This document shows, in pieces, positions 1 to 64,000 of a DNA stretch of 64,000 bases. The stretch comes from Mizuhopecten yessoensis (Eukaryota). Below the pieces are notes generated by a model. That model was not told where the DNA came from and did no database searches. It saw only the letters and a list, made by a program, of their open reading frames with translations. The stretch covers positions 718,890 to 782,889 of the forward strand of contig NW_018408906.1 in assembly GCF_002113885.1 (NCBI RefSeq), given 5' to 3'. Positions within the stretch are counted from its first letter, which is position 1; every line of letters begins with the position of its first letter. The position numbers and the translations under genes were made by a program.

Positions 1-1301
1 AAAACTAATTTGATATTTATTAAAGTTTGTTACAATTTTATAACCTGGTATTGTATATTGTTGGCATTGTTGTAGCCTTTACGGTCCTCAGTTCAATCCT
101 AAGACAACTGTTCTTTGCACCAGGCTGCTAAAAACATTTGCTTTTATGTACAGTGAAACCTGTCTAATCTGATCCCTGAGTTATATGTTATATCCAACAC
201 CCAACTACCATATAATCTCATTTTTCATGAAAAATAAAAAGCATTATGATACCCAATCTAATATGGAAAATGGGTCCCACAGCAGGGTTTAAGATGCCAA
301 ACCAAAGGACGTTTTAGTGAAGTAACACATCTAATTATTAAGAGAGAGTGTTTGAGTTTTGACATAATGACAAGATTGATCGCAAAATATTTTATTTATA
401 AGATGGAGAAACTTAAACATTTTCTGATTGGGAAACATTCGTGCGAACATTTTTTGAGTTGAGCCTCCAAAATAACTTTTTTATAGACAGGGTTATTTAA
501 AGGAAATGTACCATACAATATATCTAACAATGGAAATATACTTCATCGTTGTTTAAAAAGATATTTCTTCATGTTGTTGGTCACACACAATCAAGGTTGA
601 ATATGTGTAATTGAAAAATGTACATCAATCATTTATTATACAAAGGTTATTATCATATTTATCAATTTTTTTAGGGAGAAAATAATTATTTTGTTGGGAA
701 CTATATATGTGTGTGTTCCAACTATATACAATTTGTTAACAATGGTTACACTGGTGTAGCAAAATTGATTTTACAAATTTAATATCAACAAGTTTGATAT
801 TTTGTTTTCATCAAATAGATGTGTTAATTAACTTAAATCTGTATGCTAGATTTTGATAATAACTAATGAAATAGGCTGTAAAACAAAAACAGTTTAATAT
901 AGAAATGAGGTTGATTTGTTTTTTGAAATATTGTGGATGAAATTTTAGTGTTGCATAAAACTAAGATATATGTATATATATATATACAAATGAATAAAAT
1001 TAACTTTTTATTAATTCTGTCTCTTCGTCTTCTTTTTACATTGTAGATAGACATGTTGGACGGAAAGCTTATATTCAAATTTATTGCAATTTGGACGTAA
1101 CGTATTTGGCGAGGGGGCAGGGTTGTTGTTGGTTTCTTATAAGGGATGAGGCGCTTATTATTGAGTTGAATACAGTAGCCATATCCTAGACTGTTTATCA
1201 ATTTTATTTCACAAGATATTTATGATACATACTGCATACTTAACATGAAATGTTTACTGAGTGTAACAATTTGTAGTTTTTGGTGGTGGTTATTGTTACA
1301 C

Positions 1302-1400
1302 AGGTCGGAGCGCTCTGGTTTTCCTCCACCACCATAACTAGCTGGCACGTCCTGAAATTACCATGGCTATCGAAAGGATGGAGAGTAATAACAAACAAAT
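1302..1400 (+). mobile_element. 3' fragment of a tRNA-derived SINE (same family as 2040-2262)
   Basis: Shares ctctggttttcctccaccacca..ctggcacgtcctgaaat and an (aaac)-rich tail with the 2040-2262 copy. Confidence 0.6.
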
Positions 1401-1968
1401 ATTTCTGTACTTTGTGCAATTAAAATTGTATTTCACATGACTACACTTGAATTTGAACAGTGATAAAATTGCGGGTACAAATGTTACCAGTACTTTTTGA
1501 CGAGAAATATTAGATTGTTATGATTATGAAATATATAAGATGGACATATTTCACGCATACATAACTGATGAGATGTATACATGTGTGATAATTAGAGGTT
1601 ATGATAGTCATTTTCATACCCTAACTCGTATATCAGCTCGGACCCCATTTTAGCCTGAGTTGCCCGAGACTATAGATTGTAAATGTATGGTTGGATACAG
1701 AAATGGCTATATGAACACTTTTTTATACTAATTTGTTTCAGACCAATCTGAATCTAGTCATGATTTGGCATACATGAATGTACAGCTTGCAGGTGAACAT
1801 TTTTGGTCCATATGAAAGAGATGCACAAGATAGAGAAACAATGTGTAATTCCATAATGAAAAGCAAAACAATGACATGTACCACAATAGTTCCTCTGCAC
1901 ACATGAAACTTAACTTCACATTGAAACTGATTACCAGGTTTAACCCCACCCCAGCTTAACATTTTTTA

Positions 1969-2600
1969 TGTGATGGGTGGAAAAAGAGAAATGTAAGGCC
2001 AGACAGGGATTTGAACCTGGGACCCTCAGAACTCGAAATGGGGGCCTCGGTGGCAAAGTGGTTAAGGCGTCTGACATTCTGCTACCACTAAAATCCTCCA
2101 CCACTGGGTTGCGGGTTCGAGGCCTACGTGGGGCAGTAAATTGCCAGGTACTGGCCGTAGGTCTGTGACTTTTCTTCAGGAACTCTGGCTTTCCTCCACC
2201 ACCAAAACCTGGCACATCCTTAAATGACCATAGCAGTTAATAGGACATAAAACAAAGACAAACGGAACTTTAAACAGACACAACCAAATGAGCTACCTGG
2301 TCACCAGCAATTGACCCAGACCAGTTCTGCTACATTCTTCCCTCCTTTTTGCAAGTCTTCATCCCTGAAGACAACACTATTCACCACCCAGGTTCGGGCA
2401 TCCGCTTGTCAAGCATTCACCCCCCTACTTGAAAAACGGGTTGGTCACAGGCACCAATTTTGTGATGGGAGAAGAGAAATGCACAGCTATAGACCAAGAT
2501 TTGAATCTGGGACCCTCTGAAATCTAGGAAGTACGGTCTACCAATTGAGCTACCTGGCCACTGTCAATCAATCTAGTCCAGTTCCGCAAGTTCCGCAACA
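1969..2600 (-). mobile_element. Miniature non-autonomous LTR element (TRIM) with tRNA-like LTRs, Helenus-type; 3' LTR interrupted by a SINE
   Basis: On the minus strand: LTR 2600-2461 (TG...CA), PBS-like TGGTGCCTGTGACC, ~125-bp interior, PPT AAAAAGGAGGGAAGAA (2350-2335), second LTR 2334-1969. LTRs contain A/B-box-like GTAGCTCAATTGGT and GGTTCAAATCC. Flanks TTTA/TTCA form a near-perfect 4-bp TSD. Confidence 0.8.
2040..2262 (+). mobile_element. tRNA-derived SINE with V-domain-like core, nested in the TRIM LTR
   Basis: tRNA-like head (ggggcctcggtggcaaagtggttaagg...gggttcgaggcc), core ttcttcaggaactctggctttcctccacca, (aaac)-type tail. Confidence 0.75.
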
Positions 2601-2844
2601 TTCAAAAGAGAGTGAGGTTATTTCATAGGATACCTTTGCACTAGAGAAAACAATACATGTCAAGAGAAAAAGACTATTGTTTGATTTCAAAAGAGGATCA
2701 GATGAGATGCTGATATAATATGTTTTGGGGGTTTGATATATTTTTCCTATTTTCTAAATAAATCTTTCCATCATTCTTTTTTTAAAGACTGCTGAATAAA
2801 GGAGGGAGGTTGAAAGTTGAAATAAGATTGATCTCAGCTTTTTG

Positions 2845-3034
2845 TATTCCGTCTTTGCGTATTGCAGAGTTATCTGCTCTTGTGAGCAGGTATTGATTGT
2901 TACGTCATTGGTTTGTGTGAGAAAGTTACGTCTTTTTCCCAAAAATTGATGACGATACTCTCACAAACCAATGACGTATCAATCAATACCTGCTCACAAG
3001 AGCAGATAACTCTGCAATACGAAAAGACAGAATA
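2845..3034. mobile_element. Fold-back MITE (near-perfect ~190-bp palindrome)
   Basis: TATTCCGTCTTTGCGTATTGCAGAGTTATCTGCTCTTGTGAGCAGGTATTGATTG... pairs with ...CAATCAATACCTGCTCACAAGAGCAGATAACTCTGCAATACGAAAAGACAGAATA. Confidence 0.8.
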
Positions 3035-3276
3035 GTGACCTGGTCAATTTATCCCAATACTAGGTACTATATAGTGATGAAACTATTATGATTCTTGAAA
3101 GATTGCTTTTATGGAATTCATGTAAATATATGAAGAATTATTACCCATTGTATTTGTTTTAAAAATTGCATGTACATTGTACATACACCTTATGCATTTT
3201 TGTTAATACAGGTGCACCAATTCTCAAGGATCTCCTGACAGACACCAAATCACATTGAACACATACTTTGGTAACC

Positions 3277-6200
3277 ATGGCAGCATTTATAACCAATCAG
3301 ACGCTAGATACAGAGTTTAGTGCAGATTCTACAGAATGGTGTCCCCATAGCAACCATCATGACATCTTGTTGTGTGGAACGTATCAACTGGACACTTCTG
3401 CTTCTAACTCTGGTACACAGGTACAGTAAAACAAAATGATTTATTTTGGAAAGGTTAAACAAAATAGGTCATTATATAGGCAAGTAGTTGTTTCACCCTT
3501 TCACCACTGTAGACCATAATGGACTCATCCAGATCAATGCATGGTAGAGTCTACTAAAGTTACATAGGGGTGAAAGTTATATAATATTGAGAATAAGTAG
3601 AGATGCTAACATTTAACAGAAATGGCCTCCAGGTATTTATATAGGGACCTATCAGAGATAGATCAGGCAACACACACCTATCACCTAGACATGACAGTGG
3701 AGATTTGATTCCCAAATCTGATGTAAAAAAATGAATTGAGTCAAATTGAACCAATTAACCATCTAGATTTTCTCAGGGAATTCTCCAGTTTCTTCCCATA
3801 TTTAGACCCCTCTGCACTATACCATTCAAGTCAAGAGTGAATGTTATCAGTTGATAGAACTTCAATGTTCCATAATTGTAAAGTTGTAAAATAATTCATA
3901 TTTATATGTTTATTTATTTTAAAATTTGGAATATCATGAGACAGGAAGTACAGATGATTTTTCTCCTAATTGTATAGGACCGAGTCATTTTTAATTAGTA
4001 TACATAAAAAAGTATTAAAACAGTCCTTGGTAAGTTGGTAGTGATCTGCATGACCAGCATTTTTTTCCATTTAGTCTTGATGAAAAACTTCACAATGCAA
4101 TATTTTATACAAACAGACTGTTTTGAAATATTATGGAAAATTGTACTCAGATTTCCAGAGGAAAAGCCCTGTGTCCTCATGTGATACTGAGAGTGTGCTT
4201 TCACGGAGCATAATTAAGGGCTAAAGAAAGTGTTTAATGTACAGTGTGTCACTAGGCGTGGTGTTAAACGCTATATATCCTCCCAGTGTCACGTTTTCAA
4301 GATTTTCTGTTGTATTAATTTCAGGAATCTGATGACAGCACCGCTTTACAGAGACGACAGACCAGACATGGCCGACTGTACATCCACAGACTGACCAGTG
4401 GTCAGGAACTGGCCACAGAGACTACACTGGACATGCCAGGAATTCTGGACATTAAGTGGTGTCCTGTACCTTCTCCGGACGGATCCCTCATGGCCTTGGT
4501 CAACTCTGTTGGTCAGTTACGACTCTACAGGATGACTGACAGTGAGGCTGGTGCTCCTGACCAAAAAGTTGATATGACAGAGGTCATGAACTTTGACCTT
4601 GGAGATGACTGTCTTGGATTATCATTGGACTGGTCAAATCGAGTAAACAAAGGGTGAGAATATTAATTTAATACCCAGCAAAGGTGGGGATTATTAAATG
4701 TGTCAGTTGAATATCAGATATATGTTTTATGAATGTGGATCAGGGATTTTTTTTCAGTGAAATATATCTCATGTTAGACAAAAAATCTTTTCTGTTTATT
4801 ACATTTTATATACCATTCTCACGTCAATTACAAGGTCTGCTAATAAATTACATTGTCAACAGAATGCTGATCATGGCATATGTGTATCGTATAACAATAC
4901 AGAATGTTTATACATAATCATTATGATGTTACAGTTATAGTCAAGGGTGTTATTTTCACAGTCAATCTCTGATTGGTCAGTTTACTGTGGGGAAAAAAAA
5001 GGAAAAACAAGTTGTATTTGTCACATTAAACTAGTTTTGTCAAAAAACTTAGTGTAATATCATTGGTAAAACAAAATGTTATAAATTTCCATAGGAAAAA
5101 CATTTATTATATAACGTCATGATGCTACATAACAATATACCTTATTGTCTACAGACCTCCGACTAACATATGTAGTTCCACGTCCACGGGTGATATCCAC
5201 GTACATGCTGTGGATGGTGGTGACCTTCGACCCCTGACAAGCTGGAAAGCTCATGACTTTGAGGCTTGGATCACCGCTTTCAACTACTGGGACACCAATC
5301 TCATCTATACAGGTAAGTGTGACGTCAAGATAATACAGGGAGATTTTAATGCAAGGTCAAGGTTAGAAAGAATGTCAGGTGAGGTCAAAGAATGAAAGGA
5401 ATTTTGGGCAATTTAGGTCAGAGGTTAAACTGACTTCAAAGGGAGGTCAGTAAGTCATGGTAAAAGGTTAAAGAGAAATTAAGTTGAATTCAAAGGTTGA
5501 ATGTACTTAAAAAGTACTTGAAGGCAAGGTTGTATTAAGTTGATAGGGCTTTCAATTGAGGTCAAAGTTAATATCCACGTATTGAGGTCAAAGTTAAAGG
5601 AAATTTAAAGTAAGATGAAAAATTATCAGTAAATGAAATTTACAGCAAGGCCAAAAGTTAATAGATTTAAACAGTGACATTTTGTTTTTTGGTACTTACA
5701 GGTGGTGATGACAGCAAGCTGAAGGGTTGGGACATGCGGATGGATCCCAAGCAGACAGTTTTTGTCAACAAGAGGTGACCAACACTCATAGATACTATAA
5801 ACTTATTTATTTTAGAGCACTAAAATTTTAGCGCTTATCAAATTTTAACAGATTAGCACGTTGATGAATTGGTGCACTCACAAGATATGTAAAAGAAAGC
5901 AATATGCAGGAACTGGAATTGGCAGAGTAATAATTAAGGCAATATTTAAAGTGCGAAAAGTGATAAAATAAGAATACCACTAAAATATGTACTTTTACAG
6001 TAATCTGTAGTTCACTTGATCTAAATGTGTAGCATGTTGAGATGAAAGGCTATCAGTTCTGAACAGATTAGCATTGACCATCTTTCAAGGTCATAGGGGT
6101 CACTTTGTAATTAGAATATTCAAATAGCTGTCAAATAACCAAGACGTCTAGGGTAGTGATACTTGGCCAGTAGCATGCTGGGATGAAGGGATATCAAGTG

Positions 6201-9200
6201 TATTTAACCCTTTCATCACTGTAGACCATAATGGACTCATCCAGATGAATGTATGGTAGAGTCTACTCAAGTTATCTAGGGGTTAAATAACCTACATTGA
6301 CTTACTTTCAAGGTCACAGGAGTTATATTTTTAAAAATATTCAAAAAAACTTTTTCTGAATAACCTAGAGGTCTAGAGTAATGATATTTGTAATCAAAGT
6401 AGGAAAAAATGGCTATCTTTTACTGAAAATTGAACCGGAAATTTGATGTAATTTAAAATTTATTGACTAGAGAAAAATGCTGAACTTTTTTGTATATCGT
6501 GATATTTTTGTCCCAACAGACACACCATGGGTGTTACCAGTATACAGAGCTGTCCAAACAGGGAACACATACTAGGCACTGGCAGGTAATATGAATATAT
6601 TATAATCTAGTTTGATTTTTCACACGTTTTACTCTCAGAACTTGAACATGTTGGTGAAGGGTAAATATTTTGATATACAGACCTTTTTTCTTTAAACGCT
6701 GTGACTCTCTTTAACAGCAGTGATAATGATTAGATATAGAAGATAGTCTTGGTTTCTTGATGAATAACAGATATATTTCATGAATGGGTTGAAAATTTGG
6801 ATATTTTTCATGAGTGAAATACACCTGTTATACATAAAGAAAACAAGAACATTCTGTTTATGATATTTTTCTCTATAAAGATGTTGGCTTCTGAGAGCAG
6901 ATAATCCGTCTCATGCCAAAAAATATTGAGATAAGGAATACTGTATTGCAATGCCCTAATAAGAAAACAAATGTCGGAGCAGCAATGATGTCACAATTGA
7001 TAATGCCTATCAATTGATACTTTTCACACTAAACTCAGTTCTCTGGTTGGTCAATTTAGAGTTAAATTTAAAAAAAAAGTGTTATTTGTCAAATTAGAAA
7101 AATATCGAATTAGTTTGTATACGCCTGTCAAATTTGACGAGAGTATTATGGTAAGGGGGTTGTCCGTCCTTCCGTCCGTCCGTCCATCCGTCCATCCGTC
7201 CGGCGTGAACTTTTGTTTGTCTGGCAATCTCCTCCTACATTTTCCGGCCAATCTCTTTAAATCTTGGGTTACATCATAATCATGATGTGAAGTTGTGTCT
7301 CCCTTAAAAGAATTTTGATTCAACAATTTTTCCAAAAGTTATTGCCCTTTGTTCATTTCAGTATTTAATTTTTGTCCGGCAATCTCCTACATTTTTCGAC
7401 CGATATCTTTGAAACTTGCTATACATCATAATCATGATATGAAGTTGTGTCTCCCTTAAAAGAATTTTGATTCAACGAGTTTTGCAAAGGTTATTGCCCT
7501 TTGTTCATTTCAGTATCTGATTTTTTGTCCGGAGATTTTCTCCCACATTTTTTTTATAGCATGTCAGCTAACCACTCTTAGAATGATGCAAATCTTATTA
7601 TGTAAGAAAGTATATAACACTATATGACATTCGACGGGCGTATATTGTTCCGTCCCGCGGTACTCTTGTTACTGTTTAAAGATAAGCATAACACACACGA
7701 GAGGTGTCTGCACTTTTACAATTTAGCAATAAATACAGTATGCTAAAAATGAATTACACGATACCATACAGCTGTTTCGTCCTAAGACTCATTGGTGATA
7801 CTAGGGGCCAAAACATTGGAAATCGACAGGTTAAAAAATTAATAAGGTGTTCTTATTTGATTATGGAATTGCCTTTGTAGCTATGCGTAGGATCCAGACT
7901 TGTCGAAGTTGATGGTGTGTTTTCCTGTTTCTGATGCATTGTATGTTGACGCCTAAAACTAAAACAATGTATCTCTCTTTTACAGCTATGATGAAGAATT
8001 GATGGTGTGGGATACTCGTAAGATGAGGTCCCCCCTAGTGACCACGTCCCTGGGTGGGGGAATCTGGAGAATAAAATGGGAGCCCAAGCATGGACAACAC
8101 ATCCTTACTGCTACTATGTACAATGGTTTCCATGTTGTAGATGCGAGCAATCTCACAGGTAGGGACCATTACCTATACAGATACATGTACCTGTGTGTCT
8201 TTAAAATATTTCATGCATGTGTGTATTACCATCCTCAATACTTGAGGGGCTTCGCTCGCTTCGTTCTCTGCACCCCTGGAATATGTCATGACAAAATTGA
8301 AGGCTCAGTATGCGCCACATAATAATACAAGTAGACTAGATTGATCCTTGATGTATAACGTACATCATATATAAGAATCGCACAGCAGCATAATGGTAAA
8401 ATTGACTGGCTTTCAAGTCGGTTGTTACTCCTCTCTAATCTTCAAAGGACAGATTTTTGTTTTTTTCATGAGTTTCCATTTCATATGAGATTTATGAAAT
8501 GAGTCTTAAGAATTTTTCAATTTAGCGAGCCTCTGGCGAGCTCAAATGAAAAATTTCTGACGAGTTTCATAAATTTCATCTGAAATGAAAACGAGTGTAA
8601 GATCCTTTATATTCCATGATCAAGATTTGTGGCATTTATTTCTGTAAAACGACAATTTTCATGCAACCTTGAAAGGAAACGTCCTTTTGACTCCATTGTG
8701 CAAGTCTGTGATGTCATGTACTGGTCCTAGTCATGACGTTACAATTGAAACAATTGAAACTTACAACCAATCACAGGGCTGATAGGTCATATTACACGGG
8801 TTAATACGCAAACAAATATGACATGGGTATATTCACTGGATAACACAGTACATTATGTGATTGTTTGTTTGCCTGAGACCAATCTTCATGCCTTCAAATT
8901 TGCCACAACATTTTCCTGAGTTACAGAGAGGGTAACAGAGTGTAACCCCTGGTGCTCTATAAACTTGTGTGTATTTCAAACCCTCTGAACTTACAGGATT
9001 TGTCGTAATTAGCACCCAGGGCATTGAAAAGTTATCTTAAATGGGGGCTTATTATAATAAAATGACAGTTAGTATAGAACCAGTTGTGTAACGTCAATCG
9101 TTGCTAGGATATTATAAACAATCCAGTGTGGATGGAGGTTTGGATGTCAAATGTTTCATCATCTACATGGGAAGTTTAGGTCATGATTACCAGACATAAA

Positions 9201-9807
9201 TCCCTGTTTTAAAGTGAAAGTACTATAAATCATTGACAGGGCCAGGTCAGGTCTAGGAGGGGGTCCGGTCTATATCATTTAAATTCCTCCCAAACAGGGG
9301 AGGGGCGCTTATTACGACAAATACGGTATGTGTCTTATAACTTTAGAAAACTTGTACATGTATTATAAATAGTAGTTAGTTTGTGTATATAATTAATATT
9401 ATGATCTAAATTTGTGTATGTTACAAACCCATGTGTATTAAAATTGTAATTATCACAGAACCCTGTGTATTATTACAACATACATCTAAAGTTTTCCTGA
9501 ACTTGTATATATTTGTCTTTCAGAAGAGCCACTTCCTATTCTGTGTCACTATGACAAACACACATCCCTGGCTTACGGAGCGGATTGGTGCTACATGGAT
9601 CCCCCCTCTCCCTCCTCACATGCCCCTGGGGAGGGGGCAGACAAAAAGGACTTGCCCATCCCCTCGGGGAATACAGGCAGTGAACAAGGTCAAAGTGCAT
9701 CACAGGTTCCTGTTAACAATGACTTCCTAAAAACTATAGCGACTTGTTCATTTTATGATCATATTCTCAATTTGTGGCAAATCAATCTCAATTCATCATT
9801 AGGATAG
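3277..9807 (+). CDS. DPH7: Diphthine methyl ester hydrolase / WD40 protein DPH7 (WDR85), 7 coding exons, 408 aa
   Basis: join(3277..3420,4325..4653,5155..5312,5702..5774,6520..6585,7986..8158,9524..9807). All introns are GT-AG with matching phases; 1227 nt is open to TAG. The translation has DPH7-type motifs: TLDTEFSADSTEWCP, LLCGTYQL, GILDIKW, LSLDW, WKAHDFEAWITAFNYW, YTGGDD, HTMGVTSI, TGSYDE, GGGIWRIKW, HTSLAYGADW, ATCSFYDH. An acceptor at 3210-3211 implies an unlocated upstream UTR exon. Confidence 0.95.
3492..3577 (+). mobile_element. ~85-bp mini-MITE, piggyBac-like ends (copy 1 of 4)
   Basis: Same sequence recurs at ~6204-6287, ~9819-9901 (reverse) and 41922-42012. Consensus ends are TTAA-CCCTTTCACC...GGTGAAAGGG-TTAA. 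Confidence 0.7.
6204..6287 (+). mobile_element. ~85-bp mini-MITE, piggyBac-like ends (copy 2), inside a satellite-unit remnant
   Basis: ttaaccctttcatcactgtagaccataatggactcatccagatg...ctaggggttaa. Confidence 0.7.
7113..7670 (+). mobile_element. Non-autonomous Helentron-like element (HINE/pearl-type) in DPH7 intron 5
   Basis: T-rich start, subterminal IR (tatacgcctgtc...gacgggcgtata), (GTCC)n microsatellite 7162-7202, ~150-bp internal tandem units, 3' end ...ctcttgtt. Confidence 0.75.
8470..8612. repeat. Imperfect palindromic repeat core (non-autonomous DNA element) in DPH7 intron 6
   Basis: tttcatatgagatttatgaaatgagtc..gaatttttca / tgaaaaattt..gacgagtttcataaatttcatctgaaa, centred on gcgagcctctggcgagc. 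Confidence 0.55.
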
Positions 9808-9818
9808 GTTTTAACTCG

Positions 9819-9901
9819 TTAACCCCTGTGTAACTTAAGTTAACTCTTCCATTCATTGTTCTGGAGGAGTCCATTTTGGTCTCCAGTGGTGAAAGGGTTA
9901 A
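9819..9901 (-). mobile_element. ~85-bp mini-MITE (copy 3) immediately after the DPH7 stop codon
   Basis: ttaacccctgtgtaactt...ctccagtggtgaaagggttaa is a diverged reverse complement of the 3492/41922 family. Confidence 0.6.
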
Positions 9902-10599
9902 GTGAAAATTCTCGTCAATAAAATATTATCAAAAAAAAACGTTTCTTCTCTTTTCTTTTGAAGCCTTTTTTTAGCATATCACAATCGGATGTGATTGGAT
10001 TGGTTATATAAGATGTGATTCTTTGTGGCAGAACTAGACCAAGACGTTCACTGTTGACTATAGATAGCTTAGTCATTGACATCTCATCAGACAAGTATGG
10101 GGTCCCAGATTTAGTTGGGTTTACAGGTAATAGACACAACATATCCTATGCCTATATTCTAATATGTAATTAGTAAAGGTAAATAGCGAAATGCTAAATC
10201 AAGTCCAAGAAAACGACGAAAAAAATAAAAATCGTGAGCCCGGCGGTCAAAACTGTGTTTAGATCTCCTCACAAATCCCCATTTTACCATTTAAAACAAT
10301 CCGTTTGAAAATTGATCGACTTACCTCCAAAATATGACATTTGAAAGTTGGAGAAATCGCCTATTCAGTTAGCGAAACATTTGGGACGTCCAGAACTTTT
10401 GTTGAAAAACGGCTATTTTTAACGGGATATCAACGATTTTCAGGGGTAACCATCCTTGACGTGTTTCCAAATTGATATTCCCATTATGGCACGTTAGAAA
10501 TTTAAAATAAAATCTGAAGAAGAAAAAAGAAAAAAAAAGATCAAATTGAGGTCTTGACCTTAGGTACCTGTGGCGACTTGGTTGCTTCCTCCATTTCAC

Positions 10600-10825
10600 T
10601 TACATTGTATGCAATGTGAATCGGGAAAGACTGGAGACACAATGCATAAACTTTATAAATAAATGTAGCTTATGATTTCAGGAGATATATGCATTGATAC
10701 TTCCAATGATTAAAAGGATTTGTCGTCCGCAAAGAATTTGGAAAGGCTTTTAGGATTATCAGATATAAAATGAACAGTAAAGGACTTAGTGCTGAGCCTT
10801 GGGGGACACCATGGCCAGCATTAAT
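10600..10825 (-). mobile_element. Decayed non-LTR (CR1/L2-like) reverse transcriptase fragment
   Basis: Minus strand reads GVPQGSALSPLLFILY followed, after a frameshift, by FFADD. Confidence 0.7.
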
Positions 10826-11002
10826 AGTTTAAACATAAAAGGAGGGGATGCCAATTTAGGCCTTATTGTGGCCATCACCGATACGTTTTAGTTTTATTCA
10901 TATACATAGATAAACAACCATTCCGATATATGAAGGGATTAAGTGGGGGACCAAAATCACAAACGGCCTCTTTTTGACAAAACCCTTCATACCCTTTTCA
11001 AC

Positions 11003-11383
11003 TGTAGCGGAAATGGACTGGGTCGTTTGCCGCCGACCATGTTGCTTAATTGGTACGTAGATCGAGCGTCCGTCTAGAGTTTGGAAAGTCCCGGGTTTAG
11101 AACCTCGGTTTGGCCGTGTATTTTCCCGCTCCTATTACATTTGGTGTCTGTGACCAACCCTTGTTTCAAGTACTGGGTGAATACTTGATGAGGGGATACA
11201 CGAACCTGGGTTGTACAGTATATGGTTGTGTCTTCGAGGGCAAAGACTTAGAAAAAGGAAGGAGGAATGTAGCGGAATGGGACTGGGTCGTTCACCGGCG
11301 ACAAGGTTTGTAGCTCAATTGGTAGAGTGCACTTCTAGATCGGAGGGTCCTGGGTTCAAACCCCGGTCCAGCCGTGCCATTTA
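11003..11383 (+). mobile_element. Miniature LTR element (TRIM) with tRNA-like LTRs, Helenus-type
   Basis: LTR1 11003-11139 (TGTAGCGGAA...CTATTACA), PBS-like TGGTGTCTGTGACC within 11140-11155, PPT AGAAAAAGGAAGGAGGAA 11250-11267. LTR2 starts TGTAGCGGAA at 11268, contains GTAGCTCAATTGGTAGAG and GGTTCAAACCC, and appears 3'-truncated. Confidence 0.85.
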
Positions 11384-11932
11384 TTCATAAATGCCATGTT
11401 TTTCACACAAAGGCCAAACAATAGCTGCTTTTTTTTTTGTTTGGAGATGCCTCTGACTTCAAGATAGATTAGTCCACAATAAAAAACAAATGTACATCTA
11501 AATACTTACGTTTTTGGAATACAGTGAGTGTGCTGTAGAAAATGAATTTCGTCTGTCAGTGATTTGATCAAATTCAGAATTATCTTCAGTGCAATGATTA
11601 AAATAAATGGATGCCCATTAAAGTATGATATTCTTTTCCAGTTTTGACTGATATTTTGGCTAACATAATGGGATGTTAACCACCCCTTGACCAGGGATGT
11701 GTGGTACACATCCCTGCCTTGACACACACCTAACATATTTTTATTTTGGGCTGAGGTCCATATTTCTGTGAGTTAAATGCATACATGTACGAGAGCCTGT
11801 TTCGTCCAAAATGATAAAGAGTATGTTATCTGGACTATAGCACATATTTTAACTTGATACCATCTCATAAATTATAAATCGTTGGATCCAAATATTGTAG
11901 CGTAAAATCTCAAGCTACTTTCGCACATAGAG

Positions 11933-14156
11933 GAAGGAAGTGGAGAAATAAAGCAATACACAGGAGCGCACTTCCCAAATACCGTTTCCTTCGCAGAACG
12001 CGCCCCATTGGAGAGCGCTCCCAAAATACCATTACACTGTTCTACTCATCAGCGCATCGCGCCCCGGCGCTCAAGGCCTTCTAAAAACCTGCTGTCACCC
12101 AGGCATATAAACACCTTGTTATACTGCCACCAGAGTCTAATAATAATTGCAAAATGGTTTGACGATATACAGAGGGAAATATATAAAGGAATCGTTTGAT
12201 ATATTTAGTTTTTTTTTGACAAACCCTGCTTTTCATATAGATAAATCCCACATGTCTGATGAGTTTTGTTTTATATAACAAACTATTTACGCAAAATTCG
12301 AAACAATCACATCATCTCAACCAACTCCGTCAAAGCACAAAAGATGATTCCGCACTTTCACGGAGTTGGCCGGAAAGTTACGACGGGATTATAAATGGGC
12401 AGGTAACTGCACGTCATTCTCTATACAGGGAGATAACTCTGCGCAACAATAGTATGACGTAACGTCAATTGTTCAATATCCCCTTCACAACAAGCGGCTA
12501 GCTAAAACAACGACACGTATTTTCTCAGGATAAAACCATAGACGAGTATTTAAAGCACCATGAACAACAACAATAACAACCAGGTAAGGTACATTTTGAG
12601 CATAAAAAAAATATTGTTTTACATAATTATAATGTGATGAAATTGACAGATTATTTTAAGTTGAATAGAAATTAGATACTTTAATTTAAATGACATAATT
12701 TCCCTGATTTTGTGGTGAAATTGCTTTGTTATTTTTATGAATCAAGCATAATTATGATGTCATAATTCATCAATTTTATTTTTATAGCACTTGATCAAAT
12801 TATTTCTAAATGAATTGATCTTCTGCATGGTAAAATGTTTACCTAGCCGAGTTATCTGTTAATACCAGTCGTTTTGCATTTTATATCAGATTCTTGACGT
12901 ATTGGAAGGATGGCCAAGTGATGTGTACGGCTTTTTGAGGGGGACACGGCCAAACGGATTGAACTTGTGGGTTACTTTCATGTCGGAGGACAAGGTAAGC
13001 TTTAAAGTACACAACATGTCAATCCTAGCATCTAGAAATCCTTAAAATCAATCCGCTAACAGGGAAATGAAAATTATATATTTATCTCGACACCATTAAC
13101 TTATTTTTGTCTTTTTTAAAGTCCGCTCTAAACAATTATTAACTATTTAGTAACGTATTTTTTCCTTTATATAAGGTCGGACTGAACGATACAAACGACG
13201 AGAAACAATGCAGATTGCCTGACATCTGGGAGGAGGAACGGAATAAGACGGATGAGGAGCAAAAATGGGTTAATGAGGAGGAGGAAGGGATGAATGAGGA
13301 AGAGGAACATTACAACCCTTACATTCGGTTGTATGCCGACTGTGAAGATTGGGGGTATGGCGACGGGATGCCTGCGGCCTGGCGACAATAAATCGAGGTA
13401 CAGCCATTTCACAAACTATGAGCTGATGTCAGTTCTAATTTTCGTTTGTTCTCAGAAGATTTACTTAAAAAATATAACTGTGTAATTGTCTTTCTACATG
13501 TAAATATACACTTCTGAAATAATGCATATAGATGTGTAACACAAATGTTTTTATCTTTTTTTTCCATTTTTCATTTCAGTTCACAAAAACCTTATGAGAA
13601 GTCAATCGCGCTAGCGACAAATGAGATGCAGCATGTTGAATGCGGGGGCTGTCGGACCCGGAACCGCACCAGAATGAAAACACCGAACTGATGATTTCAC
13701 AAAGTAAAAAAAAAAGCCGTATAATTTTATCATAAGTCTGTAGTTCTTTCAAAGTTTGACAATGCCCATTGACTTAATATTATTAAACGAAGTATCATAC
13801 AGGCCCATATTCGTACATTCTGTGCTTGGCTTTGAAGGTTAGTTGGATCCAAGCGGAAGTGAACATTTAATAGAAACATATTTGTTTGTACAAAATCTGT
13901 TCATTCTGAGTGATAGTATTAAATTCAAATTTAATTGTATCAACAAAATTTGATATATCTATTTTGATTTTTGGTATATACATTTTTCATTTCAATTAGG
14001 TTCTTTGTCAAAACAATTCTTGTGACGTAGTGATGACAATTACTGCTTACTATTTATAAGCTATGTTGTACACATAATCTGATGTTTTTGTCAATAAAAT
14101 ATATCTAACATTTGTATGTGTTTGTTCTATCGCAACATATCGGCAAACTCCGTTAA
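11933..14156 (+). mobile_element. 2.2-kb transposase-less element carrying a spliced gene (left copy; inverted relative to 25766-28173)
   Basis: Colinear reverse-complement similarity to 25766-28173, from GAAGGAAG(T/G)...GAGAAATAAAGC through ...TATCG(C/T)AACATATC; ends at TTAA 14153-14156. Confidence 0.75.
12560..13391 (+). CDS. Small acidic protein of unknown function, 114 aa, 3 coding exons (left copy)
   Basis: join(12560..12583,12890..12994,13176..13391), phase-0 GT-AG introns: MNNNNNNQ-ILDVLEGWPSDVYGFLRGTRPNGLNLWVTFMSEDK-VGLNDTNDEKQCRLPDIWEEERNKTDEEQKWVNEEEEGMNEEEEHYNPYIRLYADCEDWGYGDGMPAAWRQ*. Splice sites and frame are shared with the second copy. Probable 3'UTR intron 13398-13579; AATAAA at 14093. 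Confidence 0.7.
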
Positions 14157-14215
14157 AGGACAGTCTCTGCTTTCTGTTTTCTATATCAGTTTCATTGACA
14201 TATAGACTGTAACCA

Positions 14216-15075
14216 TTTTAGCCCACCAGATCCCACTTGAACTAATTAAACTTATGAATGCAATTCTGAATATTGGGACGCGGCTTCACGGCTACGTTAG
14301 GCAGACGCCTGGCAAAATCCTTTAAAACATATGTTTGCAATCGGATCATTTCGCCCGTTTACGTCGCATGCTCACGGAAATGGCCGAGTGTGGTCCAACG
14401 GAATGTGAGTGCCGGAGAGATGCTTTTTTTCTCACCAGAACCTGCCTGCACGAAACATCTTAACTAAATTCTCAATGTGAATGTCAATGTGAATTTGTGC
14501 CGTGATGTGGCATTCGTCATCATTATTCGTATACCGAACGACCAAGAGACAGAGGGGGGTGATATTTGGCTACGCTGGGATGAAATTTGTTTAAACGAAT
14601 GACCTGGAGCTGCATTCAAAGTCACAGGGGTCAAAGTTGTTGTAACTTTCAAAGGACTTTTATTGACTAACCACGAGGCCAAGGTTGATGTTTCTAGGCT
14701 ATTCGTAAGCTGTCAAGTGCCAATGACTTCCTGTACATATCTAAGATACCTGATGTCCTGATGTGATGCTATATTTGACTATAAGTATACTGGAATGAAG
14801 GGTTACCAATTTGTTCAAATGAATGACCTTGACCTACTTTCAAGGTTTTCCGAATAACTAAGAGGCAAGTTCTTGATATTCATTATTTAGCATGAAATGG
14901 TGGAAAGCGATACGAAACGAGGGATATCATTTGAAAATCAGATTAAGAAAAATAAGATGAAATCTTTCAATGAAGATTCATTAGGTGAAATTATGATATT
15001 CAGCCTTTTTAAACATAACAACGTAGCCATCTCTGAAGGTTACAGCTGTTAAATCAATGACAGGTGAGCAAGACA
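14216..15075 (+). mobile_element. Degenerate Helentron-like (HINE-type) element with satellite units
   Basis: Starts ttttagcccacca, contains gaccttgacctactttcaagg / tcaaagtcacaggggtcaaa units, ends near caggtgagc. Confidence 0.5.
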
Positions 15076-15334
15076 ACAACAATTCCGATATTTTGTGGCC
15101 GACTTTCAGACAGGTATAAAACGGTATATATTTTTGTTGAAATACCGCATGGCACACTTTAACTTAAGGGGCTGCGTAATTAAGGCGTCTGACCATCTAG
15201 TAGCATTAGCCCGCCACAATAGAAACAAACGATTCTATATATTGTCCCATTTTCCTTCAGAATGACCTACCAAACCTAATTCAATATTAATATTTCAAAA
15301 ATATACCATTATACAAAAAATTGTCCTCTGACCA

Positions 15335-16125
15335 CCAGGTCTCAAGCCTATACTGGTGGAGGAAGTCCCCGCCAAGCACATAAGGGGTCATAATCTCTTT
15401 ATTTCTCATTATATCTTATGATATTTACCATTTTTCTTCAGAATAACATAATAAAAGATATAAAACATAAATATTTCACACACACACACCATAATAGCAA
15501 AAATGTATATCTTGCCACAATAGCAACTCCTAACACCAAGAGTTGTCCGCCTTTCCCGATAACTTATAGGCAGTCTTCAAGGAATCACCAGACAAAAACT
15601 GTCATAATTTTTTTATTTCTCATGATGTCTTGTTGATATTTGCCAGTTTTCTTCATTATAACATACTCAAAAAAATACTATATTAATATTTCATATATAT
15701 ATCATTATAAAAAAAAAAACAGTTCGCTGACCACCATGACAACTTACTGTATGTCTCAAGCCTTTACTGGTGGGGAAGTCCCCTCCAAGTAAATATTGGG
15801 GCATACTTTCTTCATTTCTCATGATATCTTGATGATATTTTCCAGTTATCTTCAGAATAACATAATAAAGGATATAAAACATTAATATTTCACATATATA
15901 CCATTATAATCAAAAATTATATCCGATCACCATACCACATTATAACACTATAATACAATAGCAATACAATTTCATTTTCATATAGTGCATATTTCTTCAG
16001 AATTACATTTTAAAGGATATGAGATATCAACATTGCATAAATATATCATTCTATAAAATGTTCAATCTGCACACGATTCCTACCTATGGCTCAAGTCTAA
16101 CTCTGGCGGGGATTCACCCGCCAGG
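15335..16125. repeat. Degenerate tandem duplication (~400-bp period)
   Basis: tctcaagcc..tactggtgg(a)ggaagtcccc.ccaag...cttcagaataacataataaa.gatataaaacat occurs at ~15340 and ~15754, with a partial copy at ~16090. Confidence 0.6.
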
Positions 16126-16128
16126 TTA

Positions 16129-16755
16129 AGCCCCTGTCACACCTAGCCGCGTTGCCACTGCGATTGCACGGCGTTGTTAAAGTTCGCAGAGCGCCGTGAG
16201 ATCGCAGGAAAAATTGATATTTTTCATGAAGATGGCAATGTTACGGCGTTCTCACGGCGACCTTTACGTTTCAACGGAGCTCCATGGCGTTCTACCGCGT
16301 TCCTACGGAGATCTAGTTGGCAATTGTCTGCGCTCTCATGGCGCCCTCATGGCGCTTCCACTGCGTGCATCGAGTTTTCACGGCGCGTATAAGCGCGGTA
16401 GAGACACAGTGTCATCTCAAAGAACGCCGTGCAAGCGCCACCTTTAACCATTGCGTTCGCATTGCGACCTCTGTGCGCGCCCGCGGCGATCCTGTGGCGT
16501 TATAGGAGACCTAACTGCGCTGCTACGGCGACCTCACAGCGATCCCACTGCCCTCTTATCAGAACGCCGAGCGACGGCGTTTGTTTTCGGGATGCTCAAA
16601 GTGCGCGCCGTCGCTCGGCGTTCTATGCGATCCAACCGCGTTCACTGGCGATGCCACTGCGTTGCCGCGGCGATGCTTGCGATTCCACTGCGCGCAGATC
16701 GGCGTTCTGGATTTCTCTTGCACGCCGTGGGAACGCGGCCCTAGTGTGGGAGTGA
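16129..16755. mobile_element. GC-rich MITE, PIF/Harbinger-like termini
   Basis: Sharp GC-rich island; AGCCCCTGTCACACCTAGCCGCGTTGCCAC at the left end pairs with GTGGGAACGCGGCCCTAGTGTG(GG)AG at the right end; left flank TTA. Confidence 0.7.
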
Positions 16756-17586
16756 TGACCAGATATTGAAAAAAAATCAAACTCAGAGTAAGTAAACCAA
16801 GTGTTAATATTTCGTTATATTTGCATAAGGAGAGTAGTTCCTGAAATTTCATGAAGATATCTCAACCAAAACAGATTTTATGAGGAAAAAGCTAAATAAA
16901 AGCACCCGTAATCTCCTGTGACCTATTTCTGAAGGTCCTAAGAAGGATTTTTTTTTATTATTTCTTAACTAATCTCAAATTTGAACTTATTCTTCTGAGC
17001 CAAGTTTTATCTCATTTGAGTGATAAATAAAAAAAATAGGCCGAATAAGATATGACATTTAGTAAATGTCCTTACAGTAATCTGGTGATCTCTATTTTAA
17101 AGTTTAAAGTGCTAATTAGAAATATCTAAAGAATGATGTGATCTCAACTTCACTTTGTCTGCTGACAATTATGTTCCAAAATGTATTAATCCAGAGTGTT
17201 ATGTATCTTTGGTAAGGTGGTATTCGAATTCGAAAATGAGTTCAAACTGAGTAGACAAGGTCTGTGTCCTGAATTTTATACCTTCAGTTATTATGAGAAC
17301 TAATCAAGAAAGTGTTCTGATGGTACCCTGAAGGGTTAACTTAAACACCTATTTCTAGTCTTACCTGTACTATAATTACCCATATCCTGCCAATTAGAGC
17401 GAATAGAATTTACCTGAGTTATTTCATCGAGTATATCACACCTTACCTGAACGATAATTACTCATATCCTGTCAAGAGCGACTACGGATTTTACCTGGAT
17501 TATATCACGGAAAATAACACACATAACCTGTACGATAATTACACATATTTAGTTTCTTTTTTCTCTCTCAAAAATTCAAACTCAGA

Positions 17587-18168
17587 TTTTCGACTTTGGT
17601 TGAATTATTTGTACAAAATAAAATAAAGTTTTACACCCTATGACGACATATAGCGGCACAGTATAAAAATTATGGAGGCCCGCTATGATATTTTAGGGAA
17701 AATACATCACACCTGACATAATAAATTGATGTTGTGGCTGTATTTATAATTCTATCTCTCTTTATTGATAGTAAATATGTTTGGGAATATATTAGCTATT
17801 ATATAAACCATAAAAAACATAATATGTACATTTTTGTAGTCAGAATGAGAAAAATATCAAGGCACGGTACGAGTATTTCTGAATTTGCCGATATGGTTAT
17901 ATATAATATTCGTTCATAACGATACATTTCGAAAATAAACTTCGTTATTACATCAATTTTCGACGTTGGTTGAATTATTTGTACAAAATAAACTAATGTT
18001 TAACACCCTAGGACGACATATAACGGCACAGTTTAAAAAACATACGGAGGCCCGCTATGATATTTTCGGGAAAATAGTCACACCTGACGTAATAAATTAA
18101 TGTTGTGGCTGTATTGGTAATTCTATCTCTCTTTATTGAAAGTAAATATGTTTGGGACAATATTAGAT
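17587..18168 (+). repeat. ~370-bp repeat array upstream of the env-like gene (about 1.6 units)
   Basis: Unit ttttcgac.ttggttgaattatttgtac...acacccta.gacgacatata.cggcacag...ggaggcccgctatgatattt...tcacacctgac starts at ~17587 and ~17956. Confidence 0.85.
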
Positions 18169-19764
18169 TATTTTCCTGTATTTACCTGTTCACCAATAGG
18201 AAATACTGTGTTAGTTATAGGAATATTTAACAAATATATTTCCTGATTTTTCGTAATATTTACTAGAATTATGAATCAATATATACAATATTCAAGTTAT
18301 TACTTAATAAAAACACATCAAAATACATTAACTGAAAATCTGCTTTTATTAATTTCATATAAAATCAATTTTATAAATTTTTATTATGCATTTACATGTA
18401 TGTTATATATAGATTTCATAAAATAGAACTAAATTTAGCTAGAAATGTATGACAAATAAAATCAGTAAAGACAGAGATCATGTATTATATTAATAAATAT
18501 GCAATAACAGATGCAAAGCTAGGAATGAAAATAAATAAAACGAATTAATTACATGTACACATGGAATACTCAGCGCTGGTTGATCAATTCAATCATATTC
18601 ATAAAATACACACATGCACAAAGATACATGATATAAAACTAATATAATAGCACTAACTTACTAAAGGTGAAATATTGGAAAGTCAATAAAAATCACAGAT
18701 AAGTCCATGATTTTAAGAAATCCTAGCAAAGCACCAAATAAAAATTCTATAACAAGCACATTTATCACAATGTCACTCTAAATGCAAAAGATTGGTTGTA
18801 TATATTTGTGGATTTCACGTTACTGTTTTGTATGATCTAGCTGATGAAAATGGTATATGATATGAAAAAAATGTCTAAAAATGATGAAAATAGACTATAT
18901 AAAAGCTACATGTATATGACAGGACTGTATATATGATAGAGATAATGTGGGAGAACACAGGTAAAAACCAGGTAAAATATATATGAAACAAACTATAACT
19001 GCTATCACAACATTACTGCCTCTATGTTTTTTTTAAAAAAAAGTGGGAGAAAGGAGAACACACCGATGACACCTTATCTCCTGTTCCATACGCCCGAGGG
19101 GTCTCTTTGAGTTTCTCTGAAGAAAGTTGTACTGTTTTAATCGCCTGAAGCGTGAAACTGTCGGAAACACCCGCCTTAAACCTGTGCTATTATCACAATT
19201 ATTTCACGTGACAGTTGACATGGGATTAACGCTTCTCAATAGAGGATTAACTCTATCATTACTATAAAATCCGGGGCAGAATCGTTTCAAATCAGTTCGT
19301 TCTTCGATTCGAAAGCGAATACAACTCTTTGTTGCATTGAATTTTCTTTGCGAGTTTTGCATACCTATTTGCGAATTTATCCATCTTCGTACATAAACAA
19401 AACTGTTCAAGGTAAGAAATATTTCAATAATATCTTATTAAGGTTGACAGACATGTAGTGGAAATATTTAAAGGAAGCTAGTTCAGAGTTCATGAACAGC
19501 AGACAATTCTTGCCTAGCAATTCAGCAACTGACTTCTAATGAGAAGCGTAAATTATTATGAAATTGTCCTGACAAAATAAGTTATTTAAATGTTTTGTGG
19601 ATTTCGTCATAGGGTATTAACATAGATTTTAATAGGTCATATAGTCTATTGATTCTTATAATGTATATAAGATACAAGTTAAAGGAACGGAAAACATCAT
19701 ATGAATGTTAAATTGATAATTTACCATGGCCACCATTAATCACATCAAACAATTCTATTTTCAG

Positions 19765-22176
19765 ATGATATCATACATCACAGTACTTTTCTTGATAGGA
19801 TTGGCAGCTGGCGATAGTGATCTTAAGCGGACAAACGCTGGCGTGATTTTTAAATCACGAGGAACAATTCAGAGTTCGTCCAGCGTTTGGTACCATACCT
19901 TCGCATTAGATCTGCCGACACTGCCAAACAAATGGCTGCATTACCAAATGGCGGATCCTGGTATGCCTCCAATGAAGTGTACAGGAAACCCGGGTGACAG
20001 TGAATGCAGCATGTCAGCAATGTCGATGTCAAATTTCATTATTTCATTGAATGCAGAGGTATGTATTTTTAGCAAATTATTTTGTAACTTGTGTTTTCGG
20101 TTTTTTTGGTAAAATAAAATAAAGTCAAACCTGTATTAAGAGGCCACCCAAGGGACCGGCAGAAATTGGCCGCTTAAGACAGGTGTCTGCTAAAACCAGG
20201 CTCACCCGAATATCACAACCAAGTTTTCATACATCCACGGGTTATAATGACATTTTCCCGGCAATATAGCCTGCTATGTTATTTTGATTTTTTCTCCCTT
20301 CATCAACAGGGGTACGATTTCATACTTGAATATAAATGTATAATCAATAAAATACAAAGGCGTTTTGGTGATTAATTTCCTAAAATGATAAATTTATTTT
20401 TGTTTGGCTACACAGGTGTTCCACATACGTTTTGCGCTAGCAGACAACACCAGTACTGAAATCTACATGTATTTATTAGCAAATTATTTTATAACTTATT
20501 GTTCCGTTTTTGGTAAAATAAAGTATTTTCTTACCTTAGTATTAAACAAACAATAATTTACTCGTTATTGACTTTTATAGGTTGTAAAGACGTTTGATCA
20601 TTTATTGGACCTGACCAGAACTCTCATCCCAAAACATGTATCACCAGATCAAAAGAGAAGAAAATGGTTTGCCCCACTCTCAATTATTGGTTCGAGTTCG
20701 AAAACAATATTTGGAACAGCAACCGTAGAAGATGTTGAGACGGTTTCTTCCAATATCAACGAATTGATCAGATGACAGAGACTTACTGCTAAGACCATGG
20801 TTGCCCACGAAAGGAATTTCCAGTCATTTGTTAAGTTGTCTAGTTCACCTTTTAATGGGTTAAAGAAGAAAGTTTCTGATAATCACGAGGCTCTTAAAAT
20901 GATAAAGAATCTTGAAATAAATAATACTGACACCATCAACCGGGGAATAGATTTACTTGAAATTGCAATGTTTCAGATGAATAGAACAAATTCCATCATT
21001 CACCACCTTCGCGATATTGGGCAAGCTATTGAACAACTGGTACAAGGTTATCTCTCACCTTTACTCGTTTCAGGGAAAGCCATCAGAAGTGTCGTCAAAG
21101 AGATCAACGACAAGATCATCGACATGACGAATACAAAAGATCACGGTGTACTTTCTGACTACGGTTTTGGTCATCATAACTCTTTTTTTTGTCAATTGCA
21201 AGGAAATACAATATTGATTACTCTTAAACTTCAGGTAGTACCATTGTTAGGAAAGACACATCTCTACCAGGTAATGGTGTATCCAGTTCCAACAACCAAA
21301 CAAAGTAGACATGCAACAAAGATAGCAGGTCTTCCAGAGTATGTTATAATTTCTGACGATTACGGAGGTAGGAGGTATTCACCAATTACACCTGTTCAAT
21401 TGTCTAACTGCAGAGGGATTCATCATGTGGTATGTCCATTTAATTTAGTTTACACAACAGTTTTAAAGGAAAACTGTCTTACATCCCTCATTAAAGATTC
21501 TTCAGATAAAATAGCAAAGTTTTGTGATTTTAGGTACTTCCGTGACCATCTGGAGCCGTCCATAGAGCCGATATCGGACAACAGCTTTTCGGTGTATGAT
21601 ATCCCCAGGCTCTCACTGAATATAAGAGGACATACCGAAGATGTCGAAGGCTGCCATCTTTGTATTATTACCATACCATGCCATGCCAGAATCGAGACTT
21701 ATGACATGACCAGTGACAGAGTGCTTTCCCAGAAATGCAATAGCGAGGAGACCGAAGTGACACGCGATCATCTTGTAAACTTGGCGATGGTAAAGGCATT
21801 CATTGCAGAAAACAATCAGCTTGGATTTACAGCATCATCTGTCTTCAGTAAAGCACAGGATGTTAAAGTACCCAAATTTGACTTTTTCGAACACCGCTAT
21901 CATGAATTCCTTACGACCGACCAGAAAACGAACCTTAAGCTGAACAAGATGGTAGAAGCATCAAAAAGACAGGAAAAAATATTTCAAAATATTGCAGAAC
22001 CCTTTATCAAAGCTAGTGAAGAAAACGCCACTTGGTTAACCTCGAGTCTTTCCGTTGGAGATATTGTGGTAATAATATGCCTTATTGTTGGGACAGTGGT
22101 TTTCATACGACTTATTTTTATTGTGAAGAGATTGGGAGCAATTATTGCTGTTAGTACAAAAGGCGAAGAAGCATAA
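19765..22176 (+). pseudogene. Intron-containing envelope/fusion glycoprotein gene (Gypsy/errantivirus Env, baculovirus F-like), ~629 codons, one in-frame TGA
   Basis: join(19765..20058,20581..22176), phase-0 GT-AG intron. Signal peptide MISYITVLFLIGLAAG; basic site KRRK(W) followed by fusion-peptide-like FAPLSIIGSSSKTIFGTATVEDV; heptad-rich region; Cys-rich ectodomain (GCHLCIITIPC); TM IVVIICLIVGTVVFIRLIFIV. TGA at 20773-20775. Probable 5'UTR intron 19412-19764. Confidence 0.8.
20123..20200 (+). mobile_element. Tc1/pogo-like MITE end inside the env intron
   Basis: agtcaaacctgtattaagaggccacc...ggccgcttaagacaggt lies between two copies of a ~60-bp duplicated intron segment (~20061 and ~20468). 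Confidence 0.5.
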
Positions 22177-22476
22177 TGAGAATCTACAAAATTAGACTCT
22201 ACCATTCATGGCATGATAAAGTCTGGAGAACAATATGAAAATCTAGAACAAAAGATCAAGACGATAACTAATATATGTACACATATTATACAGAAACTGA
22301 GGCATTCTAACCAAGGAACACTAATGAAGACTAGGAAAAGAGTAAGATTTTAGTTATTGAACCAGTTATAGGCTCTTTTGTTCAGAAATATAAACCTGAT
22401 TATACTATAAACAATAAAAAACAGATAGCTGACCAAATAAAAAGAATTTTATCTAAATATTAACCCACAAAGGATG

Positions 22477-23505
22477 AGTCACACCTGACGTAATTAATTA
22501 ATGTTGTGGCTGTATTTATAATTCTATTTTTCTTTACTGATAGTAGATATGTTCGGAAATATATGAGCTATTATATAAACAATATAAAATCATTATATGT
22601 GTATTTTTGTAGTCAGAATGAGAAAAAAGTCAAGTCACGGTACAAGTATTTCTGAATTTGCCGCTACATTTATATATAATATTCGTTGATAACGGTAGAT
22701 TATGAAAATAAACTTTATTATAACATTTTTCAACCTATGTTAAAGTTTTGTACAAAAAAAATAATGTTTAACACCCTAGGACGAAATATAGCAGCACAGT
22801 CATAAAAATAAGGAGGCCCGCTATGATATTTTCGGAAAAATACATCACACCTGACGTAATAAACTAATGTTGTGGCCGAATTGATAATTCTATCTCTCTT
22901 TATTGATAGTAAATATATTTGGGAATATATTAACTATTATATAAACAATACAAAAAACATTATGTGTGTATTTTTATAGTCAGAATGGTAGAGAAATAAA
23001 GGGACGGTACGATTGTATTTTAAATTTTCCGACATGTTTTTATATAGTATTGGTTTATAACAATTAATTATGGAATACAAGTTTAATATAATTTCACAAT
23101 ATGACCCTGATTCAAGTATTAACTTTAATAGTAATTATTAAGAAAACTATTGACCTTTACACTTCCACATCCCCGGGGGGTGTAACTATCAGAATGAGAG
23201 AAAAAAATCAAGGCACGGTACGAGTATTTCTGAATTTGCCGGTTATATGTAATATTCGTTCATAACGATAAATTATGAAATTAAACTCGTTATAATATCA
23301 TTTTTCGACTTTGGTTGAATTATTTGTACAACATAAACTAATGTTCAATACCCTAGGTCGTCATATAGCGGCACAGTTTAAAAACTACGGAGCCCCACTA
23401 TGATATTTTCGAAAAAATACATCACACCTGACGAAATTAATTAATGTTTTGGCTGTATTGGTAATTCTATCACTATTTATTGATAGTAAATATGTTTGGG
23501 AATAT
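22477..23505 (+). repeat. ~370-bp repeat array downstream of the env-like gene (about 2.5 units, same orientation as 17587-18168)
   Basis: tcacacctgacg.aa...gtggctgtatt...aattctat...gatagtaaatatgtttgggaatat units at ~22478, ~22845 and ~23422. Confidence 0.85.
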
Positions 23506-25765
23506 GTCATTTTTGAGTTGTAAGTGAACTTTGATAAATGAAAAAACAAATCAGGACCTGGAACTCACTTCAGCCACAGGTGTTGAGCAAATATTATATG
23601 ATATATATAATATACAATACTAATAATTGATATCTTATACATGTACTTATAGCATATAAAGGGTGTCATTCACCTTTTAATTCACTTAAAATTGAGAGAT
23701 ATTTGAAAAAGCCAAGCTTGAGATGTGTCCAGAAGCCATAACTCATAACAAAAGGAAAGTGTATAGTCAATATGCAATTTATGCAAGTCTACTTAAATGA
23801 GTGAAGTTGTAAATTTCAAGTCAAAATATTATTTAGAAAGGAAATTATTGAGGAAACAAATTACTTTTCAACTGAAAATGACCGAAAAGACCCCCCTGAC
23901 TTATTCCTTCGTTTTATATAAACAATCTTTAAGTGACGATTGAATTTCTGTCATTTTTCATTCTGTTACATATGCTTGTTTATTTATACATGTTTTCAAA
24001 AACAGAAATGGCATTATTTAGGTTTTTAAGCTCATTTTGAAAACAGCAAACTTTCGGTCATATTTGTTCATTTCATTTGAATAGACGTTATGAATCGTAA
24101 TATGGGCATAAGGTAAAGAAGTGGGACCTTGACTTTTATTTATGATACTAGACACTCAGTCTTGGTTAATTACAATAGCTCAATACAATGAAATAAACAT
24201 GAAATTTAATTAATTTCTGGTTCAAGTAAACATTAAATAATTTTTCTGATGATCATCAATTTTTAGATTTTTCGTCTTGAAATTTGGATCACACATTAGC
24301 GACTTGCGAAGTCGCTGATATGTGATCGATTTTTAGGGACTGAAATGTACATGTCTAAAATAGCATGTAAAATGCGGAATTATAACAGTTTCAACATAAC
24401 ATTACACACAACGTTTGTTTACATCAAGGACATCACAAACATACCAAAGGGAGACGTATACAACGTAAATTATTTTTTTTATCTTATTAAAGTTATTTTA
24501 GTCCTAAAATGTTGATCACATATAAGCGTCTTGTAATATGGGCATAAGGTAAAGAAGTGGGACCTTGACGTTACTTATTTATGATACTAAATACTCAGTC
24601 TTGGTTAATTATGCTCGTGCCCCACCCCACACATTATAATAAATATTTTCATATCCCTCTTTAAAGGTCGTTTTCGATTTCCTTCTTACCTGCCAACTGG
24701 TAAATTTGACTTTTTGATCATATATTTCTGTTTACTATATTAATGCACGGAAGTAATGTCGTTTCTCGACTGTTAGTGAGTGCAATTGGTTGTCTGAGAC
24801 CCGGGTCACATAACAAACAACGTATATATACCTCCCTTTTAGAACATAAACACTTGCAATAAGTACTCTTTTATAATAAAGAAAATTATTTGTATATATT
24901 CCTTTCTGGTAAAGAAGATAATACTGTAAAGGTTTTTCATAAATCATACATTATAAGCCTTCTTGGCCCCTTTTTATCGCCCTCCCACGACACATAAAAA
25001 CTAATGTGTGAAATCTATACGAAGTTACAGCGACTGGCGTAGATGGGCTTCTTCAACAACATCACCATCATCATCATCATCATCATCATCAATCATCATC
25101 ACTAGCGGTTCATTCTTTCTTAGTCGTTAGACGAGAAAAACTGTTGGTAAGTGTGTTAAGAAATTGTTTGCATTGAACTCATGTACGACGTAATAATAAT
25201 AATAATATACAACATTTATATAGCGCCCTGTATAATTTGTAAAATTACTCTAAAGCGCTTTACAACATATGGATAATAGTAATGGTTATAATTGTGAGGG
25301 CGGGGTAGGGGGGTCGCAGTTGAGCGGTACGGCTGAAATAGCGCTTTATTCTCAGCCATGTTCTCTATTACACGCGTCACGACTCGAATAGGAGTTACGT
25401 CCCTTTGTACACTCGGTAATGCTTGTATGCTAGTTATTACTCAGCTTGTTATTTTAAATGTGTATTTGAGTCAGACCATTCATTGTTACTCTGTTAATTA
25501 ACAGCTATTTGAGAGAGATTACTCATTGTAATAGACCATACTAGTTAGTAGCTAACTAACGCGATCATTATTACTTAATTGTCACATCTCCACGTAGATA
25601 ATTTAGAGCAAGGCAGTTCGGTCATATGCTATGTAGTTTTCTCTATGTAATGATCAATGTTCATCATGATAATAGTTCTAGATACTGTCATATCTCTATA
25701 TGTTTGTAGTTGGGAATTAGTTAAGATAACACTCACTGTGCACTCTGCCAAAAGTTCCGATTTTA

Positions 25766-28173
25766 TTAAGGAAGACATCTCCCGCCAGATATGTTACGAT
25801 AAACCAAAATAGGGAAGGTAGATCAAGAACAAACACATACAAATGTTATATATATTTTATTGACAAAAAAAATCAGATTATGTGAACAACATATAGCTTA
25901 TAAAAAGTAAGCAATAAGTGTCATCATTACGTCACGAGAACTGTTTTGACAAAGAACCTAATTGAAATGAAAAAAATATACCAAAAGTCAAAATAGATAT
26001 ATCAAATTATATATTTATACAACTAAATTTGAATTTAATACTATTTTGATGCATTTCAATCGCTCAAAAAGAACAGATTTTGTACAAACAAACAGATATT
26101 TTTCTATAAAATGTTCACTTCCGCATGCATCCAACTTAACCTTCAAAGCCAAGGATAGAATGTACGAATAGTGTCCCTTTTGATACTTCGTTTAATAATA
26201 TCAAAGTCAATAGTGCAATGTCAAACTTTGAAAGAACTACAGACTTATGTTCAAATTATACGTCTTTTTTTTTACTTTGTGAAAACATCAGTTCGGCGAT
26301 TTTCATTCTGGGGCGGTTCCGGGTCCGACAGCCCCCGCATTCAACATGTTGCATCTCATTTGTCGCTAGCGAGATCGACTTCTCATAAGGTTTTTGTGAA
26401 CTGAAATGAAAAAGGAAAAGAAAAATACCAGATTAAATCCATGCGTTACACATCTATTACATGTAGAAATAATACGCTGTAATATTTTAAAAGTAAATCT
26501 TCGGAGAACAAACGAAAATTTGAGAAGAATTGAAATCAGCTCATAATAACTACTAAACGCTTTCATGTATCTTGAATTCATGTATGTGAAATTACCTAAT
26601 TTAAGTTTACCTCGATTTATTGCCTCCATGTCTCTGGCATACCGTCACCATATCCCCAATCTTCACAGTCGGCATACAACCGGAGGTACGGGTTGTAATG
26701 TTCCTCCTCCTCATTCACACACTTCTGCTCCTCATCTGTCTCATTCTGTTCCTCCTCCTCATTCACCCACTTCTGCTTCTCATCTGTCTCATTCTGCTCC
26801 TCCTCATTCACCCATTTCTGCTCCTCATCTATTTCATTCTGTTCCCTCTCCCAGATGTCAGGCAATCTGCTTTGTTTCTCGTCGTTTGTATCGTTCAGTC
26901 CGACCTTAAATGAAAGAAAAAAAATACGTTACTAAATAGCAGATTTAACTTTTAGTGCGGACATAAGAAAAAGACAATGATAAGTTTATTTTATCGGAAA
27001 AACAAAATATAGTATCGAGATAATTATGACATTTTTATTTCCGTGTTAGCGGATTGATTTAAAGGATTTCATTATGCTTATTAAGATTGACATTTTGTGT
27101 AGTATAAACATTACCCTGTCCTCCAACATGAAAGTGACCCACAAGTTCAATCCATTTGGCCGTGTCCCCCTCAAAAATCCGTACACATCACTTGGCCATC
27201 CTTCCAATACGTCAAGAATCTGATATAAAATACAAAGTAGCTATAATCAAACACTCAGTTAGGGGGACCTTTTCATCTTAACCACGCATCAGATAAATTC
27301 AATGTAGAAATAATTTGTGCATGTGTATTTGAAATAAAATTATAACTTTAAATTAAGACATCGTATGCCTGGTTCTTAAAATTAACAAGAGAAGTTCACC
27401 GCAAAATCAGGAAAATTATTTTACTAATTAATTTATCTCTATTCTATTCAAATTAAAATAGTCTTTCAAATTTCTCCACCATATAGAGAAGAAACATTCT
27501 AATTCCAAAAAAAATATCTTACCTGGTTGTTATTGTTGTTGTCCATGGTGCTTTAAATACTCGTCTATGGTTTTATCCTGAGAAAATACGTGTCGTTTTG
27601 TTTTAGCTAGCCGCTTGTTGTGAAGGGGATATTGAACAATTGACGTTACGTCATAATATTGCCACACAGAGTTATGTCCCTGTATAGAGTATGAGGTGCA
27701 GTTACCTGCCCATTTATAATCCCGTCGTAACTTTCCGGCCAACTCCATGAAAGTGCGGAATCATCTTTTGTGCTTTGACGGACTTGGTTGAGATGATGTG
27801 ATTGTTTCGAATTCTGCGTAAATAGTTTGTTATATAAAACAAAACTCATCAGACATGTGGGATTTATCTATATGAAAAACAGGATTTGTCAAAAAACCTA
27901 AATATATCAAACGATTCCTTTATATATTTCCCTCTGTATATCGTCAAACCATTTTGCAATTATTATTAGACTCTGGTGGCAGCATAACAAGGTGTTTATA
28001 TGCCTGGGCGAAATCAGCTTTTTAGAAGGCTTTGAGCGCCGGGGCGCGACGCGCTAATGAGTAGTACAGTGTAATGGTATTTTGGGAGCGCTCTCCAATG
28101 GGGCGCGTTCTGCGAAGGAAATGGTATTTGGGAAGTGCGCTCCTGTGTATCGCTTTATTTCTCAACTTCCTTC
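25766..28173 (-). mobile_element. 2.4-kb transposase-less element carrying a spliced gene (right copy)
   Basis: Reverse complement of 11933-14156. Its own ends on the + strand are TTAA-GGAAG (25766-25774) and CTTCC-TTCA (28166-28174), i.e. a 5-bp mini-TIR in a TTAA-like context. Confidence 0.75.
26617..27546 (-). CDS. Small acidic protein of unknown function, 138 aa, 3 coding exons (right copy)
   Basis: complement(join(26617..26904,27115..27219,27523..27546)): MDNNNNNQ-ILDVLEGWPSDVYGFLRGTRPNGLNLWVTFMLEDR-VGLNDTNDEKQSRLPDIWERE(QNExDExQKxVNEEE[E])x3-HYNPYLRLYADCEDWGYGDGMPETWRQ*. Confidence 0.7.
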
Positions 28174-28720
28174 AAGGTGTTTACAGGTGTCTCCGTGTCC
28201 GAGTCATCTGAATCTTCATCTTTAGCACAATGTACACGAAGACGGAGTCGCCTATAAAATCTCTCCATATCCTGAATTAATACCGCATTGTTGGGATTTC
28301 TGGGGGTAGGACAGAAATTGAGACCTTTAGAGAGGAGCGAGTTCTCTTGTTCTGAAAGGTTGTGGCCGGAAAGGTTTACTACTGTGTTGTTGACTGCTTT
28401 GTTAGTAGATTTATGTTTGGTGCGCCGTCTCCTCTTACGGGGTTTACGATTAGTGGGAGTCGCGTTGGAATTTCTTTGTTCGTTTCTCATGCAGAGAGGC
28501 ACGTCTTTTGTTCTCGAAGTGTTTTATCTTTTGTAGGAGTGTCGTTGTTTCATTTTCCGATGTTGTGGACTTTAAGTTATTAAGACCTGACGCCAGCTTC
28601 TTACGTGCAATACTGAGTTTCTTGTTACATACTCCCTGTAGCAGTGCAAAAATGATTCATCCGACAGACAGGCACTGTCTCCTCAAAGCGATTAGTGGCC
28701 GACTTTGACATAGAGCCAAT
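28174..28720 (-). mobile_element. Penelope-like retroelement, N-terminal fragment truncated at the right-copy element
   Basis: Basic KPRKRRRRTK then VVNLSGHNLSEQENSLLSKGLNFCPTP...DMERFYRRLRLR, the motif that precedes the RT in Penelope-like ORFs. Confidence 0.8.
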
Positions 28721-30419
28721 AGAGCCAATATAAGGCGAGCACTTAGATTTTAAGCCTTTGTGTACAATATCTGCCTGCAGTTACGAGCAATGATACTTTT
28801 AATATTTTAAATTACACCAGGTTGCTGTTCACCACTGGATGTCGGAATACTAAGGGGTCGGCATAGAAAGTTTTCATTTTATGCAATTAATTTAGTGTGT
28901 GTTGAATACCTCAGTGACATGTACAGTCCTCGACACGTGTCCATATCCAAAATTACTCCAACCAGTTTATCCTCCCATAATGCAGTAATGTAATGTACTC
29001 CCCTATATATTTTACCCCCAACAACACTTTACAATCCTTTTGCATCTCTTTCCCTTCTTCCTCCTCCATCCTCTTCTCTCCTATATACTTATATCTATAT
29101 GCAAAATATTCGTCAGTGCCGTCCAATCGCTGTTTTACAAAAAAGGAGACGGATTAACATAAGTACTTTGTACTTGTTTTCGAATCCTATATGTATATCA
29201 TGTTTGCATTACTGGAAATTTATATTGATAATAAAATAAAGTTTAAACTAATATTTCGTTTAGTATTTTACTACATGGCTGGTTCATTAAATTTGTTTCA
29301 AGACTAACTCAATTCATCACCCCATGAAATCGACCAAAGCAAGATTCAAGTATAATTTGAGCGCGCTTTCTCTCTCTCGGGCTTCAATCAAAACTCCCGG
29401 ATTATTTTGGTATATGCATGTAACTTTGCGGACTTAATCAATCTGTGCTTTATAACGAACATTTCATGGTTAAGATATCAAAAGTCATACTAATGCGACT
29501 ACAGTTATTTGATCACATGTTCTTTTACTTCTTAACCTTTACCTTCAAGTTCAACTCGGTCTTTGTCTAAATCGGCTGTACTTGTCATATTTAAATCGTG
29601 CGTCAAACCTGAAACGCAATGACGTCAAAGTTATGTTCCACTATTGTGACGTCAAAGTCATGTTCCACTATTGTGCGTCGATATATTTTACAACCAATTC
29701 GTTCAGTGTTGATGTAATTTTTTACATTTGTGCAATTATCAACCTTTTTGTATTTCTAATTTGATGTAATCGTTCCCGTAAATGTATATTTGTACAGTGT
29801 TGTTTGGCCCTATACGACTGGCATTGCCAATGGTCCGTGAAACAATACAAAAATCTAAAGACAAAATAAAAGCAAATCTGTTAATATTTTGTCGTTGTTG
29901 TCTACAAATAACTATGTATGTGCTATTGCTAGACATCCTTGAACTCCCACTAACAGTATTTTCCTCCGATTTATCTATTATTAAAATAATATGTTACTTG
30001 AATATAATTTGAATATGTAATTTGTATTTGGAATTACAGTAAGTGACGAAATATTTTATCACCGCTGTTTCTTTTTTTGTTTTGTACTTTTTTATATTTT
30101 TTTCCATAAAAATGCAAATATATCATGCATAAACATTATTCCTCTCACACATTACAATTCATTCATTAAATATTCATTTATAATAAACTGCATATTTCCA
30201 GGTATAATTAATTATGTTTATGCATAATTAAATTACAGCTAAATTATGTCTGTTATATAAAAGCATTGTTTAGAAGTGATAGAAAGGTCCTAGAGGTATA
30301 ATAGGGAATGTAAGACTAAGAGAGAGAAGAAAAAAATGAGGGGGNNNNNNNNNNNNNNNNNNNNNNNNNNNNNNNNNNTCGATAGTTATATGTTCATATT
30401 TTGGCAAAGACAGGGTTTA

Positions 30420-31455
30420 AACAATATTAATTAGACTTTTCCATTTTTTCCATTCATTATTGAATTTCAATAAAAAAATCATTCACTTTTATTAACAGCA
30501 ATATATCTCTGAGTAAAATATGTGTCCTTGATAAGGTTCTTAAGTGCAGCTACTGACAATGACATTTGTAAACATCTCGATTTATAAATATGTTGTTTTA
30601 TAAGTAAAATGATGGTATTATCTACCCTACTACTGATACTATTTTGATTAAATAAACCGAAAATGAAGGTTTCCTTGTTAAAACCAAATGGGATTAACAA
30701 TGCATCAAGAAGGAACTCAAAATTTTGTAAAAAATCTTGTACTTTCTCACATCCCCATAGTGTGTGAATTATTGTCTCTATTTCAGTCTTACATTGAAAA
30801 CAAAGAGCACTATCGGTAACAGCTGCTTTAACTAGATAAGAGTTTGTTGATTTATTCTGTATTGAAGCCATTGTAATTTTGAATTTCTAGTTACTGTAAA
30901 AGGAATCATATATATCAATTTCCATGCGTCATCATCGAATTCAAACAATTCATTCCTTTTGTTTTTCCCAGTGGATATGGTACTATTTTGGCACAACAAC
31001 TTATACAAATCTTGAGTTCCTTTTTTATGCCTCATAAATATTTCTAAATTTAAGGGTATGTATGGATAACTAATCAAAGTATTTAAAGTATCATCATTGG
31101 ACATGTAGGTTTTTTTTTATATAATATTAATAATACCTTAATATGTAAGAAAGTTAGTTTTTACATCAAATTTTTGTGAAAATTCTATAAAACTATAGAA
31201 AATACCAGAGTTATTATCAAGTTTATTATTATTAAGTCATTTATAATTATAACACCCTTTTCAAACCATTGCTTATAAAATAAACATTTGGCTCCTACTG
31301 TAAAATATTTGTTATACCAAATAGGCATTTTCAATCTACTTTTCATTTCTCTTATACAATCTTCTTTATCAGCTATTTTTCTCCATGATTGGAACACATC
31401 TTTCCATGGAGCTATTAATTTTCTCGTATGGAGAACTACACAAGTTGCTTTATCC
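30420..31455 (-). mobile_element. L1/Tx1-type LINE 3' fragment (C-terminal zinc-finger region), frameshifted
   Basis: MPIWYNKYF...LFYKQWFEKGVIIINDL; WKLIYMIPFTVTRNSKLQWLQYRI; CFQCKTEIETIIHTLWGCEKVQDF. Confidence 0.85.
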
Positions 31456-32369
31456 TTCGTTTCTTTTTTGTGAACTCTCTAGATCCTGTTTAGTCTGTAA
31501 GAGTTATATGTACATGTACAAAATAGAACAGATGGGAATAAAACAAGAAAATTAGAAAACAGTTTTCCAACGAATTCGGGAAGAACCGCACTTTTAAATA
31601 GAAGTGTTGCACTCGTCACCATTTCCTGACAGAATAACTTGATCAAGCTGTAGTCTTTGTGTGAAAAAGTCAGTTGTCCAAACAACAAAGTCACAATATT
31701 CTGCATTTGATAACAGAAGCTGACATTGCACTTGGTAAAAATACGCATGGTTACGCTTTTTAAAAAAACAAATAAAGGCAACTTTGTATTACTAACATGT
31801 ATACCAGAGTTATCGTTCCTGTTCCATTTCTTTGTGTTCGACACATAGAGTTATCTCCCCTTCCCACTGTTGGACGAAGTTAGCGACTGCACGAATCCGA
31901 AGTTTTCAAGACACTTTTTTTTATTTACTAAGCTGCAAAATCAAGGTAAACTATTGTTTGTCGACTGTTTTCAGCACGCATTATAAAGCGATCTTATTAG
32001 ACATAAGTTCACAATTCTTGCGTGACATGATCACGGATTTAGAAAGTATTCCGTGGCAGGATTTAAAATTACGGTCCCCTTCTACAGTACAGTAGCTATG
32101 CAGGCCTCCGACCACAATTGATTTTACTATATATATATATATATAACAGTTAACTACCAAAAGAAAAATGAAATTGAAACATTTAAAAATTTTCGCAGGG
32201 TCTGGTTCTTATTTCATATTGTAGGTCTATTCAAACTGAGCATCCATGCAGTGAGCTGGAAAGTATCGATACCTCATGACCGGCATTGACCGGCATTTAA
32301 CTTAAGAAATTACATTTTCGGGGCAATAGGGACTAACTTCGCTGTGAATTGAGTGTGTGACCCATCTGA

Positions 32370-33725
32370 GTGCTGAGGGGTAGCGCCCAACATATGGGAA
32401 TTTGAAGTTTAAACCTTTGAAATCCTTTTTCTTCTGTACCGTTGGAGGTAATTTATCCAAATTTGGCCTGGAACATCCTTAGGCAAAGGGGACTCAATTT
32501 TGTATAAATGCCAACAGATGATGTGTTTCCTCTGGGTGTTCAAATCAAATCAAAAGTTTTATTTAACGTCGATATGGTTAAAAAACAATACAACATTAGC
32601 TCGAATGAGCTATTAAAACCGTCACATAAAATGACATGCACAGTTACACAATAAATATTTGGCAAGAAACATATTAAAAGATGAGCACTATCTAATAGAG
32701 AGGTGACATAAGTAGAGGTAAGCTTTAGCTAAAACATGTATAACTGTATTGTGAGCCGATGTGTTTTGTCTGCATGTGTTGCATTTGCATTTTGGCCCAT
32801 ACCAGTTGTTTATTAGTGTCTTAAATTGTGTTAGTGTAGTTGTTGTTCTGAAGTGGTGTGGTAGGGCAGTCCATATTTTAGGTGCTTCAGATCGAATTGA
32901 GTGTTTACCATACTTTGTACTTGTAGTCCTAACATGTGGTATATCTGCTGTGTTGTGATATCTGAATGTGTATGATTTTTCTGTGATGTTGATAAGGTTG
33001 TGTAGGTATGTTGGTGTCTGTTTATTTGTGATTTTAAGTACTTCTATTGCAAAACTTCTGAGTCGTCTGATTTTGAATGAAGGTAATTTTGAACGGGCTA
33101 GTAAATTTTCATATGTATTTTTGTGTTCATCGTAAATATAATTTAAAGCCCTTTCTTGGGTTTTTTCTATTTTGTGTGTTTGTCTCACCCCAAAAGTGCC
33201 ATGTAAGTGGACAGAAATTAAAATTTGAGAGAATAAATGAATGGTATATTGTAAGTTTGCCTAATCTGTTGAGGGGCAGGGTCCAATAGGAGAATTTGAG
33301 GTTTAAATCTTTAAAATCTTTTTCCTTCTGTACCATTGGAGGTGTTTTATATAAATTTGGCATAGGGCATCCTTGGCTAAAGGGGACTGAATGATTGATA
33401 AACTGAAAATGTGGCTCCTCTGGGCGCAGAGAGATGGTGCCCAAAAGGGAAATTTAAGGTTTATATATTTTAAATCCTTCTTATGTACCTACCACTGGAG
33501 GGATATTAACCAAATTTGGCCTGGGGCATCCTTGGGCAAAGGGGATCTCATTGTTGTGTAAACAGAGGGTACGGCCCCATCTTGATGCAGAGGGGCAGCT
33601 GGGCCCAATTGGGAAATTTGAGGATTAAATTTTAAAATCCTTCTTCTGTTGTACCATTGGAGTTAATTTATCCAAATTTGGCCTGGACTATCATTGGGCA
33701 ATGGGGACTCAATTTTGTATAAAAT
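32370..33725. repeat. ~160-bp satellite units (HINE-type internal repeat) interrupted by a LINE fragment
   Basis: aaatccttcttctgtaccattggagg..atccaaatttggcctgg.gcatccttgggcaaaggggactc units at 32370-32510 and 33270-33725; related units at 40300-40670 and 42800-43015. Confidence 0.7.
32540..33270 (-). mobile_element. CR1/L2-group LINE 3' fragment
   Basis: KLTIYHSFILSNFNFCPLTWHF..., KIEKTQERAL...LPSFKIRRLR...YGKHSIRSEAPKIWTALP, followed by a (TTTGA)n tail at ~32540-32555. Confidence 0.85.
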
Positions 33726-33812
33726 ACATTGATAAATATTTAAAACTTGTGTTTTTCAATATATAAATACAAATCCAGGCCTGTTTTTTCTTTTTGTCCC
33801 CTACAGTTCATC

Positions 33813-36800
33813 ATGGATTGTGGATATGATCACGAGCCTGAACCAGACCCAATGTTTGAAGGTGACACAGCCCTTGGATCCATTGACGAGGTGTCAGGAT
33901 TCCTAAACCAACTTGTAGATCAGTCCATCACAGATCTTATCAAACAGGATATCACTCGCGGTGAGTTTCAGGATGAAGAGTTGCCATTACCAGGTCTTAA
34001 AGAAAAGAAAATGAAACAAAAAGAAGAAGAATTTGCTACATCAAAGTCACTGCCATGCCTGAATTTGAAGCAAATGGATGGCATTCCCAAAAGTACAAGC
34101 ACACCCATGCAGAAGACCAGTTCTCTACCTAGTGTGAGACAGATTAAGCCATCTCCAGTAAGGGTGGACAACTGGGATATGCGGAGAAATACATTGATAA
34201 GGCAGTATCAGAAGGCTATGATTGACTCCCATGTTTACCACATGCCGTCGGTGATCCAAGGAAAACCAGAAACAGGATCTAGACCAGTAACTCTATCTGA
34301 TTTAGCTGTTCCGCAGAGTCCAGCAAAGATTCCTCAAGTGATCAGCAGTGGTACCAATGTAATTGCTCAGGACAACAATATGGATGATAATATAGAGGAG
34401 ATGATTGGGGAATTTGTCAGTGAATCACTATTATCTATTACCAATGAAAAGGCTGACCAGGGGAATGAGATGCAAGAAAACAGCTTGGATGATCAAGTTG
34501 ATGATTTCATTGCCACTTCCCTGAGCTCGATTGTGAGTAACACAGAATCTCTACAGGCAGAGAGAGAGATGGAGAAAGAAATCCACGAAGATGAGGAAGG
34601 TCATTCTGTGAAGCTTACAGCAACCTCTGTTGTCAGCAAGGCTGAGAGAGAGATGGAGAAAGAAATCCATGAAGATGAGGAAGGTCATTCTCTGAAGCTT
34701 ACAGCAACCTTTGTTGTCAGCAAAGCTGAGAGAGAGATGGAGAAAGAAATCCATGAAGATGAGGAAGGTCATTCTCTGAAGCTAAATACAGCAACCTCTG
34801 TTGTCAGCGAGGCTGAGAGAGAGATGGAGGAAAAACTCAATGATACAGAAAGTCATTCTGTTAAACGTGCACCAACTTCCCTTGAGAGTGTGGCAGAGAA
34901 AGGTGTTGCTGGCCTCAGCTCGACTACTTTAGGTAAGCACACATAAACAGATCATACAGTATTTCAATCATGAATCCATGAATACATCATCCATTTTATG
35001 GTGTTAAGGTGTGACACTTTAATCGGTATGTCACTGATCAAATCCCATAATCTATTGTTATTACAATGTATATATATATTGAACCAGACTGTTTAGATGA
35101 ACCGAAAGTAATCAGTTGGTAAGGGAATTATAATATTGTTAAATAGTGTTAGAAAATATTATTATGTATGCTGTGATTGAACTCAATGTTGTGGCGATAT
35201 TCGGCTGCATGTTCTGATTTCTTATGCAAATTAGGTTTCTTGCGATATTGCCTGAATATTGCCAGAATTTTATGGCACATAAGCGGCGATATCGCCACAG
35301 CTTTATGGTGATAATGTGGCACACTATATGCAATGCCCCGAAAGCCCTTCTGGAGCACTTGTGGCATTGTGACACGACCACTATGCATGTCTTCGCTAGC
35401 AAGATTGGAATTCCCACAATCAGAAATATATTACAATATTGCAACAGGGTTATGGAGTATAGTTATTAGATAATAATTAATAGATTATATTGATCGGATT
35501 TGTTAAAAAGTTCAACGGACATATATATTTAAAGGTTATTTCATAGTGTCTCAGGTTCCTGAATTGTAATGATCAATAATGTTAATAAGCCCGAAGCTCT
35601 TTAATGGTAATTTACACATGCGTGCGTAAACTGAGTTGCTTCCCCTTGCTACACATCGTCGGGAAGTAGCCGTTCAGTGGGGAAACCGGAAGTGTATCCT
35701 TGAAGAAAAGACAATTGTGTTTAAATTTCATCATTCTTGCTAGGGAAAATTAACTAACAGAATATAAACATATACAGAAAAGTTGTTATATTATTTCTAC
35801 ACTTTCCGATTTAGATAAAAACTAATATACATTCTAAGTGTAAAAAGTCCATCACATAAAATGTGATACTAACATGCGTGCCACTTCGTTTAGAGATTAT
35901 CATACTATGACGTTGCAAACACGTCATTCTCCATCGGCCTTCATCGGTTATTTCCGGAAGGATGAAAAATAACCGGAAAATCTTGGAACTGATGTCCGTT
36001 GTATTATCTCTTTGTCGGTGTTTCAGGACTTTTTTATTTGTTTTTGCCACAGGCACATACAAGTAAAAATGCTGATATTTTGCTTAAGAATCTTTTTATC
36101 ATCAGCCAAGTTCTATAAATATTTCTACCGGGGTAATCCTAAAAAAGAGCCAGCATTAAACCAATAGGTCTATGTGTTCATTGACTTTTTCATCGTCTCA
36201 AATCATCAGCTTTTGATTTCTATTTGTTGAAAATAAGAACGAAATAATTAACCCTTTTAAAAGTCTTGTTAAAGTCTTAACACAATTCATCTATGCATCA
36301 CCACTCATAAAAAAAACAATAAATAATACATATATGTCGAAATCAACAATGATTTTCCAGATCACCAACCTGAGTTTAACAACTTATTACTTTGACTGTA
36401 ACAAAATTGAAATTCAACCTGGTGTTTGTGGATGGGACAGGAATTGAGACAACATTTCGATATAACGACAATCTCAGTTACATCAAAGTATAAAAATGTT
36501 CCCTATTTTTTTTTTTTTTTTAACTTATATTTTATTCATTCACTTAGATTAATCGTCAAATATCTAGTATGATTTTTTTTCTATAGCAATTACCAAACAG
36601 TTTTTTCCCCAACTTATCTCAATCAATCTTTTATGCCCTGAAAGAAGCACACAAGGTTTTAATTCTTAATGTGGAAGGAAGCCGAAATAACAGGAGAAAA
36701 CCCCATGTAGTCAGGCAGGTGACCTGGATCGAATCCGACCATCTTGGTAAAGACGAGCGCGCTATATATCCACTGTGCACCCGGCCCACCATATAAGAAC

Positions 36801-39800
36801 AAACACCTACTTTAGCTTTGACTGGAAGAAATTGGCGTCTTCTGACGCAAAAAATGTATTTGAATACTTGTTTACCAATCATCTATGATACAAAAAATTA
36901 CATACGGAAGACCGGGGCAAGTTCCGCCACCCCTCATATTTTAAGGTCACCTGAGCTTTGCTCAAGTGACCTATTCTAATCGCTTTCCGTCCATCGTCGT
37001 CCGTCGTCTTCCGTCGTGCGTAAACTTTTTACATTTCAACTTCTTCTCAAGAACCAGTTGATGGATATTTTTCAAACTTGGTCAGAATCATTCTTGGTAG
37101 ATGAGGCTACAAAATCGTAAAATTGGGATTCCTACCCCAACCCCTGGGGCCAGGGCGGGGCCCCAAAGGGAAAATTAACCAATATTTCAAAAATCTTCTT
37201 CTCCAGACTCAGAGGTACTACAGTCATTTTCTCTAAATGGAAAGAAAGATCATCAGGGGCTTTACTTAAATTGTAAATTTCAGGACCCCCGAGCTATCCG
37301 TTCTCCCTTGGGGAGGGGGTAAAGTTTACTATAGTTTATATAGGGAAATAACACTTTTGGGTATATTTTGACAACTTTCTGTAGGAAATTATTTTTACTT
37401 GGTGAGAATTATCCTTGGAGGTAGATGGTTTCAAATTGTANNNNNNNNNNNNNNNNNNNNNNNNNNNNNNNNNNNNNNNNNNNNNNNNNNNNNNNNNNNN
37501 NNNNNNNNNNNNNNNNNNNNNNNNNNNNNNNNNNNNNNNNNNNNNNNNNNNNNNNNNNNNNNNNNNNNNNNNNNNNNNNNNNNNNNNNNNNNNNNNNNNN
37601 NNNNNNNNNNNNNNNNNNNNNNNNNNNNNNNNNNNNNNNNNNNNNNNNNNNNNNNNNNNNNNNNNNNNNNNNNNNNNNNNNNNNNNNNNNNNNNNNNNNN
37701 NNNNNNNNNNNNNNNNNNNNNNNNNNNNNNNNNNNNNNNNNNNNNNNNNNNNNNNNNNNNNNNNNNNNNNNNNNNNNNNNNNNNNNNNNNNNNNNNNNNN
37801 NNNNNNNNNNNNNNNNNNNNNNNNNNNNNNNNNNNNNNNNNNNNNNNNNNNNNNNNNNNNNNNNNNNNNNNNNNNNNNNNNNNNNNNNNNNNNNTATATA
37901 TTTTATCCATTTTCAGCAGAAAATTACTCAAACTTAGTCAGAATCATCTTTGGTGAATGAGAGTATTACTTTGTAAAATTGGTATTCCTGCCCCATCCCC
38001 AGGGGCTAGGGCGGGGCCCCAAAGGGAACATTTACCAATATTTTCAAATTCTTATCCATTGATGACATGACAAGTATTGTATTTCACTTAGTTTACATGC
38101 TGATTTCCACATGACATCTAAACAATAAAATAAAGCTACCAGTACCTATGATATAACTCAGGTGACCGCTAAGGCCTTTGGGCCTCTTGTTATTTTTGAG
38201 CTAATATTTACAACTTGAAGGAGCATAGCAGTTAAGTTGGCTAGACAGTCACATGGGAAAATGGTAAGGAATTCAACTCTCATATAAAATTACTAATCAG
38301 GAGAAAGTTACTTTGAGAGGGTAGAAAGAAAATCATGATCTTGCTTCTTTAAAGTTATGTGAACTTTCTGTAAATGGAATACCTACTTTAGTTATGGTCA
38401 AATTATATACATAAAATTAAAGCCAAGCACTTACGACCATATTACTCTCTCTACAAATTTATTGGAATATCAATATTGGGCACAGACATGCACATGCTTT
38501 ATGACGTCATAATTAAGCTGATTCCAACGGGGGCCGAACTTAACTGAATACCTGTCTGAATTTACCCCATGGCGGGGCTCATTTGGCCATCCGATCTTCC
38601 AACAGAAAAAGTTAAATTTTTCAAAAACCGAACGTGCTGCCATACTTACCAGAACAGACTTTAATAAAATTGGTCGAACTTGCCCTGGTCGCCCCTAATT
38701 GTTATGTCGGTTTAAAATCTCATTGATAATAATTATAATAATAGTTTGAGGTTCTTATATACCGCTTTATCACAACCTAGTTCGTAGGTCGTCTCAAAGC
38801 GGTTCACAAATTATTATCGGTGCATAGTTATAGGGCCTTAACAACCAGCCAACAACCAGCCAATATCTTTCTCAACTCCCTGGGGAGAATACAGCCGGTG
38901 CTGCCATTTCGGCACTCACAGCTAGCATTCTACAATTCTAGAACTGCCCAACCACGTACACGTTTACAGCTGAGTAGACTGGAACAAGCATGTAAAGCAT
39001 CTTGATTAAGGATACAATACAGTGCCGTGCCGTGACTCGAACCCCCAACCCTTAGGTCATGACCCTGGCGTTTTACCACTAGAGTACCATGCCTCATAGG
39101 GTTAGGGTTAGGGCTTGTGTTATATTATTCATTAGAGCATATGTTATATTGTTATTCCTCGGCTTGCCGACTTAAAGTTTATCTTACATCTGTTTGAAAT
39201 AACTCATTCTGAGTCGGTAAATATCAGAGATCAACTAAAGCAACGCTCTTTTTAGGCTTTGCCTTTTCATATTATAATGTATAATTATGAACAACTTTAT
39301 AAGAAAAAATTCTGCATAGAAATAACAATGTTTTGATAAATACCTGAACGGAATGTGATGCATTCGTAATGAAAGATTTGGTCAAGTATAGATTATATAT
39401 ATATATGTGGCAGGGTTCAATTGTACATAGGATTAAGGTCGCCTTCTATCTTCGAGCTAGAGGGAATTTCCCTTTAGCTCAGTGGTAGAGCGTCCGACTA
39501 GGAACCTGGAGATCGAGGATTTGATCCCCGGTGGAAGCACACTATTCTCTCACCTGTTACATATATGTGGCAATTAAATGTCAATTGGAAATAAAGATAC
39601 AGATTTTCTAATTATTGCAAAATTACTACTTAGCACTCAGATGCATGCATGTGTATTTGGTGTGACATGTACTGTAAAATAATGTTACATTAATCCTGTG
39701 TAAGACACAACTCAAACTTATGAAAACGCACTACAGTTCATTTAAGATTCTTCATGTTTTGTGACCGTGGATTATTCTACATTACCTTATTAGACTCAAG

Positions 39801-42800
39801 AATTGTATAACTTTATCTAAAAAAGGCTAAAGCCTCCTTATTTCACCCAACTTTTCCTTTTACCATGAGCTCTACTTTATCATTCATCAGCCATTTTGGA
39901 ATTTTTTATTTTGGATGGCCAACTCTGTTCAGGCAATTTACAGAGGATCGTGGAAATTCCTTATCAGTGGTGCAATTCTAGTGATATTCTGGTGATATGA
40001 AATGTGTGCCAGAACATCACCAGAATGTCACCAGAACGTCACCACTAGCGGCAATGTTCTGTGCACTTCTGGCAACATGTTCAGGCAACCTGATTTGTGT
40101 GCCGCGATATCCCCAGCACCACATCTCAGGGACGCTGCAAATTTTTTGTTTCCTTAAGGGGACGGAACTTATGGTTCAATGTGTTTGTTTTTCTTGAAAA
40201 TTGACAAAGAATTTATTGCCTGCATTCATTTTTGCATGTCTCCCATATTTTAGCTCACCTAGCTGCCATGGTGGAGTGTTTATTGCCCGTCCGTTAACTT
40301 TTAAAACGGAACTAGTCCTGAACGGCTTAGTGGATTTTAACTAAATTTGGTCTGGAGGATTGTTAGGCCAAGGGCACTTTATTTTGTATAAACAGTGGGT
40401 GTGGCCCCCCTAGGGGCAGTGAAGAGGGGCCCAATAGGGGAAATAGAGGTAAAACTTTAAAATCCTTCTTCTACTGTAGGAATAAAGGGATTTATCGTAA
40501 TGTAGTCTGAAGCATCCTTGGGCCAAGGGGACTAAATTTTGTATAAACGGTGGGTGTGTCCCCCCTGGGGACAGAGGGGCGGGGCCCAATTGGGGAAATA
40601 GAGGTAAAACCTTTGAAATCCTTCTTCTACCATAGGGAATACGGGACTTTATCCCTATTTTGTCTGATCAAGTTGTCTAGTAGTGCCTGTTACTATTAGG
40701 GTGTATTCATTAAAACAAGATGGCCACCAGGCCGCCATCTTAGGTTTGACATTTGAAGTTTGTATCTCCAGAAAAGAAATACTAGATGGATCTTTCTGAA
40801 ATTTCATATGTACATACAGTACCTACCATGGAGTGCTATATTACCTTATATCAAGTACTTTAAACATAGCCAGGTGAGCGATACAGCCCCTCTGGGCCTC
40901 TTGTTTTTGTTTTTGTGTGACAACTGAACTATTGAAAATGGGTGAACTGATCTGTTAGAGTTATCTGATGAATTTCCGAACTCCTTGTTAGTGAAGCAGA
41001 CGTAAAACCAATCAAACAAACAACTTGAGTGGAATTTGTCAGGAACATTTCTGCAAGTGAGCTTATGCCATGGCGCGGCGTCCGGCGTCAATATTTTACT
41101 TTAAACAACTTCTTTTCAATAACCAAAAGGCCCAGGTTACTGATATTGGGCCTGTAGCATGCTGGGATGAAGGGCTACCAAGTTTGTTCAAATGAGTGAC
41201 CTTGACCCACTTTCAAAGCCACAGGGGTCAAATATATTAAATATTTCAAATTACTTCTTCTCGATAACCAAAAGGCCCAGGGTACTGAAATTGGGCCTGT
41301 ATTGCTATTATGTTAATGTAGTCCCCTTTGTGGTAATTATATCCTGTCTTGTCAATTCTTTCTTTTGAAATGCAAACTTAAAGGAAGAACAGTGAAAGGT
41401 GGCCGGGCTAAATTCAAGAACCAATGAAAAGAGATAGTGATATAGAATATGAATGTCCTGTGAATATGAACAGGACATTCATATTCTATATCACTATCTC
41501 TTTTCATTGGTTCTTGAATTTAGCCCGGCCACCTTTCACTGTTCTAGTTCATTTTGATTGTCGTTTCAGAAAAGGAAATTGTTTTGGTTAGCTTATATAT
41601 AATATAATAATCATAAATACCCATAAACTAGGTTAAGACCAGTTACTGTTGGTCACCTGTTGGTTTGGACTTAATTCATGGCCACAAGTTCAACTACTTA
41701 CCACTTGTTCCTGTATGGATTGGGAGACTGACAAGTCTTAAGTCAGTGTCATGGTACTGAATATATATCCCCAATGTATCGGCACATTACCCATATGCAG
41801 TAACATGTGATGCCAGGGTTCTAAGAACTGGTGAACAAATTGGTACCAATTTGACAAAATCTTGACATGGTTAGATCACAGGGATCAACCTTTGTTCTTC
41901 TTTGATCTTCTTGCATGGTTGTTAACTCTTTCACCACTGTAGGCCATAATAGACTCATCCAGATCAATGTATGGCAGAGTCTACTAAAGTTACCTAGGGG
42001 TGAAAGGGTTAAGGTGGCTGAAATAATTATCATGAGTCCACATTGAGTGTTGCATATAAAATTGCTTTTTTTTCTTCTAAAAGTAGCAATACAAAATTTA
42101 AATCATAATAGAAGTACTCATCAGATTTGAGTGAGAAAGCTGGATAAAAATAATAATGTAAAATATTTCACATTTGACGACCTTCTTTTACAGACATGAC
42201 CAAGCCATCTTTGGACATTGGCAGTGAGAGAAAGCCATCCTCCAGCAGCATTTTTGGTTTATTATTCAAAGTAAGTTTGCAAAGTCATTTTGATTTGAGT
42301 TGAATAGTTTAAAATATCACCAGAAATATTCTTTGATATCTATAGTATGTGTTTTTATGAGGCTAGATATTTTTAAACAATGAAAAGAAAAAAAACAATA
42401 GAAAACATACACGGAAATTTTAAATATGAAATCATGGCAAAGACATGGCAATATGGCATAAACCGACATTTTTTCATAGTAAAATGCATTAATAACGTTT
42501 GTTTTGTGCTATTTACATTGAAAATTTGCCATTTTATTTTTAGAAAAGAATAATTGTTTGTCACATGCATGGCTTTCATTTGTCCATGCTAATTTTCCAA
42601 AAACACCATATTTTGTCTATTTTTGCATAGCAACTCAATTTTGTTGCGATGGTAGGGCATCTACACATGCACCTTGAAATACATTTGCACCAAGTAAGAT
42701 CGCCCTATTTAACTGATATGATGTTTATAACAGAAATTGGTAAATAAATTCAAATTGAAATTTTCACTTTTTATGAGGCCAATTACCCATATTGCCCCAA

Positions 42801-45800
42801 GTCCTTTGGCCTGGAGCATCCTTGGGCAAAGGGGACTCAATTTTGTATAAACAGAGGGTTAATGTCACCCCTGTGGGCAGAGGGGCGGGGCCCAAGAGTG
42901 GTAACATAGTGATATTTAAATCCTATTTCCATACAAATGAAGGGTTTTAAATAAATTTGGTTTTCAGTATTTTCAGGGGTAATAGAACTTTGTATAAACA
43001 GAGGGTATGGCCTTGTAAACATCTACATGTATCTTATAGCTCTGGATATGAACAAATAGAGATATCTTTATACAGTTACCTAACAACTAATTAGAGATTA
43101 AACTCAAATTTTGGTAGGTGCAAGTGATTTTCGAAGAACTTTGCAAAGGGACTATTTCCAGCTATGTTAAATTTCAGTTATGAAGTAGGTCATCTGAAAT
43201 AATTGATGACCTTTTAGAAGTGTCTTATCAAAGAATCAATCAGCCTCCATTCTCAACTTTTGTCTCTTGGATGACCCTGGCTGCTTAGCTTGGCCAGATT
43301 GGTCAAAGAACAGTTACTCAAAATCCATTTGTAATTTGTCCCATTCCTTTCTTCTTCAGTTTTGACCAAAACTACACAAAATACTCTTTTACTGTTTTGG
43401 GTTAAGATGAAGACAGATATCTCTTGTAATGTTCCGCTCTTTTTGGCATTTCCCTGCCTAGTATTTCAAAAACCTTTCATTTTATAGTACAAGCATTGAA
43501 TAAGTTCCAGTGTTCCTTGGTCCTGACCATTTGAGTAGGGAACATATACTTTCACACACTAATTTATTCTCAGAAACATTCTTTGGAGACAAAGTTACAG
43601 CCTTAATAGATGGTACATATATTTATGTTAAAAAAGTGCAGATCATAAGCTTCAGAAAATGTCTTACGGTGGCCAGACGGAGCATAGTTATCTTAAACTC
43701 ATGAGCATAGCTCTACCTGATGGCTGCACTTTGGACACAGTAGGACCATTCTCTGGGAGCCAAAATGATACAAGCATTACAAAAACATCATAGACAAGCT
43801 CACATGGTTGGAGCAAGACGACCATGTAGTCGTTGATTATGGTTTTAGAGACGACCTGCCAATGTAAGAGGCATCTGGTATTAATACCAGTAATTGTACT
43901 CATATCTTTAAAGACTGATCAGAGCAAAACCTGATCTACAGGCTTTTCATGGCTGTCTTAAGCATTGGATATGTTTTAGAACCTCAATTAATATCAAATG
44001 TGCTTCATTGATATAATTGATGAAGTGCTAAAGATTGTGACTGCATGTCTCAATTTGATAATTATATAAGGGGACCAATTTATCAAAGATCACAGGAAAC
44101 TGACAGAAAAGACAAGAGAACTCGAATGAAGGTTCTACTTACAAAAACGAACTGTTTGACTCAGAGGGTGAACACAACAAATTAAAGCTCTCTCCAAGAG
44201 AGCAAAGTTTGAATTCTTAAAGATTATGAAATATGGGTGAATCAGCACTCTCAAGACCTCATCTGTTGTCAGATTTGTTCCAGACACACTAGCCAGACCA
44301 AATATAATGTTAGGATTCAGTACAGCACAACACCAAATGATGATAATCCAATAAAAGATTACTACTGCCAATACCCAGTTGGTCAAAGAGCTATAGGAAT
44401 ATGTGCTCGTACATCAAGTATACATTATTACCTTGGCTATCATAGCAATCTTTGAAATCCAAAACAGTTTCACCCAAGAGCTAAGAAGTTCCGACAAAGC
44501 TTGAAATAAGTTGTTTTCTTGTGAATCTACAATCACTAGCTTGAAAACAATTAAACAGTTGTACCCAAGGGCTAAGAAGTTCCAACAAAGCTTGAAATAA
44601 GTTGTTTTCTTGTGAATCTGCAATCACCAGCTTGAACACAATTAAACTCAAAACCTTGCATCCTTTTTTTCTTCCTTCTTTTTTCCAAGTCTGCCATTCG
44701 AACACATATATCATACTCTTGCATCTTGCAAAACATTATCTGTAAATGTCATGTATGAGCTGTTAATACGGCGTCTAACTTTAATAAATATTTAAAAACA
44801 AAGTAATAAACAAACATGCAATCTCTGAATTCCATTGCTATTGCAAGAAACTTGTCTGGGAATCTGACAACTAATTAGGCAGTAGATTGAATGTTTTGAT
44901 GGCCATCTTGAAATGGAATAAACCAACAAATCTTTTCTAAACATCTTCTCTGTTGATTAAATATTCATGAATTCCATCTAAACTGGAACAAATATGTTCT
45001 TCTTTTCTGTCAGTTTTCAGTCATAATGATTAGACTATACACATAGCCATGAATTTTGATGTATAGACCATAATATGGTCATTTGATCCCTTCTTTGAAT
45101 ATGTTCCACCAAATATTTTGGGTTGATGTTTTTGTGACTGGTAGTTCATGATCTCTGCCTTCTATAATCAAAATATTTTTGGTATACAAAAGCTATAAAA
45201 GATACTTTTATTCTAAGATGAACACATTTTTGTCTGGAAAATATCATTACTTGAGATGGCTGTAGTATATAATCCTTAGTTTTTGTTGCATCAAAAATTA
45301 TCCTTCAATGCGTTATTAGTTTGACAACATTCTTTTGGTAAAAAATATGCTCCTACGAAAAACGAATAAAATACTCATTTGAATTTTAATGGGTGTTTTT
45401 GTTGTGATAAGGTGTTTAGGTCTACACTTCACCAAAAGAAAATTGAAATCAAAGGAGGGGCCATTTTGGAAACACCTCTCCCCCCCCTTTTTGTAATTGT
45501 AATTTAAAAGTACCAATAAGGGTGCGGTACATGTTATATGTTATGAAACAAGAGAATATTAAATTTACTGAAAAGAATTCTCAAAAGTGATTAATTGTTT
45601 GTATAGATTTTGTGTGAATCACTGGAAGTTGATTTTAATTAAATAAAAACTCTACACCTCTGTCAATGAAATTATGTAAGTTTATATCATCTGGTTGTTT
45701 TCAGAGGAGAAAATCCAATGGCTCACGCAAGTTGAAGTTTCCATGTTTTGGATTTGTGTTTTGCACAGTACCACAAGGTATATATGTAATTTGTTTATCT

Positions 45801-48269
45801 TATTGATTTGCAACCATTGCATTTTTATATCTTCATCTTATGTGGAGAACTGGAAAATCTATGTCATAATGTAAATGATGTACTTTCGCATCTTGAAGTC
45901 ACAGGTGTATGAAATGTTAATTAAAGCAGCCTCAGGAGTTCTGTTTCATATTCTTTGATTGCAGCCTGTCATAAACTCGCCTAAATGTGACCATTCAATT
46001 GTCATCTGTTTTCTCCATTTCATTATTTGTATTCTATTTTTGAATTCAGTCTAAATATTGTAAGTATATCCACCGTTTTGGTTTTTTGTTCACTAATATT
46101 GAATGTAATGAAGATATTTATCACAGACAAGGATTTGTGTTTTAAATGCTGTGAGACTTCTGACCATCTTGCCAAAATGTGTAAAGTAAATGTGAGATGT
46201 AAAAATAGCTTGTAAATTGTGTAAGAAATTATGGTTAGCAGTGTATTTAATAGCTGGTATCCTGTCCCTGTGATCTCGTAACCTAGTATTATAGTTTTTC
46301 ATGTAAAATATGTTTCGTTTGTAAAATTCAGGTGTTTGATTCTTGATCAAAACTGTTGTAGATATATACTACATCGTACGAATAGATGATTTAGATCTTC
46401 AATGTCTCCACAGTAGTTACAGTGGGGGCTAGGTACCAATTTCCAAGTGTATAGTAATTTTTACAAGGTGTTATTAGATGAAGCAATTTCCATCTAAATT
46501 CTTTGAGTTTGTTTTCTTGTATTGTGTTGTTTATATGTGCAAATGCGTTACTGATGTGTGTTTTGCTAATGTTGAATAATTTCAAAGAGACAAAAGCTTG
46601 ATAGAACTAAAAAAACCAGCCAGATTTACCACATTCTCTTAGTAAAAATAGTTACTAAGCCAATCAATTTTGAAAAACTTCAGAAAATGTTCAACTTTGA
46701 AAGTCTCTTTAAGATAATAGACCTCTGCAACCTTGAATATAAGTCAAGGTCGTTCATTTGAATAAACTTGGTAGCCCTTCATCCCAGCATGCTACTGGCT
46801 AAATATCATCACCCTATATGCCTTTTGGTTATTTCAGAAGAAGTTGTTTAAAATAAAAAAATGATGCTAGACAGACTGACAGACATTCTCATCAATGACC
46901 TTAACCCATATTCAAGGTCACAGGGGTCAAATGTGTTGAAAACTTTTAAACAGCTTTTTTAAAATAACCAAAAAGCATAGGATGATGATATAATGCCAGT
47001 AGCATGCTCAGATGAAGAGCTATCAACTTTTTTTTAATATAAATGACCTTGACCCACTTTCAAGGTCACATTTGGTGACCTTCAACCTTTAAATGACCTT
47101 ATTCCAATAATCAAGAGGTTAAGGGTGGTGATACTTGGTAAGTTGCATGCTGAGATGAAAGGCTAGAAAGTTTGTCCAACATTAATGACATGTGACCTTG
47201 TTAGACTTTCAAGGTCACAGGGGTCAATGGGTTCACATCTTTTAACAAGTTCTTTTGAATGAATTATAGTCATAGTTTTAAGTTCACTTTTAAGGTTACA
47301 AGTGTGGAATTAATGCCAGATGAGTGATGAAGGCCCATGCATTGGGCATCCTGTTTTACTGTGCACTGCTACCATCCATTGTGCAAATTTAGCTTCTTTA
47401 TGTTTATCTCAGATAGTCATGTCCTGTATTTTAAGGTTCAGACTTTTTTTTTCTGTATACTGCTTGTATACATCGAGCAAATTTCGCTTGAAAATCTTCA
47501 AAAAGATTTTTGATGATAGAGTCTATCATTGGTTGGTTATGTGGAATAGGAAAATTCTACCTGAGGCTGAACCCACATTCTTCACCTGTGGACAGCATTC
47601 CTCTACATTATGGCTAACTCGTTTTTTCCCAACTCTTTCCTGGGAATATGATAAAGTTCAATGCAAATGCAACAGTACATGTATTGTCTAAGTTAACCAA
47701 GAATATATTTGGAAAGAGCTTCGAAAAGTATGGTATACTGTAAAAAAAAAAAAAACAGTGCAAAACCTTGACATCAAGTTTATTGAATAAATGTATATTT
47801 CTGTGAGACAACCTCAAATGCGCAAATGCCTACTCTGCTTTGTTTTAAAAAAAATGTAGCTGCAGAATTGGTCACAAGGTGCCCCTTTGTTGAATCGAGT
47901 AACCTCTCATGGGTTTTCCATATGGGACACGTGTAGCTTGCGTACGTAGAGGTGGGAGAAAATTATTATATATGGTCAGAGATGACTTTCTGTCTTGTGA
48001 GATTTTAGTGTCTATAGATCATAAGTTCGCCTTTGACAAGTTTCTTTTGCTAGTTTGTCTAAACTCCTATTAATGCCAAAACATCCCTCACCACATGACA
48101 GTTTAGTAAGGTTCAAGACAACCATGAACTATTTTCAATTTCAGATGTTGACGAAGATGCTGGTGATTCTGGTTGCAGCTCAAAAATCAATCCTGTCAAA
48201 AAACCTGGATTTCTGAAAAGATTGTTCCCTTGTCTTAGGAGAAGAGGAGCTAGGGTAGCTCCCCTATAA
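33813..48269 (+). CDS. Orphan acidic, low-complexity repeat protein, 464 aa, 4 coding exons, C-terminus ...GFLKRLFPCLRRRGARVAPL
   Basis: join(33813..34932,42194..42270,45705..45777,48145..48269). GT-AG introns with phases 1/0/1 match; 1395 nt is open to TAA. Exon 1 is a >1.1-kb ORF with three ~28-aa repeats (AEREMEKEIHEDEEGHSxKLTATSVVSK). Exon 1 is well supported; linkage of the small exons is inferred. Confidence 0.65.
36939..38191 (+). mobile_element. Non-autonomous Helentron-like element (HINE-type), spans the N gap
   Basis: ttttaaggtcacctgag...(cgtc)n...ctcaggtgaccgctaaggcctttgggcctcttgtt; absent from duplicate copy B. Confidence 0.8.
38725..39095 (-). mobile_element. tRNA-derived SINE with Nin/Deu-like domain and L2-type tail
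   Basis: Minus strand: head tctagtggtaaaacgc...gggggttcgagtc, core ctccccagggagttgag, tail ccgctttgag...gcggtatataag and (att)n; absent from copy B. Confidence 0.75.
39406..39561 (+). mobile_element. Solo LTR with tRNA-like core (Helenus-type)
   Basis: TGTGGCAG...CTGTTACA flanked by TATA/TATA; internal TTAGCTCAGTGGTAGAGCGTCCGACTAG...GATTTGATCCCCGG. Confidence 0.7.
40248..40904 (+). mobile_element. Non-autonomous Helentron-like element (HINE-type)
   Basis: ttttagctcacct...satellite units...caggtgagcgatacagcccctctgggcctcttgtt. Confidence 0.75.
41386..41545. repeat. Perfect palindrome: 76-bp arms, 8-nt loop
   Basis: 41386-41461 is the exact reverse complement of 41470-41545. Confidence 0.95.
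41922..42012 (+). mobile_element. ~85-bp mini-MITE, piggyBac-like ends (copy 4)
   Basis: TTAA-CTCTTTCACC...GGTGAAAGGG-TTAA. Confidence 0.75.
43380..44450 (+). mobile_element. Decayed DDE_Tnp_4-type (ISL2EU/Harbinger group) transposase with C-terminal SWIM-like finger
   Basis: ALIDGTYIYVKK, LPDG..GPF..ND, VVVDYGFRD, SRHTSQTKYNVRIQY...IKDYYCQYPVGQRAIGICARTSSIHYYLG; multiple frameshifts and stops. Confidence 0.75.
46090..46590 (-). mobile_element. L1/Tx1-type LINE 3' remnant
   Basis: IQENKLKEFRWKLLHLITPCK followed by a decayed Cys-containing zinc-finger region. Confidence 0.6.
46720..47300. repeat. ~150-bp satellite units (HINE-type internal repeat), both orientations
   Basis: tgaccttgacccactttcaaggtcacaggggtcaaat...cagtagcatgct.gatgaag units, also seen at 6020-6400 and 41100-41300. 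Confidence 0.7.
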
Positions 48270-49540
48270 CCGAGTTTTAAGTTTTAGGATTTTAACGAGA
48301 GAGTTCTTTGTTGTACTTAGTTCTGGGAAGCATATGTGTGGTTGCCTCTTCTCTTTTTTCTTTTCCAGACACAAGTTGTTTATGGTTTTTGGTGAGGTTC
48401 TCATTGGAGGTGGCAAATAGATGATTTGGATTATTGATTTTGAAGTATAAATTCTATGTTTGAGTCAAGTGCAAAACAATTCATTTTCATTTTAGCATAT
48501 ACTAAATGTGGATTGTTTTGGTAGAAGGAAAATGTTACATTCTTGTGTTTTGATTATTTTTTTTCTAATGATACTTTTCATGCTTGATCAAGTCTGGCAC
48601 AATAATACTTTATTGCTTGAGTGTGGTAGATATTTATTATTTTGCTGGAAGAGAAATGCAACATTTTTTTGATTTTTATGAGAATTGTATTTAAATCTAG
48701 AGCAGTATTATGAATCATATAGCTTAGAGTACAATATTTCAAGGATCTTTGATAATTTCTGAGGATAATATATCATATATGTTTTATTATGGGAATGGTG
48801 GATTTGACTGATATGATTGAAGATTGATACAACAATTTATGATCTTTGATGTAGTACAATAATTCTTTGTCATTGCAGCGTGGTAGGTATAGTATAGAAT
48901 ACATTGCTTTTGGTAGGCGAAACATTCTGCCTGATTTTTTTATGGTCAATATCTTTGATGATTGATTCTATAGAATGTTTTTATCATAGGAACATAGAAT
49001 ATATTATTCATATACCTTTTTTATTGGGCGAGTGCAATATTTAAATGATTTTTATTGATATCAACGAATTACGGCACTTTTTTGTTGGAGCCTTCTAATG
49101 TAATAATTCTTTATCACTGGATACAATGAATGTGGGGTTATATAAGGTTGTAAATCAAATTTCTTCCCTGTACTAACTCGTATATCTGGTATATTTTGAT
49201 ACGTGAAACTAGCTCTAAGTACAGTGACTTCAATAAGCACTATTTATGAATACAGGGGTATCTTTGAGGAATTTTGTAACAGGCGTCGTCACAATTCAAA
49301 CTTGCTGTCATTGGACTGTGGTGTGATTCACTGGGGCACGGTACTTGCCTATTATTATTGTAATATGGTTCTAATTACATACACGAGATAGCAATACTTT
49401 GTGTTAGTTAACTGTTGCACTGTAGTACACACTGGTATTGTCACTGCAGGTCAGTATTATATACTGAAGCTTGGTTAGATTACCTGGGGTGTGATATTGC
49501 AGGTGTATAATATATTATTACAGAATGGTTCTTGTATAAT

Positions 49541-50318
49541 CATCATTGGAGTGTGGTATGCTACACTAAGAACCAGTGGTTGAGGTGTATGCTATATTAG
49601 TGTTCTACTCTTGTTATCATTGGAGTGTGGTATGCTACACTAAGAACCAGTGGTTAAGGTGTATGCTGTATTAGTTTTCTACTCTTGTCATCATTGGAGT
49701 GTGGTATGCTACACTAAGAACCAGAGGTTGAGGTGTATGCTATATTAGTGTTCTACTCTTGTTATCATTGGAGCGTGGTATGCTACACTAAGAACCAGTG
49801 GTTTAGGTGTATGTTATATTAGTTTTCTAGGCTTGTTATCATTGGAGTGTGGTATGATACACTACGAACCAGTGGTTAAGGTGTATGCTGTATTATTTTT
49901 CTACTCTTGTCATCATTGGAGTGAGGTATGCTACACTAAGAACCAGTGGTTGCGGTGTATGCTATATTAGTGTTCTACTCTTGTTATCATTGGAGTGTGG
50001 TATGCTACACTAATAACCAGTGGTTGAGGTGTATGCTATATTAGATTTCTAGTCTTGTTATCATTGGAGTGTGGTATGATACACTACGAACCAGTGGTTA
50101 AGGTGTATGCTGTATTAGTTTTCTCCTCTTGTCATCATTGGAGTGTGGTATGCTTCACTAAGAACCAGTGGTTGAGGTGTATGTTATATTAGTTTTCTAG
50201 TATTGTCATCATTGGAGTGTGGTATGCTACACTAAGAACCAGTGGTTGAGGTGTATGCTATATTATTGAAATAGTTTTTTAGTCTTGTTATCATTGGAGT
50301 GTGGCATGATTCACTAAG
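49541..50318. repeat. Minisatellite, 74-bp unit x ~10.5
   Basis: atcattggagtgtggtatgctacactaagaaccagtggttgaggtgtatgctatattagtgttctactcttgtt, head-to-tail with no spacers. Confidence 0.95.
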
Positions 50319-50354
50319 TCAAGTATTGATGTTCGGTCAATGAATGTGTGCCTC

Positions 50355-50458
50355 CCAGTCATTGATGATGGACAACACTAAACGAAGCCCAGTCATTGAT
50401 GATGGACAAGACTAAACGAAGCCCAGTCATTGATGATGGACATCACTAAACGAAGCCA
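50355..50458. repeat. 34-bp tandem repeat x3
   Basis: cccagtcattgatgatggaca..actaaacgaag x3. Confidence 0.9.
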
Positions 50459-50883
50459 AGGTGAGAGTAATGTGCTGAATCGTTTAAGGACAGTAAACAA
50501 AGTCTTCATGTCCCAATTTTTCGTGGGATGTACTTTACATAATGAAGAGAATGAATAATTGTTCACAATCACAACTATGAAAATTATACAAAGAATGAAT
50601 TGAGACATTGCTGATAGATTTAAATAAGTACATCATTTTTGTTCATTGATACAATTTCTAGCGTGTTCACTTCCACTTGTATGTATGTGCTCTGTTTTAA
50701 TTCAAATTTCCCTTTCTTTGCTTCAGCTATTATTTATATGAATGTGTATTGGTTGAATGGGAAAACATTGATTTATTGCGAACTGTTTTGATGATAATAT
50801 TTTGAGTGGGTTATTAAGCTGTACATTTTTGATAAATGCCACACTGATGCTTCTTCTTAACTCCTCAGGTACTCTGTTGGTGA

Positions 50884-51395
50884 AACACAAGCTGTTCACT
50901 ACCTAGACCTGCAGGTCTGTCCAACACACGCTGTTCACTACCTAGACCTGCAGGGCTGTCCAACACAAGCTGTTCACTACTTAGACCTACAGGTCTGTCC
51001 AACACAAGCTGTGCACTACCTAGACCTGCAGGTCTGTCCAACGCAAGCTGTTCACTACTTAGACCTACAGGTCTTTCCAACACAAGCTGTTCACTACCTA
51101 GCCCGGCAGGTCTGTCCAACACAAGCTGTTAACTACCAAGACCTGCAGGTCTGTCCAACACAAGATGTTCTCTACCTAGACCTGCAGGTCTGTACAACAA
51201 AAGCTGTTAACAACCTAGCCCTGCAGGTCTGTCAAACACAAGCTGTTCACTACCTAGACGGGCAGGTCTGTCCAACACAAGCTGTTTACTACCTAGACCT
51301 GCAGGTCTGTCCCACACAAGCTGTTCTCTACCTAGACCTGCAGGTCTGTCCAACACAAGCTGTTCACTACCTAGACCTGCAGGACTGTCCAATGC
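50884..51395. repeat. Minisatellite, 39-bp unit x ~13 with internal 14-bp palindrome; possibly an exon
   Basis: aacacaagctgttcactacctagacctgcaggtctgtcc; AGACCTGCAGGTCT is self-complementary; flanked by splice-like sites at 50868 and 51401. Confidence 0.9.
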
Positions 51396-52657
51396 AACAA
51401 GTAAGTACACAACCATATTAAGCCAAATAGTTACTGTCACTAGGTTCTTAATGATCACTTTGAAACCAAACTGAGATAGTGTTTTGTTTTAAATTTCTTT
51501 CGCATTTTTTTTCAAACCCCCAAGCGCCACCGGGGTTTGATCTGTAAACACTTTGTCCACTTCCGGTGCTTCCTCATGCGTGAAAGCCTTCTGGGAAATA
51601 GAGGCCACATTTACTGTCTATGATGGTAAAGCCTACAGTATCAGTATTTATTATAGTTTACTAGTGAATATCATGAATTCTCCATTTGATAAAAACATAT
51701 CTTTAATGCAGTGAAAATAAACGAGACATTACATTTTCACAAGTAAAAACGTCACTTATGAGTTGCCCTACATTACCTTGTGTTGACTTTTGTTGACATT
51801 TTACTGAGTTGCCCTACATTACCTTATTGTATCCTTATATCCCACTAAAAAACATTTAAAATAACATTAAACTTTATACAAAAAATCTACTGTATCACAT
51901 TTAGGGGTTAACTAATGTGGGTTGGTAATGTCATTTCGTTACAATTTCTCTGCCATCCAAGTTTTAAATCCAAATAGATTTTTTTATATCTCTGTCAGCA
52001 GGGATCTGAAGGAGACATCTGTAATTGTCTCTAAGTTGATTCATCATGGGACACATTTATCATTTCATTTATATCCTTTTATGTCTTGTTTGTAGAAAGA
52101 GTCCTAATTTGCCAGTAACACTGTAAGCTGAAGGCAGTACAAAGAATGGATGGAACTAGTTGGGATGAACTTTGGTATATTTCTTTATATTGATATACGC
52201 AAAGAGGAAAAACACCCTAAAAAAGAAAGAAAGAAAAAAGAAGTGAGAAAAATGGAAAACAAAATATTAAGAAAACATTGGATTCATGATCGAAAATATG
52301 AAAGGACAGCAAATATTAATCTAAACCAAGGAAGAGGAAATGGACATAAACCTGTTGGAATATACATGTTACATTGCTAATTCAGAATGAAATAGCAAAA
52401 ACACATTATACTTGCAAGATGGGAGGAAATGACTGCAAATAAAATAACTGCTAAAATTGTGTCTATTTATTTTGTCACTACCCCATCAGAAAGGTGCATT
52501 CTTCAGCAGAGACTGTAACAGTAACAGCTAATTTGGTAGGAGAGGTCCATATGTGAGATCACGAGATTTCTTTTTGAGTGAATTATATGCCTTGAGTTGC
52601 ATCAAGTCCCTTGAAATACTGCAGATCATCCACTGATTGGACCAGTCAGTAACCAGC

Positions 52658-53362
52658 TTTTTAGGTCACATGAGACAAAGTCTCAAGTGACCTATTGCGA
52701 TCGCCTTTTGTCCGTTGTCGCCCGTCGTCCGTCGTGTGTCCGTAAACAACCAATTTCAATGAAATTTTGCAGGAGCCTTCCATGGACAAACGTCAGTAAG
52801 TCCCAAGCCCCCATGGGCCTGAGGGGCGCAAAAAGGGTCAAATTGACTAAAATTTCAAAAATCTTCTTTTCAAGACCCAGATATGGTAGAATCAAATACT
52901 CTTCATAGATGAAAGAGTCTCAAGGTGCTTTACCACAATTGTGAATTTCATGACCCTGGGGTCTCACGTGTACCCCTGAGGAGGGGGTAAACTTTCCTAT
53001 TGTTTATATAGGGAAATCACATTTTGGACCAATTTTTGTTTAATTTCCATTGGAAGTTATTCAATTTGGGTTAGCATTATCAGTATTGGATAGCAATTTG
53101 ATGGTATGCACAATTCAGGAGAAGGAGGAGGNTTGGGATCCAAAGGAGTCAGTGTGCTAAAATTTCTTCATTTTCCTTGTTTAGAATCAGAGGTGCTAGT
53201 TTCAAATACTTTTTAGTCTTAAATCTGTATGCTAGATATTGAATAAGGTGGTTTTATTGTTTTTTTGTCACTTTGAGTAATACTTCTGTACATGTTAAAA
53301 ACAACATCAACTCTCTGTATAAATATATCAGGTGACCGTTAAGGCCCATGGGCCTCTTATTT
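52658..53362 (+). mobile_element. Non-autonomous Helentron-like element (HINE-type), related to 36939-38191
   Basis: tttttaggtcacatgag...caagtgacctattgcgatcgc...(cgtc)n...caggtgaccgttaaggcccatgggcctcttatt. Confidence 0.8.
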
Positions 53363-53469
53363 TCATTGCTAGTATCACTGAAACAAATATGGCTATAGCC
53401 TTCATTAAAATACACATACAGCAGCGTAAGTCACATGATGACAGCATTTGGGAATAACTTTGTGTTCTA

Positions 53470-55013
53470 TTTTTAGCTCACCTGCTCGAAGGACAAGTGA
53501 GCTTATGTCCTGGTGCGGCGTCCAGTGTCCGTCTGTCATCGTTCGTCAACTTGTCCTTTAAACGAGTTCTTCTGAAGAATGGACAGGCCTAGAGTCATGA
53601 TATTTCGCTGAAAGCTTCGTTGGTAAGAACCCAACAAAGTTTGAGAATGAAAATGCCTTTGACCTTCTTTCGAGGTCAACGAGGTCAAATGTGTCAAACA
53701 CTTAAAAAGCTTCTTCTTAAGAACTGAAAGGTATAAAATCTTAATATTTGGCTGGTGGCCTCCTGGGAAAGAGCCAGACAAAGTTTGAGAATGAAAATTA
53801 CCTCAACATTCTTTTAAGGTCACAGGGGTCAAATATGTCAAATGCTTAAACGACTTCTTCTGAAGAACTGAAAGATATAGAATTTTCAAATTTGGCTGGT
53901 AGCTTCCTGGGAAAGAGCCCCACAAAGTTTGCAAATGAAATGACTTTAAAAAACTTTCAAGGTCACACACAGGAGTCAAATATGTCAAACCCTTCAAACA
54001 ACTTCTCCCGAAGAACTGAAATTTAATGAATCTTCATCTTTGGCTGGTAGCTTCCTTTGGTGGAGCTCAACAAATTTTGAAAAGGAAAATGACCTTGACA
54101 TACTTTCAAGGTCATATGTGTCAAATATGTCAAACACATCAAACAACTCCTTCTGAATAATGGACAAGCCTAGAGTCATGATATGTGTCTGAAAGCTTAA
54201 TTAGTAAGAGCCTTACAAAGTTTGAAGATGAAAATGACATTGACCTTCTTTCAAGGTCACAGGAGTCAAATGTATCGAACACTTTAAAAGACTTCTGAAG
54301 AAGAACTGAAAGGTATAGAATCTATATATTTGGCTGAGAGCTTCTTTTGGTGGAGTCCAACAAATTCTGAGAACGAAAATTACCTTGACCTACTTTCAAG
54401 GTCATATGGGTCAAATATGTCAAACACTTCAAACGACTTCTTCTGAAGAAATGAAAGGTATAGAATCTTAATATTTGGCTGGTATCTTCTTTGGATTGAG
54501 GTCGAGGAAGCTTGTCAATGAAAATGACCTTGGCCTACTTTCAAGGTCACAGGGGTCAAAAACATCAAATGACTTCTTTTGAATAATCGAAAGACAGAAT
54601 CATAATATTTGGCGGGTGGCTTCTTGGGATAGAGCTCATCAAAGTACGTGAATGAAAATGACCAACCTTTTCTAAAGGTCAACAACACTTCAAACGGATT
54701 GTTTTGAAGAACCAAAACGCATGGATTAATAAGATTTGGCTGGTAGCTGCTTGGGATAGAGTCAACAAAGTTTGAGAAAGAAAATGACTTCAAGCTAATT
54801 ACATGTACAAGGTTACAGGGACAAATATGTCAAACACTTCAAACAATCTCTTCTGAAGAACCGAAAAGCATAGAACCATACAATAATGTTTGGCTGGTAG
54901 CTTCAACGCATTGAGCCAACAAAGTTTGCAATTGAAATATTTGTAATACAGTATAATATTTAATATTCTATGACTGCTTAAATATCCAGGTGAGCGATAC
55001 TGGGCCTCTTGTT
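53470..55013 (+). mobile_element. Non-autonomous Helentron-like element with ~9 internal ~145-bp satellite units
   Basis: ttttagctcacctgctcgaaggacaagtgagc...(tgaaaatgaccttgacctactttcaaggtcacaggggtcaaatatgtcaaacac)n...caggtgagcgatactgggcctcttgtt. Confidence 0.85.
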
Positions 55014-56364
55014 AAAACTATGACTGAATGTAACACTTAGGCATTAAAGATCGATTAACAGGATTTACTTTAGGAGAGATTGTGGATTTATGATAGAAAA
55101 TGCTTCTATTCTTTCATTTGCATGTTCTGATGCTGTTGATACTATTATGTAACTTATTTATAAGAGCGTAGCTCACGGAGCTCTTTAATGGTAACACATG
55201 CGTTCGTAAAGGGAGTTGCTTACCCTTGCTACTCACTGCCTTTAATTTTTCATATAGTGAAAACATTTAGATAAAAACTAATATACATTCTGAGTGAAAA
55301 AAACTTGATCACACTGATAATGATACTAGCAGGCATGAAACTTCGTTCAGAGATTATCATACTATGATGTAACAAGAACGTCGCTCATCGGTTATTTCCG
55401 GAAGGATGAAAAATGCACGGAAAACATTGGAACTGATGTCCGTTGCATTTATCTCTTTGTCGGTGCTTCAGGTCTTTTTTTTCAGTTTTTGCCACATGCA
55501 CATAAAAATATGCGAATATTTTCTGAAGATCCTTTTTGTCATCAAGCAGGTTCTGTTAATATTTCTACCGGGAGATATCTTCAAAAAGAGCTGCATTAAA
55601 CCAATAGGTCAACATGTACATTTATTCATTATTATTTTCTTCGTCTAAAATTTTATCAGCATTTGGTTTCCATTTGTTGGGAAAATGAACGAAATAATTA
55701 ACATTTTTGAAAGTCTGGTTTTTGTCTAAACATAATTTATGTATGCATCATCAATCATTAAAGAAACAATGGCTAAATTGTCCAGACAACCAATCGGAGT
55801 TCAACGCCCTTTTTCAGCAACGTATTACTTTTTTCAGAAAGCGTGCCGATTTATACCTAGTTACTGACAGAAACTGTTCAATTCTATTTGGAATCCTTAC
55901 CTGTCAAACCTCGGTGTCAGTTAAGAAATTCAAAATTCAATATGGTGTTTCAGGATGGAACAGGAATTGAGACTACATATCGATATAACGACAATCTCAG
56001 TTAATCAAAGTATTGCAATGTTTTCTTTTTTTAATTTTCTTTGTTTTTAACTAACATCTTTATACATGCATTTACTTAGACTTACCGTCAAATATGTAAT
56101 ATGCACTTTTTCTATAGCGATTCCAAAACAGTTTTTCCCAACTTATCTCAATCATTCTTTTTGTGCCCTGACGGAAGCACGCAGAGGATTAAATTCTTAA
56201 ATTTGGAGGAAGATGGAGTATCCGGAGAAAATCCACCTGGTCGGGCAGGTGACTGGGAACGAATCCGGCCATTTAGGTGAAGACAAGCGCGCTATCCACT
56301 GCGCCACGACCCATCATATATATACGTTACGCACAAGAACCTAATCTACTTTAGCTTTGACTGA

Positions 56365-58302
56365 GGTATCAGTGTATAGTAGTGTACGATGGCCATGGGT
56401 GATATTTTTCTTCAATGAATAACCCCTGTATTAATTACATGTATCAAAACTTTCATATCAAATCAGCTCTAAAATTGGCATATACATGATGAATTGGACT
56501 ATGTGGGCTTCACATTTAAAGAAAAGAAAAATCGAATTTGGTTGGAGACTCCATTTTTCGCCATTTACAAATCTGTGTCTATACAACAAAACCTAGCTTT
56601 TCATGTAGTCTATTTTTGTACTCAGCACATGTGTAAATGTTGTGAAAAATCAAGTTGAACGACCTATGCTATAACGTGAGTATTTCTGTTACCGTGTAGA
56701 TGATATTTAATTTAAGACAGGTTTTAAGAAAAACAATACTACTTGGGTGGGTCAAATTTTGGGTCAAAAACCATGTTTTTTTGCATTTTTTTGGCGTTTT
56801 TTGATGTGGTAACCAAATCCCAAATCTGGGGAAATCACCCTTTGAAAAGAAAAATAACCTTCTAAAAACAAACTGTACAAAATGTAGTTTATTTAAGCAT
56901 TGAACTGTTTTTGTATGGTATTTATGATCTATTGTAATGTCACAGCTTTGCAAGCAAATAAATCCTAATGCGCTATCGCGTATTATGTTGTTTGCTTGCA
57001 AACCTTTGTCATTCAAATAGATAATAAATACCATACAAAAACAGTTCAATACTTTTATTTACGTTTTCTCTGCCTCTTATGTTCTTTTTTAACTTACAAT
57101 TTATATTCAAAATTAAAAATGCCCGCCTTATCGACAGTCCACACAATTTCGTTCAATAGTTTGAATAGCGTAACGTAATGTCGCGTGCTGATTGGCAAAC
57201 AAAGTAGTACTTTGAAATATTAACAAACACTTCAATTTTATTCCACAATTCAGTATCAATACAATTGCGTATTTATCAATAGAACTCGGAGCTGAAAGTT
57301 AGATTTGAAATTGTTTTGATTTTCCCCCGGAACAAATTTCGCGCATGGACAAATACAGTGAACACCGTAAATCCGACCTTGCCCTCCACGAGGGAGTTAT
57401 TTTTGGAAGTTAATTCGAACTTTTCTCTTTGCTCATTTTGTGAAGAATCCAGGCGTGAATGTATTAGTTGATTGTATGGGAACCTGACAACAGTCGGTAG
57501 ATTCTATAACATCCTCGTTATTTGACATGTCGTCAGAAACTGAGGAATGGTGGATGCGAGACGCGTGAAACTTGCGACGGAGCACAGGTTCGTTATAAAT
57601 GTCTGAAATGTTTATGTGTGCTGTGATTCATATCAGTAGGTCTGTAACATATGTGTCAGTAGGTCTATAGCATATGTGTAGTTAAGACATTTGTAACGAA
57701 CCCCTGTTAATCAGTGCAGTGTAACAGACGATATTTCTGATAAATTGCATGAGCGTTAAAATTGTTTCCATAGGTTAGCCTATTTCAACCGATGTGCATT
57801 TTGTACGATATTGCAGACCTTGGTCTTGCTTTCGTTGTAATAAAAGTGTTTTTTAATTATTATTTTTTTGCACATTAATTTACAATGACATTGTCAAATC
57901 TCACAATGCCCAGCGATATTTCAGCAGCCGTAATGTTTATTTATATTGGATATTGTAGTTCCGGTCAGTGTTGTATTAATACGATAAAAACTGTGTCTCG
58001 TGATGCATGGTAATTAAAGTCCCATCAACGACACAGCTTTCAAAGAGGCTATATAGTGACAATGCCATGCAAATATATATATATATGTAGGTGTGTTGTG
58101 CAGGATGAATCCGCTATCCATGTTTATCCGAGACATGCCCTTTATTTTTAGGATCTAGTATACCAATGGAAAAATCGAAATATTTTGTGGATATAACACT
58201 ACATGTTGCAATGGCGTTCAAAAACTCCTATGGCGTACCTAAGGCGCAAATTAGTGAGACCCAGCCGGCCGCCATTTTTTCTACTGTACTATATATGCTA
58301 CC
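56365..58302. mobile_element. 1.94-kb non-autonomous DNA transposon, PIF/Harbinger-like (3-bp TSD)
   Basis: Absent from copy A (gctttgactgg|aagaaattggcgtc). Imperfect TIR GGTATCAGTGTATAGTA / TACTATATATGCTACC; TGA duplicated at 56362-56364 and 58303-58305. Contains a nested palindrome at 56896-57053. Confidence 0.75.
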
Positions 58303-58386
58303 TGAAAGAAAATGGCGTCATTGATGCAAAAAAAAAAATATTGTGAGTACATTTTTACCAATCATCAATGATACAAAGAATCTACA

Positions 58387-58919
58387 TACGGGTGACCGGG
58401 ACAAGTTCGGCCACCCCTGATGTTTTTGTTTTTGAGCTAATACAATGTGTTAACAACTTTAAGGATGTTAGCAGTTTAGTTGGCTGGGCACTCACACGAA
58501 AAAATGGCAAGGAAAACTCTAATGGAAAATTACTAAATAGGTGAAAATTACTTTTGAGAGAAAATCATGATCTCGCTTCTAGTTATGCAAACTTTCTGTA
58601 AACGGAATTGCTACTTTTTTACGGTGTATGTGTAACACACTGACAGTTTCAAATGATATACATAAAAGCCCAGCCAAGCACTTGCTACCATATTGAATTG
58701 CTGTACGAAATATCAATTTGGGCACCGTGGCAAGTTCGGCCTATGTAACACATTAAACTTACCCGAATGCCTGGCCGAACTTATCCCATGGAAGTGCTCG
58801 TTCGGCCATCCGATCTTCCGACACTGAAAGTTAAATAATGTTCAGAAACGGACGTGCTGCCATACTTCCCAGAACGGACTTGAATAAAAATTGGGCCGAA
58901 CTTGCCCCGATCTCCCCTA
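58387..58919. mobile_element. TA-flanked MITE (counterpart at 36903-38697 is interrupted by a HINE)
   Basis: TA-CGGGTGACCGGGACAAGTTCGGCC ... GGCCGAACTTGCCCCGATCTCCCC-TA. Confidence 0.7.
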
Positions 58920-59189
58920 TTGTTATGTCTCTCTTAATCTCATTAGAGCTTATGTTTTATTGTTATTCTTGGACTAGCCGACTATAAGTAAAGTTTATCT
59001 TATCTCATTCTGAAAGCAGTATTCTGAATTGGTAAATATCAGAGATCAACAAAAGCTACGCTCTTTTAAGACTTTGCCTTTTCATATTATTTTTGGTATG
59101 TTCTACTGGTCGAATTTATGTGCAGGTAACATAAAATAATGATTTTGATAAAATAATATGTTTTATTTTGATGGTCATTTTTTGTGTGT

Positions 59190-60420
59190 GTTACTTTTGC
59201 GAATTATTTAAGAGAAAACTTTTTGGGATTTCTGTATCATTGCATTATCATCTGGCCTCCAGGTGAGAATCTTCTGGAATTTTTCAATATGCTAAATGCC
59301 TTGCATATTGATTTTAATTACACAATGGAGATTATCAAAAAGGGAATACATTTCTTGGATAATTTTGTAGAAATTAAAGAACAGGATATTGTTACTGAAT
59401 AATATTATTAGCCTACATATAACTTTAAAATCACTTGGATTTCTTTTCAAACCATGCTAAAAATAATACGCTTTAACATTCCATATGGTTTAGCCTCAAA
59501 ATTATTAACAGGAGTTAGAGATAAAAAAAAAAAAAAAAAAAAAAACGTTATCCCGCTAAAGTGTTACAAAATGCTATTTAAAGAGCGAAAGAGAAAGGAC
59601 CTGTCAGTGTTTATTCAGAAAGAGCAAAAACCAAATATGCTAATGTCTTACCATCTGTTACTAGGCACAATCTAAATAATTGTGACATGTTCATTGTCGT
59701 TAAACATTATGCAAATTTCATGAAAAAAAGTCGGAACACGAAGTGCATTTTGAAAACAAGAAGATTATAAACTGTAAAAGACGTACAACGCAAAAAATTT
59801 CAAATGTTTACTATGTACATCCACATTTGATATGAATAACACAAATCTCCCTGGTGTTAAAAAAGATATGAAACCAAGGTGTAGTGCATGTAAGATTACC
59901 ATTGAATGTAAAGACTACGTGTTTGCAAATGGTTCCAACATAGAAATTAGGTCAGACATGAATTGTAATTCGAAGAATATCATTTACTTTTTAAAATGTT
60001 AACAGAGTGGATTATGTTTTAAAGGACAAATCGAATGTGAATTGAGACTACGTATGATTGTACATAGACAATAAATGAAGGACAACGAACTAAAAAAAAA
60101 GTTAGCAAACATGCATAACGTTTAATGTTATAAAAATGATTTTTATATGTTATCTATTTACAAACTAAATACCGGTGATCTAGTTGCAAGAGAATTTAAA
60201 GAAAAAAATGCTTATAAAGCCCCTAAACCCTGCTTGAATACACAATGATTTTTACAATGTACTGGTTATACAGGTTTTCTTGTTAACTAACAGTGACAAA
60301 TAAACAAACATCAGTCAGTCTGAAGAAGCACAATAAGGCACAAAGGCCTAGCGGTCAGTCTTGTGTACATGTACTTGTTGTTTTATTCTATATTTTCCTT
60401 CACAAAAACTTTATTATCAT
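59190..60420 (+). mobile_element. Heavily decayed Penelope-like element (RT C-terminus, GIY-YIG region, 3' repeat)
   Basis: IIIW...LLEFFNMLNALH..FNYTME.....IHFLD, FNIPYGLASKL, PRCSACK...MNCNSKNIIYFLKC; hammerhead-like ctgaagaag at ~60320. Confidence 0.7.
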
Positions 60421-61814
60421 TTTTTTTGAATATATTTTTTAAGGAACGTTACTATTTCGCTACCTTTATGACGCAATAATGGGAAAAAAACTATGTCACG
60501 TATTTTCCTGATTTTCTAATTCAGAATTTTTGCAAATGTGTTGAGCACAATTTAATTTCAAAATTCGACTTCTGGTATTATTAAGCGAATCAAGCTTGAC
60601 GCAAAAGGCTTTAGAGATATCTTTACGCTTTATTGCAATATCACTAGTTTTTACATAATTTTGAAAGAAACCATGAATTAAACATGTTCTTATAACCTTC
60701 ATATTTTTTTGTGCTTTAATGAGAACGCACTAATTATGCATGTCACGCGTATATCGTGGTTGGTAAGCTACATTTTATTCTCATTTTGAAAATTACCATA
60801 AAGTGTGATACTGTTTGTCATTTGGTAGCTGACTGAGTGGTTTGTCCGACGTGCTAATTGTATTTTAATATCTTTTTGCATACCTATGTTAATATCATTG
60901 TCATTAATGTTTCATTTACACATTCATTTATCAGTTTCATTATGTCACCGATTCCCTATCATTTGACGTGTTTGCAAGAAACATAATAAAATAAAATAAA
61001 ATGTTTTCAGTAAACTAACGTTTAGTGCGCAGGTGGACGATGTGATAGCCGCTATGTCGACAGAAAGGTAAGCCAGAACTAACACTTAATCTTGTTTACA
61101 GTTCTTTGTTGTTATTTTGATTAGTTGCAAAAAACGCCACTCCAGCAGTAAAACTTCCTCTCAATACCTAAGTCGGTCTTTTTTTTTTTTATATCTGTCA
61201 ACCAGTTCTATTATAATTACCACTTAAACAGAACCAATTTGTTGACGAAATGTCCAAATGATTATTTTAAAACAATGCCAACGATTAAGAAATAAACAAA
61301 GTTTTTCTGAATAATATTAAGCCAAGCCTCTTAAACCCAGCTAGTATAAATATGTGTCGATCTATCAAGCTAGCATGAAACGAAAATTTGGTTAATTTAA
61401 CATCTATAATAAAAGTGGAAGCTCTGAGTTTATAAAGCAAGAGTTGTTACTGGATTGTTTACCTAAATAATTATTAAGCTACAATTATATAGTCCTTAGC
61501 TATACAATGTAGTTGGTTTGATTAACAGTGGATTCCCTAGCTATACAATAATGCCGGAATAGACCCTAAATTCCTTAGCTATATGATAGCGCCAGCATAA
61601 ACATTACTAAATGCTTATTGTTACTCAATAATGCTTTAATTAACAATGAATGTATCAGCTTTGTAATGAAACCAGCAACACCACCATTTGCTTGCTTTAC
61701 ACTAAAGCAACGCGTAACATTGGACTCCAAAGTAATATGTAATGACAGAAAAAAGAATGTGTGCATAAAGATTAAATATTCAAAGTTGATATATGTTGTT
61801 CACCATGAAACTTC

Positions 61815-62750
61815 ACACAAAAAGTATCGGTACACTCCTTGTTATCATCTTTACTGACTTTGTTTTTGTTGTGTCGATCTTGACAAAAAGAAAAACAAAT
61901 GTATTCCTGGTGAACGCGTTTGGTAAGCTAGCTATGCCTTGAGTAAAACTGTTGACAACCAATTGGCTGGAATGATTCAGGCTGGTGTTGCCAAAAATGT
62001 TGCTGAACGCTTTGGTTTGCATCGGAACACTATTCCATGCATTATGGAGACGTATCCAGCAGTCTGGTTACACCTGGGACTGCATCAAACCAGGAAATCC
62101 GTGTGTTACCTCATTACGTCAGGACAATTCCACCCGGGCGGTACATTTGCCAAAGCGTTTCCAAACTAAATTTCGATGGTGAGGTGCATTCCTTACGGAA
62201 AATCAGTCCTAAAAACTAAGAGCAATCGCCTGCGTGAACGGCTCATTCGTCCTCGACGTTCAGTCTTCCGCCACGTCCTGCAACGACGCATTCGTATCAA
62301 ACGGGGTGCAGGAGACATCTACGATATACTAGACGGTATTGGGCGCACATGTCTCAGGCGAGTTTTGGTTCCACTAAGAAAGTAGTGATGGCCACTCCAG
62401 AGTGAACTGCACGTTGGAGAGCGTTTTCAGGACAGTTATATCGTGGTGCGATGGTCGGCTTTAGCAGCATAACAGTGAATGCCAGAACGCTTCTGGTGGT
62501 TGTTGATGGACATTTGACCGGTGCGTGCACGCTACCACGATGGGATCCAGAAAGCCAACCTCATCCCGTTCGTGCAACAGTATCACATACTGCATGCGTT
62601 GTGACTGATTTCCTGACTCATCAGATTGTAGATGTGTTGAATGCATTGCCCGAAGTATCACCTGACCTTGCACCCATCAATCACATACAGAACAACATGC
62701 AACTTCGGTTACGTCAACTGCCAATGAGTAAACATTCTGCTCTTTGACTG
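61815..62750 (+). mobile_element. Decayed Tc1-family transposase
   Basis: HTH-like AGMIQAG..VAERFGLHRNTI..LWRRIQQSG, VTSLRQD, HTACVVTDFL...VDVL....SPDLAPINHI (variant of SPDLNPIE); many frameshifts. Confidence 0.8.
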
Positions 62751-62789
62751 CCACTTTAATTTCCACACGATTCAGGGGCGGTTGGTCGA

Positions 62790-63270
62790 TATTTTCATGT
62801 TGGGTTCCTCACACTATTTTGGGCGGAAACATTTTGCGTTTTGACTTTTCACACTATTCAGGGAGTTGACATTTCCACGATTTGCGTCTTTACACTATTA
62901 GATGATTGATTGACATGTAGATATTTTGACTTTCACACCCATTAGGAAGTGGAAATAACGACCCTTGTCTGGCCACACTATTCTTTGAGTCGACATTCGT
63001 TTTGATTCTTAACATCCTGTTGACATTTCTGCAGTTAGACTCTTCAAAACTGTTTTAAGGAGACATTTCTGCGTTAAAACTCTTCACGTTATTCCGAGAG
63101 AGAACATTTGTGCATTTTGACTCCTCAGATTATAGGAGGAGATATTTATACGTTTAAAGTCTTAACGTTTTGTTTTCACCCTTCATTCTATTTGGGATAG
63201 GGGTATTCTCGCGTTTTGACTTATTCATGGTATTCGGAAAGTGTGCTTTTTCACATTTTGATTCTTTTCC
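62790..63270. repeat. Degenerate ~45-bp tandem repeat
   Basis: Recurrent gacattt..gcgttttgactcttcacactatt. Confidence 0.55.
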
Positions 63271-64000
63271 GGTGGTAGGGAATCATACTTGTACAAATGG
63301 AGAGGCTGACCCTCAAATGGACTAAGGGGCGGGGCAAAGAAGGGGTAATTTGAACATATTGCTTTAAGTGACTTCTCTGTCATAAAACGGTGGATGCCAG
63401 CCATATTTGGTTGGAAACATCTTCAGGTGATGGGGATTCAAAATTGCATCAGTTGAAGAACTGACCCCTGCGCTTATTGGTGGGGCCAGAAAGATTTCAG
63501 CCCACCATCATCAGATGATGGGCTGATCAAATTGCCCTTGTTATTGGTATTTCTCAAGAGGTACTGAATTGACCTCTCTCAAATTTAATGTGAAAGTTTC
63601 CATTTGGTCATAGTTGTTTATGTTTAATTTCTAGACTGACTTGAAAACCAAAATGGCCGACAGGCATCAATCTAGGATTTTGCCAGTTCAAGTTAGTTTG
63701 TTGTTACAATTTCTCAGGAGTACATAACGGTGTTTTATTTTGGGACTAATCAGAACAACACGACGGCTACCAGGCAACCACCTTTGATTTTGGTAATTCA
63801 GGTTTGTTACCGCTATTTCTCAAGTATTTCTTAACATATCTTTCTCAAATTTCGTATGAATGATCACTTGGTCAATAGTTGTGCTTGTTTCATTTTTGGA
63901 CCAATCAAGAAAACAAAATAGCCACAAGGCAGCAATCTTGGATTTTGAGAGTTAAACGTTGTTATGAGTTTTTTTAGCTCACGGGGCCGAAGGACCAATG

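Follow-up and report, generated by a model that had tools for sequence, protein, structure and literature searches.

Two inverted gene-bearing arms around a central F-type envelope gene in the scallop Mizuhopecten yessoensis

In the genome of Mizuhopecten yessoensis, two inverted gene-bearing arms enclose a central envelope (env) gene, and this symmetric locus raises the question of whether it is a single mobile element, a chance meeting of insertions or an arrangement of host genes. The locus covers positions 11933-28173 of the window, the whole 64,000-nt stretch of NW_018408906.1 that was analysed. An earlier note on this DNA proposed either (i) a single non-autonomous derivative of a large DNA element or of an endogenous virus, with terminal inverted repeats (TIRs) that carry genes, or (ii) two separate insertions of one small, common element. 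That interpretation is partly supported by the present analysis, and we rank first a third reading that it missed, namely an old pair of host genes, inverted and subject to conversion, that flanks a co-opted env. On the left side the locus is no assembly artefact: contigs cross the outer junction of that side in two of three DNA runs (X1 and X2, among the pieces listed) and the inner one in all three. These left junctions are common to individuals from two to three studies.

Self-comparison by BLASTN gave one inverted match, 11933-14128 against 28173-25826 (80.5% identity over 2394 columns), which confirms that the arms are inverted copies. The left arm (11933-14156, + strand; product P0011, LOC110466992) comprises an outer non-coding block upstream of the gene (11933-12559, + strand, with TATAAA at 12106, 12182 and 12390), the coding exons of a small, apparently scallop-specific gene (12560-12583, 12890-12994 and 13176-13391, + strand) and a predicted 3' untranslated exon (13580-14128, + strand, with AATAAA at 14093) that is 8% diverged from the right arm. 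The right arm (25766-28173, - strand; product P0010) likewise has three coding exons (27546-27523, 27219-27115 and 26904-26617), the third carrying a 45-48-bp repeat expansion, and the two genes are convergent, pointing inward as first described. Their spliced products match the NCBI models letter for letter (P0011, 114 aa; P0010, 138 aa), and the homology extends inward to a common TTAA at 14153-14156 and 25766-25769. The arm protein is acidic and, with an AlphaFold pLDDT of 41 from a single sequence, is predicted to be unfolded; its best matches in Atlas are 0.81 or lower, and Pfam gives no real match on the arm exons.

Compared over 111 codons, the two arms have a dN/dS of 0.14 (Fisher p = 9e-7), and the arm protein is under purifying selection. 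Synonymous divergence (0.28) does not differ from intron divergence (0.22; p = 0.42), and at these levels the arms are old; the strong divergence of the introns reported earlier is also found here (18-27%). In contrast to the introns, the outer 627 bp have a divergence of 0.04 (p = 2e-22), with 96% identity and 26 mismatches in 625 aligned bases, so that the arms, 80% alike overall, are patchy in identity, with 96% at the ends and 78% in the introns. A mosaic of 4% against 22% is compatible with gene conversion or with strong constraint, and the non-coding ends are likely kept alike by arm-to-arm conversion. The low dN/dS and the contrast between this block and the old synonymous and intron divergence argue for the host pair around a co-opted env. 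The high-identity block ends exactly at the exon-1 donor, a limit that random conversion does not predict, and its identity persists up to a sharp outer end, as would be expected of a transposon terminus no less than of a conversion tract; both observations count against a host pair.

Searching 1.84 billion representatives with the arm protein returned three matches: Pecten maximus (48% identical; LOC117337773), a Mizuhopecten cluster and one bacterial repeat protein. The last, from Chromobacterium (E = 9e-7), was rejected as spurious. No relatives were found in viral or metagenome contigs, and by these searches the gene appears to be confined to scallops, Pecten maximus providing the only real relative found outside M. 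yessoensis. All four annotated M. yessoensis copies found form two same-scaffold pairs, the second being OWF44501.1 and OWF44503.1, neighbours on another scaffold, of 201,805 bp, with accessions two apart. Protein identity is 88% and 95% within pairs and 76-82% between them. This excess of identity within pairs, with the relative in Pecten, favours the host pair, and the second pair hints that the whole arm-env-arm unit was copied as one piece. In three DNA runs, arm depth, which is summed contig depth and not a copy number, is 16-68 as compared with 277-56,576 for spacer repeats, and the arms are low-copy. Independent insertion of a common element, the second model of the earlier note, is therefore unlikely: the arms are old, selected and low-copy, and the copies are paired, here and elsewhere.

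In a more specific form of that model, each arm would have arrived separately, as a small gene-carrying element that is non-autonomous, Kolobok-like and targets TTAA, and env would be bracketed by chance. In the available text of PMC9587614, Kolobok elements have TTAA target-site duplications (TSDs) and RR..YY termini, and in KolobokP a DDE transposase lies between direct repeats 450 or 660 bp long, a composite architecture present in bivalves including M. yessoensis. The arms have the inner-end TTAA in common with them, and their ends may be of the RR..YY kind. On the right arm the termini are GG..CC, with TTAA next to one and TTCA next to the other, and the mini-TIR ascribed to this arm does exist (GGAAG..CTTCC, 25770 and 28170), but it is an inverted match of only 5 bp, and the left arm has the imperfect GGAAG..CTCC. 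Unlike the repeats of KolobokP as described there, those of the arms are inverted, 2.3 kb long and gene-bearing, with no transposase and no TSD. Neither a TTAA nor a 3-5 bp target duplication was found at the arms, the flanking tetranucleotides differ at both arms, and two arm-end motifs had 0 matches in the KolobokP supplements of PMC9587614 (one file being partial, and line breaks being able to hide matches). With low arm depth, four of four annotated copies paired and a gene conserved to Pecten, we regard such insertions as improbable. That both arms end inward at TTAA is nonetheless an observation against the host pair.

The gene at the centre is indeed an env of F type, as its description as an F/Env-like fusogen had it. 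This assignment comes from Atlas features (0.96), from structure comparison (a Baculo_F cluster at TM 0.60) and from Foldseek matches to RSV F (E = 6e-6) and hMPV F (E = 9e-4), whose TM scores are low (0.21-0.25). Pfam alone gives no real match on the window env, which is not among the 17 of 48 alignment members with a Baculo_F match. Coding exon 1 (19765-20058, + strand) encodes the signal peptide and the N-terminal part of F2, and exon 2 (20581-22176, + strand) the furin-like RRKW site, fusion peptide, cysteine-rich region and one transmembrane segment (TM); errantiviruses carry an env of F or gB type with cleavage site, fusion peptide and TM, features that this gene has. The intron that the earlier note placed in the gene is a 522-bp GT-AG intron within the coding sequence (20059-20580, + strand), skipped in one probable RNA contig (contig 15 of run X11). 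This copy has an in-frame stop at 20773-20775.

A profile search found 155 env relatives, several fused to a Retrotrans_gag domain, and no loci in viral or metagenome contigs; no close orthologue was found in another scallop. Identity to the mollusc retrotransposon relatives is 22-30% (120 of 120 relatives). The env branch has a length of 2.7 substitutions per site in a quick tree of 53 rows (all labelled rows and every third of 109 long matches), a tree that does not give the placement of the window env. Eight of the ten family cysteines are kept and two are missing together; the env has one TM compared with two in all six relatives scanned, and the second membrane segment and the tail of about 200 aa of retrotransposon envs are absent. 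Based on the long branch, the paired cysteine loss and the single TM, the env was likely co-opted from an LTR retrotransposon, and its coding-region intron and the same loss of cysteines point to a long stay as a coding gene. Less favourable to co-option are the in-frame stop, RNA evidence confined to a single run of guessed kind, and the failure to find an orthologue in other scallops.

Upstream of the coding exons lies a predicted promoter region (19263-19764, + strand), with TATAAA at 19263 and TCAGTT at 19292, which we take to be the env promoter and initiator motifs, a leader exon to 19411 and a predicted intron at 19412-19764 that is unspliced in the one RNA contig seen. The coding intron is spliced in one run, X11, whose RNA kind is guessed, and in this probable RNA the env is stand-alone and host-transcribed. 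Depth of X11 over the arms is near zero, which we do not read as silence of the arm genes. Depth over env is about twice that over the arms, with contigs about 87% identical; some env copies may therefore be without arms. Paralogue contigs cross the intron-2 acceptor, so the env spread with its intron.

Direct arrays of a ~370-bp unit flank the env as had been claimed, with a period of 366-371 bp: the left (17587-18171, + strand) has about 1.6 units and the right (22477-23505, + strand) about 2.6, with a break at 23091-23189. The env unit alone could thus be a decayed errantivirus provirus whose LTRs are these arrays, a transcribed pseudogene neither co-opted nor related to the arms. The two arrays do finish in the same phase, the AG/ATG acceptor at the env start and the leader donor resemble spliced env expression, and the reading frame is interrupted by a stop. 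However, array units are 84-91% alike throughout with no left-right excess of identity, no LTR pair was found apart from the repetition of these arrays, no 3' copy of the env promoter was found, and no TG..CA pair or primer site was seen by eye around env; together with the long life as a coding gene implied above, this leaves a decayed provirus with little credence.

Apart from those of env, only two open frames between the arms are as long as 100 aa, both at 16402-16861, where they overlie a MITE-like repeat. No gag or pol, transposase or polymerase ORF is in the list, and tblastn with gag-env proteins matched only the env exons; the statement that no mobility genes lie between the arms thus holds by ORF list and by tblastn with gag-env and Penelope proteins. 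The left spacer (14157-17120, depth 277-56,576), with the MITE-like element near 16130-16750, is ordinary high-copy host repeat by depth. An 81-bp tandem repeat (2.3 copies) lies at 17363-17548, and another high-copy repeat between the left array and the env promoter at approximately 18200-19200 (depth 344-2111 in bins 18081-19520).

A composite non-autonomous DNA element, with the arms as gene-bearing TIRs, cis-acting outer ends, an enzyme supplied in trans and a spliced fusogen as cargo, is a doubtful alternative, though the most probable of the rivals. It draws on the second same-scaffold pair, the closer likeness within pairs, an env depth about twice that of the arms with paralogues that cross the intron-2 acceptor, the sharp, 96% identical outer ends and the cut Penelope ORF adjoining the right end. 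The first model of the earlier note is strengthened by the second pair and by env paralogues that have the intron, and weakened by the want of a TSD, a mobility gene, an empty allele and anything that ties env to the second pair. The absence of a TSD reported there is upheld: only a 4-mer is found at the outer ends, and only with the boundary shifted into the arm. Nor do terminal hairpins of the arms fold above shuffles (z -0.5 to -0.6), and introns 22% diverged, a spacer full of host repeats and env copies possibly without arms also speak against a composite element. Polintons/Mavericks have a protein-primed polymerase, an integrase and near-identical TIRs with a TSD, and none of these was found at the locus. 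Still somewhat less probable is the stronger claim that arm-env-arm is a previously undescribed scallop composite DNA element, with a selected spliced gene in each TIR and a fusogen cargo, spread as DNA to at least two loci. The env paralogues (about 87% in nucleotides) and the second pair (about 80% in amino acids) are diverged to a broadly similar degree, as if the unit moved together, an observation against the host pair. The lack of a TSD, of homology between the two outer or the two inner flanks and of a 3' promoter copy, with left spacer depth like that of ordinary repeats and left junctions common to individuals of several studies, favours the host pair.

The right arm is abutted by an N-terminal fragment of a Penelope-like retroelement ORF (28174-28523, - strand), co-oriented with it, on which Pfam gives no real match. 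A Penelope-like element copying the intron-containing arm gene in trans would explain this direct, co-oriented fusion. However, the arm reaches several hundred bases further upstream than the likely TATA box, Rfam over 10500-30500 gave no hammerhead or other RNA (three sub-threshold chance matches), and neither the existence of a second pair nor introns so long diverged next to 96% ends would be explained; such copying is the least credible of the readings. The RT/endonuclease part was found beside neither arm, and the fragment is not continued on the left flank, as a composite insertion might have left it.

The reading as an inverted pair of host genes, with arms that conversion likely keeps alike and an enclosed env that was likely co-opted, has in our judgement about an even chance of being correct. 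Such a locus would have begun long ago with an inverted duplication creating the arm pair; under selection the exons would have been preserved, the introns meanwhile diverging to about 22%, and a recent conversion would have made the outer 627 bp alike again. Into the spacer an errantivirus-like element may have inserted and lost gag-pol, keeping promoter, leader and env; this env would have acquired an intron, shed the second membrane segment and the tail, and then become host-transcribed. Paralogous arm pairs and env copies would stem from DNA-level (segmental) duplication, the window copy of env now having a premature stop.

On this likelier reading the locus offers a mollusc candidate for co-option of an F-type envelope: a small paralogue family with the cleavage site kept and an intron gained, which would make invertebrate fusogen co-option testable by comparative genomics. 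A composite element, if real, would be a eukaryotic one whose inverted arms bear genes and whose cargo is a fusogen. Our literature search found co-opted F-type envs from flies and mosquitoes and no scallop case, no paper on such a composite element, and no mention of the six gene and protein accessions in the main text of papers; Troyka (PMC12440569, available part) was considered and is not relevant. According to the accessible part of PMC13524379, mollusc 'ancient errantiviruses' (env-carrying Ty3/gypsy) share the F fold, furin-like site with fusion peptide and cysteine scaffold, whereas the window env is 22-30% identical on a very long branch, has no gag-pol or LTR pair, and has a coding intron, a single TM, no tail of ~200 aa and an in-frame stop. 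Drosophila Iris and Iris-B and the domesticated mosquito env, as presented in the consulted sections of PMC1262188, are likewise stand-alone, F-type and host-transcribed; Iris-B has acquired an intron and undergone duplication, and a figure legend there gives gypsy env as spliced. The furin-like site is kept in the window env as in the mosquito env, unlike Iris; the window copy is interrupted and its host is a mollusc.

The arms themselves have parallels among host genes. Inverted hsp70 pairs are an example of gene-bearing inverted pairs kept alike by conversion. The gene-bearing palindromes with arm conversion in the available portion of PMC6790999 share inverted gene-bearing arms around a spacer and pairs more alike within loci, whereas here the arms are 2.2-2.4 kb long and 80% alike, with a 96%/78% mosaic and a fusogen in the spacer.

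The two arms, at 11933-14156 (+) and 25766-28173 (-), give a single inverted match in self-BLASTN (11933-14128 against 28173-25826; 80.5% over 2394 columns), and their homology continues inward to a TTAA common to both inner ends. Each carries a three-coding-exon gene oriented inward, and the spliced products, P0011 on the left (114 amino acids) and P0010 on the right (138), show no difference from the NCBI Mizuhopecten yessoensis models. The inverted, gene-bearing arms described in the earlier note are confirmed. The right product contains a 45-48-bp in-frame repeat (26699-26845) that adds 24 residues in its acidic middle. In DNA runs from other individuals, contigs among the listed pieces bridge the left outer junction in two of three runs; the left inner junction is bridged in all three.

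An arm-protein HMMER search of 1.84 billion representatives returned three matches, namely a Mizuhopecten cluster, a Pecten maximus protein (48% identical) and one bacterial repeat protein, the last dismissed as spurious. The members of a second arm-gene pair, P0012 and P0132 (OWF44501.1 and OWF44503.1), have accessions two apart and contigs of equal length (201,805 bp), and from that equal length we infer a common scaffold. Within the two pairs the arm proteins share 88% and 95% identity, and across pairs 76-82%; at the position matching the repeat of P0010, P0132 carries a smaller acidic expansion. The summed contig depth of the left arm is 16-68 (single contigs mostly 10-15) versus 277-56,576 for the spacer repeats, figures that serve as an order-of-magnitude contrast and not as copy numbers. 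The arms are thus not the common dispersed small element whose independent insertions had been offered as one model.

Divergence between the arms is a mosaic: 4.2% (26/625) in the outer 627 bp, 7.9% in the 3' untranslated exon and 22% (139/625) in the introns, the last in keeping with the strong intron divergence noted earlier. In the coding sequence, synonymous sites differ by 28% and non-synonymous sites by 4.6%, with a dN/dS of 0.14 (p 9e-7; 111 ungapped codons, repeat-expansion codons excluded). Given this mosaic and the dN/dS, the arms are old duplicates of a gene under selection, with an outer non-coding block that is much too alike for their age. Arm-to-arm conversion or unusually strong cis-constraint could account for that block, and the arms are similar to converted gene palindromes. 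The reading that we rank first, at even odds, is that a host inverted gene pair was homogenised at its ends by conversion, that the spacer received an errantivirus-like insertion, which would have shrunk to a spliced, host-transcribed env, and that DNA-level duplications followed.

Second, and rather doubtful, is that the arms and their genes belong to a composite DNA element, the single-element model of the earlier note. The second gene pair, the sharp outer ends (96% alike) and the intron carried by env paralogues speak for it, but no target site duplication (TSD), enzyme or empty allele was found. For the whole unit and for each arm, the TSD search gave nothing above chance 4-5-mers, as previously noted for the outer ends. 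Between the arms, the only long ORFs besides env are two frames over a MITE-like repeat, and gag-bearing relatives match the locus in env only, in agreement with the earlier failure to recognise mobility genes. Independent Kolobok-like insertions, of which there are weak signs (RR..YY, TTAA), failed the TSD, transposase and direct-repeat tests (PMC9587614), and are improbable. What adjoins the right outer end is the N-terminal part of a Penelope-like ORF whose relatives carry RT and GIY-YIG. The rest of this ORF was not found next to either arm; therefore, a clean insertion into it, whether of the whole unit or of one arm, is unsupported. Penelope transduction is the least probable explanation of all.

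The central gene was correctly called an F/Env-like fusogen with an intron. Like the arm products, its models show no difference from those of NCBI, which by these labels makes the window scallop DNA. Atlas features (0.96) and structure (TM 0.60) indicate Baculo_F. An AlphaFold model of exon 2 (pLDDT 74, with X in place of the stop) matches RSV F, foamy virus Env and hMPV F at E < 0.001 with low TM scores. A profile search found 155 relatives, of which nearly all the named ones are molluscan and several have a fused retrotransposon gag domain. The window env shares only 22-30% identity with its relatives (120/120 compared), and the tree, in which its branch is 2.7 substitutions long, gives it no placement. 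It retains a furin-like RRKW site, a fusion peptide and eight of ten family cysteines; the two absent together probably formed one disulfide. It has one TM segment, compared with two plus a tail in 6/6 relatives, and an in-frame stop at 20773-20775.

A 522-bp GT-AG intron (20059-20580) splits the env coding sequence (exons 19765-20058 and 20581-22176), which is uninterrupted there in relatives. Contig 15 of X11, a single read run presumed to be RNA, omits exactly these 522 bases and keeps a predicted leader intron, upstream of which TATAAA and TCAGTT lie 29 bases apart; X11 depth over the arms is near zero. The DNA runs contain env paralogues (contigs 87% identical; contigs with depth 44-68), some crossing the intron-2 acceptor with different letters, so the env family spread intron included. 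Within intron 2, a 79%-identical direct repeat (20061-20139 and 20467-20545) flanks a high-copy repeat, hinting at growth by insertion.

The direct arrays reported on either side of env are present at 17587-18171 and 22477-23505 (period 366-371 bp). They show no excess left-right identity and no promoter copy beside them, and so are at most candidate LTRs. A plain decayed provirus is as improbable as the Kolobok-like insertions. The env likely descends from an errantivirus provirus but is not one (PMC13524379). It works like Iris-B and the mosquito domesticated env (PMC1262188), but the window copy failed the intact-ORF test, so it is a candidate domesticated env rather than an established member. 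Our literature search, outside the coverage of which lie subscription papers and most supplements that may bear on the question, returned no description of the locus or its architecture.

Seven mollusc proteins of 1000-1160 amino acids (P0028, P0055, P0059, P0062, P0096, P0101 and P0105) combine a retrotransposon gag domain with a full F-type env. The P0096 and P0055 clusters were found repeatedly on several chromosomes, suggesting gag-env elements bearing F-type env in molluscs, whereas the GAG-ENV-POL order in section 5 of PMC13524379 is described for gB-type elements.

A host gene of the WD40 beta-propeller type (4319-9730, +; weak Pfam propeller matches) has exons that stop just left of the arm-env-arm unit, and it is a useful synteny anchor. 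The last exon, for which there was no PDB match, presumably resembles DPH7/WDR85. To the right of the unit are an N gap near 30345-30378 and decayed non-LTR retroelement-like frames at 30479-31850 (-; zf-RVT E 0.0065) and 32688-33260 (-). A separate, decayed Penelope-like C-terminal remnant lies at 59229-60203 (+; tblastn E 5e-4 to 3e-3). Intact eukaryote-type Penelope-like ORFs on two contigs of one bacterial MAG (L001 and L002) are probably host contamination, and the protein P0013 is probably a comparable case. Tandem arrays occur at 49542-50265 (74-bp unit), 50884-51392 (39 bp) and 53556-54663 (145 bp), the last with a unit related to a dispersed repeat that recurs across the window.

What the first reader, a model, noticed from the sequence alone, without database searches (positions are those of the whole stretch)
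11933..14156. Transposase-less repeated element whose only content is a spliced gene apparently under purifying selection
Seen: both copies keep the ATG, every splice site, phase-0 introns, the stop, a 3'UTR intron starting 6 nt after the stop, and AATAAA just inside the element end. Exons and the ~630-bp 5' region are very similar, while introns are visibly much more diverged. Exon 2 differs by 3 synonymous changes (GGC/GGA, AAC/AAT, GTT/GTC) and 2 non-synonymous ones. The C-terminal HYNPY(I/L)RLYADCEDWGYGDGMPxxWRQ block differs mostly synonymously (CCT/CCG, GGG/GGA, GGC/GGT, GGG/GGT, CCT/CCA, CGA/AGG). The ORF track misses this gene because it is spliced. Established: TTAA-bounded DNA elements include piggyBac and Kolobok, and some transposons carry accessory genes. 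Inference: a mobile one-gene cassette whose 114-138 aa acidic, Trp/Tyr-rich product is selected. Possible roles (anti-silencing factor, nucleic-acid mimic, helper-transposase modulator) are speculation. I recognise no domain in it.
Basis: partly seen in the sequence, partly recalled or inferred. Interest (0 to 1): 0.8.

Follow-up and report, generated by a model that had tools for sequence, protein, structure and literature searches.

The report
Duplicated scallop-only gene, not a transposon
The two repeated copies are an inverted pair of ordinary, already annotated scallop genes from a small scallop-only family of acidic proteins. The protein is kept by selection, but nothing shows that the unit is a mobile element.

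Summary
Copy A (11933-14128, +) and copy B (28173-25826, -) share an intact gene with three coding exons, phase-0 introns, an intron 6 nt after the stop, and AATAAA. The 5' region and exons 1-2 are about 95-96% identical; introns are 73-82%. The window is Mizuhopecten yessoensis. Both copies are annotated genes (114 and 138 aa).

Purifying selection is real: dN/dS for A-B is 0.17 (p = 1e-6), and 0.1-0.3 for other informative pairs.

The mobile-element reading fails:
- There are no terminal inverted repeats and no target-site duplication.
- The "TTAA" lies inside sequence homologous to other paralogs, where it reads TCAA or TAAA.
- Four further M. yessoensis copies (one a pseudogene) have different homology limits.
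- One pair lies inside a duplication of at least 6 kb.
- Pecten maximus and Argopecten irradians carry genes with the same exon structure and a strongly conserved promoter core.

An exhaustive profile search of 1.84 billion protein representatives found only scallop members. There is no Pfam or PDB relative, and the AlphaFold model is unreliable.

Best reading: a scallop-restricted orphan gene family that grew by tandem, segmental and inverted duplication, with some gene conversion between paralogs. The near-identity of the A/B-specific distal 5' region remains unexplained. Protein function is unknown.

The parts
11933..14128 (+). Copy A: the whole segment shared with copy B. It is gene LOC110466992 (114 aa) with its upstream region.
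11933..12295 (+). Distal 5' region found only in A and B, about 96% identical between them. It is CpG-rich (about 11950-12090) and has a TATA-like CATATAAAC at 12104-12112. Its role is unexplained.
   Evidence: no ORF kept in both copies except a 67-aa one (12259-12462) whose differences all change residues; no Rfam hit
12296..12376 (+). Head of the ancestral unit, where homology to paralogs C and G begins. It holds a 15-nt inverted pair of the motif CAACTCCGTCAAAG (12321-12335 / 12355-12369).
12377..12510 (+). Promoter core conserved in all paralogs and in Pecten and Argopecten. It has two (A/G)GATAAC GATA-type sites, the first changed to GGTAAC in A and B, and a palindromic TGACGTAACGTCA ATF/CREB-type site.
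12560..12583 (+). Coding exon 1 (8 codons, MNNNNNNQ)
12890..12994 (+). Coding exon 2 (35 codons), holding the conserved motif WPxDV(Y/F)GFLRGxRxxGLNLWVTF
13176..13391 (+). Coding exon 3 with the stop: an acidic repeat linker followed by the conserved C-terminal aromatic motif
13398..13579 (+). Intron starting 6 nt after the stop. It lies 6 nt after the stop in paralogs B, C, F and G, and a GT donor sits at the same offset in Pecten maximus. In paralog E the stop is lost and this intron is coding.
13580..14128 (+). 3'UTR exon with AATAAA at 14093-14098. Its first ~130 nt are conserved among paralogs.
14128..14161 (+). Tail motif homologous to the head of the unit (12305-12339).
25826..28173 (-). 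Copy B: an inverted paralog (138 aa, annotated 'LAS1L-like', a name with no domain support). CDS exons are 27546-27523, 27219-27115 and 26904-26617. The 72-nt in-frame repeat insertion is 26727-26798. The intron after the stop is 26610-26401. AATAAA is 25861-25856.

Best explanation
A and B are an inverted (tail-to-tail) pair of paralogous host genes in the Yesso scallop, 11.7 kb apart. They belong to a small gene family found only in scallops.

Each copy is a complete transcription unit:
- a promoter core with GATA-type and ATF/CREB-type sites,
- three phase-0 coding exons,
- an intron just behind the stop codon,
- a polyadenylation signal.

The product is a ~100-140 aa acidic protein (pI about 4.1-4.3) with no signal peptide or membrane segment. 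Two short conserved aromatic motifs are joined by an expandable acidic linker.

Shown: the family grew by ordinary DNA-level duplication. There is a tandem pair F-G, a segmental duplicate of at least 6 kb (C-F), and the inverted pair A-B.

Inferred: descent from a tandem array, because the sequence just after the poly(A) site matches the sequence at the head of the unit. Paralogs have also exchanged short tracts by gene conversion.

Shown: purifying selection on the protein and on the proximal promoter explains why those parts look alike while introns have drifted.

Inferred with low confidence: the protein acts as a small intracellular binding or adaptor protein through its two motifs.
For: - Organism and annotation: both copies match M. 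yessoensis proteins exactly, on scaffold NEDP02005579.1.
- Other M. yessoensis copies: C, F and E are intact, and G is a tandem pseudogene with an in-frame TAG in exon 2.
- Pecten maximus and Argopecten irradians have genes with the same three phase-0 coding exons.
- dN/dS is 0.17 for A-B (dS 0.37, Fisher p = 1.4e-6) and 0.1-0.3 for the other informative pairs. The young C-F pair (0.47, p = 0.38) is uninformative.
- The promoter core is 77-88% identical across genera, higher than the coding exons.
- C-F are 93-100% identical uniformly across exons, introns and flanks over at least 6 kb.
- No TIR or TSD; the TTAA is not conserved.
- Head/tail motif: local-alignment z = 5-6, and 9 motif hits against 0.6 expected.
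- Conversion: at the end of the CDS, B groups with G while A groups with C and F, although A and B are sisters elsewhere.
- The protein tree puts all M. yessoensis copies in one clade with support 94/96, just under the tool's 95 mark.
- No signal peptide or TM segment; pI 4.1-4.3.
Against: - No transcript data could be consulted. Splicing rests on conserved splice sites and on public gene models that equal the spliced model.
- The 5' breakpoint of the A-B homology is sharp (96% identity falling to random at 11933/28173).
- The family sits on three scaffolds, so some dispersal mechanism acted. I cannot name it.
- The A/B-only distal 5' region (11933-12295) is 96% identical. The adjoining segment 12296-12393 is 98% identical between A and B but only 55-64% identical to G and C. 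Simple constraint fits this poorly. It points to a recent conversion or a secondary event that I cannot prove.
- Protein function is not established. The AF2 model has pLDDT 45.
Confidence: 0.85

Rival explanations
1. One reading: a non-autonomous, TTAA-targeting DNA transposon (piggyBac or Kolobok type) whose only cargo is this gene, moved in trans by a transposase encoded elsewhere.
For: A-B homology is gene-sized with a sharp 5' edge. Copies lie on three scaffolds. A TTAA lies 24 nt past the end of A.
Against: - No terminal inverted repeats.
- The flanks of A and B show no duplicated target, and B has no TTAA at the matching position.
- The TTAA of A aligns to TCAA in G and the C fragment and to TAAA in C, so it is internal homologous sequence.
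- Paralogs C, F, G and E start and end at other points.
- The gene, with its promoter, is present in two other genera.
Confidence: 0.02
2. A and B are the long inverted terminal arms of one large composite element (11933-28173) whose interior carries the 459-aa glycoprotein-like ORF.
For: The arms are inverted. The outer edges are sharper than the inner ones. An intronless 459-aa ORF with a C-terminal hydrophobic segment lies between them.
Against: - No target-site duplication outside 11933 and 28173.
- The arms are only 80% identical overall, and each is a complete selected gene with orthologue-like genes elsewhere.
- C, E, F and G show no such partner arm within 10 kb.
- The ORF has its own flanking direct-repeat arrays (17563-18188 and 22479-23553), so it looks like an independent insertion.
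Confidence: 0.02
3. The uneven identity is caused only by gene conversion between the two inverted copies. Under this view the gene is not under selection and may be decaying.
For: Conversion does occur in the family. The distal 5' region looks homogenised.
Against: - Synonymous sites have diverged (dS 0.37) while non-synonymous sites have not (dN 0.064).
- The same ratio holds for paralogs on other scaffolds and for other genera, where conversion cannot act.
- Identity drops within a few bases of each splice site.
Confidence: 0.03
4. The unit disperses as a cassette by a non-canonical route. Examples would be circles excised from a tandem array, or an unknown enzyme acting on the CAACTCCGTCAAAG head/tail motif and its hairpin.
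For: About 34 nt at the head (12305-12339) recur at the tail (14128-14161) in A, G and C. The head motif forms an inverted pair. The copies sit at three sites with unrelated neighbours.
Against: - A remnant of the next unit of a tandem array explains the head/tail repeat with no new mechanism.
- The motif was not found in the Pecten and Argopecten loci.
- B lacks the tail motif.
- C-F shows plain segmental duplication.
Confidence: 0.06

Closest known systems
Taxonomically restricted (orphan) gene families expanded by tandem or segmental duplication in bivalve genomes
   Same: - No homologue outside one family of animals.
- A small, fast-evolving, low-complexity protein.
- Several clustered and dispersed paralogs, including a pseudogene.
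- dN/dS below 1.
   Different: - The promoter core is more conserved than the coding sequence across genera.
- An intron sits 6 nt after the stop.
- No expression or function data exist for this family: two literature searches by identifier returned nothing.
piggyBac / Kolobok TTAA-specific DNA transposons and their non-autonomous derivatives (features recalled from my own knowledge of these families)
   Same: Only the size range, and one TTAA near one end of one copy.
   Different: No TIRs, no TTAA duplication, no shared termini among copies, and no transposase in the sampled DNA.
Gene-carrying non-autonomous elements (Pack-MULEs, Helitron gene captures; from my own knowledge)
   Same: A repeated unit whose content is host-like coding sequence.
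   Different: Those elements usually carry gene fragments between element termini. Here the unit is a full gene with its own conserved promoter, all introns and a poly(A) signal. It has no element termini. The ends read GAAGG...GTTCT, not the Helitron TC...CTRR.
Inverted duplicate gene pairs (small palindromes) that undergo arm-to-arm gene conversion
   Same: Two inverted arms a few kb long on one chromosome, with mosaic similarity that suggests conversion.
   Different: The arms are far from identical (introns 73-82%). At least one conversion-like tract links B to a paralog on another scaffold rather than to its partner arm.

Membership tests
TTAA-specific DNA transposon (piggyBac/Kolobok type), non-autonomous | TTAA target-site duplication directly flanking both ends of each copy | tested here: not met
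   No TTAA lies at 11933 or 28173. The TTAA at 14152-14155 is 24 nt past the homology end, occurs only in A, and aligns to TCAA or TAAA in paralogs.
TTAA-specific DNA transposon (piggyBac/Kolobok type), non-autonomous | Terminal inverted repeats | tested here: not met
   The inverted-repeat scan of 11700-14400 finds no pair at the two ends. The ends read GAAGGAAGTGG... and ...GTGTTTGTTCT.
TTAA-specific DNA transposon (piggyBac/Kolobok type), non-autonomous | Independent copies share the same two termini | tested here: not met
   Homology of A to C and G starts at about 12296-12301, to F at 12377 and to E at 12410. At the 3' side it runs past 14128 after an indel.
TTAA-specific DNA transposon (piggyBac/Kolobok type), non-autonomous | An autonomous relative with the same ends that encodes a transposase | not testable with these tools
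   No scallop whole-genome search is available. None is present in the 168 kb sampled (window plus five loci).
Processed retrocopy | Loss of introns, a poly(A) tract and a target-site duplication | tested here: not met
   All three introns are retained in both copies.
Helitron gene capture | 5'-TC and 3'-CTRR ends with a subterminal 3' hairpin | tested here: not met
   The ends are GAAGG... and ...GTTCT, with no 3' hairpin.
Host gene family expanded by segmental duplication | Related genes with the same exon-intron structure in related species | tested here: met
   The Pecten maximus and Argopecten irradians genes have three phase-0 coding exons with an 8-codon first exon.
Host gene family expanded by segmental duplication | Purifying selection on the coding sequence | tested here: met
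   Nei-Gojobori dN/dS is 0.10-0.34 for informative pairs. For A-B it is 0.17 with p = 1.4e-6.
Host gene family expanded by segmental duplication | Duplications not confined to one fixed unit | tested here: met
   C-F homology spans L001 6819-12969, including the remnant of a neighbouring copy. F-G are in tandem, and A-B are inverted with extra upstream sequence.
Host gene family expanded by segmental duplication | Transcription and splicing as modelled | not testable with these tools
   No RNA-seq is available. The public gene models equal the spliced model.

The most novel reading that the evidence does not exclude
The gene unit is a self-contained cassette that disperses by a non-canonical route. 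Candidates are circular intermediates from a tandem array, or an unknown recombinase that recognises the CAACTCCGTCAAAG head hairpin and tail motif. That would account for copies on three scaffolds with unrelated neighbours. On this reading, the near-identical A/B-specific 5' region would be a newly acquired upstream promoter or exon.
Probability: 0.05. Interest if true: 0.65.

Novelty: new member of a known kind. Interest (0 to 1): 0.2.

Why it matters
As found, it matters little beyond scallop genomics. It removes a false transposon call. It also defines an undescribed scallop-only family: at least five intact genes and one pseudogene in M. yessoensis, and at least one gene each in P. maximus and A. 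irradians. Two RefSeq names in the family, "LAS1L-like" and "gem-associated protein 2-like", are misleading. The family is a tidy case for studying how an orphan gene with a highly conserved GATA/ATF-type promoter expands and is partly homogenised by gene conversion.

Tried and rejected
- Pfam scans of the exons and of the full database proteins gave no domain above threshold. The only hit at all was a sub-threshold DUF4746 match (16 bits against a cut-off of 27) on the acidic repeats of B.
- A PDB sequence-profile search gave 0 hits at E up to 10.
- Rfam on the unit (E up to 1) and on the whole window gave 0 hits.
- AlphaFold2 with the 6-sequence alignment gave pLDDT 45 and pTM 0.29. I therefore ran no fold search, because matches to such a model are meaningless.
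- Two literature searches by gene, protein and UniProt identifiers returned 0 papers. A topical search gave nothing relevant.
- A conserved structure in the 3'UTR was tested and found no compensatory pairs.
- The 67-aa ORF in the 5' region is kept in both copies, but all of its differences change residues, so I rejected it as coding.
- The TE-like ORF beside copy B could not be identified: no Pfam hit and no other copy in the sampled DNA.
- A word search with the 459-aa ORF found only itself.
- I considered that A-B similarity in the proximal promoter is only conversion. I rejected this because the same core is conserved across genera.

Full report
**What is there.**
A blastn of 11001-15000 against the window finds one other copy. 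11933-14128 (+) matches 28173-25826 (-) at 80% over 2.4 kb, E = 0. The pairwise alignment and the per-segment count give these identities:
- 5' region (627 bp): 95.8%
- exon 1: 95.8%
- intron 1: 73.1%
- exon 2: 95.2%
- intron 2: 81.2%
- exon 3 CDS: 87.0%, plus a 72-nt in-frame insertion in B (26727-26798)
- intron 3: 82.5%
- 3'UTR exon: 92.1%
- flanks: about 40%

The ATG, all GT/AG sites, the phase-0 introns, the stop, the intron 6 nt after the stop and AATAAA (14093-14098 in A, 25861-25856 in B) are kept in both copies. The only factual correction concerns the 3' limit. It is 14128, not 14156, and the TTAA at 14152-14155 is present only in A.

**How I searched.**
I searched the spliced model exon by exon, by reference. 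The full-length proteins used later (P0001-P0008) are the ones the databases returned. dN/dS was counted exon by exon and the counts were summed. The N stretches (30345-30378, 37441-37894, 53132) were left alone.

**Identity of the genes.**
The exon-3 peptide of B finds, at 100% identity, a 138-aa Mizuhopecten yessoensis protein named "ribosomal biogenesis protein LAS1L-like". It also finds the 114-aa protein of LOC110466992, which is copy A, and a third paralog. Both database proteins equal the spliced models. The window is scaffold NEDP02005579.1 of GCA_002113885.2. A lies between a WD40 gene and an uncharacterised 459-aa gene. The "LAS1L-like" name has no domain support.

**The family.**
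A profile word search and cluster look-ups add four members:
- C (P0003) and F (P0007, named "gem-associated protein 2-like") on scaffold NEDP02004769.1
- E (P0006) on NEDP02003775.1
- D (P0005) in Argopecten irradians

DNA comparison reveals G, an unannotated copy 4.5 kb downstream of F in tandem. It has intact splice sites but an in-frame TAG in exon 2.

Because the claim of restriction rests on absence, I ran the exhaustive profile search of 1.84 billion representatives. It returned only two clusters, the M. yessoensis one and P0008 of Pecten maximus. That search has no length window, so longer fusions would also have been seen.

All intact genes have an 8-codon exon 1 and two further phase-0 coding exons. 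In E the stop is lost, and the intron that elsewhere follows the stop has become a coding, phase-2 intron. In P. maximus a GT donor also lies 6 nt after the stop. A protein tree puts the five intact M. yessoensis copies in one clade with support 94/96, just under the tool's 95 mark. This fits a lineage-specific expansion, or concerted evolution.

**Selection.**
Nei-Gojobori estimates for A-B are dS 0.37, dN 0.064 and dN/dS 0.17 (Fisher p = 1.4e-6). A-C gives 0.12, B-C 0.16 and A-E 0.16. Comparisons with P. maximus give about 0.08-0.22, although dS there is near saturation. The young pair C-F (dS 0.05) is uninformative. Intron divergence for A-B (pooled 0.22, Jukes-Cantor 0.26) is of the order of dS.

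**Why it is not a transposon.**
1. No terminal inverted repeats occur at the ends, and the flanks of A and B carry no duplicated target.
2. The sequence just past 14128 is still homologous among paralogs once an indel is allowed. The A string CCGTTAAAG corresponds to CCGTCAAAG in G and the C fragment, and to CCGTAAAAG in C. The TTAA is a substitution inside shared sequence, not a target site.
3. The ends are not shared. A matches C and G from about 12296-12301, F from 12377 and E only from 12410. None has 11933-12295.
4. C and F are 93-100% identical uniformly across exons, introns and flanks over at least 6 kb. This stretch includes a remnant of a G-like neighbour in the C locus. That is plain segmental duplication.
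5. The gene with its promoter is in two other genera. A core of about 130 bp (A 12377-12510) is 77-88% identical to Pecten and Argopecten, more than the coding exons at 72-76% (apart from an 86.5% exon-2 match between Pecten and Argopecten). It holds two (A/G)GATAAC sites and a palindromic TGACGTAACGTCA. Reading these as GATA-type and ATF/CREB-type sites rests on my own knowledge, not on a test.

**Origin of the unit.**
About 34 nt at the head of the ancestral unit (A 12305-12339) recur right after the poly(A) region (A 14128-14161). The same holds at the tails of G and C. Local alignments have z = 5-6 with 0 of 200 shuffles reaching the score. The 14-nt core occurs 9 times in 168 kb against 0.6 expected, always at heads or tails, and as an inverted pair both at the head of A/B and at the tail of G. 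The simplest reading is that the tail is the start of the next unit of an ancestral tandem array with a period of about 1.8 kb. This is inference.

**Mosaic similarity.**
Sliding windows over an A/B/G/C/F alignment show A and B as each other's closest relatives over most of the unit. At 13299-13398, however, B is 94% identical to G and only 87% to A. In the last codons, A shares GCG GCC TGG CGA with C and F, while B and G share a GAG/AGG state at the same codons. Short conversion or recombination tracts between paralogs have therefore occurred.

**The unexplained part.**
The 5' region is far more alike than the introns (4.2% against 22% mismatches, p = 2e-22).
- For the proximal part this is constraint, because the same core is conserved across paralogs and genera.
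- For the distal part it is not clear. 12296-12393 is 98% identical between A and B but only 55-64% identical to G and C, and 11933-12295 exists only in A and B.
- This pattern fits a recent conversion or secondary event better than long-term constraint.
- The fall in identity right after the exon-1 donor site, however, would then be a coincidence.

The distal part is CpG-rich and has a TATA-like site (12104-12112). In A and B only, the first GATA site reads CAG|GTAAC (donor-like, GT at 12403), and a good acceptor-like site ends at 12528. An A/B-specific upstream promoter with a spliced 5'UTR exon is therefore possible. I cannot test it here.

**The protein.**
It is 101-138 aa long, with pI 4.1-4.3, 20-28% Asp plus Glu, and no hydrophobic N-terminus or membrane segment. 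Two blocks are conserved:
- WPxDV(Y/F)GFLRGxRxxGLNLWVTF
- YxPY(I/V)R(L/V)(Y/F)AD...DGMPxAW

They are joined by an acidic linker whose repeat number varies: B has three 16-residue repeats. There is no Pfam, PDB or other relative. The AlphaFold model is unreliable (pLDDT 45). It suggests only a β-hairpin at 20-39, a helix in the linker and a strand at 92-97.

My best guess, with low confidence, is a small cytosolic or nuclear binding protein that works through the two motifs. The Y-x-x-L/V core after an acidic run resembles short linear interaction motifs. That is a lead recalled from memory, not a result.

**Verdict.**
The object is an inverted pair of paralogs from an undescribed scallop-only gene family, not a TTAA-bounded mobile cassette. 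Interest is low to modest.

Noticed in passing
window 20797-22176 (+), with 19726-20112 upstream: An intronless 459-aa ORF (annotated LOC110467003) with a C-terminal hydrophobic segment and no Pfam domain lies between copies A and B. A 128-aa ORF with a signal-like N-terminus lies just upstream. Together they look like an envelope or fusion-glycoprotein-like gene of a mobile or viral element. The word search found only the ORF itself.
   Followed up: partly
window 17563-18188 and 22479-23553: Arrays of direct repeats (sub-periods of about 370 and 577 bp, 74-91% identical) flank the 459-aa ORF about 5 kb apart. They may be the terminal repeats of that insertion.
   Followed up: no
window 28155-28502 (-): A 115-aa ORF (containing ...LSKGLNFCPTP...) abuts copy B's 5' boundary and reads 19 nt into the shared region. 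It looks like a retroelement fragment, but it has no Pfam hit and no other copy in the sampled DNA. If it is a TE, the A/B-only distal 5' region might be that TE's tail.
   Followed up: partly
window 14583-14846; also 41099-41301, 46714-47070, 54232-54560; L004 16262-16668; L003 9290-9739: A short dispersed repeat (SINE- or MITE-like) is present in several copies in the window, at another M. yessoensis locus, and as a cluster upstream of the Argopecten gene. It is 68-90% identical.
   Followed up: no
window 2842-3037; L003 12743-12933 and 20156-20273: A sequence of about 190 nt matches the Argopecten locus in both orientations, so it is a palindromic, MITE-like repeat shared between genera.
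   Followed up: no
window 13580-13711 (A) and 26400-26268 (B); L005 11002-11135 and 15818-15921; L001 11855-11950: The first ~130 nt of the 3'UTR exon, including a GC-rich stretch, are 81-96% identical among paralogs. This is higher than most of the UTR, although the reading frame is not kept. RNAalifold found no compensatory pairs.
   Followed up: yes
L005 14792-15591: Copy G is an unannotated tandem paralog 4.5 kb downstream of F. Its splice sites are intact, but exon 2 has an in-frame TAG, so it is a pseudogene.
   Followed up: yes
L004 10873-11145: In paralog E the stop codon is lost. The reading frame runs through the intron that elsewhere follows the stop, adding 10 residues (YCKPSSKIPG).
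   Followed up: yes
L001 13608-20760: Paralog C lies next to two GIMAP/AIG1 GTPase genes, which are immune-associated in other animals. This is a weak hint about context only.
   Followed up: no
window 37399-37960: Overlapping ORFs in several frames on both strands surround the 454-nt N stretch. This is probably low-complexity or repeat sequence. I did not examine it, and the N stretch was left alone.
   Followed up: no

Follow-up and report, generated by a model that had tools for sequence, protein, structure and literature searches.

What is a lone, intron-split envelope (env) gene doing in a scallop genome, and where did it come from? The gene lies on a contig of Mizuhopecten yessoensis, within a stretch of 64,000 nucleotides that was analyzed as a whole and is called the window here. 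On the plus strand of the window, two coding exons of 98 and 531 codons are joined across a phase-0 GT..AG intron. Coding exon 1 (19765..20058) encodes a hydrophobic leader and the N-terminal subunit, and corresponds to positions 5 to 57 of the family profile and to residues 52 to 133 of P0075, the nearest relative at 34% identity. Coding exon 2 (20581..22176) encodes the cleavage site, the fusion peptide, a long HR1 helix, a Cys-rich head, a transmembrane (TM) helix, and a short tail, and it covers profile positions 89 to 613 of 801. A first-pass annotation of this DNA, made from the letters alone, had proposed a retroviral-type env that was either domesticated by the host or carried by a DNA element.

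A three-sequence profile collected 3,581 relatives, mostly 780 to 850 amino acids long, and exon 2 matches the family profile with an E value of 1e-124. Named relatives come from Mytilus, Lingula, and Haliotis, and a search for shorter relatives found none among 775 candidates. Comparison with Pfam Baculo_F, a check that the first-pass annotation had suggested, gave a divided result: the window protein itself had no match, but 9 of the 36 alignment members did. Atlas returned Baculo_F clusters (0.96), with a structure TM of 0.60. At all six loci tested, the env relative follows immediately after an RT-RNaseH-integrase pol, and these upstream pol ORFs match a protease at four of the loci and a chromodomain at one. 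P0075 is sister to the window protein with full support, and both fall within the pol-linked env radiation, in trees whose deep branches are poorly resolved. Judged by these sequence relationships, the window protein is an F-type env of a lophotrochozoan Ty3/gypsy errantivirus lineage. The env identity given at first pass was thus right, and the donor was an errantivirus, not a retrovirus or a baculovirus.

A structure model of exon 2 (pLDDT 76, pTM 0.52), in which the long HR1 helix spans model residues 84 to 154, finds matches at low TM-scores among pneumovirus and paramyxovirus F proteins, baculovirus F, chu-like glycoproteins, and an abalone herpesvirus protein. The best Foldseek matches were HMPV/RSV F (E 5e-8, TM ~0.28), and the best Z in a structural comparison was 7.8, where the bar of the tool is 8 (rmsd 7.5, 276 aligned). 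On this model, the protein is predicted to adopt a class I F-like fold. The fusion-peptide-like segment, the Cys-rich ectodomain, with nine cysteines in exon 2, and the TM helix, all of which had been pointed out earlier, are present. The cleavage site and fusion-peptide segment (20653..20724, plus strand) contains the family motif G-x-x-S-K-x-I-F-G-T-A-T. The site had been called basic, with errantiviral and baculoviral furin sites in mind, and it is basic, indeed multibasic, reading QKRRK followed by WFAP, but it departs from the furin consensus R-x-K/R-R. That consensus is present in 10 of the 16 pattern-matched family members (33 examined), and since the other six also lack the strict form, cleavage may persist. 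The N-terminus is hydrophobic, but the signal peptide that had been reported there was not picked up by a hydropathy scan of 19 residues.

The protein is also shortened relative to its family. It stops about 190 positions before the end of the profile, and the second TM helix and the C-terminal domain, which may have had a role in particle assembly, are lost. Two C-terminal TM helices occur in 10 of the 13 family members checked; hydropathy gives a single one here, at 22063..22125 on the plus strand (exon-2 residues 495 to 515). A 56-codon in-frame stretch past the terminal stops had no significant match to the family by itself. The window protein retains 28 of the 36 near-invariant columns, the lowest of the 36 rows, next to 29 for P0075, and two of its cysteines are missing together. 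Nothing of the remainder of an errantivirus accompanies the gene. Neither gag nor pol was found in six frames of the whole window by profile or tblastn searches, and no LTRs remain in it, in agreement with the first reading of the surroundings. Gag, pol, and LTRs have been lost, and the env is an orphan.

The CDS intron (20059..20580, plus strand, 522 nucleotides) contains a high-copy repeat (~20120-20470) flanked by two ~80-nucleotide copies that are 79% identical. Comparison with the family profile found no env homology inside the intron, and it was therefore inserted, unlike the intron of Iris-B, which was formed out of coding sequence. Its removal restores colinearity with P0075, with exon 1 running to residue 133 and exon 2 resuming at residue 134. 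Both exons are matched at 16 of the 46 metagenome loci, and none of these 16 has an intron-sized gap at the intron position; the projected gap is -77 to 0 nucleotides at 15 of the 16, and 234 nucleotides, in frame and without stops, at one. From these comparisons, the intron was acquired after env capture, the relatives being intron-less. The first-pass annotation had conceded that it would be wrong if 20059-20580 were an unspliced later insertion and the closest homologues were intron-less ORFs within gypsy elements. The closest relatives are indeed of that kind, but the segment is spliced. It had also taken the intron to mean propagation as DNA. LTR elements package unspliced RNA. The argument from the intron is not a strict one, as Penelope-like elements (PLEs) keep their introns and are able to mobilize host genes that contain introns (PMC3846280, PMC8557442, PMC6431247).

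Splicing was judged from contigs placed on 18900-22470 from four probable RNA runs, a status that is guessed, none of the four being recorded as RNA; such contigs carry neither strand nor expression level, and rare forms drop out of them. An exact 522-nucleotide skip, joining 20058 to 20581, is present in contigs of three of these four runs, from two studies, which bears out the CDS intron called at first pass. In the fourth run, a contig passes the donor unspliced. In a second run set, made up of one probable RNA run and three of DNA type, the skip is not among the 15 of 94 joints listed, which speaks neither for nor against an intron-less DNA copy. The 5' untranslated region (UTR) intron that had been proposed at 19412..19764 (plus strand) did not hold up: its ends are canonical, but it is unspliced in all four runs, with the 19411/19765 joint listed in none and with donor and acceptor each read through in three. 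The TATAAAA reported earlier is located at 19263..19269 (plus strand), as a putative TATA-like box. Probable-RNA contigs extend upstream of it, and depth climbs at ~19540-19680. Downstream, a GT..AG intron of 2683 nucleotides in the 3' UTR (22342..25024, plus strand) is indicated by one run, in which a 30-nucleotide loose end at 22341 matches 25025 onward; its donor is read through in two other runs. The non-coding exon that follows (25025..25146, plus strand) is indicated by the same loose end, and its 3' limit is a guess from a donor-like site. The spliced contigs in three of the four probable RNA runs place transcription of the env gene outside a provirus, and we infer that it is transcribed as a host-like unit, with CDS and 3' UTR introns.

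Which copy gives rise to these contigs can be gauged from the DNA-type runs. In all three, the TM and 3' region, through which the probable-RNA contigs run, is unbranched and of single-copy-like depth, depth serving only as a hint because summed contig depth is not copy number. The 5' two-thirds of the gene shows extra variant letters or copies in the DNA runs, and a 62-nucleotide deletion joint lies in the 5' part in two of the three. Given a variant 5' part together with an unbranched 3' region, partial paralogues are probable, and the 19765-22176 locus is the likely source of the transcript.

The window allele, which is that of the assembly, is null. An in-frame premature stop is read in the ORF at 20773..20775 (plus strand), so that the window copy has no open CDS. 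All four probable RNA runs have another letter in this codon, and those samples are therefore without the stop. The 3' part of the gene is identical to the uncharacterized NCBI locus LOC110467003 of Mizuhopecten yessoensis, whose models begin downstream, avoiding the stop and dropping the N-terminus. An NCBI-like skip of 20667-21073, inferred from P0002, would bypass the stop; it is listed in none of the four probable RNA runs. One haplotype is common to the runs and has 12 coding differences from the window. With the stop site excluded, 5 of these are synonymous and 6 non-synonymous, giving a pN/pS of 0.33 (p=0.07; two haplotypes, 11 sites). Set against the upstream non-coding sequence, non-synonymous differences number 6 in 1473 versus 15 in 863 (p=0.002, or p=0.003 counting the stop site, again from two haplotypes). 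The contig of X2 has no coding indels and three upstream of the coding region, and the 1.9-kb frame of the other haplotype is free of both stops and indels. These allelic differences suggest modest purifying selection on the env ORF. Protein searches for an orthologue yielded the gene's own NCBI models and then only relatives of 27 to 34% identity, which leaves domestication unproven.

The env cassette lies inside an array of ~370-bp direct repeats on the plus strand, with its left part at 17587..18171 and its right part at 22479..23505. The repeats were considered as LTRs and rejected, the array units being 81 to 89% alike and without clean LTR ends. Array and cassette are in turn enclosed by inverted arms of 2.2 kb. 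The left arm (11933..14128, plus strand) carries a gene of three coding exons for an acidic protein of 114 amino acids, NCBI LOC110466992, and the right arm (25826..28173, minus strand) carries its intact paralogue; both genes are oriented inward. Two further copies of the arm gene lie near each other on another contig. The arm protein found no match in Pfam or NCBIfam and no reliable one in Atlas. Between the arms, exons are 87 to 96% identical and introns 73 to 82%, and no target site duplication (TSD) of 4 to 12 nucleotides was found within 8 nucleotides of the arm ends. This uneven identity and the missing TSD point to an old inverted gene duplication rather than fresh terminal inverted repeats (TIRs), and the arms were rejected as TIRs of a DNA element on the same grounds. 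In all three DNA-type runs, contigs bridge both left-arm junctions and the inner right-arm junction, and arm depth in the DNA runs is low. An ORF fragment at 28174..28700 (minus strand), which by one motif would be the truncated N-terminal part of a Penelope-like ORF, had no library match and stops at the edge of the right arm.

Each arm also has a degenerate hammerhead-like motif, one at 12256..12312 on the plus strand and a second copy from 27852 on the minus strand. They are the only two in the 64 kb, compared with 0.02 per shuffled window, under a descriptor that was relaxed after the motif had been seen. The motif fails the strict descriptor, has no Rfam hammerhead match, folds no better than shuffles, and is without a palindromic helix III, a helix described for hammerheads in PMC4209133.

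Our preferred account, which we hold tentatively and would place somewhat below an even chance, is that of a lone, spliced errantivirus F-type env that gained an intron, was truncated, and became a young, non-essential host recruit, likely working as a decoy or entry block and not as a fusogen. The ancestry in the Ty3/gypsy errantivirus env family, the loss of gag, pol, and LTRs, the gain and splicing of the CDS intron, the truncation after the first TM helix, and the null allele of the assembly are shown by the results above. The host may transcribe the gene and bring the protein to the membrane as a trimer, modest selection may maintain it, and the trimer might block or decoy related errantiviruses, as has been proposed for Iris. 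A decoy is favored because the cleavage site is altered, the C-terminal part is lost, and a null allele is tolerated. The host domestication put forward at first pass is plausible to the extent that the gene is transcribed, has a host-type 3' UTR intron, and is under modest constraint, but the protein searches turned up no orthologue, and the allele in the window is null. Also against recruitment, the test of synonymous against non-synonymous differences was not significant, the protein has the fewest conserved columns, and variant and deleted 5' copies in the DNA runs are what decaying copies would be expected to leave. A decaying relic would account for several of these points directly: an old fragment of an errantivirus env that was duplicated locally and is transcribed by chance from adjacent repeats, with no present function, would readily have a stop in one allele, variant and deleted extra copies, no orthologue in protein searches, and UTR introns that are read through, in a tract that is repeat-rich and rearranged. 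We regard a relic as possible but unlikely, given the stop-free and indel-free frame of the other haplotype, the excess conservation of non-synonymous sites, the exact splicing of the CDS intron despite a later repeat insertion, and the paired loss of cysteines. A syncytin-like, co-opted fusogen acting in gametes, muscle, hemocytes, or larvae is quite improbable. The fusion peptide, HR1 helix, head cysteines, and TM helix are kept, a multibasic site persists, and domesticated mosquito envs retained their cleavage site (PMC1262188), but the sequenced animal has a null allele, no orthologue was found, and the furin consensus is lacking.

The remaining accounts treat the gene as cargo or as something other than errantiviral. 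There is a slim chance that it was carried by a non-autonomous DNA element (foldback, Maverick, or Helitron-like) or came from an RNA virus or herpesvirus instead of an errantivirus. The long inverted arms and internal repeats would suit such an element, and the fold matches include chu-like glycoproteins and the abalone herpesvirus protein. Neither a TSD nor a transposase was found, however, and with the arms being diverged gene duplicates, the DNA-element carriage suggested at first pass finds no backing. A viral-contig scan with query A4 recovered one chu-like locus, and scans with A1, the PLE-like ORF, the arm protein, and P0075 had no matches. The chu-like glycoprotein L047 reaches 57 bits (20%) versus up to ~230 bits (27 to 30%) for the best env loci, and the herpesvirus match is at 17%. 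Slightly less probable still is carriage by a PLE, in which a 16-kb unit between the hammerhead-like arms was or is mobilized in trans without loss of its introns. The two hammerhead-like motifs sit in the arms and nowhere else in the 64 kb, the PLE-like fragment terminates exactly at the boundary of the right arm, and another contig has a further pair of arm-gene copies close to each other. PLEs also form inverted repeats and keep introns, and an intron-bearing NRPS gene was mobilized by them (PMC3846280, PMC8557442). Against it stand the shortcomings of the motif, the missing TSD, arm introns that have diverged further than the exons, the pattern of an old gene duplication, the low arm depth, and the size of the arms, 2.2 kb where the pLTRs in PMC3846280 are ~200 bp. 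Its fullest form, a giant non-autonomous Penelope-type retroelement with hammerhead-bearing, gene-carrying inverted arms and a captured errantivirus fusogen, spreading with its introns, is just as far from likely.

Several known systems resemble the decoy env that we prefer. F-type ENV proteins of "ancient" Ty3/gypsy errantiviruses have been described in molluscs, annelids, and brachiopods (Chary and Hayashi, PMC13524379), and the scallop protein resembles them in its 27 to 34% identity, its layout of signal, cleavage site, fusion peptide, and TM helix, and its paramyxovirus-F-like fold. In contrast to those elements, it is without gag, pol, and LTRs, has a CDS intron and a host-type 3' UTR intron, has lost the second TM helix and C-terminal domain, and has a non-canonical cleavage site. 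A search of the intact-element table of PMC13524379 found Mytilus but no Mizuhopecten element. Drosophila Iris and Iris-B and the domesticated mosquito envs likewise went from orphan F-type env to host gene (Malik and Henikoff, PMC1262188). Iris derives from Kanga of the BEL clade, has been conserved for at least 25 Myr, and lost its cleavage site, and a trapping or defense role was proposed for it; Iris-B gained an intron from exonic sequence (PMC1262188). Unlike Iris, the scallop env has a gypsy donor, an intron of non-env sequence gained with no coding loss, no orthologue that we found, and a null allele. In Adineta vaga, an intron-bearing NRPS gene mobilized by Penelope lies between PLE-linked repeats, much as here. 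Its pLTRs measure ~200 bp, it has a TSD of 8 bp, and an allelic site is empty (PMC3846280); none of these features is shown for the scallop env.

The novelty of the locus lies in its host phylum, its donor lineage, and its inserted intron; env co-option as such is already known. Documented cases come from vertebrates and from a few insects. Among vertebrates, syncytins, suppressyn, and Fv4-like restriction envs are captures that serve fusion or block fusion and entry, and these are retroviral gamma-type proteins of another fold family, whereas the scallop protein is F-type. In the literature searched, whose coverage leaves out most subscription papers, we found no mollusc with a co-opted env, nor any paper naming the LOC110467003 or LOC110466992 loci. 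An env that is spliced and truncated and at which a null allele still segregates would be domestication caught in progress, and the natural null would make the function of the env testable through genotyping. The clean gain of an intron amid intron-less relatives offers a datable example of intron acquisition, and the PLE reading, if true, would mean an envelope-carrying retroelement without LTRs. Orphan envs of this kind are easily overlooked, as NCBI models drop the N-terminus, Pfam has no match, and orphans fall outside surveys of intact elements. The stop at 20773-20775, the 3' UTR intron, the C-terminal loss, the non-canonical cleavage site, the inverted arms, and the ~370-bp repeats had all been absent from the first-pass annotation.

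The inverted arms that flank the env cassette each carry a small acidic gene of three exons (window 11933-14128 and 25826-28173), which was found in the scallop Mizuhopecten yessoensis alone. Two further copies, OWF44501 and OWF44503, lie on a different contig, with accessions one apart. When the pair in the arms was compared, the 625 nt upstream of the gene showed 96% identity, whereas the introns showed 73 to 82%. A degenerate hammerhead-like motif is found in each arm, at 12256 (+) and 27852 (-), about 320 nt inward from the outer end. At the boundary of the right arm ends the truncated start of an ORF (28155-28800, -) that is Penelope-like by its motif.

Downstream of the two terminal stop codons of the env gene, a 56-codon frame continues in phase (22180-22350), and the 3'UTR splice donor lies within it.

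The glycoprotein of a viral-collection contig (L047, 189-9945) belongs, as a remote relative, to the F-type family of the env protein (Baculo_F, E 2e-7). This contig has the order glycoprotein, N-like, small ORF, and L-like, and in this it resembles a chu-like RNA virus. Two metagenome contigs, L040 (1-14233) and L018, carry pol-env units in tandem, the next gag-pol following directly after env.

Elsewhere in the window, the multiexon WD40 gene at ~3270-9807 (+), read as DPH7 in the first-pass annotation, gave only weak beta-propeller matches in Pfam. A palindromic, GC-rich insertion of 631 nt occupies 16114-16746, and its joined empty form is present at high depth in the DNA runs. LINE-type 3' fragments lie at 30479-30886 (-), with a weak zf-RVT match, and 32688-33260 (-). 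An old direct segmental duplication (35592-39275 and 55176-59090) retains 70 to 84% identity, and close to it an ORF at 33744-34946 contains 84-nt repeats.
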